From Ministeria vibrans ATCC 50519 (Eukaryota; Protista; Filasterea): 56,560 bases of DNA. Below the pieces are notes generated by a model. It did not search any database, was not told where the DNA came from, and was given only the letters and a program-made list of their open reading frames with translations. This document shows, piece by piece, positions 1 through 56,560 of this stretch. The translations under genes were made by a program, and so were the position numbers. The stretch spans positions 1 through 56,560 of the forward strand of contig CALSCP010000372.1 in the NCBI GenBank assembly GCA_943704425.1, given 5' to 3'. The stretch's first letter is position 1. Each line of letters begins with the position of its first letter.

Positions 1-56
1 GGATTGAGTGTATATCTCAAGCATAACCTTCCTAATGACACACCATGCCTTTTTAC

Positions 57-1587
<1,531 letters not shown>

Positions 1588-1844
1588 GAGAAAGTCAAAT
1601 AAAAGTGCAATAATTTGCATTCAGCATTGGATCAATCAATTCGCGATTGATTTTCAAAAAGTTGGCCCTCTCGATTAATGTTGGGCCAAGCGAAAAAAAA
1701 CATTCATATAATAATAATAATAATACCCAACATAAGTCGACTGATACTTGATAGGGTGACGAGTTGACGAATGACAAATGACAAGTGACAGCAGACACAC
1801 GAGCTTGATGAATCATTATTATTCGATTTGTACTATTATACTGT

Positions 1845-2925
1845 TCACTTGATAAATTTTGACATGAATTTGCGATGAAAATCGGAGCGCAGCGTGTCGT
1901 TGATAAAGCGCTTCTCGTGAGACTCTGCAACGCCACGCGTGCAGTTCTTGAAGACCACGTCGTCATCCCAGCGCCGTTTCGCTCCAAACGACGACGATGC
2001 GCCTGCTGCAGCTGCGGCTGAGGCGTCGTCCTGGTTCAGCAGTGGGTTGCCTTGTAGCAGTGATTCTTGGCGCACGCGCTGTGTTTCCGCTGCTGCTTCA
2101 GCCAGTTTTTCTGCCTTTTCGCGCGCGCGCTCAGCCTTGATCTTCTCCAGTTCACGCATGAGCGCCTCGTGGTCATCTTCGTCGTCGTCACTGTCACTCT
2201 CACTGTCACTTTCCTCTCCACCCGTTGCTCGCACTGGCCCATTCGCGCCCGCTCCACCGCGACGCCCATCCACTCCATTGTCCTCCTCCTCCCCCTCCTC
2301 CCCTTCCTCCTCCACCTCCTCATCGTCGTCGTCGTCGTCATCTGCATCCAATGCTGCTGTTGCCTCGTCCACCAGTCGTAGCCGCTTGTTGTCATGGCTG
2401 TCGTCTCTGTGGTCTACTAATGCGTTTTGCTTCGAGGCGTTCCTCAAATGCTCCAAAATGTCCTCTACAGCAAAACAACACACACACAACAGGTCAGACA
2501 AGTCCGACTCCATGGCAAACGCACCGTCGTCTTCGCCACGGTCTCTCTTCTCCCGCACAATCCTCTCGCGCTGCTCAAGCTCCTTGCGAAAGTCACGCAC
2601 AGCCAGCTCGTCGCTTGTGCCCTGGCCCGGACGGCGTTCCTGCCAGCGAGTCAAAGAGAAGAGGAAACGAGAAAAAAAAAAAAAAAAAAAAAAAAAAAAG
2701 ACGACGTTTCAGTGGTTGCTGAGACGCGTCTGGGGATGTGGGTGGGAGGGAGTGCAGGGAATGGCAACGGGCGCATTGGCAAGGGCAGCAGCAGTCGGCA
2801 AAGGGCACCTTGAGCGTCAAGTGATGAGGCATGTCTTTGACACTGAACTGTTTGGACGCCGCGCTGTTTCGCGTCGTCTTGCCACCCTGCGCAGGTGTCC
2901 ATGTTGGACGATGTGCTGTCGTCAT
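1845..2925 (-). CDS. CWC15: Spliceosome-associated protein CWC15; spliced
   Basis: N-terminus [15 protein letters not shown]...[16 protein letters not shown], acidic middle, C-terminus [13 protein letters not shown]...[20 protein letters not shown] are the Cwf15/Cwc15 signatures. Confidence 0.95.
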
Positions 2926-3111
2926 TCTAAAGCAAAGAAGTTTGTTTTATAATAGTTTATCATTATATCATATTAATAATTATTTATGATTTATCTGTTG
3001 CTTATAATACTCTCTCTCATTTGACATTTCTCATTTCTCAAAGTTTTTGACTTTTTGTAATTTGCTTAGTGTCACTATCGTCGCTTGCGACCGCCTTTGC
3101 TCAATATCAAG

Positions 3112-5220
<2,109 letters not shown>

Positions 5221-5291
5221 TCTGACTCACTGCCTCGTGTGCCCCTTTTTCTTTAAAATTATTATTTTATTTTTGACGTTTTATTTACTCT

Positions 5292-6533
5292 TTAAGCTTT
5301 GTACATTGGGGGTGATGAGAGCAGTGCGATTGTGTCTGTGTGTTTGTTCTGTGTGGCGAGTCGAAGTGCCTCGCGTCGGTCGTTTGCTGTCAAACTCGGG
5401 TCACTGATAAGCAAACGCACTATTTGAGAGTGACCCAGACGGGCGGCATCGAAGAAGGGCGCGTGGTTGTTGAGTGAGAGGTCTACGCGACCGTCGGCCA
5501 AAAGGAGACGCACGATAGACGGGTGGTTTTGTAGGGAGGCGCGTGAGAGGGCGGTCGTAAGCACACCCGATTGGACAGTGTCGCGTCGGTCGCAGAGTAG
5601 TGCGCGCGCCGTGTCAACGTGACCCTGGTTGCACGCCACCAAAAAGTCGCGCGTGTTTCCGCTGTTGGCATTGACACGCTTGTCGGACAAGAGGAGACGT
5701 ACCACTTCAGCGTGGCCATTTTGTGCGGCCATTCGGATGGGCTCGTCGCCACACGCGACAGGATTCACCCGCACGTCCGAGATGAGAAGCGCCACGGCCT
5801 TGGCGTGGCCATTAATAGCGGCCACGCGTAGCGCTGTGTTGCTGTCCACCGCCGGGTCGCATCGGCTGTCGTGCAGCAGCATGCGAAGAGTGTCAATGTG
5901 TCCACGCTCAGCCGCAAGCACGAGCGGCCAGCTGCCTTTGAGCGCCTGGCCCGACCGCGGATGGGCCAGCAACAGACGGACAATCTCCGTAGCACCCTCG
6001 GCGGCGGCCATCATCATGCTCTTGTGAATGGCTTCGACCGTGCTGGCGAGGGGATAGCGCAAGAGAACGCGAACGACGTCAACTTTTCCAAGCATTCCCG
6101 CGACCGCCAGAAGCGACGGCGTCGCCGTGGTCGGCAACGAGAGTGCCTCTGTGTAGCAAGGATACAGGGGTGCAGCGGTGTCAATGGAAGCGGACTCCAT
6201 GAGCGCCACAACGGACCGAAGTCGGCCCATAATGACTGCATTCTGGAGGATGAGTGTGAGCGAACGCAGCGAAACACAGCCGGCGAACAAGTCCTCGTGC
6301 TGCTCGAGTCTCCTGTCCCACGAGTCTGATGAGAGGAGGAACGCCTCGAGGATCTGGCACATCTTGTAGGAGGCGCCCTTCTCGGGCGTGGCGTTGAGAT
6401 GGTTTCGAAAGGAGTAGACGCCGTGCAATGCGGTTATTACAAACAGATCGGTGCACGTCCAGCGAAGCGCCACCGCGGTCTCCGGGTCGCACCGAGCAAC
6501 GATCATCTCCATCACCTCATAGGGGACGCGCAT
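5292..6533 (-). CDS. F-box-like plus ankyrin-repeat protein, single exon (413 aa)
   Basis: N-terminal VPYEVMEMIVARCDPETAVALRWTC (F-box-like); repeated AAxxGHxxVVRLLLxDxRVDP ankyrin units. Confidence 0.85.
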   Translation of the reverse strand: MRVPYEVMEMIVARCDPETAVALRWTCTDLFVITALHGVYSFRNHLNATPEKGASYKMCQILEAFLLSSDSWDRRLEQHEDLFAGCVSLRSLTLILQNAVIMGRLRSVVALMESASIDTAAPLYPCYTEALSLPTTATPSLLAVAGMLGKVDVVRVLLRYPLASTVEAIHKSMMMAAAEGATEIVRLLLAHPRSGQALKGSWPLVLAAERGHIDTLRMLLHDSRCDPAVDSNTALRVAAINGHAKAVALLISDVRVNPVACGDEPIRMAAQNGHAEVVRLLLSDKRVNANSGNTRDFLVACNQGHVDTARALLCDRRDTVQSGVLTTALSRASLQNHPSIVRLLLADGRVDLSLNNHAPFFDAARLGHSQIVRLLISDPSLTANDRREALRLATQNKHTDTIALLSSPPMYKA

Positions 6534-6928
6534 CTTGATAAAGTATTAAAAGTGTGTGTGTGTGTGTGTGTGCGTGTGTGAAAGTAATGATCAGTAATTA
6601 TTATGTCTAATTGATGAGTCATGACTCATGAGAAGAACACATCAACACAATACACAACAAGTTGGCAGATCTCGTTGCCTCTCGATTCTCTATTATTTTA
6701 TTATTTTCTAAATAAGTTAATCTTAATTTCAGTTGCTGATAAAATTGATAGTGTTCTGATTTAAGGGTGAGATCACGATTATACCTGATTTGTCATAATA
6801 GTATGAATAATTTAAGAGTACAATTTATAATAATGTTACAATCGCTCCAGGAAAACGCACTCGGCAATCTCCTCCACCGTCGCAAAACAAAACAGAGCCA
6901 GACTACCCAGTAATAGGTTTTGAGATGG

Positions 6929-7991
6929 CTAATTGATTGGTATTAATGGTGCTTCCTCGTCGACGCCATGATCACCGTGAAGATGGTGATCCTCGTAGTG
7001 GGGCGGGGGGGGCTCGGAGGATGCAAGTGCCTCGTTGTAGGTTGGGAGTGCGTCGGAAGAAGAGAGAAGCAGGTGAGGAGGAACTTCGACACGATTGCCC
7101 GAGGCAGTGCGCACGGCAGTCGCCATGGAACAACGCGACGCACTGCAAATGCTGATGGCGCTCGAAGTGTAGTTTGCAAGCGTGTCGAGCAGCTGGGTGC
7201 CCGCATCGACAAAGGCGCTCTTCGTGACGAGTGGACACATGTACACGTCGAGTGATACAAGCGGAGCACCCGAATTGTGAGCCAACTCGTGCACACTTAC
7301 GTCGGTCAGGCGACTGCAACCGCGCGCGTCCAGGCGATGCAGCTTGGGTAGCGGGCGAGTGCAGAGGGCGCGGATGCCGACGTCGCTAATGTCCGTGTAG
7401 GACATGCCCAAGTCCTCGAGCGACGTGCAACACGGCGCGTGAGCAATGTCTTGCAACAGACTATCGCTGATGCGACAACGTGTAAGATGGAGCAAGCGAA
7501 GGTGCTCGAGCTGCACGAGTGGCGCGACGCCCCTGTCGCCAATGTTGACACAGTAATCCAGCGAGACGGTCTCCAACAGAGGACACTGCTGCGCGAGTTT
7601 GCTCAACGCTTTGTCGCCCACCAGGTACGCTCGATCAATCGACACGTGGCGCAGCGAGGGGCAGTGCGTGGCAAAGGCCAGCAGTGCCTTGCTGTTCAAC
7701 TTGGTGCAGTTGCGCAGATCCAGACGGACAAGAGACCTGCCCACACCCGCCGCAACGGCTGCAAGCATCTTTGCACTGAGCTCTGAACAGGACTGCAGGC
7801 GTACCTCGCTTACGTTGCCAGGAAGCGCAGTTAAGGCGCCTAAACGAAACGAAGACCAAGTCAGACAAGTTCACACGTCAAAAAGAAATACGTTTCAGGT
7901 CAGCGTCGGTAGTTCGCTCGTTCACCGCATACAGACACCAACTATCCCGTGGACTAAATCGGCCGGCTCTTTCAACGCACACTTGAGGCAT
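6929..7991 (-). CDS. Cysteine-containing LRR protein (AMN1/FBXL-type repeats) with C-terminal PY motifs; 2 exons
   Basis: Exon 1 MPQVCVER...DADLK spliced to ALTALPGNVSEVRLQSC; repeats LxxLDLxxCxxLxDxxL; tail LPTYNEAL and PPPPHY. Confidence 0.8.
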
Positions 7992-8100
7992 TTTTCAAAA
8001 ATAAAAAAGTGAAGACCTAACTATTCATAGTCAAGATCAACATTTCACCAACGTCCCCATCCGCCATCGACACGCTTTTTTGCTCTGAAATTGTGGCCGA

Positions 8101-9147
8101 ATGGCGGCCAAATTACGGCTACTGTTCTTTGGAACAGACCGGTTTGCCTCGACGATCTTGACGGACTTGGTGCGACGGTGTCGGGCAGTCGAGAGGGTCA
8201 CGGTCGCATGTCCAACCGATCATCGCGGCGTTCCCTGCGAAGTGGCCCGGTTTGCACGCGCCGAAGGGCTCGAAGAGATTCCTGTGAGCGGACGCAAAGG
8301 ATTGCAGCAGCTGGGGGCGCGCCAGACGTTTCCCTGGGACCTGGTGGTCGCCGCGAGTTTTGGCCATCTGATTCCGGAGCGCATCATTGAGCGCAGTCGC
8401 GAAGGGGCCCTCAACGTCCATCCGTCGCGCTTGCCACGGTGGCGTGGGGCAGCTCCCATTGCTCGTGCAATGCTTGCGGGCGTCGACGAGACCTGGATCA
8501 GCATTTGCGAGTTGTCACCGCGCAGATTTGATCATGGACGGATTCTCCTGGAACGACGAGTTGAGCTGCCCTCGCGCACCATGCACCACGAGGTGACAAG
8601 AAGACTTGCGGTCGAAGGAGGCGACTGCATCGTGACCGTCGTCAACGATTTGCATCGCTACCAGGCGAACAGCTGGGCACAGAGCGACGTGGACGTGGTC
8701 CACGCTCCAAAGCTGACGACGGCCGACGCACAAGTGCTATGGGAGACGGAGACACGCGAATCGGTCGCTCGACGCTTCTGTGCCGTCTCCGACTACTATC
8801 CTCTCTGGACCATGCCTGCGTGGCCAGGCGCCCCAAGTGAGCCTCTGCTCCTCTACGACCTTGACTTGTCCCTGCCCACTCCACTCTTCTTCCGCTCCCA
8901 CAGCAACCCCACCGCCTCTCCGCCACCCCACCGCCCCGGTACCATTGCCGCGTGTCGTACCAGTGAAAGTTCAACTGGCAGCGATGCTCATCACGGCCTT
9001 GCAATCGCCTGTGCCGACGGCTGGACCGTTTGGCGCGCCGCTCGTGTCCGCAGTCGCGCCCGTCTCCCCGCAAAACAATTTGCCATGGGCTACCTCAAAA
9101 TGTCCCATGTTGCCCGTGTATATTCTGTGCCCTCTGTACCATCATGA
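8101..9147 (+). CDS. MTFMT: Methionyl-tRNA formyltransferase (probably mitochondrial), single exon
   Basis: LLFFGTDRFA, DLVVAASFGHLIP, ALNVHPSRLPRWRGAAPI, FDHGRIL, HAPKL motifs of Fmt. Confidence 0.92.
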   Translation: MAAKLRLLFFGTDRFASTILTDLVRRCRAVERVTVACPTDHRGVPCEVARFARAEGLEEIPVSGRKGLQQLGARQTFPWDLVVAASFGHLIPERIIERSREGALNVHPSRLPRWRGAAPIARAMLAGVDETWISICELSPRRFDHGRILLERRVELPSRTMHHEVTRRLAVEGGDCIVTVVNDLHRYQANSWAQSDVDVVHAPKLTTADAQVLWETETRESVARRFCAVSDYYPLWTMPAWPGAPSEPLLLYDLDLSLPTPLFFRSHSNPTASPPPHRPGTIAACRTSESSTGSDAHHGLAIACADGWTVWRAARVRSRARLPAKQFAMGYLKMSHVARVYSVPSVPS

Positions 9148-9428
9148 GAGGCGTAAGCCAGTAAGAGAAATGCACAATGTACTCTGAATGTAATCTCGTT
9201 GAAAGAAACCATAATCAAGTAAAGAAAAGAGAGAACCCCAATTGTATTGGAAATGGAGACAAGAGCTGTAGTGGCTGGCGCTCAGTAGTCTGTCCCTTGA
9301 GTCCCTTCACCCTTGCTGAATACTGATTGTAAAAAAAAAAAAATGGCCGCAGACTCTCTATATCATCTGAGTAATAATTATTGTCTTTGCAATGTTGTGA
9401 TTTCACTTACTTGACAGTTTTTCTATTC

Positions 9429-12400
9429 ATGTCGGAACGACAAACCCCGCCACAACCGCAACATCCGGCGAGAGCGTCTCCCACGCGGCCTACAGCGCCC
9501 TCGGCGTCTCCGACAGCGCCCACCCCCGCCCCGGCGTCGGGCACAGCACCGCGGATATTGTTCCATCGCGGTGGCGTTCCCGTCGTGTTCCGCCAGTCGC
9601 CCTCTAGCGCCCCGCCCGGTCCCCACAGCGCCGCCTGTCCCCTCCACGTCCACCACGGCCACCCTCCCCACGGCCATTCGCACGCCCACCACCCCCACAG
9701 GCCCGCACAGCCACACATGCCGCCCACATCGCGACCGCAGCCACCGCGCTCCGCCTCCGCCTCCTCCCTGCCCCCACCCGCTCCAAAACAACGCAGCGCC
9801 ACAAGTATGATCCCCTCCTCTCCTTCCCACTCTACCCCGCTCCTTTCCTCTGGCCACCCGCTTAAGAGCATCTCACCGATTTTCCTTTTTTTTTTCTCTT
9901 CTCTCTCTCTCTTGACCTTCTTAGTCCTCAAAATGAGCCCTATTCTGCTTGTGGACCACGGCAACGACGGTGCTACCATCAGTTGGGAACACCCCGATCC
10001 CCAAAACAACGGCCAGTGGGAGTTTAGCGTTGAGGTGCGATCGCATTTTGCCACCGAACGAAAACTGCCGGAGTTTGTGGCACTCACCAGCGACGCCTGC
10101 ACCATGTCCTTTGGTCCTATGAAAGAGACGGAGACCTCGACAGTGATATCACCATCATCACCAGCATCGCCATCGTCGTTGTCTTCATCGACGGTTGCCA
10201 GCAGCGCTCCCAATGGCACCACAGTCAGAAAGGAACGGTTGCTGTGCACCGCCAAATTGTGCTTCCACATTCGACCCGGCCGTGAGCATCACATTCGCGT
10301 TCGCGCTCTTCTTGCAAAGTCGTCCAACAAAAGTACTGGTGATGCTGTCGGACAAGCAAGCAATGGTATCATTGACACGCGTACATTTTAATTCTGTGTC
10401 GGACTCGGATTGATTTTATGTGTGTGTCTGCGTTATTTTTTTTTTTCATTTCTTTTTTGCAGTTGTCATGTTCACAAGCAAACCCGCTGCTCCCGATGCA
10501 CCTCTCTCAATGGAACTGACGAGTCGAACCAAGAACACACTCACGCTCAAGTGGCCGCCCGTCGATCACAACGGCGACGCACTCAGCGCATACGAATTGT
10601 GGGGTTGCGACGTGAGCGACTGCGACAACAAAAACGACGCTGTTGTTGCTGATGAGGACCGCTACCCACTTGACAAATTTGTGTTGATCTGGACGGGTCT
10701 TGCGACGTCACAAAAGGTCAAAGAGATTGGCCTGAGCAGTGGTGGTGGAGAGGGGAAGGAGGGTGAGGAAGGCGGCGTTCGGTTGCGACCGTGTGGCACT
10801 TATGCGTTCCGATTGCGTGCCTCAAACTCGCTTGGTTGGGGCCCATTTGGTGTTGTAAGTGCGTTTACGACGTTTGCTGCGGCTCCCGATGCGCCTCTTG
10901 CGCCGCGCATTACCGCATGTGATGCGCACAGTATTGTCTTTGAATGGGACCCTGCGTGGGACAATGGGGCGCGCATCACTCTCTACGAGGTGCAAATGAA
11001 ACGCCATCATATCGACGAGCTCAGCGGAAGCGACAAGAAGGCGAAGAAAAAGTCGTCGGGGTCGGCGTCGTTGTCGTCGGTGTCTTTGTCGGGCGCGCAC
11101 ATGAGCTATGAGTCATGGGAGATTGTCTATGTGGGGTCGGATCTGCATGGACGCGTGGACCGTCTGCCGCGTTGCACGTCGTACCAGCTGCGCGTGCGCG
11201 CAACCAATCAGCGTGGTGTGGGACCGTGGTGTCAACCGGTTTCTTTGGCAAGCACGACGCGCGAGGCGCCGGGCGAGCCCCGTCGCTTGGGTCTAGTGGG
11301 GGACGCGCGTGTGGGTGAGATTGATGTGGGCTGGGAGGCGCCTCGCGATTTGGGTGGCTTTGAAGAGGAAGAGGACAGCAAGGGGAGCGGAGACCAGGGC
11401 GGGCACAAGCCCACGCTGTGGTATGTGTTGCAGTCGGACGATGCAGCGGGCGGTGAGTTTGTCAATGTGTACACAGGCTCCAACACGCAGTGTGCCGTCG
11501 AGCGGCTCACGCCTGGCCGTACCTACCGCTTTCGCGTTGCGTGTGCGCTGTCGCCCACGGCTCAGCTGGGTAAATGGTCTGCAATTGCCGAGTGTGCATC
11601 GCTTGCGACTGCTCCGCTGGCACCCTCGGGTGTCGCACTGGTCGAAATCTCAGCGTCCTCCATGAAGATCGTCTGGGATGCGCCCGTCTTGGACCCACTG
11701 GCGCCCGTGACGAGCTACCATGTTGTGTTTATGGATCGAGTGAGTGAAGAGACGCTCTTCGAGGACACGATTCCCGCCAGCAAGGCACTGGTGTCCTTTG
11801 AAGTGAACGAGCTGTGTGCCGCACACACGTACGGCGCCATGATGGCCGCGTGCAACAGCACCGGCGAGGGGCCCATGTCGCCGCTAGTGGAGGCGCGTAC
11901 GAGCCCCGCGGCACCCGAGGAGCCTCACGAGCTGGCACTGGTGTCGGCGGCGACTGCCTCGTCCGCTGTGCTTACCTGGAGTGTTCCGTACGACAATGGC
12001 TCGCCTGTGTCCGACTACCGCTGTGTTGTGACTCCCCACGAGAAATCGTTTACCGTCGAAATGGTGCACGAGCCTGTGCCCCAAGTGACCCTCTCGGGTC
12101 TTGCACCGGCCACCGAGTACAGTGTGTGTGTGCACGCAATCAACAACTATGGCACATCGGTGGCCTCCGAGCCACTAGTGTTTCGCAGCGACGTGTCTGC
12201 GCCCGGAGCCATTGATCACCTTCGGGTTGTGTCGCGCGACGAGACCTCGCTCGAGTTTGAGTGGAGTGCACCCGCTCACGACGGTGGCAGCCCCGTACGT
12301 CGCTATCTACTGCACGTGTCGCCTGCTCCTGCTGACGGTGCCACCGAACTGGCTGTTTTCGAGGCGCGGGCGCAACTGGACGGACTCATTGCGGCAACGT

Positions 12401-13533
12401 CCTACACGGTGCGTGTCGAGGCGGAGAACGAGCGAGGACTCGGGCCTCGCTCGGGACGTGTGGTGGCACGCACACTGGCACCACGACCCGCGCGCGCACA
12501 GGTTGAGGTACAACGCGTCACGCACAGTTCAGCGCGCCTGTCGTGGTCTATGGAAGCGAATGGCACTGGTGGTGGCGAGGCACTGAGCTACGAGGTGTTT
12601 GTGGCAAAGAGCGGCGAGCGACGACCACGCAGTGTCTATGACGGAGTGGAGCGACAGTGTACGGTGGGTGAGCTGCAGCCGCGCACTGTGTATGGGCTCT
12701 GTATTGTTGCGATTGGTGAGCGTGGGCGTGGTGAGCCGTCTGTTGCTGAGTTTGTGACGGCGCCTGTACCACTGCCGGCTGTGGCACAGGCGCCGACCTA
12801 TGTGCGCAAGGCGCGAGTGGTGCGGTGGCGACTCAGTAAGAAGGACGCGAGTGTACATATGCAGTACTGTGTGACGCGCCAGCGACGACACGGCTGGACG
12901 CATGTGGTGCGAGATGTGACCACGGACGAGCCACTGACGCGCATGGATGTACATCGTGTGTGGGAAGTGGAGAGGGAACGTGAGGGTACGGCTGTGGTGC
13001 AAGAGTTGAGTGGGGAGGTGAGTGAGTGTGCGCTGGATGGCACAGACGAGGAGGTGGAAGGCACACGCTGGCGGGTGCGTGTGATTGAGGTGGCCACAAC
13101 ACGCAAGTGGATGGTGGTGGGAAGAGAAGATGGAACCGGTCGAGGGGAGAAGAAGGCTGAAGAGGAAGGGGAGGAGGAGGAAGAGCCGGAGGAGGAGGAA
13201 GCGGAGAGTTGCGAGAAGGGAGAATGGATTGTGGAGGGCCGAGCAGAGCGACGGGAAGGACCTTGGAGTGATGCGTGTGTGGTGACTGCGGCGGTGGCTG
13301 AACCAGCTGAAAAGGCTGTCGCTGCCGTCAAGATGGAGCGGCTCCCTGAGACGCATGAAGAGGTTGCGCCCGCTCCCGTCATGACGCCAGTCCCTGCTTC
13401 CCAAAGACCATTGAAACAGAGCGCGTCTCCTGTCGACAGCGAAAAAGAAGCCGATGGAAATGGACTTGTGGTGGCACTCGTTGCGCTCGCGGTGTTTGTC
13501 GCTCTTGTCGCAGCGTTTGTACAACTTTTATGA
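9429..13533 (+). CDS. FNDC3-like protein: Pro/His-rich N-terminus, tandem fibronectin type III domains, C-terminal transmembrane anchor
   Basis: Repeated FN3 units (W.PP..NG..I..Y.....L.P...Y.FR.RA.N..G.GP), no signal peptide, hydrophobic C-terminus LVVALVALAVFVALVAAFVQLL; architecture matches animal FNDC3A/B. Confidence 0.8.
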
Positions 13534-13735
13534 ACAATAGTATAATTGAAATATTTCCAACGTTGACTCTTGAAGAACAGTGAGAATACACATTACACAG
13601 AGACTTCTTGACGAATAACGTGTGCGACTGCCTCCTGAGAGCATTAAAGTGACAGTATGTGTGTGTATGTGTGCTGTACAAGGCGGTTACAAGGACGGGC
13701 GGCCGTTGGTTCGCGGCACTCTAACGGCCGTTGGC

Positions 13736-14022
13736 TCACGGCTCAGCTGTGGCGGTCTCGCGACGGATCTCTCGCACCACAGCCGCCAGTGCCTCGGGAT
13801 TGACGCCCATTTCACACAGCGAGACGCACAACGACAGTGACTCCGAGTCCAGGCCGGTATTCAGCAACTGAGACATCTCAGTGAGGACTGAACGCGCGAG
13901 AGAGAGTTTTCTGTTTCAGTTTCAAAAAAAGCGCGCGCAGACGTTATTCGTTTACTCTCCATGGCCTCCTTCGCTTCCGTGACGCGTTTTGCCGCTTCAG
14001 AGTCGTTCTTCTTGCTAGACAT
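13736..14022 (-). CDS. MZT1: Mitotic spindle organizing protein 1 (MOZART1, gamma-TuRC subunit); 2 exons, not visible in the ORF track
   Basis: Spliced [22 protein letters not shown]|[50 protein letters not shown]; LLNTGLD...GVNPEALA is the MOZART1 signature. Confidence 0.93.
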
Positions 14023-14171
14023 CACAAGCTCGAAAGAAAAAAAAAAGTTTTTCCTTTTGAGAGTTGTCTTTGATTTTTCATTTTTGAGTGAATAATGAGA
14101 ATAATGATGAATAAATCGTTTAATTTCATTAATTTTCATTTTTGTTTGTTTGTTGTCTCAATCTTTCGCCC

Positions 14172-14978
14172 ATGTCGAGAATCCTCATTGTTGTGACGTC
14201 CAACGACGCGCTTGGTAGCACGGACAAGAAGACTGGCGTGTGGCTGGAAGAGTTTACGACGCCGTACTACAAGATGGTGGAGTGCGGCGCACAGTGCACC
14301 GTTGCCTCTCCCAAGGGCGGCGCAACGCCCATCGACGCCGGCTCGCTGACGGACGACTCTCAGACGGAGAGCACGCGTCGGTATGCCAAGGATGACGCGG
14401 CGCAGGCGACGCTTGCTGCGACAGTGAAGCTCTCGTCGGTGTCGGTACGTCTGTCACCGCAACACACACAACTGTTCATCATCATAATAATGCACAACAG
14501 GTCGATGACTTTGACGGCCTCTTCTACCCTGGCGGACACGGTCCACTGTGGGACCTAGCGACCGACGCGACGTCGCTTTCGCTCATCAGTGCGTTTCTGG
14601 CGGCACACAAGCCGGTGGCGGCGGTGTGTCACGGCCCGGCGGTCCTCGTCAACGCGCTGCTCGACGGCAAGCCCGTTGTCGACGGAAAGAACGTCACGGG
14701 CTTCTCCAATGCTGAGGAGGATGTCGTTGGTCTCACTTCGGTACAACCGAGAGCTGTTGCTTTCTTTGACTATATTTAATACATCGTGTCTTTTTTTGTT
14801 CTAGGTGGTGCCCTTCCTTCTCGAAGACGCTCTCAAGGAGAAGGGCGGTCACTACAGCAAGAACGAAGAAGGCATTTTCAAGCCACACTGTGTCACGGAC
14901 GGCAATCTCGTCACCGGCCAGAATCCAGGCTCATCCGAACTCGTTGCCGATGCCCTTCTCTCACTCCTCAAAAAGTAA
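14172..14978 (+). CDS. DJ-1/PfpI (Hsp31-like, type 1 GATase-like) protein; 3 exons
   Basis: ILIVVTSND...TGVWLEEFTTPYY, ASPKGG, FYPGGHGPLWDL, AAVCHGP nucleophile elbow, VTGFSNAEE, LVTGQNPGS. Confidence 0.92.
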
Positions 14979-15078
14979 ACGCAGCTTGTTCTCGTGTCTC
15001 TCTTTGTGTCCAGAATCCATACTTATCCGAACTCTTTACCGATACCTCAAAAAAGCAGAAACGCAGTTTGTTTCTCTC

Positions 15079-15110
<32 letters not shown>

Positions 15111-15114
<4 letters not shown>

Positions 15115-15829
15115 AATTCATCTTTGGTCAGCTGGACGGGGCAATAACCAGGCTGAAGGGGAGCGACTGGAACGCCTCTCTGCTTCAAATGACACACAAA
15201 GGGCTCAAGACGCAATTGTGCCTCCGTAGGATCATTCCACTGTTTCCCGCTCCACAGTCGCTCGGCGACGGCACTCGAGCGAGGCCACACGACCGTCATA
15301 AGGTTATCCGCACTAATCTGCTCGCCCCATGCACACGCCTCGCCTCCAAGCACGCGCGCGATGGCACGCGCATCCGTGATATTAAAACAGGGCGCGCACA
15401 CACACTCACCCGACGTGTAGTTGCACGTTCCGTTGGTCAGAGGGTCTTGCACATACATCTCCTGCCACGACACTGTCTGGTCATTCAGATACCAGTGGTC
15501 ACTCTTGACTCCGTAGAATCCCATCTCAGCGACATTGGTCATATTCGCCCAGTTCCAGCTTGGCCAGAGCCACATTTGAAGAACCGTCGAGTGACTAAGG
15601 AACGCCGGAGGACCTGTCGGATTGCTCTTGCTCGTTCCGTAGTGGTCAAATACCTCTTGCCAGTGTATCGATTTCTAAACCCCCAGTATATCAGAAGAAG
15701 CAAAGTAGAAAGAGAAAGAGAAAAGGGTGGGAAGCACACAGACGGAGATAGAAACAGACAGAGAAGAGTGAGAGACAAGAGAGACGGGGACGGAGATAGA
15801 GAGAAAAAACTTGAAATGCTGAGTGATTG

Positions 15830-15921
<92 letters not shown>

Positions 15922-17113
15922 GCTAATAAGTACCTTCCCCATCCGCTGTGCAATCTCCTGCAGGCGCCACAAATAGTACCTTACAAGCGCCTTGTAATCG
16001 CCTGGCGCCATCCCATGTGTCTCCATCCATTCCCGCACATGCACACTCTCATTCCAGCACCCAAACGATACTTCATCGCCCCCTAAGTGCATATAGTCAT
16101 CCGGGAATACCGTTGTGATTTCGCTCAGTAGTTTCTCCACAAAGACAAAGGTACTCTCTTGAGTCTATGCAAAAAAAAAAATACGTCATAAAGAATTAAA
16201 TCTGTTGTATCAGTGGCCCTCTCTTTGTAACAAAAATGCACCAAAAATTGCAAATAAAACTATTGAGGGAGAGTGGGTTTCGTACTGGATCGAGAACGTT
16301 TCCATTTTCGCAGGAGAAGAGATGAGGGTAACCGGCGCGAAAGGACAGTGCGTGGCTGGGGGTGTCAAATTCAGGGAGGACACGGATACCGCGGTTGTGT
16401 GCGAGCTGGACGAGTTGGCGCAGTTGCGCGCGCGAGAGAGTCGCGGACGGGGAGAAGGCACCGCGCGCGAGCAAGGGCAGTGACTCGCTTTGAAACGCCA
16501 CTGACTGATCGTCACTCAAGTGGAGGTGGAGCACATTGAGTTTGTTGGTTTCCATGGCGTCTAGCATGGTGCTGAGAGTACTCATGGGCAAAAAGTGTCG
16601 CGCACAGTCGAGCATCAGACCGCGGTGGGTAAACCGCGGCGCATCACGAATGCGAATTGGCGCCGCGGCAATTTGCTTCGATTCTGCGTCCACCAACTGC
16701 GAGAATGTCTCAAGACCACGTAGAGCACCCCATACAGTCGGTGCGGTGAGAGTAGCCGTCGCCGACGAGGCCACAACGAGCTCATACGACTCGTCAGCGC
16801 CAACCTGCAACGTTTCGTTTGCACTCGTCACCCGCACGTCCAGCACAAGGAGTGCCTCGACACCAGCATGCAACCAGTCGTTGTCAATGTTGCCTGCTGT
16901 CCCATACCGAGCAAAGATGCGCTCGTTATACCGCGCAAACGCCTCTACGAGGACCGCCGAAGAGTGTTGTGTTGCACGGAACGAAAACGTCTTCTCGTCG
17001 AGCTGTAGCGACGAATTCCCCCATTCCACGGCCGTAGGCATTGGCCACAGTGACATTGCACATGGCAGGAAGCACCCAATGAGCACAAGCACAAACATCC
17101 AAGAAGAGACCAT
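15111..17113 (-). CDS. Beta-hexosaminidase (GH20), secreted/lysosomal; spliced
   Basis: Signal peptide then LWPMP; TVWGALRGLETFSQL, DAPRFTHRGLMLDCARHF, RVLPEFDTPSH, HLGGDEV, GGEACAWGE, WPRSSAVAERLWS. Confidence 0.95.
15832..15919. repeat. (AC)n microsatellite in hexosaminidase intron
   Basis: Direct reading. Confidence 0.95.
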
Positions 17114-17198
17114 TGACAAACAAAAAATAGTATAATAATAACACCAACAGATTTACTATTCATTATTCATCCATTATTTATTCCTTCGTCTCTCTGCT

Positions 17199-18090
17199 TC
17201 AACGCCGTCTCTTTGGATCCCCACCACGACGACCACCATCCCTTTGGTACATCAACACCGACACGCACACGACATTGCCAGCGCCATACTGCAGCTCGGC
17301 GAGTGTCTTGTTCTCGTCGTGCGACGCCTTGGACGCAAACGTGAAGCCAAGCTCCTTCAGTCGCCCATCCAAATTCGACGCAGACTTCCTGTCCGTGATC
17401 ACCTCGTGAAAGACAATCTTCGCCGTGGGTTTCCTACAGCCCGCGGTGTCAATGCACAGCATGTTGGCGTGTCCCGTTGCGTCTCCTCTCTCTCTCTCTC
17501 ACTCACCTTGCGTCCGGATAAACGTCTTTGACGAGCGACGAGATCTCTCGCAGCGTCGCGTCGCGCCAAGTGTACATGTGGAACTCCTCCTCGATCTTCT
17601 CCTGGCCGGGCTGCAGGTCGTGGATGCGGAAGGGTGCGCCAGTCCGACAGAACAGCTTCATCAACATTGGACAAGCCTGGAAAAAGACCAAAGAAAAACG
17701 AAAGACAGACACGCAGAGGACAGCAGGGGATAGAGAGGAAGGGGGGCGATGATCAGCTTCGTCCCACGTGAGCGGAGAGTGCGCAAAGTACCGTTTCGCG
17801 GTCAATTTTCACGGAGGGAGCAGCGACGATTGCTCCTTCGGGTTTAACGCCTGAAAACGCCCAATAGAGCGCAAGAGTCGAGCATGAGTGGATTGTGAGG
17901 TGACCGTCGGGTGGGTGTGGGTGAGTGTCAGAGTGTGTAGGTGCGTAGTTATGTCAGAGTAGTGAAAAGTCTCAATGAAAACGACTTTTCTTTTTTTCTT
18001 TTTTCGCCCCGTACGTGCACGACGCGACGATGGAGACGGCGATCGACTGTGGCTTTTGGCGCGGCTAGGAGAGGGAGATCTTGAAGGCAT
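17199..18090 (-). CDS. SAP18: Histone deacetylase complex / ASAP subunit SAP18 with RS-rich N-terminus; spliced
   Basis: CPMLMKLFC...MYTWRDATLREISSLVKDVYPDAR and DENKTLAELQYGAG correspond to SAP18 motifs; internal exon borders not fully resolved. Confidence 0.85.
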
Positions 18091-18352
18091 TAGGTATTGA
18101 AAAATTGAAAAAACTGTGTGTGTCAGTGTGTGTGAACTAATTAATGACTATATGTGATATGATTATCATTTAACTTGTCATATCTATTATCTCATATCTG
18201 ATAAGACGTGGTATAAGGTATTCCGCTGGTATTTGGGAAACGAAAGCATTCTTCAAAGTATGATTTGAGCAGTTCAGATAACTCCAAACCCCAATAACAA
18301 TACTAATACTAATAGTAATAATAATTGTATAACTATATTGTTATGATTCCAG

Positions 18353-19592
18353 TTACGTCTTGAGCCAGGGATGAGCCGCCAGTGCCTGCCGACTACGATC
18401 ACCATAGTCGTAAAAGATTTCTTCGTGCTTCTCAATGGTGCGCGTGGCGAAAAAGGCCAATCTGGGCTCAGTTCCTTCAGCCGCAACCAGTCGGGTGCGC
18501 AGATTCGCCTCGCTCCGACTGTGATTGATCAGACGTCCTATCCGCCCAGCCTTGGTTGCATCCACGCTATATAATGCAAAAAAAAACAGGGGAAAGGGAG
18601 AGTAATTAAGTACACCCACACACACATATATATATACAAAATTATTATATATTTAAGCATACTCACAACACGCCTTACCACCACTTTGTTGAGTTGTGCA
18701 CAAAAAAGTACATGTAACAGCCCACTTCGGGAGTGCGCGCGTACGCCTTCTCACGACGCTCTGCCTCGCTCATACGAATGAGATCGCCGCTATATTCGCA
18801 CACAAAGGCGCCTGATTGCAGCTGATGCTTTGCGCGAACTCCCTTGCCCTTGTCGCCCGCATCAAATTCCTCAATGTCGTCCTGGTAGTGCGCATCAAGC
18901 TTGCTTAGAGTGTCTTGCTCCTCCAGTTGCTTGCGACGCGATTCTGTCATGCGTTTCGTGCGGCGTTGCACAGCAAACGCCTCGGTGATGCGCGGTTGGC
19001 GTTCAGTCGTCTTTGCTGACGCTTTCGATGCGCTCCCTTTCTTTTTCGGTGCCTTCTTCACCGGTACGGCAGCCGTTGCGGCCGCTGCTGCCGCCGTAAT
19101 CTTCTTTGGTTGATGTTTATCGGTGTCTTTAGGTGAAATTAGAGAGCGCACAGCGCGAGGTGTCGGATTGCGAGCGATTTGAGGCGAACTCAGTTTCTTG
19201 GGTGTTTGTCGTCGTCTCGGAGGCGATGAAGGAGCCTACAAAACACAGCAACGACCAGTCAGCGACATAGGTAGCAGGCATACAAATGCCATGGATGCAA
19301 AGAGCAAGTCTCGATTGCTCGTCCGTTCCTTTGTTATTCCGTTGCCGGATTGTTTTTTTGTGTTGTGTGATAAAACACACCAAGTGTCTGATTCTCTCAA
19401 TCTTCTGTCACCGAGTCCAGAAGAGCATTCTTAATACTCATACAATGCACTACGCACCTCTTCGGGTTCGGGTGTTGCCAACCGCTCGACTCGAAATGCG
19501 CTTGCATTTGAGTTTTCCTTTTTCTTCGGCACTGTCGTTTCCTTTTCGTTGCCACGCTCAACGAGGGGCCTCCTTGACGGTGAAGATGACAT
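18353..19592 (-). CDS. KMT5A: Histone H4K20 monomethyltransferase PR-Set7/SETD8; spliced
   Basis: KGKGVRA...FVCEYSGDLI...AERRE..Y...GCYMYFF...W|SVDAT...GRLINHSR...EEIFYDYGDRS..ALAAHPWLK. Confidence 0.92.
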
Positions 19593-19867
19593 GAGATAAA
19601 CACAAATTAATGAAGAAGTAACAGTCGATCGATCGGCATTATCAGTGTCATCAGTTGTAGACAAACAGACTTGCCTCCTTATCTCCCACTCCGTACTTTA
19701 ACCTCCGTAGCCTGTACGCTGCGGGTACCCCTAAACTCTGTCCCGTCAGTCGCAAGATGCTTGATATCAGACGTGTGTCAGACGGCAATCGAAGTCGACT
19801 TTAGCTCTTACTCACACACTGAAAGTTACTACTTTTTTATATATTCGCCCGCATCGTTTTTGTCTGA

Positions 19868-21772
19868 ATGGACCCGTTGAACGTCACGCAGCCAGTGATT
19901 GAAGTGGCGCACCTCAAGGCGTGGTGCGACGTGCCCTTCCATGTCCCGGAACTTGTTGGCCCGCCCGGTACGCCCCACAGCGCCCTCTCTGGCGGCCCGC
20001 GCCCGCCCCACACTCCCCAACGACGCTGCCCTGTCGCGTTCAGCGCGCCAGACAGGGGCGTCCATCGAGCCCGTGCTCTGTTTTGACGCGCTTCTCCTTT
20101 CCGTCGCCCTCTCATCCATTCCCCTTTCCTCCGCCCCTCTCTCACCCTCTTTCTTTCGCCACAGGACGTGATTCCCCCTTCCCTCTCCGCGAGGACATCA
20201 ACGAGAAGGTACCGCCCTCTGCGTATACCACAACAGCTCTTTCGTCCTTTCCTTTTTTTTCCTTTCTTTTTTTTTCTCCTTTTCGAAAATTAATACTCTA
20301 ATGATTATTATGAATTTCCAATTCGTTCGCTTGTCTGTCCCTCTAATGCGCTCTCTGTCGTGCAGGTGTACCTTTGGAGCGGCGACATCACCAATATCCG
20401 CGTAGACGCCATTGTGAACAGTACGAATGAGGCGTTGTCGGAACGCAATCCCATCAGCGAACTGATCGTCTCCAGAGGTACAAATTGAATACTATACTTT
20501 TTTCACTTCAACTGTGTCTTTTTTCTCATTTTGTTCACACACACACACATACATTTTTTCCCCCAAGGTGGTCCCAAACTTGTTTCATCGATGAAGAAGC
20601 TGCATGGCTGCAAGACAGGCGAGGCCAAAGTCACTGACGGAGGCGGACTGATTGCAAACTGGGTGGTACACTCTCGAGTGCATACGTTTCTTATTGCGTG
20701 TCGTTGACTTGTATTCTCCTTTTTGTGACAGATTCACGCCGTTGGCCCGCGCTACAACGTCAAAGTACGAGTGGGTTTCATGACACACATTATCGAACGG
20801 ACTGACCTATATCTCTTGTTTTGCAGTATCGCACCGCCGCCGAATCGGCCCTCTTCAACTGCTACCGAAACACCCTCTTGATTATGCTCGAGCGAAAACT
20901 GCGCACCATTGCGTTTGTACCCATCAACTCGATGCGGAGAGGATATCCTCCTGCATTGGGCGCCCATATTGCACTTCGAACGTACAGAGAGAGAGAGAGA
21001 GGAGAAAGAATCGAAGTGATAGATGTTGAATGGTAATGGTGTTCGCTTGTATATATTTTATAGGGTAAAGCGGTTTATGGAGGAATTCTCATCACAAATG
21101 GACGCAGTTGTCTTTGTGGTGTCGGGCGAAGACGCTGAAGTCTATCGCGAGGTATCACACTCATTTTGTCCATTCTGCGTCTTTTGATTATTGAATAACT
21201 TGAAAATGTCATGTTTGTTTCAGGTGATGCCAATGTATTTCCCGCGGAATAAGGCTGAAGAAGTGTGGGCAGCAGATAAATTGCCGGTGGACACAGGAAA
21301 CGCACTCACAGGCGAACCAGTAAAAAAAATTGTGTGGAGAGAAAGTGAGAGTGTCTTGTCTTTAACTTCGTGATGCAGGTGATTGAGGAGCGTAAAATCA
21401 GAATTGCCGCTGGTGTGCCTGGTTTTGATCCTGATGCAGCAGAGAGTGCGTCGCATGGCGGTCCGTCCATTGTCAATGATGTCGTTGATTTTGACGCAGG
21501 TCAGTCACTGTGTGTGAAAGCGAGGGGAGAGTGTCGCATTAAGATAGAGTGTGTGTGAGTGTGGATGACACTCAGAGAGACTGATGACACTCCCGGTGTC
21601 ACAAAAAGATAGAGTGTCAACAACTGACTAGTATTTTGTTTGGTGTTCAGGTCGTGCGTTCATTTCAATGGACAGTAATCCCGACGACCGGCACATGTCT
21701 CGTCGCAGTGGCGCTGCCGAAATGGCTCAAGCGTCAGGAGCCGCTCAGGAGAGCGAATGTGCTCTCATGTAA
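19868..21772 (+). CDS. GDAP2-like macrodomain protein lacking the CRAL-TRIO domain, ending in CaaX (CALM); multi-exon
   Basis: MDPL N-terminus, SPFPLREDINEK|VYLWSGDITNIRVDAIVNSTNE, CKTGEAKVT, IHAVGPRYNVK|YRTAAESALFNCYRN, RRGYPP..GAHIALRT, YFPR, DTGNALTGEP|VIEERKIRI; last exon ends ...ESECALM-stop. Confidence 0.85.
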
Positions 21773-21784
21773 CGCACAATGAAT

Positions 21785-21889
<105 letters not shown>

Positions 21890-21932
21890 TTCTTTCAATG
21901 AACGGGTTTTACATTTATTATTATTATTATTA

Positions 21933-24272
21933 TTATTTGTCTTCTCTCCACTGAGGCGCATTGTCAAGCGACCGCCAAGTCTGCCACACCTGCTCAGTCA
22001 GAATCAGAGGGCGCACCTGTAATACAAACACAGATATGTTGAGCCATGTTGCAACGTATGCGTGTGTCTTTGTCTCCCTCGTGTGCGTACCGTATGCTCT
22101 GCGTCCATTGCGCCCATATCCAACTGCCGATGTACAAACACAGCCTGTACATCCACTGCAGAGTTTGCGTCGTCGCCACCACTACCACTTGCCTCCGCCA
22201 CACCAAGTAGGTCCGACACGTCGAGAGGTGCCCGAGCGCGCTGGTGCTTCTTGAGGACCGAGCGCAGTCGCGTGGCTGCGAGAATTCCCAAATCACCGGT
22301 GTTGGCCATTTTGGGAAGTAGAGTGTACAGCTCAGTGGCAGCTGCCTCCACATCGACGATGCGCGTGAGAGGAACGGGCATAATGAGTGGCGCTGTCTTG
22401 CTCTTGCGCTTGCGGGGCTGCACAAAGAGCGTCGTCGCACCGCACAGGGGACTCACGCGCAGATTAAACTGACCCCACGCAAGCAGACGCATCAGAGGTT
22501 CGGCGATTTGAAGGCAAACGGGCGAGACAAAATCGTCGAGAGTGACACTCGGTGTGCCGTCGACGGGCGAGGCGGGTCCACAAAATTCAGAGGAGACGCG
22601 TGCAACGTGATCACACAACTCGCTAACATCAACCGTGCCATGTGTAGTGGGAATGACTGTGGGACCAGAGGAAGCACTGTCCTGTGCCGTCGCAATGGAC
22701 TCGGTGGACACCCGCACGAGCTCACGCGGGGCCCGGGTCAGCGATAGCACCAGCGCTCGCACCGTCCTCGGGTGCGCAAACACAAGCTCCATCAGTGCAC
22801 GCAAATTGGGCAGAGGCCGCTCAATCACCACAAACATCATAATCGAAATGGAATCAATCTCCCGCTCGAGCTCCTCCAGCGCCTCCTGTATGGCCCCCAC
22901 ACTTTCCGTCTCACTGCCGCTGCGCATCGCGTGTCGCAGCGACGGGTACACGTGTGCCTGTAGAAAACACGAGTTTTCCAGACGCACCAAATCAATCAGA
23001 CGGTCGTGCGTCACTTCAACAATCACAGGAACAGCCCGAGACACTCCTAAGGGAAAAGATACAGTTACACACCCATACATACAATCCAATGAGAGGAGTC
23101 GTACCGTCAAGGGGAGTACGTTCCATATTCATCGTCGCACGCACAAGCATCACCTTTCGGTTGAGTGTCTCCATGTTGGCCGCAAGTCGTGACGACACCA
23201 CCACTCCGTATTGCAGCCGTTTGCCATACAGAAATTTGTAGCGAGAGCACAACAATTGAATCTAGAATGAATAAACCAAAATTAATAATATTATCATGTT
23301 TTCTTTTGACGACTCCCCTTTTACCTTTTCGTCTGGAATAAAGTCACGGCCGTCGTGAATAGGGATTTCGACAGAGGGAGGAAAATTGAGAGATTTTTCT
23401 TTGCGGAGGTCACAGGCGTTTTCGAGGCGACGCGGAGTACAGTGGAAGCCAAGGGGAAACTGAAGAAGGGCCGGGAAGAGACGGGGCAGGGCCGGGAGGG
23501 CTGGGGTGATCATGCGCAGAAAGAAGCGTGCGTTGGAACTGTACTCGGTCGAGAAGATGGTGGTGCGAGGGCCACGAGAGGCGATGGAGGAGGTGTCGCT
23601 GTCAGCGTCGCTGCTGCTGGTGGTGGTGGTGGTGGTGGACGCGACGACGATAGGTGCAGTGGGTGCAGCGGATGCAGCGGGTGCAGCGGCGTGGGTAGCT
23701 TCAGGGCACTGTGTGATGAGGAGGACCCGGCCATTGTTGCAGACGACCTTGGCGCGGCACCAGCAGAGACCGCGGCGAGCACCAATGGCACACGCAAGAC
23801 AGGTAGTGCATGTTGAGTAGAGCACAAGATGATGCGTCATTTCAAGTCGCACGCGAAGAGACACATTCGTCATGGCCATTCTGCTGCCAACAAGCGCTCG
23901 AAGATACAGCTACAATGAGTGTAAGGATGAGAACATGAAAATAATTTGAAAAAAAAAAACACACACACACATGATCATATTATTATTATACTTTACCTCA
24001 AGCAAATGACGACGTTCTTCGAGAAATCGGGGCGAGCGATTGTCGAGAAAGGTGCCCTTGGGAGGGAAGATGGCGCGGGACTCGGGAGGGGCCAGCGAAA
24101 GCTCCTTGAGCCATTCGTGGAGGGCAAAGAGTTGGCTGAAGCGACGACTGATGATCGACTCGACGGTGGTCGCCCAGGGCACGTCGGGATCCACTCCTCG
24201 TATCCTGATCCGGTACTCCATGTGGCCTCCTGCAGCCTGCTGTGCAGGCGACACCGAGACGGTCCAACCCAT
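21933..24272 (-). CDS. PX (phox) domain protein with uncharacterised C-terminal region; spliced
   Basis: HMEYRIRI...SRRFSQLFALHEWL...FPPKG...FLEERRHLLE|LYLRAL is a PX domain; downstream exons reach ...PQWREDK-stop; internal exon structure uncertain. Confidence 0.7.
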
Positions 24273-24586
24273 TGTGTTGAGAGGAGCAGAAAAAACTGAA
24301 ACGAGTTTCAACTTTCAATCTTCAAAATTAATGATATTTCAATTTATCTGTATAGAGATGCATTAATGGTACATTAATGGAGTGGGTGTGGAGACATCGT
24401 CGGGAGTAGAGACAAATCAGACAATGCCAGCAGAGCGGGAAGAAGCAGAAGCACACACAACCAACCATGAACTCACTCTAACGTGACTCTAACTCACTAG
24501 CACAAATCACAATCACACACAACTTTGATTTCACTGTTCACACTTTTTTTTGAATAACTTTACCACTCTTAAACACACCGTCTAAC

Positions 24587-27500
24587 ATGGTACGACATGC
24601 GTGTATATTGTGTGTCTCTCTCGTGCGTCTGTTTCGTGTGTGTGTGTTGTGTGTCTATCTCGTGTGTGTGATCTTCTCCTCTGTTGTCTTCTCACTGTGC
24701 GTCTCCGATACCCCCCCTCCCCCCCTCACCCCGTCTGTGCATGCTCCTTCTCTGCCCCGTAGGCTGACGAACTCAAGGCTGCCGGCAACAAGGCGTTTCT
24801 CGCTGGCGATTACAAACTCGCGATTGAAAAGTTTACCGAAGCGATCGAGTTCGCCCCGGACAACCACGTGCTCTACAGGTACACCCTCCTCTCTTGCCAA
24901 ATGGATGTTCTCCTGCGAAAGAACGCCCCGTCAAAGATGTCGCAAATTCATTCTGTGGTCGAGAGAGAAGCGTCGCGAAACAATCGCTGTGACAAAATAC
25001 GCGTGCGCGCCTTAGACACGCTCCGCAGCCGCCGGCGTGTCTTGCATGTGCACATGTGCACGGCATCGTCCCGTATGGGAACTCTATGCCGGCGCGTCTG
25101 CCCCGCATTTGCTCGCTAGAGTGTTGGCAAGTGCGTTTTTTCATGCTCGTTCTTCCCTTCGCGCCACAGCAACCGCTCTGCCTGCTGGGCGTCTATGAAC
25201 CGCGCTGAGGAGGCCCTGGCGGATGCGGAGAAGACTGTTGAGATCAAGCCCGATTGGGCTAAGGGCTACTCTCGCAAGGTACGAAAGGAACAGAGGAAGC
25301 GAATCCCCTTGCTCATCATATTGCTCATCATATGTGTGTGTGTGTGTGTGTGGAGTAGGGAGCAGCTTTGCGTCTGCTGCAGCGCCTCGACGACGCCGAG
25401 AGTGCCTACGAGGAGGTAATAGAGTCTGTCTCAGCAGGCGTAGCTGTGTATGCATAACACACGCGATGGAGTAGGGACTCAAACTGGACGAGAACAACAA
25501 GGCATTGCAGGAGGGACTGCAGGAGGTTCACAACGACAAGGCTCGCTCGTCAGCTCGCGCGCCTGGTCGCTCCAATCCTTTCTCGTCGTTTATCACGTAA
25601 GAAGGACGATGGATGAAAACACAAAAAGAAAGCTCCGTAACCTCACTTGCTCTGATGTTCTAGTCCGGAAGTGGTTGCAAAGTTGCGCGTTCACCCCGAA
25701 ACGGCCGGTTTCTTCTCCCAAGTACACCGTTGGCTGTGTTGTACAAACTCTTGTCTTACACCTGTCTCCCCTGCTTTTAATAGCCTGACTTTGAGCCGCT
25801 GTTGGAGTCGCTCAAGACGCACCCGGATGCACTGAGCAAGCACATGAACGACCCGCGTGTCATGGCGGTGCTCAAGGTGGCACTTGAGGCGCAAGGAATG
25901 GGTAATCAACACACTATTACGCACCTTTTTTTCTCAATAGCTTTTGGCACTTAATCTTAATACGTACACTTGTGTGTGTGTGTCTTAGGTGGTATGTTTG
26001 GTGGTGGCGATGACGGTCCATCGTCGTCGGCTGAGCCTTCTTCGTCTGGCTCTGCCTCGAACGCTCCGCCTCCCAAATCTGTAAACAATATTATTATATT
26101 GATAATTCGTTCTTGTGTGAGTGTTAATCTGTGTGTGTTTTTAGGCGCCTGAGCCTATGGAGGTCGATCTCAGCCCCGAGGTAAGAAAACGATTCACACA
26201 AAGCCATAATTGCAATTTTGGGCATCTCTCTTTCGCACACGCACTCACACAACACAACACACTTTGCGCACGACTCAAATAGGAACAACTGAAGGCAGAT
26301 GCGAGTGCCGAGAAGGACAAGGGCAATGCGGCGTACAAGAAGCGTGAGTTTGACACGGCGCTGGCGCAGTACAAGAAGGCTCAGGAAATGCTCCCGACCG
26401 AAATGACATTTATCACAAACGAATCGGGTCAGTCCTACATGGGTTTCGCATGCGTTTTACTAATCGATGGCTTCACATTTATAGCTGTTTACTTTGAACA
26501 GGGCAACTTTGAGGAGTGCATTGCGACGGCTCAACGGGCACTGACGGTGGGCCAAGAGCATGGTGGGTCGTACGAGAACATGGCCAAGGCATGCACGCGC
26601 ATTGCCAATGCCCACCACAAGCTCAATGATCTTCAGGTGACTCATTTTATTGTTGTTGTTGAGTGGTTTTTTTGTCACATGTCATTTGTGTGTTTCGAAT
26701 GCTGCATGTCAGCAATTCTTTTTGTCTCAATTTCTTGTCTGTCAGCATCACTCACACTCACGCTTCCGTTCTCTATGCAATAGGAGGCCAAACGGTGGTA
26801 CGAGAAATCACTGTCCAACAAGCGCACAGAAGCAGTGCGAATGAAGCTCAAGGCAGTCGAAAAGGAAATGAAAGAGGTAATAAGATGAGCAACACGTTAT
26901 GACCAAACTGACTTGTGTTTGTTTGATAGGCTGAGAGCCGCGCTTATGTTAATCCTGAGCTCGCTGAACAGGTTTGTGTGATTCTTTCTTTCTCTCTTTC
27001 TCTTTTTTTTGTCTCTCATTGTGCCCTCTTTGAATTGTGTAGGAGAAGGAGAAGGGAAACTCTGCGTTTGCCAATGGAAAGTTTCCCGACGCCATTGCCC
27101 ATTACACGGAGGTAACGAGAGGAAATGATTGCGTAGGTTGTAGTGAATTGTTTGTGTGTGTGTGTTTTTTAGGCGATTAAGCGCAACCCGACGGACCACA
27201 AACTGTACAGGTAAGGCACTTTCTCAATCAGACTCACGTGCACTCTTCATGTACCTGAAAATCGTTCTGTTTGTGTTACTGTCTGTGTATGTGTGTGTGT
27301 ATGTGTGTCTGATATTCTCTCTGCGTGTGCGTCTAATGCTGTCTCATAGCAACCGGGCTGCGTGTTACACGAAGCTGATGAGTCCCAGTGAGGCGCTCAA
27401 GGACTGTGAAAAGTGCATTGAGCTTGCGCCTGACTTTGCCAAGGGCTACACACGCAGAGGCGCAGCGTACATGCTCATGCGTGAGTATGAGAAGGTATTG

Positions 27501-28110
27501 CATTTTAACTTGCAGTTGTTGCACAGAGTGAGATGTATATAGTCGCTGACTGAGAATTTGTGTGTGACTGGTGGTGATATTTACTGTCACCTTACACATT
27601 CACATTTCCCATTATGACTAATAATTTTTTATTATTATATTATTACTCATACTCGCTTTCACTCAGGCGACATCGTCGTACGAACACGCGCTGTCCCTGG
27701 ACGCCAACAATGCCGATGCACTTGACGGCGTGCAGCGATGCAACCAGGCTATCCGCCGCAACGAGGAGAACCTTACCACAGAGGAGCGTCAGGCCAAGGC
27801 CATGAAAGACCCTGAAGTGCAGGTCAGCGCGACACTCCAGTCAAAAGCATCAATACCCTCTCACACTCTCTCTTTTTTTTGTATTTTTTATTGTTTGTGT
27901 AGGCCATTCTGAGCGATCCAGTCATGTCGATGATCCTCCAGGAGATGACCAACGACCCTCGTGCTGCTGCCGAGTAAGTTTCGTGACCTTTTCACATTTC
28001 CGTCGTCTCACTCTCCATTTTCCTTCGCTGCGTGCAGTCACATGAAGAACCCCGAGATTGCGAAGAAGATCCAGAAACTCGTCAATGCCGGAGTCATTCG
28101 CACTCGCTAA
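24587..28110 (+). CDS. STIP1: Hsp70/Hsp90 organizing protein STI1/HOP; many short exons
   Basis: M|ADELKAAGNKAF...HVLY|SNRSA, KPDWAKGYSRK, EKDKGNAAYKKREFD, EKEKGN, SNRAACYTKL, KAMKDPEVQ|AILSDPVM, HMKNPEIAKKIQKLVNAGVI. Confidence 0.96.
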
Positions 28111-28199
28111 AGAAATCAAAGAAAAGTGTGCTTGAGAGAGACAGAGAGACAGAGAGAACATTGAAATGATCAATCAATTAATTCAACTCTTATTCATTC

Positions 28200-28683
28200 A
28201 TGATCTCGCGAATTTTGACTCGTCGTGCGTCAGCTCGTTTACGCCTACGTGTACCTCTGAGCACCCGTGCACTCCATGTGCTTGCGTGGGGTGCTGGAGA
28301 CGGCGGGGCAATGGGCAATGGAGAGTTGAGTTTGTCCCCAACTGCTCCACATTCGACCGGTTTGCTCGGAAAATCTATTGCCGCTGGACACGGGTTTTCA
28401 GTGGTCATCGATGAGAATGGGCGTGATCTTCATGTTTCCGGCGTGAATGGACGAGGTGCTTTGGGTAGGAACCCCATAATTTGCGAATAAGAGAGGATTG
28501 AAACGGTCTGTTGTTTCAGGCGTTGGCCACACGAACGTCGTCGAGCAATGGACTCGCGTGCCTATGCCAGTGTTAGACAGCAACGATGCGTTGACGCGAG
28601 TTGCCGCAGGAGCGTTCCATACGCTGTTACTCAGCGAGAATGGCCACGGTACGATTTGATCAACAACCTGATTAAATCCATTG

Positions 28684-28722
<39 letters not shown>

Positions 28723-29831
28723 GTTCAACAGTCTTCTCATGCGGATCGAACAACTTTGGACAGTGCGGACTTTCACAGAGCCGTCGCACGCTCACCGAGT
28801 TCACGCGGGTGCCTCTCACCTCACCGATCAAACAGATTGTGTGCGGATACGATCACAGTGTACTGCTCGACACACACAACCAAATATGGACCAGTGGTTG
28901 GAACGCAGACGGCCAATTGGGCCGCAAAACTGAGTGCAGTTCCACTCTATTTGCCCCTGTTGATCAATCGCATTTCAACGGTGAAATTCCTATTGGGCTT
29001 CATTCGAGCGCAGACACCACTCTCATTGTGACTGGTACATATTCATTTGTTACTTCATTAATTATTACTTTTCACTTCACTATTAATTTTTATTCCTATT
29101 CTTATGTTATGTGTTGCTCCATCATTGAATGCTCTTTTTGTAGAATCTGGGAAACTGTTTTCGTTTGGAAACACTGAACATTTCCAGACAATGATCCAAT
29201 GCGATTCTGCTCAGGTTTGATGAAGAAAAAACAACCTTTATTATTATACTTTTCTTTGTGTATTTTGTAGATTTCTGTACCCACTAAAGTCTCGTTCTTT
29301 GCCTCTGAGCAACCAAAAAGCATTGTTTCGGCCGTGTCCGGTCAGTCGTTTGCCATGGCACAAACAGGTTTTCTACAACAAATCATACGACCAACAAATC
29401 ATACGAGTCATAATCATCATATTTTTTAGATTCCAATGAGCTGTTTTCGTGCGGAAATGGTCCGATTGGTCATTTACAGAGTGAACCGCGACCGATTTAC
29501 CCACCGCAACAAATCACAAACAATCCCTTGGCGGCGTGTGAGAGTTCCTCTTGTGTACGATTGTTTGGTGGCCCTTTTGCGGTTTTTGCAGTTTGTGGCG
29601 AAACCTCAGATGTGTTTGCGGTTGGGAGAGCGGGGAAAGGACGGTTGGTTGTGAGCGACAGAGACGTGTTTACTTTTGAACAGGTAACAATTGCACAATG
29701 GTCAATTCTTCAGTGGATATACGTCTAACCCCTTGATTTCTAAGGTTGATGAGTTGAGTGGAAAGGGGATTGTTGACATATCGGTTGGATTGGGTCACTG
29801 TTTGGCGCTCAGTGACAGTCAGGAGCAATAA
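28200..29831 (+). CDS. RCC1-repeat protein with mitochondrial-type presequence (RCC1L/WBSCR16-like); spliced
   Basis: Arg-rich acid-free N-terminus; RCC1 blades IAAGHGFSV, VAAGAFHTL, VFSCGSNNFGQCG, IVCGYDHSV, GWNADGQLG, SSADTTL. Confidence 0.8.
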
Positions 29832-30214
29832 TGATAATAGTGTTAATAATTGTTGTAGTAAAATTCATAATAAATAGCGAAAATTTGAGGAGTTGTGTTG
29901 TGTTGAGTGTACGAAACTGGTTCCAAAACTCAAGCGAAGCAAAAAAAAGAAGCGATAAAATAGACTCATTGCGGCGTTGAGATCAAAAAGACATGAAAGG
30001 CGTGGTGCGGTGCAAGGAAGATATTGAAGGAAGATCAGTTTTGTCTTTTTTGTCAGGGGCAAACGTGAGTCTGCGTTGGTAATTAATAAGAGATTATTAA
30101 TAATTTGAAGCATAAACTTTTAAGACTGTACATCATTCTCTTGTCGACATAAAAATACTGCTTATAATATTATTCATTCTTATTATTCATTCATAAATTT
30201 TATTCCATTTCATT

Positions 30215-31878
30215 ATGCCACCGGACTGTCCATGTTCCTCTTTTTCAAGCAGCGTTAACAAACGCTTCTATCGAGGCATCGTGCTGCTGTTGGTCGTTGT
30301 AGTGATGTCTCTGTTTGTGATTTGGGGTGCGAGAGATGTCCCATTTCAATCAGTGTCACTTGCAACATTTAACGTTCCTGTGAATGAGACGCTGACGACG
30401 TCCACAGACGTCGAGGGTGCAGCCACGAGCAGCAGCATCCTTGTTTATCAAAATCAAACGGGCTATGTGGCGTACACACCCTCAGGTGGCTGGAACAATC
30501 AGAGGATATCGTTTGAGTTTGCGCTGTGCGTTGCACATCTTCTCAATCGCACTCTTCTTGTCCCTCCCGCCTCTCCACACCCGCCCTCTTTGGTGGACCA
30601 GTCGTCCTTGCGTACTTCCAACTTTTCCGGGTACGACCTTGTGCCAGCAAGCGAACTGATGAGCGTGTGGGACTTTTTGGATCGAGAACAAATTGAAAAG
30701 GTGCGAAAAACGAGAGAAAGTGAGTTTTATTTATTGGTGACTGATCGTAAACGGTAGATGAACCCGATTGTCGATATGGGGCTGGAGTGCCATCCGCCGG
30801 GTCAAGGACAGGCTGAGTGTCTCCGCAAGCAATACGGGTCGGTCTTTCGTGTCTGTCATGATCGCAGAAACGGTGTTTGGACGGATCGTTTACCCGAGCC
30901 AGGTCGGAGAAGAAGATCCATGCATGTCCCACGATTTCTCATCGGTCATCTATTGCACAGATTCCATTTTATTGCATGACTTTCCCATTCGCACCTACCC
31001 GGGCGACAAGCCGCACTGCACTACTCTCGAAGACGAAGCATTCTACAAAGAAAAGACTTTGCCGCTTGTGCGCGGTCTCATCGACGAACTCGGTCCAGTC
31101 ACAGACCGCGTCATTTTGTTTGACGTAACTACCATATTCTCTTCAATTTTAATCGCTTTCTCGTCTCGTATTTTTCCTTATTTGAGAACGCAATTGGTGT
31201 CAAACCTAACTCATTTGTTTGGTCCTTTTTAAAATTATGTAGGATCGCAGTGCATTTGCTGATCTTCGGTTCCACCGTCCACACACCTTTTACGTGTACC
31301 AACGGCTGTTGACCACACACAGTGTTTATGCGCCATTTCTTCTCCAATGTGCGGAAATTCTCCTGATGGAGTTTAGGCTGTTGAGAGCGCGTGAAACATA
31401 TGTTGTGCCCTTCAATGCGATTCATTTGCGGATGAAGGACCGTGCCAAGGGCACAATGCGAACGGTGATCGAGTCGAAGATGAAACTGAAGGATCTCTCA
31501 CTGCCACTGTTTGTCGCAACCAATGTGGATGTGGCGAAGGAGGATTCGGAAAATCGTGCACACGTTCTTGAAGTGCTGAAACAGGTGCTGGGACCCGATG
31601 CACCGCTGGATCGAGTGTACTTCTCCAGTGAGAGCGAGCGAGTGAGGAAGATAATTGAGAAGCGGTACAAAGAGAGTCAGCGGAGCGACATTTGGGGAGC
31701 AGTGGATCAATTGGTGTCGGTGTGGGCGGATGATTTTATTGGGTCGCTCCAGAGCACTTTTGCCATGTTTGTGTATCGCCAGAGAGGCCTGTGGGGTCAG
31801 ATCGGTTGGCGACGCACCTCCGCCATTGAGTGGTTGGGTGCCAGGCGAAACCCCCCTTTGGATGAGCGGGATTTTTGA
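30215..31878 (+). CDS. O-fucosyltransferase-family (POFUT/O-FucT, GT-B) type II membrane glycosyltransferase, copy 1; 3 exons
   Basis: N-terminal TM; GGWNNQR..FE.A...A..LNRTLLVPP, FNAIHLR, LFVATN, DQLVSVWADDFIGS..STF. Confidence 0.82.
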
Positions 31879-31932
31879 AATAATAATTATTAGAAGAATG
31901 TTGTACGTACGTTGGATGTATGAATGAAAGTG

Positions 31933-31958
31933 TATTATTATTATTATTATTATTATTC

Positions 31959-32001
<43 letters not shown>

Positions 32002-32056
32002 CATTATTATCATTATTATTATTATTATTATTATCATTATTATTATCATTATTATT
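31933..32056. repeat. (TAT)n/(TATCAT) trinucleotide repeat between the tandem glycosyltransferase genes
   Basis: Direct reading; explains the poly-Ile ORF. Confidence 0.95.
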
Positions 32057-32203
32057 TTGTAAAAAATAATTTACTTACCATTTTAATGTTCAGATAACTA
32101 CAACAACATTCGTAATTTTCCAGTTTTGTGCGGTTTTGAAAACGCGATCAACAATAATTATAATAATAAAAATAATAATCATCGTCACATTTTTTTGTTA
32201 CTG

Positions 32204-33846
32204 ATGCCGTTTGGCATCCCCTTTTCGACGTACCGGCCCCTTTTGGTCGCCATAGTTCTGTTCCTGTCACTGACAGTGATTTGGAACGGGAGCAATGAGA
32301 ATGAGAGAGCGTTTCAATCAGTGTCAGTCTCACACAATCGTCTCACCGAAACCAAGCGCGTGGACGCACATGGCAGCATGCCTACTCATGATAGCCGTCA
32401 GAGCCAAGTGGGCTATGTGGCGTACGGACCCTCAGGTGGCTGGAACAACCAAAGAATCACGTTTGAGTTTGCGCTGTGCGTTGCACATCTTCTCAATCGC
32501 ACTCTTCTTGTCCCTCCCGCCTCTCCACACCCGCCCTCTTTGGTGGACCAGTCGTCCTTGCGTACTTCCAACTTTTCCGGGTACGACCTTGTGCCAGCAA
32601 GCGAACTGATGAGCGTGTGGGACTTTTTGGATCGAGAACAAATTGAAAAGGTGCGAAAAACGAGAGAAAGTGAGTTTTATTTATTGGTGACTGATCGTAA
32701 ACGGTAGATGAACCCGATTGTCGATATGGGGCTGGAGTGCCATCCGCCGGGTCAAGGACAGGCTGAGTGTCTCCGCAAGCAATACGGGTCGGTCTTTCGT
32801 GTCTGTCATGAACGCAGAAAAGGTTTTTGGACCGATCGCTCAACGCCAGGTTACAATTAATTTTTATGTCTTTTTCTTTCTTTCTTTCTTATTATTATCA
32901 GTAATAATTAATGTTGTACATTATTCTCGTCCTGCGTTGCTTTGTAGTGTTGAGTTCATTGTGAAATTTCCCTTACTCTTCTTTGCGAGTAGGTTCCGTT
33001 CTTCTTCAAAACTTTGCCTATCGAACATACCTCAAGGACAAGCCGCACTGCACCACTCCCGAAGACGAAGCATTCTACAAAGGAAAGACTTTTCCCCTAC
33101 TGCGTAGTGTCATTGACGAACTTGGTCCTGTCACGGAGCAAGTCATCCTAATCGACGTAAGAAACCATAAGAGAATCATATCACGTCATAACAAATCACC
33201 TGTTTAGGACCATAGTGCGTTCGCGGATCTTCGGTTCCACCTTCCACACACGTATCACACGTACCAACGTTTGTTGACCACGCACAGTGTTCATGCGCCT
33301 TTTCTTCTCCAATGTGCGGAAATTCTTCTGAAGGAGTTTGGGCTATTGAATGCGCGCGACACACACGCTGTGCCCTTCAATGCGATCCATTTGCGGATGT
33401 ACACCCGTGCAAAGGTCAAAATGCGAACCGCGTTTGAGCCTGAAACGAGACTCAAGGATGTCTCACTGCCACTGTTTGTTGCAACCAATGTGAATGTGCG
33501 GAAAAACTTAAAAAATCGTCAAGGAGTACTTGACTTGCTGGAAGAGGTGCTGGGACCTGGCGCAAACCTGGATCGAGTGCACTTCTCTACTGAAAGTAAG
33601 CAAGTGGAAAAAATGATTGAGGAGCGGTACAGAGAAAGTCAACGAGGCGACATTTGGGGCGCAGTGGATCAAGTGGTGTCGGTCTTAGCAGATGATTTTA
33701 TGGGATCGCCCCAGAGCACTTTCGCCATGTTCATCTATCGCCAGAGAGGCATTTGGGGTCAAGTGGGCTCACGACGCACGTCTACCATTGAGTGGCTGGG
33801 TGCGAGGCGGAACCCGCCCTTGGATGAGCGGGATTTTATGAAGTGA
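32204..33846 (+). CDS. O-fucosyltransferase-family glycosyltransferase, tandem copy 2; spliced
   Basis: Same motifs as copy 1 and the same C-terminus (IEWLGARRNPPLDERDF). Confidence 0.82.
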
Positions 33847-33938
33847 AAGAAAGAGAAAGAAATGTTGAATGAAAATTGATGTGAAAATATTTATCAATGT
33901 ATTTATGATAAGACTCTTCATTATTCTTTCACACTTTT

Positions 33939-36900
33939 TTACGGCTCACGATAGACAGCACAGCGAGCAGCATTGGAAAGGGAAGAGCCAGAGCCTTGAT
34001 TTGTGCTTGTGATGGACATGTAGTACGTGAAGTCATTTTTTGTGTGATAATCCTAAAAACAAAGACGAACAGTGAGAGTTAGGCTCTCGCTCTTTCTTTC
34101 GTGTATAGTCTCTCTCTTTTCTTTGGGGTGGGCTTACGCAAGAAGAAGTACTACCGCATTCAATTGCAACCTGTTTGCGGAACACAGGCATACACGAGCC
34201 AACCGACGAAAGATCTTGAGTGTAGTGGCCGCCACCACCACCGCCAAATCCAAGGAAAGAGTACCCTACGAGAACAAGTCAACTCACGCGCCTCACACAC
34301 ACTCTCTCTCAGTCTCGCGGTACCACTCCAGAGACTGACCCAGCCTGAGATAGGGGCAGAAGGAATGGAACTGGACATGGAGTGCGCAACCATGACGGCC
34401 TTGGTGGACGTGACAACACGGCAGCGCGACACAGCCGCTGCCGGATTGGTAAGTGTACCCGTGTCCACTGAGAGAGCAGTGAGCCAGTACGCATAGTCAG
34501 AGCCCGTAAAGTAATCGCAACGTGTCGGACTGTCACATTCGGTAAAGGGAATGGCGCGGAAGGTCTTTAGGCACGAGTTGGGACCACCCAGGTCCACCTG
34601 GAACGTAATTCCATCGCCACCAAGACCGTACATAAACGAGTAACCTGTCCAGAGCGAAGTGTATCCGGACGGAGTCGGTGGGATTTGGTTGCTCTGCGAG
34701 TGTCGTGCAAATGTCGCTCCACTGCTCGTCCCGGCTTGCCCTTTACTCCCGGTCGCGCCAGTCGCTCCTTTTTGACCTAATACATTATACATAATGAGAT
34801 TGAGTATAAAATAAATCAAGACAACACACACAAGATGGTAAGTATGCCATTACCCGTTGCTCCTTTGGGTCCAGTGATAGACTGTCCGTTTGCACCAGCG
34901 GCACCCTATAGAAATAAGCGTGAAGAAAGAGAGAGAGTGTGTGTATGTGTGTCAGTGAGTGGATGTGCGTGTGTATGTGTGTGTTGATTGAAGGACTAGC
35001 TGCATTACAACTCAGAAGAAGGGTTAATTTCGGTTTGAATGACGAGTGCGGCAAAAAAAACTGGAGAAAACTCAATTGTTTCCCCTCACACTCCCACACA
35101 TATGTATACCTTAGCGCCTTTTGCCCCGGTAGGTCCAACAACGGATGCGCCAGTAGCGCCTGATGAGAAGAGATCATAAGGAGAGAGGAAAATGGATATG
35201 GCAACAAGCAAGGCAAAAATGAAGAGTAAAATATCAAGAAAAGAGAGAGAAACAAAGACGTGATAGAGAGAGAGAAAAAAAAAAAAAGAGGGGAGACAGA
35301 TGCACAACAATAGGGAATGAAGAATGACTTCACCCGCATACCTTTGGTGCCTTGAACGCCCTGCACTCCCTTGTCACCCTAAATAGAGAAAAAACGAAAT
35401 ATATGATTGAGAGGGAGATTAAGGAGGATAAACAGTTAACAATTGTAAACATGGAAAGTTGGTGACAAGTGAGACCACACTCAAATAAAAGATACCTTCT
35501 GACCAGTGGGCCCAGTTGGCCCAACAATGGAAGCACCAGGAGCACCTAATGAATGGAGAGAGAGAATGAATGAGTTTACTGGCAGATGAATCAAGTATGA
35601 GAGGAAAGGGGGAAAAAAAGTAATGAAAAAGAGAGAGGACTACATTCAAGAAGGAGAAAAAAGGATTTCATGAAGACGATAATAATAAAACACAACAGAA
35701 ACTCATAATCATATAAATTGTTATGTTGATGGTTGGTTGAGTCTCACCTGCTACGCCTTGAATGCCTTGAGTGCCCTGAGCGCCACGATCACCCTATAAG
35801 AACGATAATAATTGTAGGCATGATTAAAAAAAGCATCGTTCGATTTGAGGGCGACGGAAATAACAAACTAGGGTAGGAGATAAAAGTGTCGCATACCTTC
35901 GGTCCGGTTGGTCCGGTAGGGCCAACAATGGAAGCACCGGGAGCACCTGAGTATGATACAAAGAGAGAGAGAGAGGTAATGAGGGGAAAAATGGGGTGGA
36001 ACACACAAAGTGAAACAAAACATAATTCAGAAATGAAAGACAAGTGGAAGACGTCAACCAGTGAGCCCGTTGAGCAACAATCACATGAAAAAAAAGTGAA
36101 TTCTGATGGCAATTGACAATGACAATAACAACTCACACACATACACAGACAAGACGGAGACAGAGAGAGACTGACAGATACACAGAAAGAGACACGATAA
36201 AGCAACATTTCCATTACCTTTAGGGCCTTGTGGGCCAGTAATGGACACGCCCTGGACACCTTGTATTCCCTGACTGCCACGCTCGCCCTAGTAGTACGAT
36301 AGTCCAGTGAGACAAAATAGAATAAGAAAAGAACAAGGCGAAACGACAATACTAATAGAAATTAATTATTATTCACTTTTTCTGCATCACAAACGAGGGG
36401 GGGGGTTGTAATTATGGGGTCGTTAAAATGATAATGGGCTCGAAAATTGTCATTCAAGGAATAAAATGAAAATACAACACAGGCTCACACAGCGCAAATC
36501 GATACTTTTTGTACATACCTTGGGGCCAGTGGGTCCGACAGGGCCCACAATCGAGGCACCAGTAGCGCCTGATGAAAGAAAAGAGGGGAGGATGAGAGAA
36601 AGAAAGAAGGGAAAAGACAGACAGAAAAGAAGATTGCAAATGAGCTGAAGAGAGCCAACAAATATAATGTGTGAGTGTTGTACCTGCGACACCTTGAGCT
36701 CCTTGCAAGCCCTGGTCACCGCGATCACCCTAGGACAAAACAAAAACCGTATTAGACTAATTCTACTTCATTCGTATTGTCAGCAATAGAATTGATAACA
36801 GATTGGATAGTCAACGTTTCTGCGTTTTTTTAAGGTAGAACTCAAAGGGTATCAGCCGATATGCACAATCGCTAATAAAATGTGCGTTACACCTTCCAAA

Positions 36901-39767
36901 AAATTAGATGTCTCGCAAAAATTAAACGCGCAAACACCACCCACAATAAAACAAAATCAACCTATACCTTTTCGCCACGCAATCCAGCGCTTCCAGTACT
37001 CCCTTTCGGGCCTACAATATAAAATCAACAACAAATAAAACACATTCACTCGTACATTCATTCACTCATTCAACCACTCAAACACTCACCCACCCCCATA
37101 TCAAGTCTTACCTGTTGCGCCAGTATCGCCCTTGATAGACTCACCGGGATCTCCCTTATCGCCGCGTGGTCCCGCAACGCCCTGTGATCCCGACAGATCC
37201 TCAAGATAGGTCCATCCCACAGAGTTTCCTTCCCAGACATAGAGTTGTGCACCCGGATTTGACACAAGTGCAAACTCGCCAATCTGCACCGGAAGACCTT
37301 CGTCTGAGACGGGATTGGTTGAGACCATGTCAGCGATAGACGCATACACAATGACAATGGCAAATCCTTGTCCTGTGTCGCCTTTCTACGCCACGTCAAA
37401 AACAAACGGAACCCATCGCAGAGAGTACAGCAATTGGGTGAGTGTGCGTTGTGTTTATTTCATATTTTTCTTACGCTGCCTTTGACTGAATCTCCTTTGT
37501 CTCCCTTGAGCTGTCCAGAGTTAAGACTGCACCACGTAATTGATTAGTAGTAAGCACGACATCGCCTCTCTTACCTTGAAACAAGGGTTGCAACGGAATC
37601 TTTAACGGAGACAATGGCTGCGGCATTAGCGGATACATTGGCTTTGACCTGTTCGACTGTGGATTCATCGACGAGGTTGAGCTGAAGAAGCGCCAGGAGA
37701 CGCACGAGAGTCGCCTCGTCGACGACTGTCGAGCCAATCTGGAGGTTGTTGGTTGCACGAAGGGTCGCACTTGCAACTGTGTTTGTGGCGGTGATGGAGG
37801 AGGCACTCAACGTGTTCGCGGTGAGTGCACCAAGAACAGTCACGGCGTCCGCGTTGATGGTGCTTGTATCGATAGCAGTGCTATAAACGGTGCCGCCTGC
37901 GTGTACGTCTTTGGCAACGTGCGACTCGTGCGACGAGATGTTGTGTACTGTCAGTAGGTTGGTGATGGACGCAGAGGCAGCAGTGAGGTCTGCGGAGAGC
38001 GACAGAGACGCAGCCGAGAGGGACGATGCCACTGTCATGGTCTGCGTTGAGATGGAGGTCGCTGTGAAGGCGTTGGTGGTGAACGCAGTGGACAAGTCAA
38101 CGTTGTTGACGCTCAGTGAGGTGGCACTAAGCGACGCGATGGAGGCTGAGGCGGCCGTAAGCGAGCCTGAGAGGGTCACCGAGGCAGCGGACACACTTGC
38201 GGTGGTGACAGACTGGCTTGTGGTAAGACTCGTCGCTTGCATGGCGCCCGTAATGTCAAGCGAACCACCGGCAATGGCATTGGACACAGTCAGCGTGACA
38301 GCAGTGAGCGTGTCGGACACGGTCGCATTGGTGGCACTCACAGTGCCTAGAGTTGACGAATGAGCGACGCTGAGTGAATCACCCGAGAGCGCACCCGATG
38401 CAGTGATACTTGAAGCGGCGAGTGCGCCCGACACACTCGCCGACTGACCACTAAGTGTATTCGCCGAGAGCACGCCCGTAAAACTGGCCGAGACACCCGA
38501 CACAGAGTTGGTGACGGTAAGACTCTGGGCGTTGATGGCGCTGGTAAACGAGGCAGTGGTGCCGGAGATGGACGCCGCTGAGAGAGACTGGGAAACACTG
38601 AGTGAGTCGGCCGAAATGGCACCCGATGCATTCACAGTGGAGGCAGTGAGTGAGCCCGACACACTCGCTGACTGAACACTAAGTGTGTTAGCAGAGAGAG
38701 CACCCGTGAAACTGGCCGAGGCGCCTGACACGGCGTTGACAACAGCAAGGCTCTGGGCACCGATAGCGCCGGTAAACGAAGCGGTGACGCCTGAGACAGA
38801 CGAAGCCGAGACAGACTGATTAACGGTGAGCGAGTCGGCGGAGAGCGCACCCGACACGCTCGCCGACGCGGTGGTGAGGGACGTTGCGGAGACGGTCGTG
38901 CCCGAGACAGACGAGGCAGAGACAGACTGAGTGACGGTGAGCGAGTCGGCGGAGAGCGCACCCGACACACTCGCCGATGCGGTGGTGAGAGACGTTGCGG
39001 AGACAGTCGTGCCCGAGATAGACGAGGCCGAGACAGACTGAGTGACGGTGAGCGAGTCAGCGGAGAGCGCACCCGACACGCTTGCTGAGACAGTGTCGAG
39101 GGACGTTGCGGAGACAGTTGTGCCCGAAATAGCACCGGTGATGTTCAGGGAGTCGGCCGAGGCGGCACCTGTGAGCGACATGGACTGGCCGGTGAACGAG
39201 GCGGCGCCTACGTTGTTCATGAAGGTCGCCGAAGCGCCTGTCACGTCTGCGGTCGACGCAATACTGGCCGCTGCAACGGCACCCGTGAACGATCCCGTCT
39301 CGCCTGTGAGCACAGTCACACCCAGCGAGGTGATTGTTGCCTCATTGGCGACGGCGAGGATGTTGGTTGCGACGTAGGGAGCCGCGAAGGAGTTTGCCGT
39401 GAGCGACTCCTTCAGGATCAGGTGGTCCGCTGTGATGTTCGTCGCGGCAAACGCAACCCGGTCGATTTCAACACGAACCCCATCGGCGCCCGCGCCAATG
39501 TGTACGACGTCGTCACCCTCTTTGCGGAAGTACGCCGCATTCCTGTGCAAACGTACGACAGACCCAGAAAAAAAAAAAAAAAAAAAAGTTGNNNNNNNNN
39601 NCGTATGGTTAGACTGTTAGTCAATCATCTCCGACATTGTCTCGATTCCGAAAAAATGTTGTGGTCACACTAAAAAGATAAGAAGAAATGAAAGGAACTG
39701 ACTCAAGTTGAGCATGGCAGGTGCTCAGCACGACCATGAGGGTCGCAATACCAGCAATGAAGTTCAT
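33939..39767 (-). CDS. Secreted collagen IV-like chimeric fibre protein: signal peptide, Ser/Ala/Thr repeat shaft, coiled coil, interrupted Gly-X-Y helix, C-terminal NC1 (two C4 repeats); about 16 exons
   Basis: Exon 1 MNFIAGIATLMVVLSTCHAQLE joins in phase to a 2 kb exon (39543-37575); phase-compatible GT-AG microexons give about 70 Gly-X-Y triplets; NC1 reads FARHSQ...LWTGYSFM...DLGGPNSCL..F...PF.EC....C.Y....YAYWL...SRC and AHSM...LWSGYSFL...QDLSSVGSCM..F....IEC....C.Y...ARCAVY. Confidence 0.92.
38400..39130 (-). repeat. Coding tandem repeats in the collagen N-terminal shaft: 111 bp (37 aa) units and 228 bp (76 aa) higher-order units
   Basis: gcgagtc(g/a)gcggagagcgcacccgacac recurs at 38830, 38941 and 39052; cccgacacactcgc at 38427 and 38655. 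Confidence 0.9.
39592..39601. other. Assembly gap (10 N) inside collagen intron 1
   Basis: N run next to a poly-A tract. Confidence 1.
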
Positions 39768-40033
39768 GGAACAAACACAGAAAAAAAGATAATTCGGATT
39801 TCGGTTAATTCGGTACTGGAAAAATATTCTGTCAGTTGTCAGAAAATGGCCGAATTAAAACAAGAAAGAAGCGAACGATATAACTTTTGCGGTCAGCCAG
39901 GTGTATAATGGCGAGTGCGATATCGGGGAGTTCTTCGGGCAGTGACACCAATGAAAAAGCAAATGCTAAGTAATCAACGTCACATTAATTAATGTCATAA
40001 AAATTCAATAAAAATTAATACGTCGTCTTTACT

Positions 40034-42348
40034 TTAGAGCTCGTCTCTCTCATTCCCATTCAGCTGTGCCTCACACTCGGCCGCACAGTTCTTCTCAATA
40101 CACTCTCGAGTAACACAGGCATTTTGTCGCACACAGGGCCCGCAACCCATAAAAAACTGATCGCGCAAAGGAGAGCCTTCGGGTCCCTTCAGAGAAGCCA
40201 CATCACGACTCACGGAGAGCTTGGCCACAAAGCTGTAGCGTGAGCCAATGTACGAGGGAGACGGTGGCCGTGCACTGTGTGGGATGGCACCCTGAAAGAT
40301 GGTGGAGCGCGAGAACAGCGGGTGGACCTGGAACAAACAGTGGTGTGTGAGTAAAGTGTGTCATTCACAATCCCCTTACTTGTGCAATCAGTTCGTAATT
40401 TTGTAGTGCAGCACACGAGTCATCTGAATCAACTGCCTCCGGTGTATCGCACTCAATGGGTCGGTTGTAAAAGGCAGTTTCACCATAGTCATTGGCGGTC
40501 CAGTTTGGAGTCAGATACCTAAGCTAAAAATCAGTACACGATAGAGAGGTCGAGCGAGAGAGAGAGAGAAAACATACAAAAGGAAGGTCCACTCATCCTC
40601 ATTTCTATTGCCATCCTCGTGGATCCGCGTGTCGTCGGTCATGCGAATGAGATTACATGCGACGTCGTAAGGGTACCACGACTGGGCACTGTCGGGTGTC
40701 AGGTGGTTGATGAGCTTGAGGATCTTGTACCACATAGAGGTGGCCGTGAACTCACCAATCGGATACTATAAGTAGCAAAAAAAAAAAGTGATAGTTTAGT
40801 GAGTTAGAGTGGGTGAGTAATGATTGACACAGTGAGACAACGAATGAGACACTGAGTCAGAAACAAGTGACTGTACGATTTAAATACCTGAGCGATAAAC
40901 TGCACGTTGTCTGTCTCCTCGTCGGGATCGGACGGCTCGTCGTAGTTCCAAGGACTAAAGCGCTTAAGGTAAGAATGGAGCGTCTCAATCTCTTCAGGAG
41001 TAAACAGATTGTCGATGACTTGTAGACGACGGCCGTTGCGGTCTTTGACTTGCGAGTGGATGAGAGGTGCCACGTCAAAGGTTGCACTGTCGACTGAGTC
41101 GTAGGGTGGGAGGAGAGCAAAACGGCCCGATTGCGATGCAGTGTGTTTGGCGCTTTCGTCGCGTTTGAGCGACAATTCGCGTTGCTCGCGGTGTATGGCA
41201 AACGCAGTTGGTGAGCGCGTCAGACGCACAAACACAATAATCTAGCATTTGAATGGTCGTCAATCAGTCTCTCGTCAATCTCTCGTTTTTTTTGTACTTG
41301 AAATCGCTTTTGTGCCATGCTGGGAGGGCGAGGGAGCATGCTGATGCTGGCGTCCCACAGAATCGCACGGCCAGGAACCTATCATACACACACACAGACA
41401 CGACGACAAAGAGTCAGGGTCACTCAACTCTCTCTCACTCTTTTTTTTTTTCTGCGTCCTTAAAACCCCAATGGTGCACCATTTTAGTCATTCTCCCTTC
41501 TTTTGCGTACCGGGTGCACAGAGGCAGCCACTTCGTCGTCCCGATCAAAAAACAACGACTCGCCGTAGTGGTTGCGCTTCCACTTAGAGTTGAGGTACAC
41601 CATCATGTTGACCTCGTCGTCGTCGGACGACTCAGCACTCGCATAGTTCAATGTCAGGTCTCCACGTCGCACAACGTGCAAACGGCATGCATACGGCTAC
41701 GCGACAACAGAGTGAGAACCACAAAAACAAATCTCGCACATCTCCATCCAAATAATCGCGGTTTCCCCATTCACTGATTTGTAGTCGAAAATGCAGAGCC
41801 TGTTTCGCAGCAGGCTTTCTCTTACCAGGAGCTCTGGACCATCACCTTGGTACCTGCGCGCCGCAGCCTCGACGTCGGGCCAGATTTCCTCGTGAAACTG
41901 CTCCAAAGGCATTTCGTAGGTGAACGGGAAGCCCCACTCAATGGCGTCTGTCTCGTCAATGCTCTCGTTGAGCCGGCGCCACGCGTCCGCATAGTCCGAC
42001 TGAAGCCTCCACACGCCCTCTTCTTTGTACTGCGAAGCCAAAGACCGCCACAAAGCGAGACAGTCAACAGCGCGAACACTCTAAAGTTTTTTTTTCCTTC
42101 TTCTCTATTTTTCTCTTTCTTTGTTTGTTTCTTTCAGATCTTTGCGGCGATCGCGTTCTTACTTGTTCCATCCAGGCACGGGTCTTCTTTAACGACACGA
42201 CATTGTCGTAGACGGCAATCCTTCTTGCATTGCCTGGTTCCGTTCCATCAATGTTTTTGTCCCACAGCTGCAGGACCTTTCGGGGTTTGCCCTGGACAGC
42301 AAGCGCCACGCACACCACAAGTGCGATTGTGACGAAGGTCTTATGCAT
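40034..42348 (-). CDS. ER-resident tandem 2OG-Fe(II) oxygenase (prolyl-hydroxylase-like): degenerate N-terminal domain, intact C-terminal domain, RDEL; 8 exons
   Basis: Signal peptide MHKTFVTIALVVCVALAVQG; domain 1 VYLNSKWKRNHYGESLFF...VPGRAILWD without HxD/H; domain 2 TRIHEDG...TFLLYLTPNWTANDYGETAFY...IFQGAIPHSARPP...RYSFVAK; C-terminus NERDEL. Confidence 0.85.
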
Positions 42349-42453
42349 CAAAAAAAAAAAAGAATTGAATTGATCAGTCAATAGTGAATAGAATACGAGG
42401 AGTAATCAAGAAAAATAATTATATAGATTTCACCTAATTCATTGTAACTATTC

Positions 42454-43841
42454 ATGCTCCCTCCTCAGGCGTCGGCGTCGGTCCATGGATCGTATGCTAG
42501 GGAAACGGTCAGTCAGAGGCTACCGGCAATCTTGACGCGTGCCATTGATCGGTGTAGCCGTGCGCTGTCGTCAACGGCAACGGACAGCGATCAGTTGCGC
42601 GCGGCCGTCTCCAGTCTGGTCCAGCTCAAATACCAGCTGACGCACGACAAGGCATTGGGGGCGCTCGAGGGGACGTTGGTTGGGGACGAAGGTGAGTGGA
42701 ATGAGGCGCTCGTGGCCGCCGGGAGGCCGTCGTGGTTCTCGGCGTCGTGGCTGCTCGCCGAGTGCTACATGTATCGCCGCATTCGCGCCGCCAACATCCC
42801 TTTTGACGTGTTTGCCGAGGGCAAGCAGCACAGCTTCCATGAGTGTCTTCCAGCAATGGAAACGCTGGCGCACACCCTCAAGGTGGCGTGCCAGAGCGTC
42901 GAAGATCGCACGCACTTGCGACGCTTCCTTGAGTGCTCCCTGTGGGGCAACCGCGCCGACCTGTCTCACTCGGCGACCGCCCCCTCTGCGGACGACGACC
43001 AAGCGGCTACTGTCGACACCATTGACGATGCGCGTCTTCGGGAACTCGCTGCCACACGCCTTCTCATTGACGACGTGCCAGCCATCGAGGCGCTCCTGAC
43101 TGCACTACCAAGTCCATCTCGCATTGACATTGTCCTTGACAACGCCGGCTACGAGCTCTTCTCCGACCTGTGCCTCGCCGAATGGCTCCTTACAGCCAAC
43201 GTGGGCTCCCATATTGTGCTCCATGTCAAAGACTACCCCTGGTTCGTCAGCGACGTCACCCCATCCGACCTCACATGGACTCTCGATCAGCTCAGTGCAT
43301 CGCACTCTGACGCCCTCAGTGCACTCGCCCAGCGCTGGTCTAACCGTCTCTATCACGATGACCCTCCCACCCTTCAAATCCATCAAGATCCCTTCTGGAC
43401 ACAACCTCACTCCTTTTGTGACATGCCTTCGCGTGCTCCGCAACTCTACTCCTTTCTACAGGACGCCGCTCTGGTCATTTTCAAGGGCGATTTGAACTAT
43501 AGGAAACTCGTGGCGGATCGAATGGTTTGTCAGAAACTGCTGCAGTATGTGTGGTTGTAATGTGTGTAAATATGTGTAGTGGGAGTACGATACGGATGTT
43601 TCGGTGGCACTGGAAGGGTTTCTACCGACATCGGTGTGCTCCCTACGGACATTGAAGGCGGAATGTGTTGTCGGTATTGGAGGAAGAAAGTACTGTTGAG
43701 TGTGATTTATGCATTATCTTTTATGTAGGGGTAGAATTGGACAAGGTGAAGCGAGTAAGGGAACTGGATGGTGATGCTTGGCTGAACAATGGGAAGAATG
43801 GAGTCATCTCGTTGGTGGCGAAAGGAAATGTAGCAAAATAA
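42454..43841 (+). CDS. ARMT1: Damage-control phosphatase ARMT1 / DUF89; 3 exons
   Basis: RLPAILTRAID, WLLAECYMYRR, SLWGNRADL, DIVLDNAGYELFSDL, PWFVSDVT, IFKGDLNYRKLV, LRTLKAE. Confidence 0.94.
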
Positions 43842-44243
43842 ATACGTCATTAAAAATTAATAATGATCGATCAAGCGGTGCAGGTGGAGCGCATATGAAA
43901 CGCTGGGGCCGCTCCAAGAATGATTAAAAACGCAACCTAATACATTATTATTAATTATTATTATTAAAAATAATAATAATTATTTTTACTAAATTAATGT
44001 TTTATCATTCTTAAAAAATTAATGTCTTCTTCTTTTCTTCTAATAAATTATATATAATTATAATAATAATAATAATATAATTAATAAATATTATATATTT
44101 TTTGTTTATTGGTCTGTTTTAAGTGCAGCTCTCGATTATTTTATTTTCTTATTGTTATTATTATTTGTGTACTGTTTAAAACAATTAAATATTTAGCCTT
44201 TTTTTTGCCATGATTGTTATGAAAACTGACTTCTTTTGCTCTT

Positions 44244-46069
44244 TTATTGCAGTGACATGAAGGCTTTTGGGTCTGTGACCGGCTCGTTGATTGGCTCGGG
44301 CACTTCAATAGGCTGCGTATCGCTGATGAGTCGATCGAATGAGGCCGAGAACACCCCGTACGAATCAAAGAACTCGACGGTTTTCAACTGAGGGTCAAAC
44401 AAGGGCGGCACTGTGAACGTGTCGGTATATTTCTGGAATTTGTTTTCACGCTTCAAAGCATTTTGGGTCTTCTGCAAAGTAAAAAAGGTCAGTGTTGAAC
44501 TTTAACGTCGTTGTCAAGGAAACGGGTTCCCCTTTACCGATTCAGCGTCAGCTGTGTTTTCGCCATTAGGTTCCTCCGCCTTCTTCGCCTCTCCCTCCTT
44601 CGCCTCCCCAACCTCCAAAGACTCCTCGTCGTCTTCGTCAGCCTCATTGTCGTCTTTGCTACGCTCGTCTTCGTCGTCTTTGCTACGCTCGTCTTCGTCG
44701 TCTTCGCTACGATCGTCTTCGTCGTCTTTGCTACGACCGTCTTCGTCGTCTTTGTTACCCTTCTCTTTCTTCTTTGATTTCATGCTGCCTCCATCATTGC
44801 TGCTCGCCTACAAAATTCAATTAGAAAGACGAGAATATAATCTTCGTTGGACTCTCGCACTTCATCGGGTAAATTGTCCGTCACTGCTGGCATCGTGGTC
44901 ACAGGCGCCGGCGCACAGTACTCGACGGCATCGCTCGGAAGATCGGGGTGGTGTTCTTTGTGGAACTCGACTGTCCACGTAGCAGTGACGGGATCAAGTT
45001 TTAGCCGCGGATTGCGCTTCATTCCCGCGCAAGTGAGCACAACAGTGCAACTTTTCGAATCCTCCTCCGTCTCTCCAATCATTTCAATCTTAAGAAGAAA
45101 AGACGTGAGAAGGCGGGCAAAAAAATGTAATACATACAATACCTGGTAAGGCTCTGAGACGTATCTCTGCGATTGCGCGTTGGTGTTGTCCAGATAGACC
45201 AGACGGCCCATTTGCATTTGCTGCTTTGGCAGTCGCACAGATGTCTTTGGAATCTCGACGACCGGTCTCAGCCGTTTCGTTTCGTTGCAGAGCTCAATCT
45301 CTCTCTGGGGAAGACCGTACTTGGGGAGGATATCCTGAATTGCGGTCTTGACGCGCGCGACAATGTCCAAGGAGTTGCCTGTCAGACGGATTTGGTGGAT
45401 AGAATCCTTGAGGAGGGCAAACATGGATTCGTTGTGCGCCTGGCCCGCCTCCCGAACGTCTTTCATTCCCAAGTTGGCGTTGCACAAAAAGATGTGGCGC
45501 TGCTTTGCTGATGAAGCAAAGTCAGCGACATGCTGTGTGACAATGATAGACGGGTCGTCGGCTGGCGCAGTAATTTCAATATGATCATCCACACCCTTGA
45601 AAAGAACTTCGGTTTGCGCCTAATTGTGTTTAATTAGTATCTTAGTGCCTAAATAATATGTTATCTATATGTTTGCTACCTTGAACATTCGCCTTGCCTC
45701 AACGAAGGAGTCATTGCGGTAGTTGTGAACAACAAATAGAGGGGTGTTGGTCGACTCGCTTTTCTGCCCCAACTGTTCGCACACCGAGTAGATCAGCTCT
45801 TGCTCATGTGCGGTGATGTCTTCCACAACCACAATAATGTGATCGGCCACATGAAGCACCGTGTCTTGCAAAAAATGATCGCGGAGCATGCACTCGGCGG
45901 AGAGGTCAGCAAGTGGTACAGGGCGTCCGTCGTCTACGAAACGAGTAAGAACAAAAGTAAATAAAATAATCAGAATTTATACTAACAACAACAATAATAA
46001 TAATGATAATGATATTAATATTAACAGCTCATAATAATAATAATAATAATAAAAATAATTATAATTATA

Positions 46070-46107
<38 letters not shown>

Positions 46108-46668
46108 GTTAATATTAATATCAAAAAGAAATTATTCTTACACTGAATGGGCGCCATCATTCCAGCCGTGTCCAGATAAGCCACAGGAGCTTCTCGGGAA
46201 CGCGAATCTTCCGCACTGATATTGCTGTCCAAGACGAAACTCAATCCGTGAGTTTGCACATCGTCGCCGCACGGCAGGTTGCGACCAGTCAAGCTGTTAA
46301 TCAGATGTGTCTTTCCTTTACCAAACCAGCCAATCACTCCAACACTACACAAAGACACATTTTAATTGTGACGGTCGTAAAAAAAAACAAATATTTCCAC
46401 ACTTTCACGCTTAAAAAAACTGTAGTTGGTTATAAAAAAGAATTGTCGCTTCTTACGTTACACATCGAAGAGCAGGTGGAAGATCGACGGACGGTGGATT
46501 TGGCGTGAGTCCCCCTTTAAACGCATCAGATAAGCGCACAGGCCAGCCAGCTTTGTTTTTAGGACCAGCCAGCTCCATCAAAAAGGACGCATGGATTTCC
46601 ACGTCATATTGATTAAAGTGGCTCTGCGTATTGCCGAAACCGAAAAATTTGGAGAGGTGAACGCCCAT
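44244..46668 (-). CDS. P-loop GTPase with C-terminal HSP20/alpha-crystallin-like domain (cluster gene A), N-myristoylation motif; spliced
   Basis: MGVHLSK start; G1 VGVIGWFGKGKT, G3 YLDTAG, FLQDTVLHVADHIIVVV, LFVVHN, HIFLCN; C-terminal VVLTCAGM...YTDTFTVPPLFD...YGVF with an acidic insertion. Confidence 0.75.
44651..44755 (-). repeat. 24 bp coding tandem repeat (KDDEDERS x about 4) in GTPase gene A
   Basis: gtctttgctacgctcgtcttcgtc-like units; translation KDDEDGRS KDDEDDRS EDDEDERS KDDEDE. Confidence 0.9.
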
Positions 46669-46831
46669 GATCTTTAAAAAAAAAAGCAGAAAAAGCACGA
46701 AAAAAGCACCCGCGCGGAGAAATGACGGTACTTAGCGAACACGTTGCCTCCCTTTGGGTACACTTACCACACGCAGAGAAGTTTTAGTGAAAGGGGTGAG
46801 GGACAGAGAAAGAAGTGTTATAAAATCGAAT

Positions 46832-48087
46832 ATGAGTCGACTCAAAACTCTTTTGGACGAAGTTTCTGGCAGAATTTTTCATCATTATTGGTCGAGGGTA
46901 AGAAAAAAAAAACAAGATTTTTTCGACAAGACAGCTTCGTCTCAAAATGAACCTCCACGTCGAAAGTGTTTTTTTTGGCTAATTAACCCCGCGTCACCAA
47001 ACCAGCCACAATAGAGCAGTTTGCAAGATTCGATACATTTCTATCCGTTTGCAATTGGATATCGATGTCGGCAGAACACACCGACTTGAGTATGACGAAT
47101 ATTATTTCGTCGTAGACGCTTGTTGCTGATATCTTGCTCCTCATAGATGATGGGAGCACTGAGAGCTATCGACGTATAGCTCTATCAATCTTGCCAAGGC
47201 TGTTGCCTTTCTCGTCGCGGCGAGAAAGCCTGCTGGAAATGATCCGCGAGCATCACCCATGCATTGGATTCCGATCCAGCGTCATCTGCACGCTCGCTTG
47301 GCCTGATGACAGCCAAGACCTTTGCAGACGGTTTAATGTAGCATCAACAACAAGGCACAAGCTCTCAAGCGTGTGCACAAGCCTAGCAGGCAAGGGACGC
47401 AGCGACACAACTCCCCAAGTGTCTCAGTCTGACACAAGTACAAGTGGATCCAGTGTCGCCAACTGCACAGGCGCCGCGGATTCAATCAAAATGCTCCGTC
47501 GCAAACATGACAGCTATCCCACTGTTGAGTATGTTGAGTTTGTGTACGAGCCGGCGCCACCCATTGGATTTCTTCAGCGTGTCTCGTCGCAATATGTAAG
47601 CTTCATCATTACTAATAATTATTATTGTGATAAGTAAGATGCATTAATATTATAATATTGCTGCCTCTCTTAGTCTGTAATAATATAATAATAATAATTA
47701 TTTTATAGTTATTATTATTATTTTACTCTTGTTTCTCCGCAGAACCCAGTCGGGGGAGTGGGAAGATCGATTCAATTCGTCAGGCTGGAATCTTCTCGAG
47801 CGCCAGCGTCGTCTCAAACAAGACCAGTCCCGTTTGAAGAACCGAACAGTGGGATGAATGACATTGATTTTGACCCGTCTGTCGACGAAGCAGCTCAAAT
47901 TGCGCAAATTGAATATCAGCTGCGACAGAGCGTGGAGAGCGACGATGCCCAAGACGATGATGTTTACCTGTGTAACGGATGTATTTACGCCACCAAGGCT
48001 GAAGAAGTTGAAATTTCACTGGATTTCGCCTCAACTGAGCCAGTGACTGACCCAATGAGTTTTCGAATGCTTCCTTCAGATGAGTAA
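46832..48087 (+). CDS. Hypothetical orphan protein (cluster gene X), divergent from GTPase gene A; 5' exons uncertain
   Basis: Two GC-richer coding-like exons (about 47116-47595 and 47743-48087) separated by an AT-rich GT-AG intron; ends ...STEPVTDPMSFRMLPSDE. Confidence 0.5.
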
Positions 48088-48381
48088 AACTAAAACCCCA
48101 TAAATATATAATATTAAATTATTTATGAAAAAGAATAATACAACCCATTTATTAACGATACGGTCACCACGCAAAGACACAGCCAGACCGCCTTGCAAAC
48201 TCAACCAAAACTCTAGAGGTAACATGGGAGAACAGAAATTAATTATTAGTGCTGTTCGTGGTTTGTATACGAATTTGTATTTTCTTCTTATTAGTAATAG
48301 TAGTATGTTCCTCATTGATATTAAACTCACTTTATTGTTGTTGACAAGAAATGAACCTGATAAAAACAATTGTATTGGTCT

Positions 48382-48487
48382 TTACGAGAAAGGAGACACT
48401 TTTTTCTCAAATTTGAAGAGCAAAATTCCGCCCTGAAGGCTCACAGTTTTCTTCTTTGCATCATAAAGCTGAGGAACCTACAATAAG

Positions 48488-48541
<54 letters not shown>

Positions 48542-50248
48542 TTAGTGCACATTTAATAAAGTGCGCACTAGTTCAGAGGGTGAGTGCAGAAGAAACGTAC
48601 CGTGAAGTTGATGTTGAACTGTCCCGTTTTTGTTTTCACCAGCGGAAGGGAAGAATTCGTCGGTTTCTCGGGTCGCTCACCCCACACGGTGTAGACTGGA
48701 AGGTCGCCTTGCCGCGACACGCGAAGATGTTCCTTGTCGTTTTTCACCCCGGGAATATCAATCTCCACCCAGAAGTGATCGTCGGTAACAAAGAAGCCAA
48801 TCTAAAGACGGAAGGAAAAAACAACCCCGTGTTAAAGATTATTCATACAACCATTCTAACTATTTTAAAGAGTATCCTTTGGAGTCGTACATCCGGGGCG
48901 TAGTGGCGTTTCAGGTCGACGCGGAATTGGAAAAACTTGAAAGAGCCCTGAATAAAACTGTGGTAGTCGTCGGGCGAGCGGTCAGTACCCGTGGGCGCCA
49001 GCAACCATGACTCGCGCTGCGGCGGAGTTTTTCCGCCGGAGACCTCTCCGGCGCCCGCAGTACTCGTGTCAGATTCCTTCTCACGTGATACAAGATGAAA
49101 ATCATGTGAGCCAATGTACTGCTCCGCGTGCGTCTTCATGCCGTTTAGCAGCCGCTGTGGAAGAGATTTTGCCAGCTTCTCGCGCGGCTCGACAAGTTGG
49201 ATCATTCGGGCGATAATTCGAATAGTACGCGCGTTGTGGAGTTGCTCCTCCTCTTTCTTGATTTCGTCGTTGCAGAGGAACACATGTGTGCTGCACTTTG
49301 TGACGAGCTCAATTCCATCGTTGTCCTTCCGCGTTTGTGGTCCGGTAAACATTGGCAACACTCGTGCCTACAAGGAGTTATTATGATTTAATAATATTAT
49401 GCATTATTCTGATTATTATAATATTGCATACCGTAAACGCCTTCTTGGCCTGCTGATAAGTGTAGTGGCGGAAATTGTGAACCACAATGATGTGATCCGT
49501 GGCAGTTTTGAGACGTTCCCACATATTGAAAAGCATCTCTTGGTCGGCCGACGTGAAGTCACTCACAACAAACAAGAGTTTGTCAGAAACAGAGAAAATG
49601 ATGTCCTGAATGAAGTTGTCCGTGGCCTTGCGATGTGCTGCTGCAAAAGCAATCTTTCCGTTTTTTTGAGATTCGAATTGCGCAAAATCAACTGCAACAT
49701 GATTGTAATTAGTATGGCTAAAGAACAATACTAATATTATAATAATTATTTTTAATAATCTCACCTTTTCGAACGGGACTCGCCATTCCAGCACTGTCAA
49801 CATACACCGTATTGTCTTGGTGATACAGAATGCTCAAAGGCTTTGTGTTGCCCTGAGCACCTCGCATTGACTGCAGGTTTGCCCCCGTCAGTTTTTTTAC
49901 AAGAAAAGTTTTTCCCTTGTTGAACCAGCCGACGACTCCAATCACCTAATCGAATACAAATAAGAAATATGCTATAATAGCCGTGACACATTAAATTATC
50001 CACGCAATTCGTACTCGGCGCGGCTTAGAAGCTTGCGTGCATGGACGCGAGGGATCTTTCAATTCACAGACGAATTGACGCGCTTCGACTGTATCGTTGG
50101 GCGTAACGTCCCAGCCGCCACTCCAAAGGTTCGAGATCTTGTCGATATTGACAACAACATGATACTCAGTAGTATCAGGGTCTTGCGTGTCGACTGCTGT
50201 TGGAGCTCTTGTTGCAGAACTTGAAGACGCTCCCGCGCTTGCCGACAT
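48382..50248 (-). CDS. P-loop GTPase with C-terminal HSP20/alpha-crystallin-like domain (cluster gene B); spliced, possible extra 5' exon near 50503
   Basis: G1 IGVVGWFNKGKT, G3 YVDSAG, FIQDIIFSVSDKLLFVV, IIVVHN, HVFLCN; tail FWVEIDIPGVK...VWGER...GQFNINFT|VPQLYD...SLQGGILLFKF. Confidence 0.8.
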
Positions 50249-50568
50249 GACCTTGGGAGCATAGTCAGACGTCAGTATTATACTTCTGGCTCTCGTGTGG
50301 CAATGCCAGGAGGTTCTTACCACCGTGAGCAAAAGCAATAGAAAAAATAATGAAACAATGAAACTGAAAAAGAAAATGGACGAAGAAAAGTGCGACGGTC
50401 GAACCTTGAGAAAAAAAAGTTTTTCCCAGCAAGTTCTTGTCGAAAATAATAAATACATACAAAAAAGTCTTCGTCTCTCGTCCGCCGTGACATTGGCCAC
50501 CATTTTCACCAATTATTTCTTCTCTTCTGTTCTTACCACACGTCGGGCAGCATTTGCTTGTTGTTTGA

Positions 50569-52030
50569 ATGTCTTCCAGTATGCTTAATGGCGAAAAGGA
50601 GGAATTTGAAACCCGTCAGTCGAGAATCACGTTTTCAGCGGTGGTAAAATGGATTGCCCTTCTTGTGCTGGCTCCCGTCGGCATCCAGCCAGTGTACATA
50701 TCAACTGCGGGCCAAAGGGGCTCCATCAAAGTGCTTCTCCCTCTGGGACCACTTGGATGGACGCTCTTTTTTCCGTGCGACTGGGAAAAATATGCGCTGA
50801 GGTCGAATGAGGTTGACACGCGCTGCTGGACAATCGTGTTCTTGTTCATGATGCCCGTCTGGATCCAATATCACGCACACCATGACGTTTGCGAAGCGGT
50901 TCATCGCCAGTCTGCGTTGCTGCAGATGCTGTGTACAATTGGCGCCGTTTGCAACGCCTATTTCGTTCTACTCCTCGCCTTCTGCGGCGTCCAGCCTCTC
51001 TATACCGCGTGCCTTGGGTCGCACACGACTATTAAAGTGTACTTTCCCATGGGTCCTATTGGTTGGACGTTGGTTTTTCCTGCTGACTGGAAGAAGCTTT
51101 CGCAACGCTCAGACGCAGAAGAAGAGCACACGCCAATCATTACTGTGTTTGTTGTTCTTCCTGTGTGGGTTCAATGTGCCACACTCCAAGACGACACGCA
51201 ATTTCTTCTCACGGAAAGCCCCGGTGTCCCTTGCAACTATTACGGAAGCATGGCAAAACCCCAGTCTGAAAAGTCCATCGCTCAGCCGTCGCTTGTTGTT
51301 GACGAAGGGTTCGTCGCAGGGACCACGCTCTCAGAGCTGTCCGACATCGGGTGGACTGTAAAGCATCCCGTTAACCCTCAACTACGTGAACCGCCAGTTG
51401 TGGTTTGTATTGCAGGCGGAACCAATGCAAGCGCGGAATTTGACAACTTGTTGCCTTTGCGAGCCGCCGACGATTCACCGTCCTCCCAAGCTCCTCTGAT
51501 TGAATGGGGTTCGATCAAGCAAGAAAACACAAGCACACCTCTTCTTGGCGTCGTAAAATGCGTAGCTCAAGCGCCTCCTCTTGAATCTGGTAAGAGGAGG
51601 AGCAAGGATAATTAATTAAAAAAAACACTAGTTTAGCCGACCCCCTCTCTCCTCGATGTAGTTCTCGTTGACGTCGCCAACCTGACGCCTCTGAACGACG
51701 AGCTCAAAGCGCGCACTGCGTCTGCATCTTTTGCATGGCATTTGGTGTGTAAAGCAGTGGATGCAATGATTCTAGTTGTGAGTCATTTGTCACTTGATGA
51801 ATTGTGTCTGCTCGAGAGCGCTGCGGAATCATTGGGAGCCCACCGCGTGTTTATTATTCATTTGGCTCAACACAAAAACGCAGAGCCTGTCACCGAGTCT
51901 GCCGCCTCTTCCATTGCTCTACAAACTTTGCAGGTGTGTTCTTTTATGTGTGTGTGTGTGTGTGTGTGTGTGTGATTATTATTGTTGTAAAGAATTATTT
52001 CGAGGAATCATTCAGGANNNNNNNNNNTTT

Positions 52031-52097
<67 letters not shown>

Positions 52098-53200
52098 TCG
52101 ATGTAGGAGGAGTGGATGTGTGTATGACAATAGCACCAAAAGACGGACAAAGAAGATGAAGACGTTATGATTGTGAGTTTGTGTTTCTTTGTAGGAGTGT
52201 AAGAGTGTATTATGCTGCGAAGGAGAGCTACTTGACGAGGCAGTGGATATCATGACAACATCATCATCAGAATCATCAGAATCCGAAACGTATGCGCTGC
52301 CCCGACTCAAGACTGACTATGGCTTGCACCTGTGTCTTGTCAACACACCACCTCATCAGCAGCTCTTCAATGCTCATGTGCGCCGCTACCTCCTTCAACG
52401 TCTCCGCCTTCTCTCTTGTTCTGTGGCGCCCCCGCTCCACATCCACGAGCGCCTCACACGTGCCGCGAGCACTGTGGCCACGGGCCACTTTGCAGCGCGT
52501 GCCACTGACGACGTCATTGTGTCACTTGACGCTGATTCGCTCTGGCACACGCGTGTCGTTCCCATGCAACCTTTACCGGCTCAAACTGACCATCTTGTCG
52601 AGGCTGCTCCCTTGGCTGTCACATGGGGCACTGCCTCTCGCGTTGCGTCTGTACGTTTTATTGTTCCGTTCAACCCACGTGATTTTTTTCTCTTTCTCTG
52701 CCCGTTTCTGTGTGGTTGTTTTTTACTGTTGTCCGTCTGTTTTGTTCCTACTTCCTTTATACTTTGTTTTTGTTTCTCTCTCTCTCTTGTATATACATTA
52801 ATGTTATAATTTCATCTCTCTCTTTTTTTTACAGAGCTCAATCAGTTATGTCGAAAACACAATTGTGTTTCAGGTGGACGCACCGGGGGTGACATCGGAT
52901 GGTCTGCACGTCACAGTCAGTACCGACCGTCTCAGCGTGCAAATTCAGTTGCAACGCGCAATTCCAAGTCACAATGGACACCAAAGAACCGCCGAGTGGG
53001 TCCGTCCTGAAACTGACATTTTCGTGCCCTCCACTCAACAGTCGTGTGTGAGCTCAGACCGATTTGATGTGGTTGCTTTTGAGATTCGCTGTCAGGACAC
53101 TCATCAGTTTCACACCTGCTGGCTCGAGGATGGAATCTGCTACGCTGATTGGCTGATGTGCGAAAGAGGGGAAACAGAAGAGAGTAGCTATACCAGATGA
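50569..53200 (+). CDS. Degenerate (pseudo-)GTPase + HSP20-like paralogue with a duplicated hydrophobic N-terminal domain (cluster gene C); spliced
   Basis: Collinear remnants LSELSDIGWTV, VVCIAGGTNAS (no GKT), LVDVAN (for DTAG), DAMILVVSHLSLDELCLL, VFIIHL, HLCLVN...FN, FQVDAPGV, WLEDGI. Confidence 0.68.
52018..52027. other. Assembly gap (10 N) in an intron of gene C, between (TG)n tracts
   Basis: N run. Confidence 1.
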
Positions 53201-53307
53201 GAGATTGTTGAGGTGTGGTTAAAAGAGAAGAGGACTCACTCAGAGGGTTGTGCAATAGAAGTGAAGTAAAAGAGAGAAGATTTTTATTTTTCAGAGAAAT
53301 AGTGCTT

Positions 53308-55120
53308 TTATATTTTCACAAAGAAGTCAATAGAGAACCAATAGTAAGCAACGATGAGCCACGAGACAGCGCCAATGATGGACATGGGCAGCTGATGAGC
53401 ATAGGTGTTCGGAGTGAGGTAGGAGAAGGGAAAATACGGCTGAAGGAGCTCACTGCCACAGTACACTGCAATCGAGTTCATTCCTGTGCAAAGGAGGGAG
53501 AGTGAAGGAGTCAGAGTGAGCAATTTTTTTACAAGTAGTTCTTTTGAGTGTGTCACGTATGCACAAATTCTTAAATTTGACTTACCGGGGTAGATAAAAG
53601 GAGCGCCATTCCACCATTTCTTGACATCAATGAGAACGTACGCAATGGAGAGCATGAGAGTGCCCGTTCCCGCCATGCAAAGAACGAACGATAGAGACCT
53701 ACACACAGATCAAGTGCGTGACACATCAGAGTTTGAATGGTCAGTCTTAAGATAGAACGAACAAGGGGAGCGCGTTTTTACCAGAGGTTCTTGTTGAGGG
53801 GGATAACACCAGTGTTTTGTGCGCCACCACAGAGGGCAGTGCCGAGCAAAGCCCAGATGAGACCGACTGTGACAAGTCGTTTGAGACGCATTGCGTGAGT
53901 TTCGTAGCTCACAAGAACGCGACCCACATGGTAACCTGGAGGGAAGACGAAAGAGGAGAGAGTAACAATGAGAGAGTGTGTTCATGAAGGGAATTTTCAT
54001 AAGGATGTGAAAGGAAGTACAACAATTGTCGTAGGTTGATAGGGTGGCACTTCAGCGTTAGGGTGTGGGGTGACTTGTCGTGTCATTTAAAACTAGTTTA
54101 GGCAATGTTTGCATCTCTCACTCTCTTCCTACCAAAATAAGTAATCACAATGGACGTCAAACAGCCCAACAGTCCTTCCGGATCATATGCTCCAGTCCCA
54201 TATGTAAATTTGCACGTTGGATCCTACAAAAAAAAAAGGTCGCAAAAAATTATAATAATTATGATTAAATTCAAACAAGCAACAAGACAGTTTTTTTTTA
54301 AAAAAAAAACAAACAAACAAAAATTGAAACCACATCATAGTCATGCACAGCCATGATAATTAATAATTCTACAGTAACCACACACACCTGATAAATATGC
54401 CTTTCACCAAACACTTTGCGGTCCAGCCAGCCTGCAGTGCCTCCAGTGCACTCCACCGCCGTCCCATACGTCCCATACACTCCTCCTGGCCCAATATACC
54501 CTTTGGGGCACCCGTCAATGTGCGGTACAAACGTTGCAATGAGCCACACAACCGCCAAAGACAGGATAACAACCCATTGACGCCAGAAGATGACAATGTC
54601 GCGAAACGGATTGCTTTTGCGCACCAGATCATCATGCTCGGGGATCAAATAGACCACACAGGCAACGCAAAAGAAGCTGATTCCAAAGCGCTGGAGGACA
54701 CCCGGAATGCGCCAGTTTGCAATGTCATAGCCATTGTTCAAGAAGAGCCCGAGTCCAACGAGAATGAGTGAGCGGCGCACGATGCGATAAAAGAAGGAGG
54801 AAAGAGGAGGGCGGTTGCGCAGGAGCCGTTTGAAGCTCAGTGCCATTGAGACGCCCATCATGAAGATAAACCAGGGGAAGACAAGGTCTGCAACAGTCAG
54901 TCCGTTCCACACTGAATGGTCAAAGAACCTATGATTGATTTTGAAATGAAAAATTAGTAATAATAATGTTAATTATGTTTGGTGTAAAGATGTAAGATGA
55001 TAGATGTGCATGTAAAATGTAAGATGTTAGAAGATGTAAACTGTAAGATGTAAGATGTAAGATGTAAGATGTAGATGTAAAGTGTAAAGATTGTCAACCA
55101 AATCAACACACACACACACA

Positions 55121-55175
<55 letters not shown>

Positions 55176-56428
55176 AATTATATAAAAACGTACCAGTAAC
55201 CACCGCCGCCATAGTTGACAAAGATCATGATGAAGAGGGCAAAGCCACGAAAGGAGTCGAGGGAGCGCAGACGGCCTTGGCGAGGGCGGTGGGGGTCAGG
55301 CTTGGCTGCACGCGCATGCAGACGCACCGCCGTGTCCTTGGCCAGCTCCTCGGCAGGCGACAGGATAGGTGCTGCGCCTGTGGAGATAATGGAGTGGCGT
55401 GAGTTGTGTGTGGCGTTAACGCTACCACTGCCGTCATTGCCGCCACCACCACTGGCGTTGAGGCTGGCGGTTGAGCCACCTGTGACGGTGAGATGGGCGT
55501 TCTCCTGCACTGTCGCATCCCATGAGTCGTTGATGAGACGCTCATACTCGGGCGCGGTATGAAGTTTGATTTTGCGGGCGTTGGTGCAGCTTTCGTAGAT
55601 CACGCGGCTCAGCATAAAGGCCATAATGAGTCCGGCAAGCACACCAAACGCGACAAAGAGTGGCGTGTAACGCGGCAAACCGTCAATGTCGGGGATGACG
55701 AGAATGCCCGGGGCGTCAACACTGCCATACACCACAATGGTGTTCGAGCTCATCTCGCCAAACGGGTACACGTCAAGAAAAAGTTGTTGGCCGGTCGCCG
55801 AAGAGGAAACCTATGAGTCAAAACAAATGAATAGTCCTTATGAGTCAGATGACGGAGATGAAAAGATTCCTCCTCCTACCTGCAGCCTCTGGCCGTGGTC
55901 AGCCTCGATCGTCGTGTAGTTGGTAGGGGGGTCGAGGGGTCGGATGGCGGCGGCAAGGGGCGGCAGACGAAAGAGGCACTGGTAGCAGTTTGAGGACTGG
56001 ATGGAGACGGTGACGGGCGCAGAGCCGGGCGTCATGGTGTTGAGGACACGCGCCACAGCCTGGTTGACGCCAATGGCATACTCGCCGACGGCGGTTTCGG
56101 CGGACAGCGTGACGGCAACGTCCGACGTGTTGCGCTTGAGATTGGCGTAGACGACAAAGGTTGACGAGGTCGACTCCGAGAGCAACACCGGCGTCGGCAG
56201 CGTCGCGTTGTTGACGCGCACCGTCGCCAGGCCACACGGCACCTCGTAGAACGCCGAATACTGCAGCGGGCGGACGCCACCGACCAGCAACGTCTCATTC
56301 AGATACAACGCCCAAGAGTCCGCCAGACTGCTCACAGAGACCAGCCGCACGTACGCCGCCGGCGCCCCCAGTGCCGCCATCGGCAGAACCAGTGCCGCCA
56401 ACAGCGCAAGCCCCAGCGATCGTCGCAT
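53308..56428 (-). CDS. HGSNAT: Heparan-alpha-glucosaminide N-acetyltransferase with an extended luminal N-terminus; spliced
   Basis: Signal peptide; CYQCLF luminal motif; [10 protein letters not shown]...[11 protein letters not shown]|[57 protein letters not shown]|[16 protein letters not shown]. Confidence 0.96.
54988..55090. repeat. Degenerate 7-mer (GATGTAA)n minisatellite, followed by (AC)n, in HGSNAT intron
   Basis: Direct reading: taagatgtaagatgtaagatgtaagatg. Confidence 0.85.
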
Positions 56429-56503
56429 ATGTGTTCAGGAAGGTTTCAGGAGAAGAAAAAAAACGTGACCCAATATTATTATTAAAATATAATAATATTA
56501 TTC

Positions 56504-56560
<57 letters not shown>

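Follow-up and report, generated by a model that had tools for sequence, protein, structure and literature searches.

Neighbours of the collagen IV-like gene of Ministeria vibrans: a testable lead on collagen-modifying enzymes

Animal tissues are regarded as having collagen IV among their founding components, and in animals the genes for collagen-modifying enzymes are not known to be linked to collagen genes. In the window, the 56,560-nucleotide stretch of Ministeria vibrans DNA analysed here, a collagen gene lies between a gene for a 2OG-Fe(II) oxygenase and two O-FucT-family genes, A and B. Do these neighbours mature the collagen, or do they only lie next to it? The first-pass annotation had proposed a physically linked substrate-plus-enzyme module and had named chance adjacency in a compact genome as a real alternative. 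We found that the four genes are intact and physically adjacent, and that the coordinates and distances given for them were accurate to the base: the RDEL-bearing oxygenase gene ends 266 bp upstream of the collagen ATG on the same strand, and the O-FucT pair converges on the collagen gene, with the nearer stop 92 bp away (Table 1). Our analysis favours the alternative. The adjacency is most likely an ordinary neighbourhood in a very compact genome and not a dedicated collagen-maturation cluster, a reading that we hold with a little less than even confidence. We treat the cluster as a testable lead rather than a finding, and the action of the enzymes on the collagen as putative.

Table 1. Features of the collagen locus in window coordinates
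Feature	Coordinates	Strand	Details
Collagen gene	ATG 39767, stop codon 33941-33939	-	17 GT-AG exons in phase, CDS 3549 nt, 1182 aa
Collagen exon 1	39703-39767	-	ATG and signal peptide, phase-2 donor at end
Collagen intron 1	39543-39702	-	Contains assembly gap 39592-39601 beside T(20)
Collagen exon 2	37575-39542	-	656-aa Ser/Ala/Thr-rich shaft
Collagen exon 3	37475-37526	-	First Gly-X-Y stretch, short, imperfect
Collagen exon 4	37112-37385	-	Globular knob of ~60 aa between Gly-X-Y triplets, phage tail-fibre type
Collagen exons 5-14	34854-37011	-	Ten mini-exons, 37-70 nt, interrupted Gly-X-Y region
Collagen exons 15-17	34776-34324, 34265-34138, 34052-33939	-	Final Gly-X-Y triplets and two C4/NC1 repeats
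2OG-Fe(II) oxygenase gene	ATG 42348, stop codon 40036-40034	-	Eight GT-AG exons in phase, CDS 1683 nt, 560 aa
Oxygenase exons 1-8	42348-42163, 42029-41775, 41696-41511, 41378-41298, 41241-40888, 40765-40578, 40518-40380, 40327-40034	-	
Spacer, oxygenase RDEL stop to collagen ATG	39768-40033		266 bp
Spacer, converging stops of O-FucT B and collagen gene	33847-33938		92 bp
O-FucT A	30215-31878	+	Exons 30215-30719, 30961-31124, 31243-31878; 434 aa, type II signal anchor near N terminus
O-FucT B	32204-33846	+	Tandem paralogue of A; exons 32204-32669, 32993-33156, 33208-33846; 422 aa, type II anchor

The identification of the fibre gene as a collagen was borne out by its C terminus. Matches to PF01413 at 34163-34831 (E = 3.6e-28) and 34036-34278 (E = 4e-8) give two tandem C4/NC1 repeats; as in collagen IV, an HSQ motif opens the first of them (exon 15), and the second has HSM. 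Each repeat holds 4 Cys, compared with 6 in the animal-type collagen IV on a metagenome contig, the one contig recovered in a metagenome scan with the NC1 exon and useless for synteny. The gene matches MvCN, an already published collagen IV-like protein of M. vibrans. In MvCN a long, bacterial-like and non-collagenous N-terminal domain precedes a short collagenous region, and the protein ends in a double C4/NC1 with HSQ (Grau-Bove 2017, PMC5560861; Linden & King 2021, bioRxiv 10.1101/2021.10.08.463732). The two were compared by architecture, which they share; the published size is 1122 aa with 81 repeats (PMC5560861; bioRxiv 10.1101/2021.10.08.463732), whereas the genomic model has 1182 aa and about 60 clean triplets. 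Ministeria has the only NC1 reported outside animals, and its collagen gene is upregulated during aggregation, for which an expression time series has been published (PMC13366479).

Outside the NC1 the protein departs from collagen IV, which has several hundred triplets and an N-terminal 7S region where the window gene has its ~60 triplets, a shaft and a phage-type knob. The gene order differs as well, since collagen IV genes form a head-to-head pair, whereas the window has a single gene with the oxygenase gene upstream in tandem. The shaft contains pseudo-repeats of 37-38 and 76 aa with 1 Pro and 0 Cys, and 227 of its 656 residues are Ser or Thr. Profile searches placed it in no Pfam or PHROG family, phage records held no match, and a pattern scan of 185,579 prokaryote genomes found no relative; zero matches were also returned by a word search with the shaft exon, a search that missed the gene itself. 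Exon 4 aligned by tblastn with Lactobacillus phage tail-fibre genes (E = 1e-10, 42% identity over 98% of the exon) and matched PHROG tail-fibre families (E = 4e-9 to 4e-7). This knob with its Gly-X-Y flanks, together with GPT-type triplets, likens the gene to phage collagen-like tail fibres and BclA-type fibres. Sugar or glycosyltransferase genes adjoin BclA-type bacterial collagen fibres in Bacillus and Clostridioides. Unlike those systems, the window has enzymes that are eukaryotic, intron-bearing and without close prokaryotic or viral relatives, and a fibre whose C terminus is an animal-type NC1.

The collagenous region is spread over mini-exons; within exons 6-13, exons of 50 nt alternate with others that range from 37 to 70 nt, of which three are ≤46 nt long. 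Among its clean triplets, the Y position is occupied 15 times by Lys, 16 times by Thr and 3 times by Pro, and the X position 14 times by Pro. The first-pass annotation had pointed to the many Ser/Thr of the protein and to Lys and Pro in Gly-X-Y; of canonical Pro-Gly sites, with Pro in Y, there are just three. In other collagens, Thr and Lys in the Y position carry stabilising sugars or hydroxyls. The 16 Thr and 15 Lys speak against a purely neutral adjacency, and the 3 Pro speak for it. The signal peptide would take the collagen IV-like fibre into the ER, and the two NC1 repeats would nucleate trimerisation, by analogy with collagen IV. The interrupted helix, with a Y position rich in Thr, Lys and Gln, would join the NC1 to the phage-type knob and the shaft, making a secreted fibre.

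One feature of the assembly bears directly on the locus. The gap (N) in collagen intron 1 adjoins a T(20) run upstream of the CAG acceptor. On one side of it lie the oxygenase gene and the signal-peptide exon, on the other the remaining collagen exons and both O-FucT genes, so that the oxygenase-collagen adjacency depends on a scaffold join. A wrong join at this gap, whose N length need not be its true length, could have brought the oxygenase gene and an unrelated signal-peptide exon beside the collagen gene. We consider such an artefact very unlikely. Exon 2 needs an upstream ATG and signal peptide, its first Met being residue 108 and lacking a signal peptide; exon 1 supplies both, and its phase-2 donor is compatible with the exon 2 acceptor, leaving the coding sequence untouched by the gap. 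A break at a T(20) homopolymer is, moreover, a typical local assembly failure.

The annotation of the upstream gene as a 2OG-Fe(II) oxygenase with ER-type signals was supported. An N-terminal hydrophobic leader (signal peptide) and an RDEL before the stop were read from the sequence, and the tail has six Cys. The second of two DSBH halves retains HED...H...R, in columns that are invariant across an alignment with 16 relatives; the N-terminal half is without the iron triad, its H, D and H positions being taken by Y, S and M. When the exons were scanned separately against Pfam, just exon 3 matched the PF13640 clan, with a score of 19.2 bits where the cut-off is 27; nine of ten full-length relatives scanned scored 41-69 bits with the Pfam profile, and relatives aligned by tblastn to exons 3-8 at 40-60% identity. 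Comparison of the exons with solved structures gave chance hits only and no sequence match to P4H, P3H or PLOD. The internal duplication is read from the family alignment only, because exons 3 and 6 did not align with each other by MAFFT or BLASTP. The enzyme would be retained in the ER via RDEL, with a prolyl-hydroxylase-like fold that keeps the iron and 2OG ligands in the C-terminal DSBH half alone, and most likely would hydroxylate proline or another residue of secretory proteins there. Two other ideas were discarded: that the CGPC tail is a thioredoxin domain, for which it lacks the length, and recent transfer of the gene from one animal lineage, given similar identity to all animal phyla.

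We assign the oxygenase to an uncharacterised secreted family whose members have two DSBH domains and fold like prolyl hydroxylases, an assignment that is new here; the accessions of its members were absent from the literature searched. The family comprises 70 clusters and reaches from comb jellies as far as sea squirts. Animals account for all of the named relatives, and the Ministeria gene adds the first member from outside animals. There are no vertebrate or ecdysozoan names among the 70 clusters, and both of these groups make collagen IV. The spread of the family parallels that of the NC1 domain, animals plus Ministeria.

In fold, the family model comes nearest to three kinds of prolyl hydroxylase: Tpa1/OGFOD1, PHD2 and P3H1. 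The best structural match, Tpa1/OGFOD1 (E = 1.5e-11, at about 10-12% sequence identity), likewise has two tandem DSBH domains of which one is catalytic. Tpa1 and OGFOD1 are prolyl hydroxylases of the ribosomal protein RPS23. They are cytoplasmic or nuclear and use the N-terminal domain, whereas the window enzyme has a predicted active C-terminal half, a signal peptide and RDEL. Animal collagens are modified on Gly-X-Y by ER-lumenal 2OG oxygenases and glycosyltransferases (P4HA/PDI, P3H1/CRTAP/PPIB, PLOD1-3, COLGALT1/2), and P3H1 resembles the window enzyme in its KDEL-type signal as well as in fold. However, the window oxygenase has two DSBH halves and is without the P4H-alpha N-terminal, TPR and glycosyltransferase domains of P4HA, P3H1 and PLOD, and its relatives show PF13640, PF13661 and PF13759 only, with no P4H-alpha N-terminal, TPR or PLOD glycosyltransferase domain. 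Judged by sequence, it is orthologous to neither of the collagen prolyl hydroxylases P4H and P3H, nor to lysyl hydroxylase.

Should the collagen have a genuine partner among its neighbours, it would be the oxygenase. It could be the dedicated hydroxylase of the NC1 collagen, co-regulated with its substrate and inherited together with it from the filozoan ancestor, with the O-FucT pair incidental. This is suggested by the tandem order on one strand across a 266-bp spacer, the catalytic residues intact in the C-terminal half, the signal peptide with RDEL, a family fold nearest to Tpa1/OGFOD1, PHD2 and P3H1, and named family members that are all animals, in parallel to NC1 (PMC13366479). We nevertheless regard such a two-gene unit as rather unlikely, as the adjacency does not recur in the five animal genomes or on the metagenome contig compared, the family is without vertebrate or ecdysozoan names though both have collagen IV, Pro is scarce in Y and the oxygenase-collagen join crosses the assembly gap. 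Summed over the rival explanations, action of the oxygenase on the collagen is possible, although we would sooner expect the opposite. If the neighbours truly mature the collagen, no earlier case would be known of a eukaryotic collagen gene in linkage with the enzymes that modify its product, and this so far uncharacterised family would gain a function.

The two genes on the other side of the collagen gene belong to the O-FucT family, in agreement with the first-pass annotation, and have type II membrane anchors. Against PF10250, whose cut-off of 31.5 bits is set for whole proteins and to which we compared exons separately, O-FucT A scored 32.6 bits in exon 1 (profile positions 1-50) and 25.3 bits in exon 3 (177-324), and the first and last exons of O-FucT B scored 30.0 and 21.2 bits. 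At the DNA level A and B share 97.4% identity over 429 bp, a stretch that runs through the 3' half of exon 1 and some way into intron 1; in exon 3 the identity is 81% for DNA and 74% for protein. The pair is one tandem duplication with a conversion tract, and therefore counts as a single adjacency event. No relative was found in pattern and profile scans of 185,579 prokaryote genomes and IMG/VR viral contigs, and the sole match in a word search with exon 3 of A was a 99% identical metagenome fragment.

Among solved structures, POFUT1 (GT65) gave the best match to both O-FucT ends, the two matches being colinear but weak (E = 0.014 and 0.45). POFUT1 shares PF10250 with the window proteins, and its N-terminal nucleotide-sugar motif and C-terminal motif are colinear with theirs; it is soluble with a KDEL-like tail, whereas they are type II anchored. 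COLGALT1/2 belong to GT25, unlike the window transferases, which are nearer POFUT1. POFUT1 acts on EGF domains and needs them folded, yet the locus offers no EGF substrate, and Pfam searches found no EGF domain in the fibre. The pair most likely encodes POFUT1-like transferases that are anchored in the membrane and would transfer a sugar, probably a deoxyhexose, onto Ser/Thr of lumenal substrates.

In its full form, the module proposed by the first-pass annotation would have the oxygenase hydroxylate the collagen and both O-FucT enzymes glycosylate it, for instance on the Thr of Gly-X-Thr or the Ser/Thr of the shaft, with all the genes kept together as one cluster of substrate and enzymes. Glycosylated Thr stabilises the triple helix in the cuticle collagen of Riftia. 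With this and the transferase genes beside BclA-type fibres as precedents, the 16 Thr in Y, the 227 Ser and Thr of the shaft, the phage or bacterial type of part of the fibre and the lumenal nature of all the neighbouring enzymes point in its direction. It is still improbable in our view: the transferases belong to neither a bacterial nor a viral type, the scans of prokaryote genomes and IMG/VR having come back empty, their closest solved relative requires a folded EGF domain, linkage is not conserved and the upstream regions have no motif in common. We consider equally improbable an ancestral form of the module, in which the two-DSBH family would be the original hydroxylase of NC1 collagens, still coupled to its substrate in Ministeria, and POFUT1-like sugars on Thr/Ser, not hydroxyproline, would stabilise a Pro-poor helix.

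We also looked at linkage elsewhere. Around oxygenase-family members in Trichoplax, Corticium, Nematostella, Oscarella and Mnemiopsis, the 10 kb to each side contained neither a collagen nor an O-FucT gene. The same was true of the 739 bp downstream of an oxygenase homologue that has its introns at the positions seen in the window gene and lies on a metagenome contig of a related organism (L014). In tblastx comparisons of five loci, from animals and metagenomes, with the window, the oxygenase gene alone was in common, and the window has no Cupin_8 gene. The conserved linkage expected of a cluster was thus absent over the distances covered. Similarly, the upstream regions of the four genes had no 7-9-mer common to at least three of the four, a weak test of co-regulation. 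Of the proposal that the neighbours are all secretory-pathway enzymes in a linked module, the adjacency and the entry of all four products into the secretory pathway stood; the comparisons gave no conserved linkage, no orthology to collagen enzymes and no shared motif.

An ordinary neighbourhood also agrees with the texture of the window. Some 22-24 gene units fill 56.5 kb, and the spacers of about 100-270 bp look normal for the M. vibrans genome: the 266 and 92 bp beside the collagen gene compare with 105 bp between the oxygenase gene and a head-to-head ARMT1-like gene. The other neighbours have unrelated functions (RCC1, ARMT1, ankyrin, LRR, formyltransferase, FN3, GH20). The single duplication behind the O-FucT pair, its kinship with POFUT1 beside a fibre without EGF domains, the oxygenase relatives' want of P4H-alpha N-terminal and PLOD glycosyltransferase domains, and the family's lack of vertebrate or ecdysozoan names despite collagen IV in both groups all fit neutral adjacency, as do the unlinked homologues and the upstream regions.

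Several observations pull the other way. In a naive shuffle of ~22 window gene units, a post hoc calculation confined to the window, both enzyme units fell next to the collagen gene with p ~0.004. The chance of any such pair in the genome, with a prolyl-hydroxylase-like ER enzyme lying directly upstream of one of the few collagen genes, we put at about 1-3% as a rough estimate. Furthermore, the oxygenase and the collagen share the rare pattern of animals plus Ministeria, all four products would meet in one compartment, and expression of the collagen gene rises as the cells aggregate (PMC13366479). The collagen may be among the substrates of these enzymes, for which gene order alone is insufficient. 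Whichever explanation holds, the Ministeria oxygenase stands as the first member of its family outside animals, and the proposed cluster can be tested cheaply with the published aggregation time series.

The window carries eukaryotic, intron-bearing sequence, none of it human in appearance. Spliced gene models were built from splice sites and reading phase, and database searches, family scans and structure searches were all run exon by exon. The first-pass annotation had proposed that a collagen gene, an ER hydroxylase gene and two O-FucT genes form a physically linked module of substrate and enzymes, and the in-phase splice models agreed with all its gene spans and distances: 266 bp from the oxygenase stop codon to the collagen ATG on the same strand, and 92 bp between the stop codons of O-FucT B and the collagen gene. 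We found that the oxygenase model has a hydrophobic signal peptide at its N terminus and RDEL at its C terminus, and that both O-FucT proteins have a hydrophobic type II anchor close to the N terminus. The description of the collagen gene's neighbours as secretory-pathway enzymes was also correct, as all four products do enter that pathway.

Features of the collagen locus and its surroundings (window coordinates)
Feature	Coordinates	Strand	Structure or content
FN3 ORF and GH20 gene	10420-13533 and 15111-17119		
O-FucT A	30215-31878	plus	three exons
O-FucT B	32204-33846	plus	three exons, tandem with O-FucT A
O-FucT near-identical segment	30460-30888 (A); 32410-32838 (B)		429 bp; covers exon 1 and intron 1 in part
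(ATT)n microsatellite	~31900-32060		
O-FucT C-terminal ends	31860-31878 (A); 33825-33846 (B)		
Collagen gene	ATG 39767; stop codon 33941-33939	minus	17 GT-AG exons in phase, 3549 nt, 1182 aa
NC1 region	33939-34776		
Collagen mini-exons	34854-36729		
Collagen exon 1	39767-39703		
Collagen intron 1	39702-39543		
Assembly gap in intron 1	39592-39601		ten N
Oxygenase gene	ATG 42348; stop codon 40036-40034	minus	eight GT-AG exons in phase, 1683 nt, 560 codons
Oxygenase tail	40034-40160		
Oxygenase to ARMT1-like gene	42349-42453		105 bp, ATGs head to head
Second assembly gap	52018-52027		ten N

The gap in collagen intron 1, which adjoins a 20-T run 5' of the CAG acceptor, splits the oxygenase gene and collagen exon 1 from both O-FucT genes and most of the collagen gene. 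The oxygenase-collagen adjacency depends wholly on this scaffold join. Exon 1 supplies the ATG along with the signal peptide and terminates two bases into a codon that the first base of exon 2 completes; since the first Met of exon 2 is residue 108, that exon needs an upstream exon with a start. Because the gap is intronic, the two phases fit and exon 2 needs such an exon, the coding sequence is left untouched. The join is plausibly correct, and we regard a scaffolding artefact at this point as very improbable. The second gap lies outside the four-gene locus.

A Pfam scan of the oxygenase exons gave a single, sub-threshold match (PF13640 on exon 3), and sequence search found no relative of these exons among solved structures. 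A large search with the last exon returned 42 proteins, many of them 540-670 aa long and matching that exon twice. The relatives align with window exons 3-8 at 40-60% identity; PF13640/PF13661 was above threshold in nine of ten full-length relatives scanned, and all 17 inspected had an N-terminal signal peptide. When a profile built from 16 relatives was scored against the 8000 candidates with most words in common with it, 70 clusters were recovered. All named clusters among these candidates were animals: comb jellies, homoscleromorph sponges, placozoans, cnidarians, echinoderms, hemichordates, lancelets and tunicates. The names in the 70 clusters from these 8000 candidates include no vertebrate, protostome, choanoflagellate or fungus, which suggests that the family is absent from those groups. 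In the family alignment, the C-terminal half of the oxygenase has HxD, the distal His and Arg in invariant columns; at the corresponding positions of the N-terminal half stand Tyr, Ser and Met. An AlphaFold model of a Trichoplax member (mean pLDDT 77.5) was closest in fold to Tpa1/OGFOD1 and next to PHD2 and P3H1, all prolyl hydroxylases. Members' accession numbers were found in none of the papers searched. Because the named clusters are all animal, the fold is prolyl-hydroxylase-like and the accessions are in no paper found, the oxygenase gene is the first member outside animals of a secreted, so far uncharacterised family of prolyl-hydroxylase-like proteins with two DSBH domains. It is no orthologue of collagen P4H, P3H or lysyl hydroxylase.

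The ~35 residues that precede RDEL in the window protein include six Cys and a CGPC motif, whereas its animal relatives have an acidic stretch and then a helical tail, most without a KDEL-type ending. A 1.5-kb metagenome contig of a related organism (L014:77-796) carries homologues of oxygenase exons 6-8, 55-69% identical and with the same intron positions; its last exon lacks both the Cys-rich tail and RDEL. In Trichoplax (DS985246.1, 3.40-3.44 Mb; L004, L011), at least five family paralogues lie head to tail, with one Cupin_8 gene and one unannotated gene as the sole interruptions. A Cupin_8/JmjC-type oxygenase gene (PF13621) adjoins a family gene or is one gene off in Trichoplax (L003/L004), Corticium (L005) and Nematostella (L007/L008). 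This pairing in three early-branching animal phyla may be conserved microsynteny of two oxygenase families; the window contains no PF13621 gene.

The collagen product ends in two C4/NC1 repeats (Pfam, E 3.6e-28 and 4e-8), and ten mini-exons 5' of these encode ~60 clean Gly-X-Y triplets broken up by two-residue interruptions. A 46-nt unit (phase 0 to 1) largely alternates with a 50-nt unit (phase 1 to 0) and the peptides are near-identical; the helix was therefore expanded by duplicating a two-exon module with its introns. Exon 4 encodes a knob of ~60 aa with triplets on both sides; Lactobacillus phage tail-fibre proteins of the collagen-like type (E 1e-10, 42% identity) match it, as do PHROG tail-fibre families. 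Exon 2 encodes a 656-aa shaft in which Ser and Thr total 227 and Ala 119, with a single Pro and no Cys; no relatives of the shaft were detected by word search, in phage records, by a prokaryote genome pattern scan or in PHROG. Each NC1 half has four Cys, compared with six in animal collagen IV on the metagenome contig L001; the first and last are absent, and each half would thus lack one disulphide. L001 itself (3 kb; 48-3026) has an ORF for ribosomal protein S23 and, after it, a long intronless ORF for an animal-type collagen IV; this is a chimeric transcript assembly or else an unusual bicistronic layout. The window gene has the architecture of MvCN of Ministeria vibrans, which joins a long N-terminal domain of bacterial-like type to a short collagenous part and an NC1 that bears the HSQ motif, and which was reported as the sole NC1 outside animals (PMC5560861; bioRxiv 10.1101/2023.10.18.563013); the gene itself is therefore already known. 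It is reportedly upregulated in Ministeria aggregation (PMC13366479).

Whether these neighbours belong together was judged on several lines of evidence, and the weights that we give to each reading, including the artefact, are judgement without computation. It is improbable that chance would place a prolyl-hydroxylase-like ER enzyme beside a collagen gene, and the oxygenase family and the NC1 domain have the same rare spread, animals plus Ministeria. With the shared secretory route, this favours a module. The supply of acceptor residues bears on it in both directions. The Ser/Thr and Lys that the first-pass annotation had pointed to are present, in the shaft and at position Y (16 Thr, 15 Lys, 13 Gln), and Y-position Thr and Lys could plausibly receive sugars and hydroxyl groups, as in Riftia cuticle collagen, BclA and collagen IV; however, canonical Y-position prolines number only three, with 14 Pro at X. 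It also counts against a module that the substrates of POFUT1-type enzymes are folded EGF domains, which the fibre lacks, and that no motif common to the upstream regions of the four genes was found.

Nor was the linkage conserved. Around the family members of Trichoplax, Corticium, Nematostella, Oscarella and Mnemiopsis, the 10 kb on either side hold no collagen or O-FucT gene; when five animal and metagenome loci (L003, L005, L008, L009, L010) were compared with the window by tblastx, only the oxygenase gene was shared; and on L014 the 739 bp downstream of the oxygenase homologue contain nothing that resembles the shaft or a collagen. The family is also seemingly missing from vertebrates and ecdysozoans, both of which make collagen IV. 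Furthermore, genes are packed very tightly in this genome: the oxygenase ATG is head to head with that of an unrelated ARMT1-like damage-control phosphatase gene (PF01937, E 1e-71), and the other neighbours have mixed functions. The adjacency, subject to the scaffold join, and the secretory products of the proposed module stand, but a full module, in which the oxygenase and both O-FucT enzymes act on the collagen and the genes are kept together, is unlikely. A true oxygenase-collagen pair with incidental O-FucT genes is possible, if on the unlikely side. Neutral adjacency of the four genes is the reading we prefer, at a little short of an even chance. Further secretory or extracellular genes of the window encode a GH20 hexosaminidase and, in one large ORF, at least five FN3 domains; secretory-pathway genes are therefore locally not rare.

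PF10250 matched the first and last exons of both O-FucT genes, and POFUT1 was the best solved relative for both ends of the proteins, with weak matches in colinear order. The near-identical segment of the two genes, intron sequence included, is 97.4% identical, compared with only 81% in exon 3; this points to a conversion tract inside one tandem duplication and suggests recent gene conversion. The microsatellite occupies much of the spacer between them. Both proteins end in ...DERDF, O-FucT B with two extra residues, loosely recalling the RDEF ending of human POFUT1, which may be coincidence. No close relatives were found among prokaryote or viral contigs. The sole database match was a 99% identical metagenome fragment of O-FucT A (L002, sample SAMN09406036) from ENA project SCHR19-1, which also yielded the diverged oxygenase homologue of L014 (sample SAMN09406007); the window's organism and a relative therefore both live there.

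What the first reader, a model, noticed from the sequence alone, without database searches (positions are those of the whole stretch)
33939..39767. Collagen IV NC1 capping a phage-fibre-like chimeric protein in an apparently unicellular eukaryote
Seen: one in-phase spliced gene encodes a signal peptide, ~600 aa of Ser/Ala/Thr/Val short repeats, a short coiled coil, about 70 Gly-X-Y triplets and a two-repeat C4/NC1 domain. Established: NC1 defines basement-membrane collagen IV. Animal chains have a Cys/Lys-rich 7S N-terminus and roughly 1400 residues of helix, not a beta-repeat shaft. A collagen IV-like gene has been reported in the filasterean Ministeria. Inference: this is a trimeric secreted fibre (shaft + collagen + NC1), possibly for a stalk, adhesion or prey capture, and a model for what NC1 did before basement membranes.
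Basis: partly seen in the sequence, partly recalled or inferred. Interest (0 to 1): 0.92.

Follow-up and report, generated by a model that had tools for sequence, protein, structure and literature searches.

The report
Protist collagen–NC1 fibre with prokaryotic kin
The gene is real and is very probably the already published "collagen IV-like" gene of the amoeba Ministeria, but its collagen rod and NC1 cap look more like those of bacteria, archaea and phages than of animals, which weakens its use as a pre-animal collagen IV.

Summary
A 17-exon, all GT-AG, in-phase minus-strand gene (39767-33939, 1182 codons) encodes these parts in order:
- a signal peptide;
- 655 aa of Ser/Ala/Thr/Val repeats;
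- a heptad-like stretch;
- about 70 Gly-X-Y triplets;
- a two-repeat C4/NC1 domain (Pfam 1.8e-27).

The assembly gap lies in intron 1, so only the signal-peptide join depends on it.

The architecture matches MvCN of Ministeria vibrans (2017, 2021, 2026 papers), with a constant offset of about 30 residues. The gene itself is therefore most likely already known.

Three results here go beyond the papers I could search.
- C4/NC1 is common in prokaryotes. It caps pilin-like, tail-fibre-like and collagen-like proteins in a Bdellovibrionales MAG, in a contig with an archaeal-type TFS gene and in other contigs. One bacterial-context ORF has signal peptide, collagen and NC1, and is the window NC1's closest relative (49% identity, same four-Cys pattern).
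- The window's collagen is prokaryote-like: Pro is 4% of Y positions, against mostly 34-45% in animal chains.
- The collagen also carries a phage tail-fibre module (43% identity to a Lactobacillus phage fibre).

ML trees place every NC1 piece among prokaryotes, but AU tests do not reject an animal sister position (p 0.27-0.33).

The Ser/Ala/Thr/Val shaft has no detectable relative.

The parts
39703..39767 (-). Exon 1: ATG plus a signal-peptide-like 21 codons and 2 nt (MNFIAGIATLMVVLSTCHAQL, then GA)
   Evidence: Donor is GAG|gtcagt. Signal-peptide character is judged by inspection only.
39543..39702 (-). Intron 1. It contains the assembly gap 39592-39601, followed by a long poly-T tract and the acceptor cacag|G
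   Evidence: This is the only join in the model that crosses unread letters.
37575..39542 (-). Exon 2: about 100 aa of non-repetitive head, about 450 aa of Ser/Ala/Thr/Val repeats predicted as beta-strands, then a C-terminal non-repetitive part
   Evidence: 63% S/A/T/V, 0 Cys, 1 Pro; 111-nt unit x3.1 at 38789-39127 and 228-nt unit x2.1 at 38370-38854. AF2 strands over residues 73-503, pLDDT 44. No relative found.
37577..37717 (-). Last ~47 codons of exon 2, with heptad-like hydrophobic spacing (a possible trimeric coiled-coil neck)
   Evidence: Inspection of the translation. AF2 gave a helix at residues 629-637 only, at low confidence. Inferred, not shown.
37475..37526 (-). Exon 3 (52 nt): LNSGQLKGDKGDSVKGS, the start of a short collagen stretch. 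It is preceded by a 48-nt intron
   Evidence: This is the only acceptor that keeps both the exon 2 frame and the Gly-X-Y frame.
37112..37385 (-). Exon 4: the end of the short collagen stretch, a non-collagen module, then the start of the main collagen rod
   Evidence: PHROG tail-fibre families 3904, 4440 and 819 at E 4e-9 to 4e-7 over residues 1-90.
37191..37367 (-). Phage tail-fibre-type module of 59 residues (GFAIVIVYASIADMV...IGEFALV...LYVWEGNSVGWTYLEDLS)
   Evidence: 16 Lactobacillus phage records, best 42.6% identity over 89 aa, E 1e-10; 43% identity to Sabazios tail fibre AYH91854.1, including the non-collagen part. IMG/VR locus L010 shares KGDTGQGF, IGEFA, LY.W.G and DLSG.
34854..37011 (-). 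Exons 5-14: the collagen rod. Eight of these exons form four tandem copies of a two-exon unit (46/70/37-nt exon plus 50-nt exon), and most of the 2-residue interruptions (G-x-S-[IV]-[VKT]-G) lie here
   Evidence: exons and phases. (repeat families D1 and D2, four copies each). (Pro 21% at X and 4% at Y). (interruption motif).
34324..34776 (-). Exon 15: the last 6 triplets, the whole of NC1 repeat 1 (34400-34720, with the HSQ motif and 4 Cys) and the first ~25 residues of repeat 2
   Evidence: C4, E 1.8e-27. (solved NC1 chains). (478 representatives at E<=1e-3).
34138..34265 (-). Exon 16: the core of NC1 repeat 2 (42 codons, 3 Cys)
   Evidence: C4, E 1.2e-6, profile positions 26-66. (alignment to the repeat profile).
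33939..34052 (-). Exon 17: the end of NC1 repeat 2 (..ARCAVYREP) and the stop TAA at 33941-33939
   Evidence: Tyr stands where animals have the sixth Cys, as in the prokaryotic proteins L001 ORF, P0012 and P0026.

Best explanation
This is the filasterean collagen-plus-NC1 gene, the MvCN type; it is probably Ministeria vibrans itself or a very close relative.

How it most likely works. It encodes a secreted 1182-residue chain that most likely forms a homotrimeric fibre, not a basement-membrane network. After signal-peptide cleavage, the C-terminal NC1 domain trimerises. It sets the register of the three chains, and the collagen rod then zips up from the C-terminus towards the N-terminus. This is the established folding direction for collagens and the established role of NC1 in collagen IV protomers. 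The rod has about 70 triplets, which by my arithmetic is roughly 60 nm. Eight 2-residue interruptions would act as hinges. The rod runs through a phage tail-fibre-type module and a short coiled-coil-like neck into a Ser/Ala/Thr/Val beta-repeat shaft and an N-terminal head. There is almost no Pro at Y positions, so the helix would be stabilised as bacterial collagens are (Thr, Gln, Lys and charge pairs) rather than by hydroxyproline. Without a 7S domain, without the Cys1-Cys6 disulfide, and with no Met or Lys in the loops that carry the sulfilimine cross-link in animals, it should not build a covalently cross-linked collagen IV lattice.

Origin. The rod, the module and the NC1 cap are all of the prokaryote/phage kind. 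The most economical reading is that a prokaryotic or phage collagen-NC1 fibre gene was transferred into this lineage and then domesticated: it gained 16 introns, underwent an in-situ fourfold duplication of a two-exon unit, and acquired a eukaryotic signal peptide.

Likely use. Substrate, prey or cell-cell adhesion.

Shown: the gene structure, the domains, the prokaryotic relatives, the collagen composition and the module homology.
Inferred: trimer formation, the direction of transfer and the adhesive role.
For: Gene model.

NC1.

Prokaryotic C4/NC1 family:
- In a search of 1.84 billion cluster representatives, the best non-self hits (P0002-P0021 and P0023, 40-49% identity) have no collagen run. 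They rank above every collagen-bearing chain and every protein with a source name; the first such hit is rank 22, and the first full-length-size collagen IV chain is rank 94.
- Several have a prepilin N-terminus. Pfam finds N_methyl plus C4 in P0016.
- Gene contexts are prokaryotic: LpxB/LpxK; an AraC-type regulator; a record titled 'MAG: Bdellovibrionales bacterium CG12...'; a TFS-type zinc-ribbon gene, hence archaeal, next to two tandem C4 genes.
- N-terminal parts of P0012, P0016, P0006 and P0004 hit tail-fibre PHROGs.

Closest relative: L001:2644-4896 is an uninterrupted 750-aa ORF with a signal peptide, Pfam Collagen (1e-55) and C4 x2 (1.4e-47) in a bacterial context. Its NC1 is 49% identical to the window's and has the same four-Cys pattern. 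Its AF2 model (pLDDT 94.8) matches only collagen IV NC1 structures, at TM 0.89-0.92 for the complete NC1 chains.

Trees:
- In the concatenated two-repeat tree, animals form one clade (100/96). The window's repeat 1 is sister to L001 and P0026 inside the prokaryotic side (89/75).
- With the four exon pieces entered as separate rows, all four fall on the prokaryotic side of a 98/98 split, and three of them sit with four-Cys prokaryotic proteins.

Collagen:
- Pro at Y is 4% in the window and 2% in L001. It is 12-45% in 13 animal-type chains, and 34-45% in most.
- The G-x-S-[IV]-[VKT]-G interruption occurs 8 times in the window. It occurs 9 times in 274 viral triplets and 2 times in 3294 animal triplets.

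Module.

Domestication. A 98.98% identical environmental scaffold carries the same introns.

Literature:
- MvCN's domain coordinates match with a constant offset of about 30 residues, and its N-terminus was reported to resemble bacterial proteins.
Against: - AU tests do not reject the window's NC1 as sister to animals. In the single-repeat test the constrained tree even had the higher likelihood (p 0.56). In the concatenated tests p was 0.33 and 0.27.
- In the repeat-by-repeat tree the window's repeat 1 sits in a polytomy.
- The four-Cys state arose several times on the tree, so it is a weak shared character.
- The HSQ motif and the C4-C4 order are shared with animals as well as prokaryotes.
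- The viral loci used for the interruption motif were retrieved with a pattern from the window (DKGDPGES), which biases that count.
- No prokaryotic or viral protein with the window's full architecture was found, and no NC1 was found in viral contigs.
- The shaft has no relative at all, so its origin is unknown.
- Trimer formation, secretion and adhesion were not tested here.
- The organism is inferred from the literature match, not from a sequence identity.
Confidence: 0.55

Rival explanations
1. Vertical relic. [quoted passage not shown] 2017. It was later remodelled by shortening of the helix, loss of one disulfide per repeat and fusion to a new N-terminal shaft. On this view the prokaryotic C4 proteins are either an older outgroup or recipients of transfer.
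For: - AU tests cannot reject window plus animals as a clade, and in the single-repeat test the constrained tree scored higher.
- The HSQ motif and the C4-C4 order are as in animals.
- The host is a close relative of animals according to the literature match.
- The 16 introns and the in-situ exon duplication show a long residence in a eukaryote.
- The gene is co-expressed with integrin-adhesome genes during aggregation.
Against: - Both concatenated two-repeat ML trees, and the FastTree of single repeats, put the window's pieces among prokaryotes; the IQ-TREE of single repeats leaves repeat 1 in a polytomy on the side away from animal repeat 1.
- The closest NC1 belongs to a bacterial-context collagen-NC1 protein.
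- Collagen composition and interruptions are prokaryote/phage-like.
- A phage tail-fibre module sits inside the rod.
- NC1 was reported absent from all 28 other non-animal holozoans examined, including 22 choanoflagellates. Vertical descent would therefore need many losses.
Confidence: 0.3
2. Two genes. The 2-kb repeat exon, with or without exon 1, is a separate gene ending at the TAA that overlaps the exon 2 donor. The collagen/NC1 exons belong to another transcript.
For: - The in-frame stop TAA (37573-37571) follows the proposed donor AG|GTAAGA at once, so an unspliced reading ends there.
- The next intron is unusually short, at 48 nt.
- No transcript data could be examined here.
Against: - Downstream of exon 2 there is no ATG-initiated signal peptide from which a secreted collagen could start.
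- The 48-nt intron has GT-AG ends, a TACTAAT-like branch site, and restores the Gly-X-Y frame exactly.
- The published MvCN has the N-terminal domain (residues 1-731), the collagen and the NC1 in one protein, with matching coordinates.
Confidence: 0.06
3. Artefact. This would be a bacterial or phage contaminant, or a chimeric mis-assembly, joined to eukaryotic sequence.
For: - The gene's parts resemble prokaryotic and phage proteins.
- There is an assembly gap near the 5' end.
Against: - Sixteen canonical, phase-consistent spliceosomal introns interrupt the coding sequence.
- Flanking ORFs match Pfam families typical of eukaryotic proteins (ankyrin, FN3, O-FucT, ARMT1-like), and base composition is in the range of the rest of the window.
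- An independent metagenome scaffold is 98.98% identical over 2453 bp, covering exons 12-17, their introns and the neighbouring gene.
Confidence: 0.02

Closest known systems
MvCN, the 'alpha type IV collagen' of Ministeria vibrans (Grau-Bove 2017, PMC5560861; bioRxiv 10.1101/2021.10.08.463732; PMC13366479)
   Same: [quoted passage not shown]
- The published boundaries are N-terminal domain 1-731 and NC1 from 938. Here they are 1-760 and 971, a constant offset of about 30 residues.
- It is the only NC1 protein reported from a non-animal eukaryote.
   Different: - Identity could not be tested by sequence.
- The triplet counts differ, 81 published against 70 here, but the counting rules differ too.
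- The roughly 30 extra residues may be the signal-peptide exon or a difference between gene models.
- The published accounts do not mention prokaryotic NC1, the tail-fibre module or the Y-position Pro deficit.
Animal collagen IV alpha chains (COL4A1-6, Drosophila Viking/Cg25C, and the cnidarian, sponge and ctenophore chains)
   Same: - A C-terminal two-repeat C4/NC1 domain.
- The HSQ motif.
- An interrupted Gly-X-Y helix.
- A signal peptide.
   Different: - No 7S domain.
- 70 triplets rather than hundreds.
- 4 rather than 6 Cys per repeat.
- Pro is 4% of Y positions rather than about 35-45%.
- No Met or Lys in the loops that carry the sulfilimine bond in animals.
- No head-to-head partner gene in the window.
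- 655 aa of Ser/Ala/Thr/Val repeats at the N-terminus.
Prokaryotic C4/NC1 proteins (unnamed family). Examples: L001:2644-4896 (collagen plus NC1, bacterial context), P0154/L009 (Bdellovibrionales MAG, pilin-like plus NC1), L008 (contig with an archaeal-type TFS gene, TM plus NC1), P0012 (tail-fibre-like plus NC1)
   Same: - The NC1 sits at the extreme C-terminus of a fibre-like or anchored stalk.
- These are the best sequence matches to the window's NC1 (40-49% identity).
- A subgroup has the same four-Cys pattern, with Val or Tyr in place of Cys6.
- L001 also has a signal peptide, a non-collagen N-terminus and a collagen poor in Y-position Pro.
   Different: - They have no introns.
- None has the Ser/Ala/Thr/Val shaft or the tail-fibre module.
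- Most have no collagen at all.
- Their function is unknown.
Collagen-like tail fibres of phages (PHROGs 3904, 4440 and 819; Lactobacillus phages Sabazios, Silenus, LL-K) and bacterial collagen-like proteins such as Scl2 and BclA (the latter two from my own knowledge)
   Same: - The 59-residue module is flanked by Gly-X-Y on both sides, at 43% identity.
- The G-E-S-I-K-G and G-x-S-I-V-G-P-T-G interruptions are shared.
- Pro is at X and Thr, Gln or Lys at Y.
- The general plan is a trimeric rod with a globular C-terminal cap.
   Different: - None of the phage proteins retrieved has an NC1 cap.
- Their N-terminal parts are unrelated to exon 2.
Spongin short-chain collagens of invertebrates
   Same: A short collagen region followed by an NC1-related C-terminal domain.
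   Different: By the criterion quoted, spongins lack the HSQ motif, which this protein has. They also have no long N-terminal shaft.

Membership tests
Collagen IV (animal basement-membrane type) | C-terminal NC1 made of two tandem C4 repeats (PF01413) | tested here: met
   exon 15 at E 1.8e-27 and exon 16 at 1.2e-6; solved NC1 chains at about 1e-33. Exon 17 completes repeat 2 in the profile alignment.
Collagen IV (animal basement-membrane type) | Twelve conserved Cys (six per repeat, three disulfides each) | tested here: not met
   There are four Cys per repeat, and the first and sixth are missing in both repeats. That Cys1 and Cys6 pair with each other in the solved structures is from my own knowledge.
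Collagen IV (animal basement-membrane type) | Long interrupted triple helix (more than 100 triplets by the criterion quoted; roughly 1400 residues in vertebrates) | tested here: not met
   70 triplets by hand count, 67 by script.
Collagen IV (animal basement-membrane type) | N-terminal 7S domain rich in Cys and Lys, for tetramer formation | tested here: not met
   The N-terminal 655 aa have 0 Cys and 5 Lys and are 63% S/A/T/V.
Collagen IV (animal basement-membrane type) | Pro frequent at Y positions (hydroxyproline sites) | tested here: not met
   Pro is 4% of Y positions, against 12-45% (mostly 34-45%) in 13 animal-type NC1 collagens.
Collagen IV (animal basement-membrane type) | Sulfilimine cross-link residues (Met93 and Lys211 in human alpha1 numbering) | tested here: not met
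   The corresponding loops (..YWLTALSVDTGTLTNPAAAVSRC.. and ..STNQGSGSSLSNAARC..) contain neither Met nor Lys. The residue numbering is from my own knowledge. I recall that the cross-link is absent from some early-branching animals too, so this row is weak.
Collagen IV (animal basement-membrane type) | Orthology: the NC1 groups with animal NC1 in a phylogeny | tested here: inconclusive
   The FastTree and both concatenated IQ-TREE trees place the window's pieces among prokaryotic sequences, and the single-repeat IQ-TREE leaves repeat 1 unresolved. AU tests do not reject the animal-sister position: p 0.56, 0.33 and 0.27.
Collagen IV (animal basement-membrane type) | NC1 hexamer formation and network assembly | not testable with these tools
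   This needs multimer modelling or biochemistry.
MvCN of Ministeria vibrans | Same domain order and boundaries as published | tested here: met
   The published boundaries are 1-731 for the N-terminal domain and 938-1122 for NC1. The boundaries here are 1-760 and 971-1182, derived from exon arithmetic. The offset is about 30 residues.
MvCN of Ministeria vibrans | Sequence identity to the published protein, or the organism's identity | not testable with these tools
   No reference sequence was available by id, and sources of the window's own proteins are masked.
Prokaryotic C4/NC1 fibre-cap proteins (unnamed) | The two-repeat C4 domain at the extreme C-terminus, most similar to prokaryotic members | tested here: met
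   The best non-self hits are prokaryote-type proteins at 40-49% identity. Prokaryotic contexts were seen. The NC1 fold of a prokaryotic member was confirmed.
Prokaryotic C4/NC1 fibre-cap proteins (unnamed) | Encoded in a prokaryotic genome | tested here: not met
   The window gene has 16 spliceosomal introns and eukaryotic neighbours. It can only be a transferred or related member.
Phage collagen-like tail fibres | The conserved non-collagen module flanked by Gly-X-Y (PHROGs 3904, 4440 and 819) | tested here: met
Phage collagen-like tail fibres | The beta-repeat 'shaft' (exon 2) related to phage fibre proteins | tested here: not met
   There was no PHROG, phage tblastn or IMG/VR match. The AF2 model was too poor for a fold search.
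Spongin short-chain collagen | NC1-like domain without the HSQ motif | tested here: not met
   HSQ is present in repeat 1 (..ARHSQSN..), and repeat 2 has HSM.

The most novel reading that the evidence does not exclude
C4/NC1 is natively a prokaryotic domain that caps the C-terminus of extracellular fibres (pilin-like, tail-fibre-like and collagen-like). On this reading, the one 'collagen IV' known outside animals is a transferred prokaryotic or phage collagen-NC1 fibre. The signature domain of animal collagen IV, and possibly the whole collagen-plus-NC1 cassette, would then have entered the holozoan stem from prokaryotes rather than being invented there.
Probability: 0.3. Interest if true: 0.9.

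Novelty: already known. Interest (0 to 1): 0.6.

Why it matters
Collagen IV is treated as a founding invention of animal tissues. The Ministeria gene is cited, as recently as 2026, as the only case outside Metazoa and as evidence for a pre-animal origin.

The follow-up changes its context. The NC1 fold is widespread in bacteria and in at least one contig with an archaeal-type gene. A protein in a bacterial gene context has the full collagen-plus-NC1 layout. The protist's rod is built like a phage fibre.

If confirmed, the protist gene stops being a clean witness for an ancestral collagen IV, and the origin of NC1 becomes a question about transfer from prokaryotes.

It would also give experimenters simple prokaryotic NC1 proteins. 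With these they could ask what the domain does on its own: trimerise, dimerise head-to-head, or bind.

Tried and rejected
Exon 2 (the shaft) gave nothing in any search:
- two word-index searches, one with the whole exon and one with residues 1-130;
- Pfam, PHROGs, NCBIfam and PDB sequences;
- tblastn against phages;
- IMG/VR;
- a comparison with the L001 N-terminus, which gave only compositional noise.

The AF2 model of exon 2 had pLDDT 44. I did not send it to a fold search, because matches to a poor model are meaningless.

Genome and metagenome scans:
- A3 found nothing in genome contigs or in viral contigs, and one locus in metagenomes (L008).
- A4 recovered only the Bdellovibrionales MAG.

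Full report
**1. The observation**

The feature is on the minus strand. Reading 39767 to 33939, I rebuilt a 17-exon model in which every intron is GT-AG and every phase agrees. It totals 3549 nt, or 1182 codons plus TAA. The extra one is a 52-nt exon (37526-37475) behind a 48-nt intron. That acceptor is the only one that keeps both the exon 2 frame and the Gly-X-Y frame.

- Exon 1 (39767-39703) reads MNFIAGIATLMVVLSTCHAQL and looks like a signal peptide. This is by inspection only.
- Exon 2 (39542-37575) gives 655 codons that are 63% Ser/Ala/Thr/Val, with no Cys and one Pro. DNA repeats of 111 nt (x3.1, 90% matches) and 228 nt (x2.1) correspond to 37-aa and 76-aa periods.
- Exons 3-15 carry about 70 Gly-X-Y triplets with eight 2-residue interruptions.
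- Exons 15-17 carry the NC1. Pfam C4 hits exon 15 at E 1.8e-27 and exon 16 at 1.2e-6. Single solved collagen IV NC1 chains match exon 15 at about 1e-33 to 1e-30.

The 'short coiled coil' is only a heptad-like spacing at the end of exon 2.

**2. The assembly gap**

The gap at 39592-39601 lies inside intron 1 (39702-39543). No reading frame crosses it. Exon 1 ends in phase 2 (GA) and exon 2 starts with G, so the splice is compatible. One in three random joins would also be compatible, and the gap could hide sequence. Only the attachment of the 22-residue signal-peptide exon depends on it. Exons 2-17 are free of gaps. Exon 2 has no start codon of its own before about residue 108, so some upstream exon is needed.

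**3. What the literature already holds**

- Grau-Bove et al. 2017 reported a 'canonical type IV collagen' in Ministeria vibrans, with collagen repeats and C4-C4.
- A 2021 preprint named it MvCN. It gave these boundaries: N-terminal non-collagenous domain 1-731, NC1 938-1122, and 81 triplets. It noted the HSQ motif. It found three bacterial BLAST hits to the N-terminal domain, called the protein a possible eukaryotic-bacterial fusion, and found NC1 in none of the 28 other non-animal holozoans examined.

In my model the N-terminal non-collagenous part is 1-760 and the NC1 starts at 971, a constant offset of about 30 residues. I therefore take the window gene to be MvCN or its orthologue in a very close relative. 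I could not test sequence identity.

An ENA metagenome scaffold (L007) is 98.98% identical to window 32932-35384, introns included. The same organism, or a sister strain, therefore occurs in an environmental sample.

The window is not human and not animal-like.

**4. NC1 is not confined to animals and Ministeria**

I searched exon 15 against 1.84 billion cluster representatives. It found 478 proteins at E<=1e-3.

- After a 99% identical self-fragment (P0001), the best hits are short proteins without collagen, at 40-49% identity. The first chain of canonical collagen IV length is rank 94.
- Many start with a prepilin-type motif. P0016 has Pfam N_methyl plus C4 x2.
- Gene contexts are prokaryotic. 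I saw LpxB/LpxK next to P0007 and DHH, ABC transporter and GMP synthase genes next to P0003 in an NCBI MAG.
- P0154 carries the title 'MAG: Bdellovibrionales bacterium CG12_big_fil_rev...' and lies next to a family-5 solute-binding protein gene.
- In L008, two tandem TM-plus-C4 genes lie next to a TFS-type zinc-ribbon gene, which marks an archaeon.
- The N-terminal parts of P0012, P0016, P0006 and P0004 hit tail-fibre PHROGs.
- Of 117 proteins with two near-complete repeats among the best hits, 61 have no collagen run. About 50 of those look prokaryotic.

I found no paper that reports prokaryotic C4/NC1. Domain databases may already list such proteins; I cannot tell.

**5. A collagen-plus-NC1 protein in a bacterial gene context**

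The closest relative of the window's NC1 is P0002, at 49% identity. It turned out to be a truncated gene call.

- On its contig (L001, high GC, beside an AraC-type regulator gene) the uninterrupted ORF 2644-4896 encodes 750 aa. It has a signal peptide, about 170 aa of non-collagen sequence, about 120 triplets and a two-repeat NC1.
- Pfam gives Collagen at 1e-55 and C4 at 1.4e-47.
- It lacks the first and sixth Cys in both repeats, as the window protein does. It has Val and Tyr where the window protein has Val and Tyr (RC.VV...KAV and RC.VY).
- An AF2 model of its NC1 (pLDDT 94.8) matches only collagen IV NC1 structures, at TM 0.89-0.92 and about 2 A rmsd for the complete NC1 chains. The alignment behind that model included animal sequences.

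**6. Trees**

I used the window's NC1 exon by exon and never joined.

- A FastTree of 201 single repeats puts the window's repeat 1 with L001 and P0026.
- An IQ-TREE of 95 repeats leaves it in a polytomy, on the side of a 95/83 branch away from animal repeat 1.
- With repeats 1 and 2 concatenated for the other proteins, animals form one clade (100/96). The window's repeat 1 is sister to L001+P0026 (89/75), several nodes inside the prokaryotic side.
- With the four window pieces as separate rows, all four fall on the prokaryotic side of a 98/98 split. Repeat 1 sits with L001/P0026 (89/90), and exons 16 and 17 sit with P0012 (93/88).

The AU tests do not reject window plus animals as one clade. 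The values were p 0.56 with the constrained tree scoring higher, p 0.33 and p 0.27. The placement among prokaryotes is therefore favoured, not established. The four-Cys state arises several times on the tree and is a weak character.

**7. The collagen rod**

- Pro occupies 21% of X positions and 4% of Y positions in the window. Y is mostly Lys, Thr or Gln.
- L001 has Pro at 40% of X and 2% of Y.
- Thirteen animal-type NC1 collagens have 12-45% Pro at Y, most of them 34-45%.
- The interruptions have the form G-x-S-[IV]-[VKT]-G, for example GESIKG and GASIVGPTGPTG. This form occurs 8 times in the window, 9 times in 274 triplets of viral collagen-like ORFs (GESIKG, GESIVGPTGPPG) and twice in 3294 triplets of animal-type chains. 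The viral loci were retrieved with a window-derived pattern, so that count is biased.
- Four tandem copies of a two-exon unit show that the rod grew after the introns were in place, that is, inside the eukaryote.

**8. The module**

Between a short stretch of 5 triplets and the main rod lies a 59-residue non-collagen module (37367-37191).

- It hits tail-fibre PHROGs 3904, 4440 and 819 at E 4e-9 to 4e-7.
- It hits 16 Lactobacillus phage records, the best at 42.6% identity over 89 aa with E 1e-10.
- It aligns through its non-collagen part with the Sabazios tail fibre at 43% identity.
- It aligns with an IMG/VR contig that shares KGDTGQGF, IGEFA, LY.W.G and DLSG.

The bacterial BLAST hits reported for MvCN residues 1-731 may owe something to this module. 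That is a guess.

**9. The shaft**

Exon 2 has no detectable relative in any library or collection I could reach. AF2 predicts beta-strands over residues 73-503, but at pLDDT 44. 'Beta-repeat shaft' is a reasonable description. 'Phage-fibre-like' is not shown for this part.

**10. How it most likely works**

The protein is most likely a secreted homotrimeric fibre.

- NC1 trimerises at the C-terminus and sets the register.
- The rod folds from the C-terminus towards the N-terminus.
- The interruptions give hinges.
- The module, the neck and the shaft extend the fibre to an N-terminal head.

Without a 7S domain, without the Cys1-Cys6 disulfide, without the cross-link residues and without Y-position Pro, it should not form a collagen IV lattice. 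In the prokaryotic relatives the N-terminus is the anchor (a pilin helix or a TM segment) and the NC1 is the free tip. By analogy, the NC1 may be an exposed knob that associates or binds. The upregulation reported in aggregating Ministeria fits an adhesive role. Trimerisation, secretion and adhesion are all inferred.

**11. Verdict**

The gene is most likely already known.

The prokaryote/phage-type fibre reading has confidence 0.55. Vertical descent from a pre-animal collagen IV has 0.30. Two separate genes has 0.06, and an artefact 0.02.

Noticed in passing
P0003-P0021, P0154; loci L003, L004, L009: There is a large family of prokaryotic proteins with two tandem C4/NC1 repeats at the C-terminus and no collagen. 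Many have prepilin-type N-termini. One lies in a record titled as a Bdellovibrionales MAG. I found no paper that describes them.
   Followed up: yes
L001:2644-4896 (+): An uninterrupted 750-aa ORF lies on a high-GC metagenome contig beside an AraC-type regulator gene. It has a signal peptide, about 120 Gly-X-Y triplets and a four-Cys NC1. The public gene call (P0002) covers only its last 212 residues.
   Followed up: yes
L008:11-817 and L008:1097-1939 (+): Two tandem genes each encode a TM segment plus C4 x2. They lie on a contig of small, closely spaced genes beside a TFS-type (TFIIS/RPB9 zinc-ribbon) gene, which points to an archaeon.
   Followed up: partly
L007 (ENA scaffold SCHR19-1_SAMN09406036_METAG-scaffold_4375), matching window 32932-35384: An environmental metagenome scaffold is 98.98% identical to the 3' part of the gene, its introns and the neighbouring gene. 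The organism or a sister strain is therefore present in that sample.
   Followed up: partly
window 37571-37576: The stop codon TAA of the long exon 2 ORF overlaps the proposed donor (AG|GTAAGA). An unspliced transcript would therefore end the protein one codon later.
   Followed up: partly
window 35342-36729: Exons 6-13 are four tandem copies of a two-exon unit. Only the exons and the bases next to the splice sites are still alike; the intron interiors have diverged.
   Followed up: partly
window 33271-33846 (+): An ORF with a weak match to GDP-fucose protein O-fucosyltransferase (E 2.5e-4, below the Pfam cut-off) ends 93 bp from the stop codon of the collagen-NC1 gene, in convergent orientation. 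It sits beside a Ser/Thr-rich secreted protein, which may be coincidence.
   Followed up: no
window 9381-13533 (+): A long ORF of 1037 aa carries at least five fibronectin type III domains (E 2e-66). A further weak FN3 match lies in the ORF just upstream. This is probably one large extracellular protein gene.
   Followed up: no
window 52018-52027: A second assembly gap of ten N lies outside the finding.
   Followed up: no
window 5292-6533 (-), 8101-9147 (+), 42454-43560 (+): Neighbouring ORFs match ankyrin repeats, a formyl transferase and an ARMT1-like damage-control phosphatase. An exact look-up of the last one found no public record.
   Followed up: partly
L011, L012, L013, L016 (IMG/VR contigs): Viral collagen-like ORFs carry the same 2-residue interruptions as the window's rod (GESIKG, GESIVGPTGPPG). 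These loci were found with a window-derived pattern, so the frequency is biased.
   Followed up: partly
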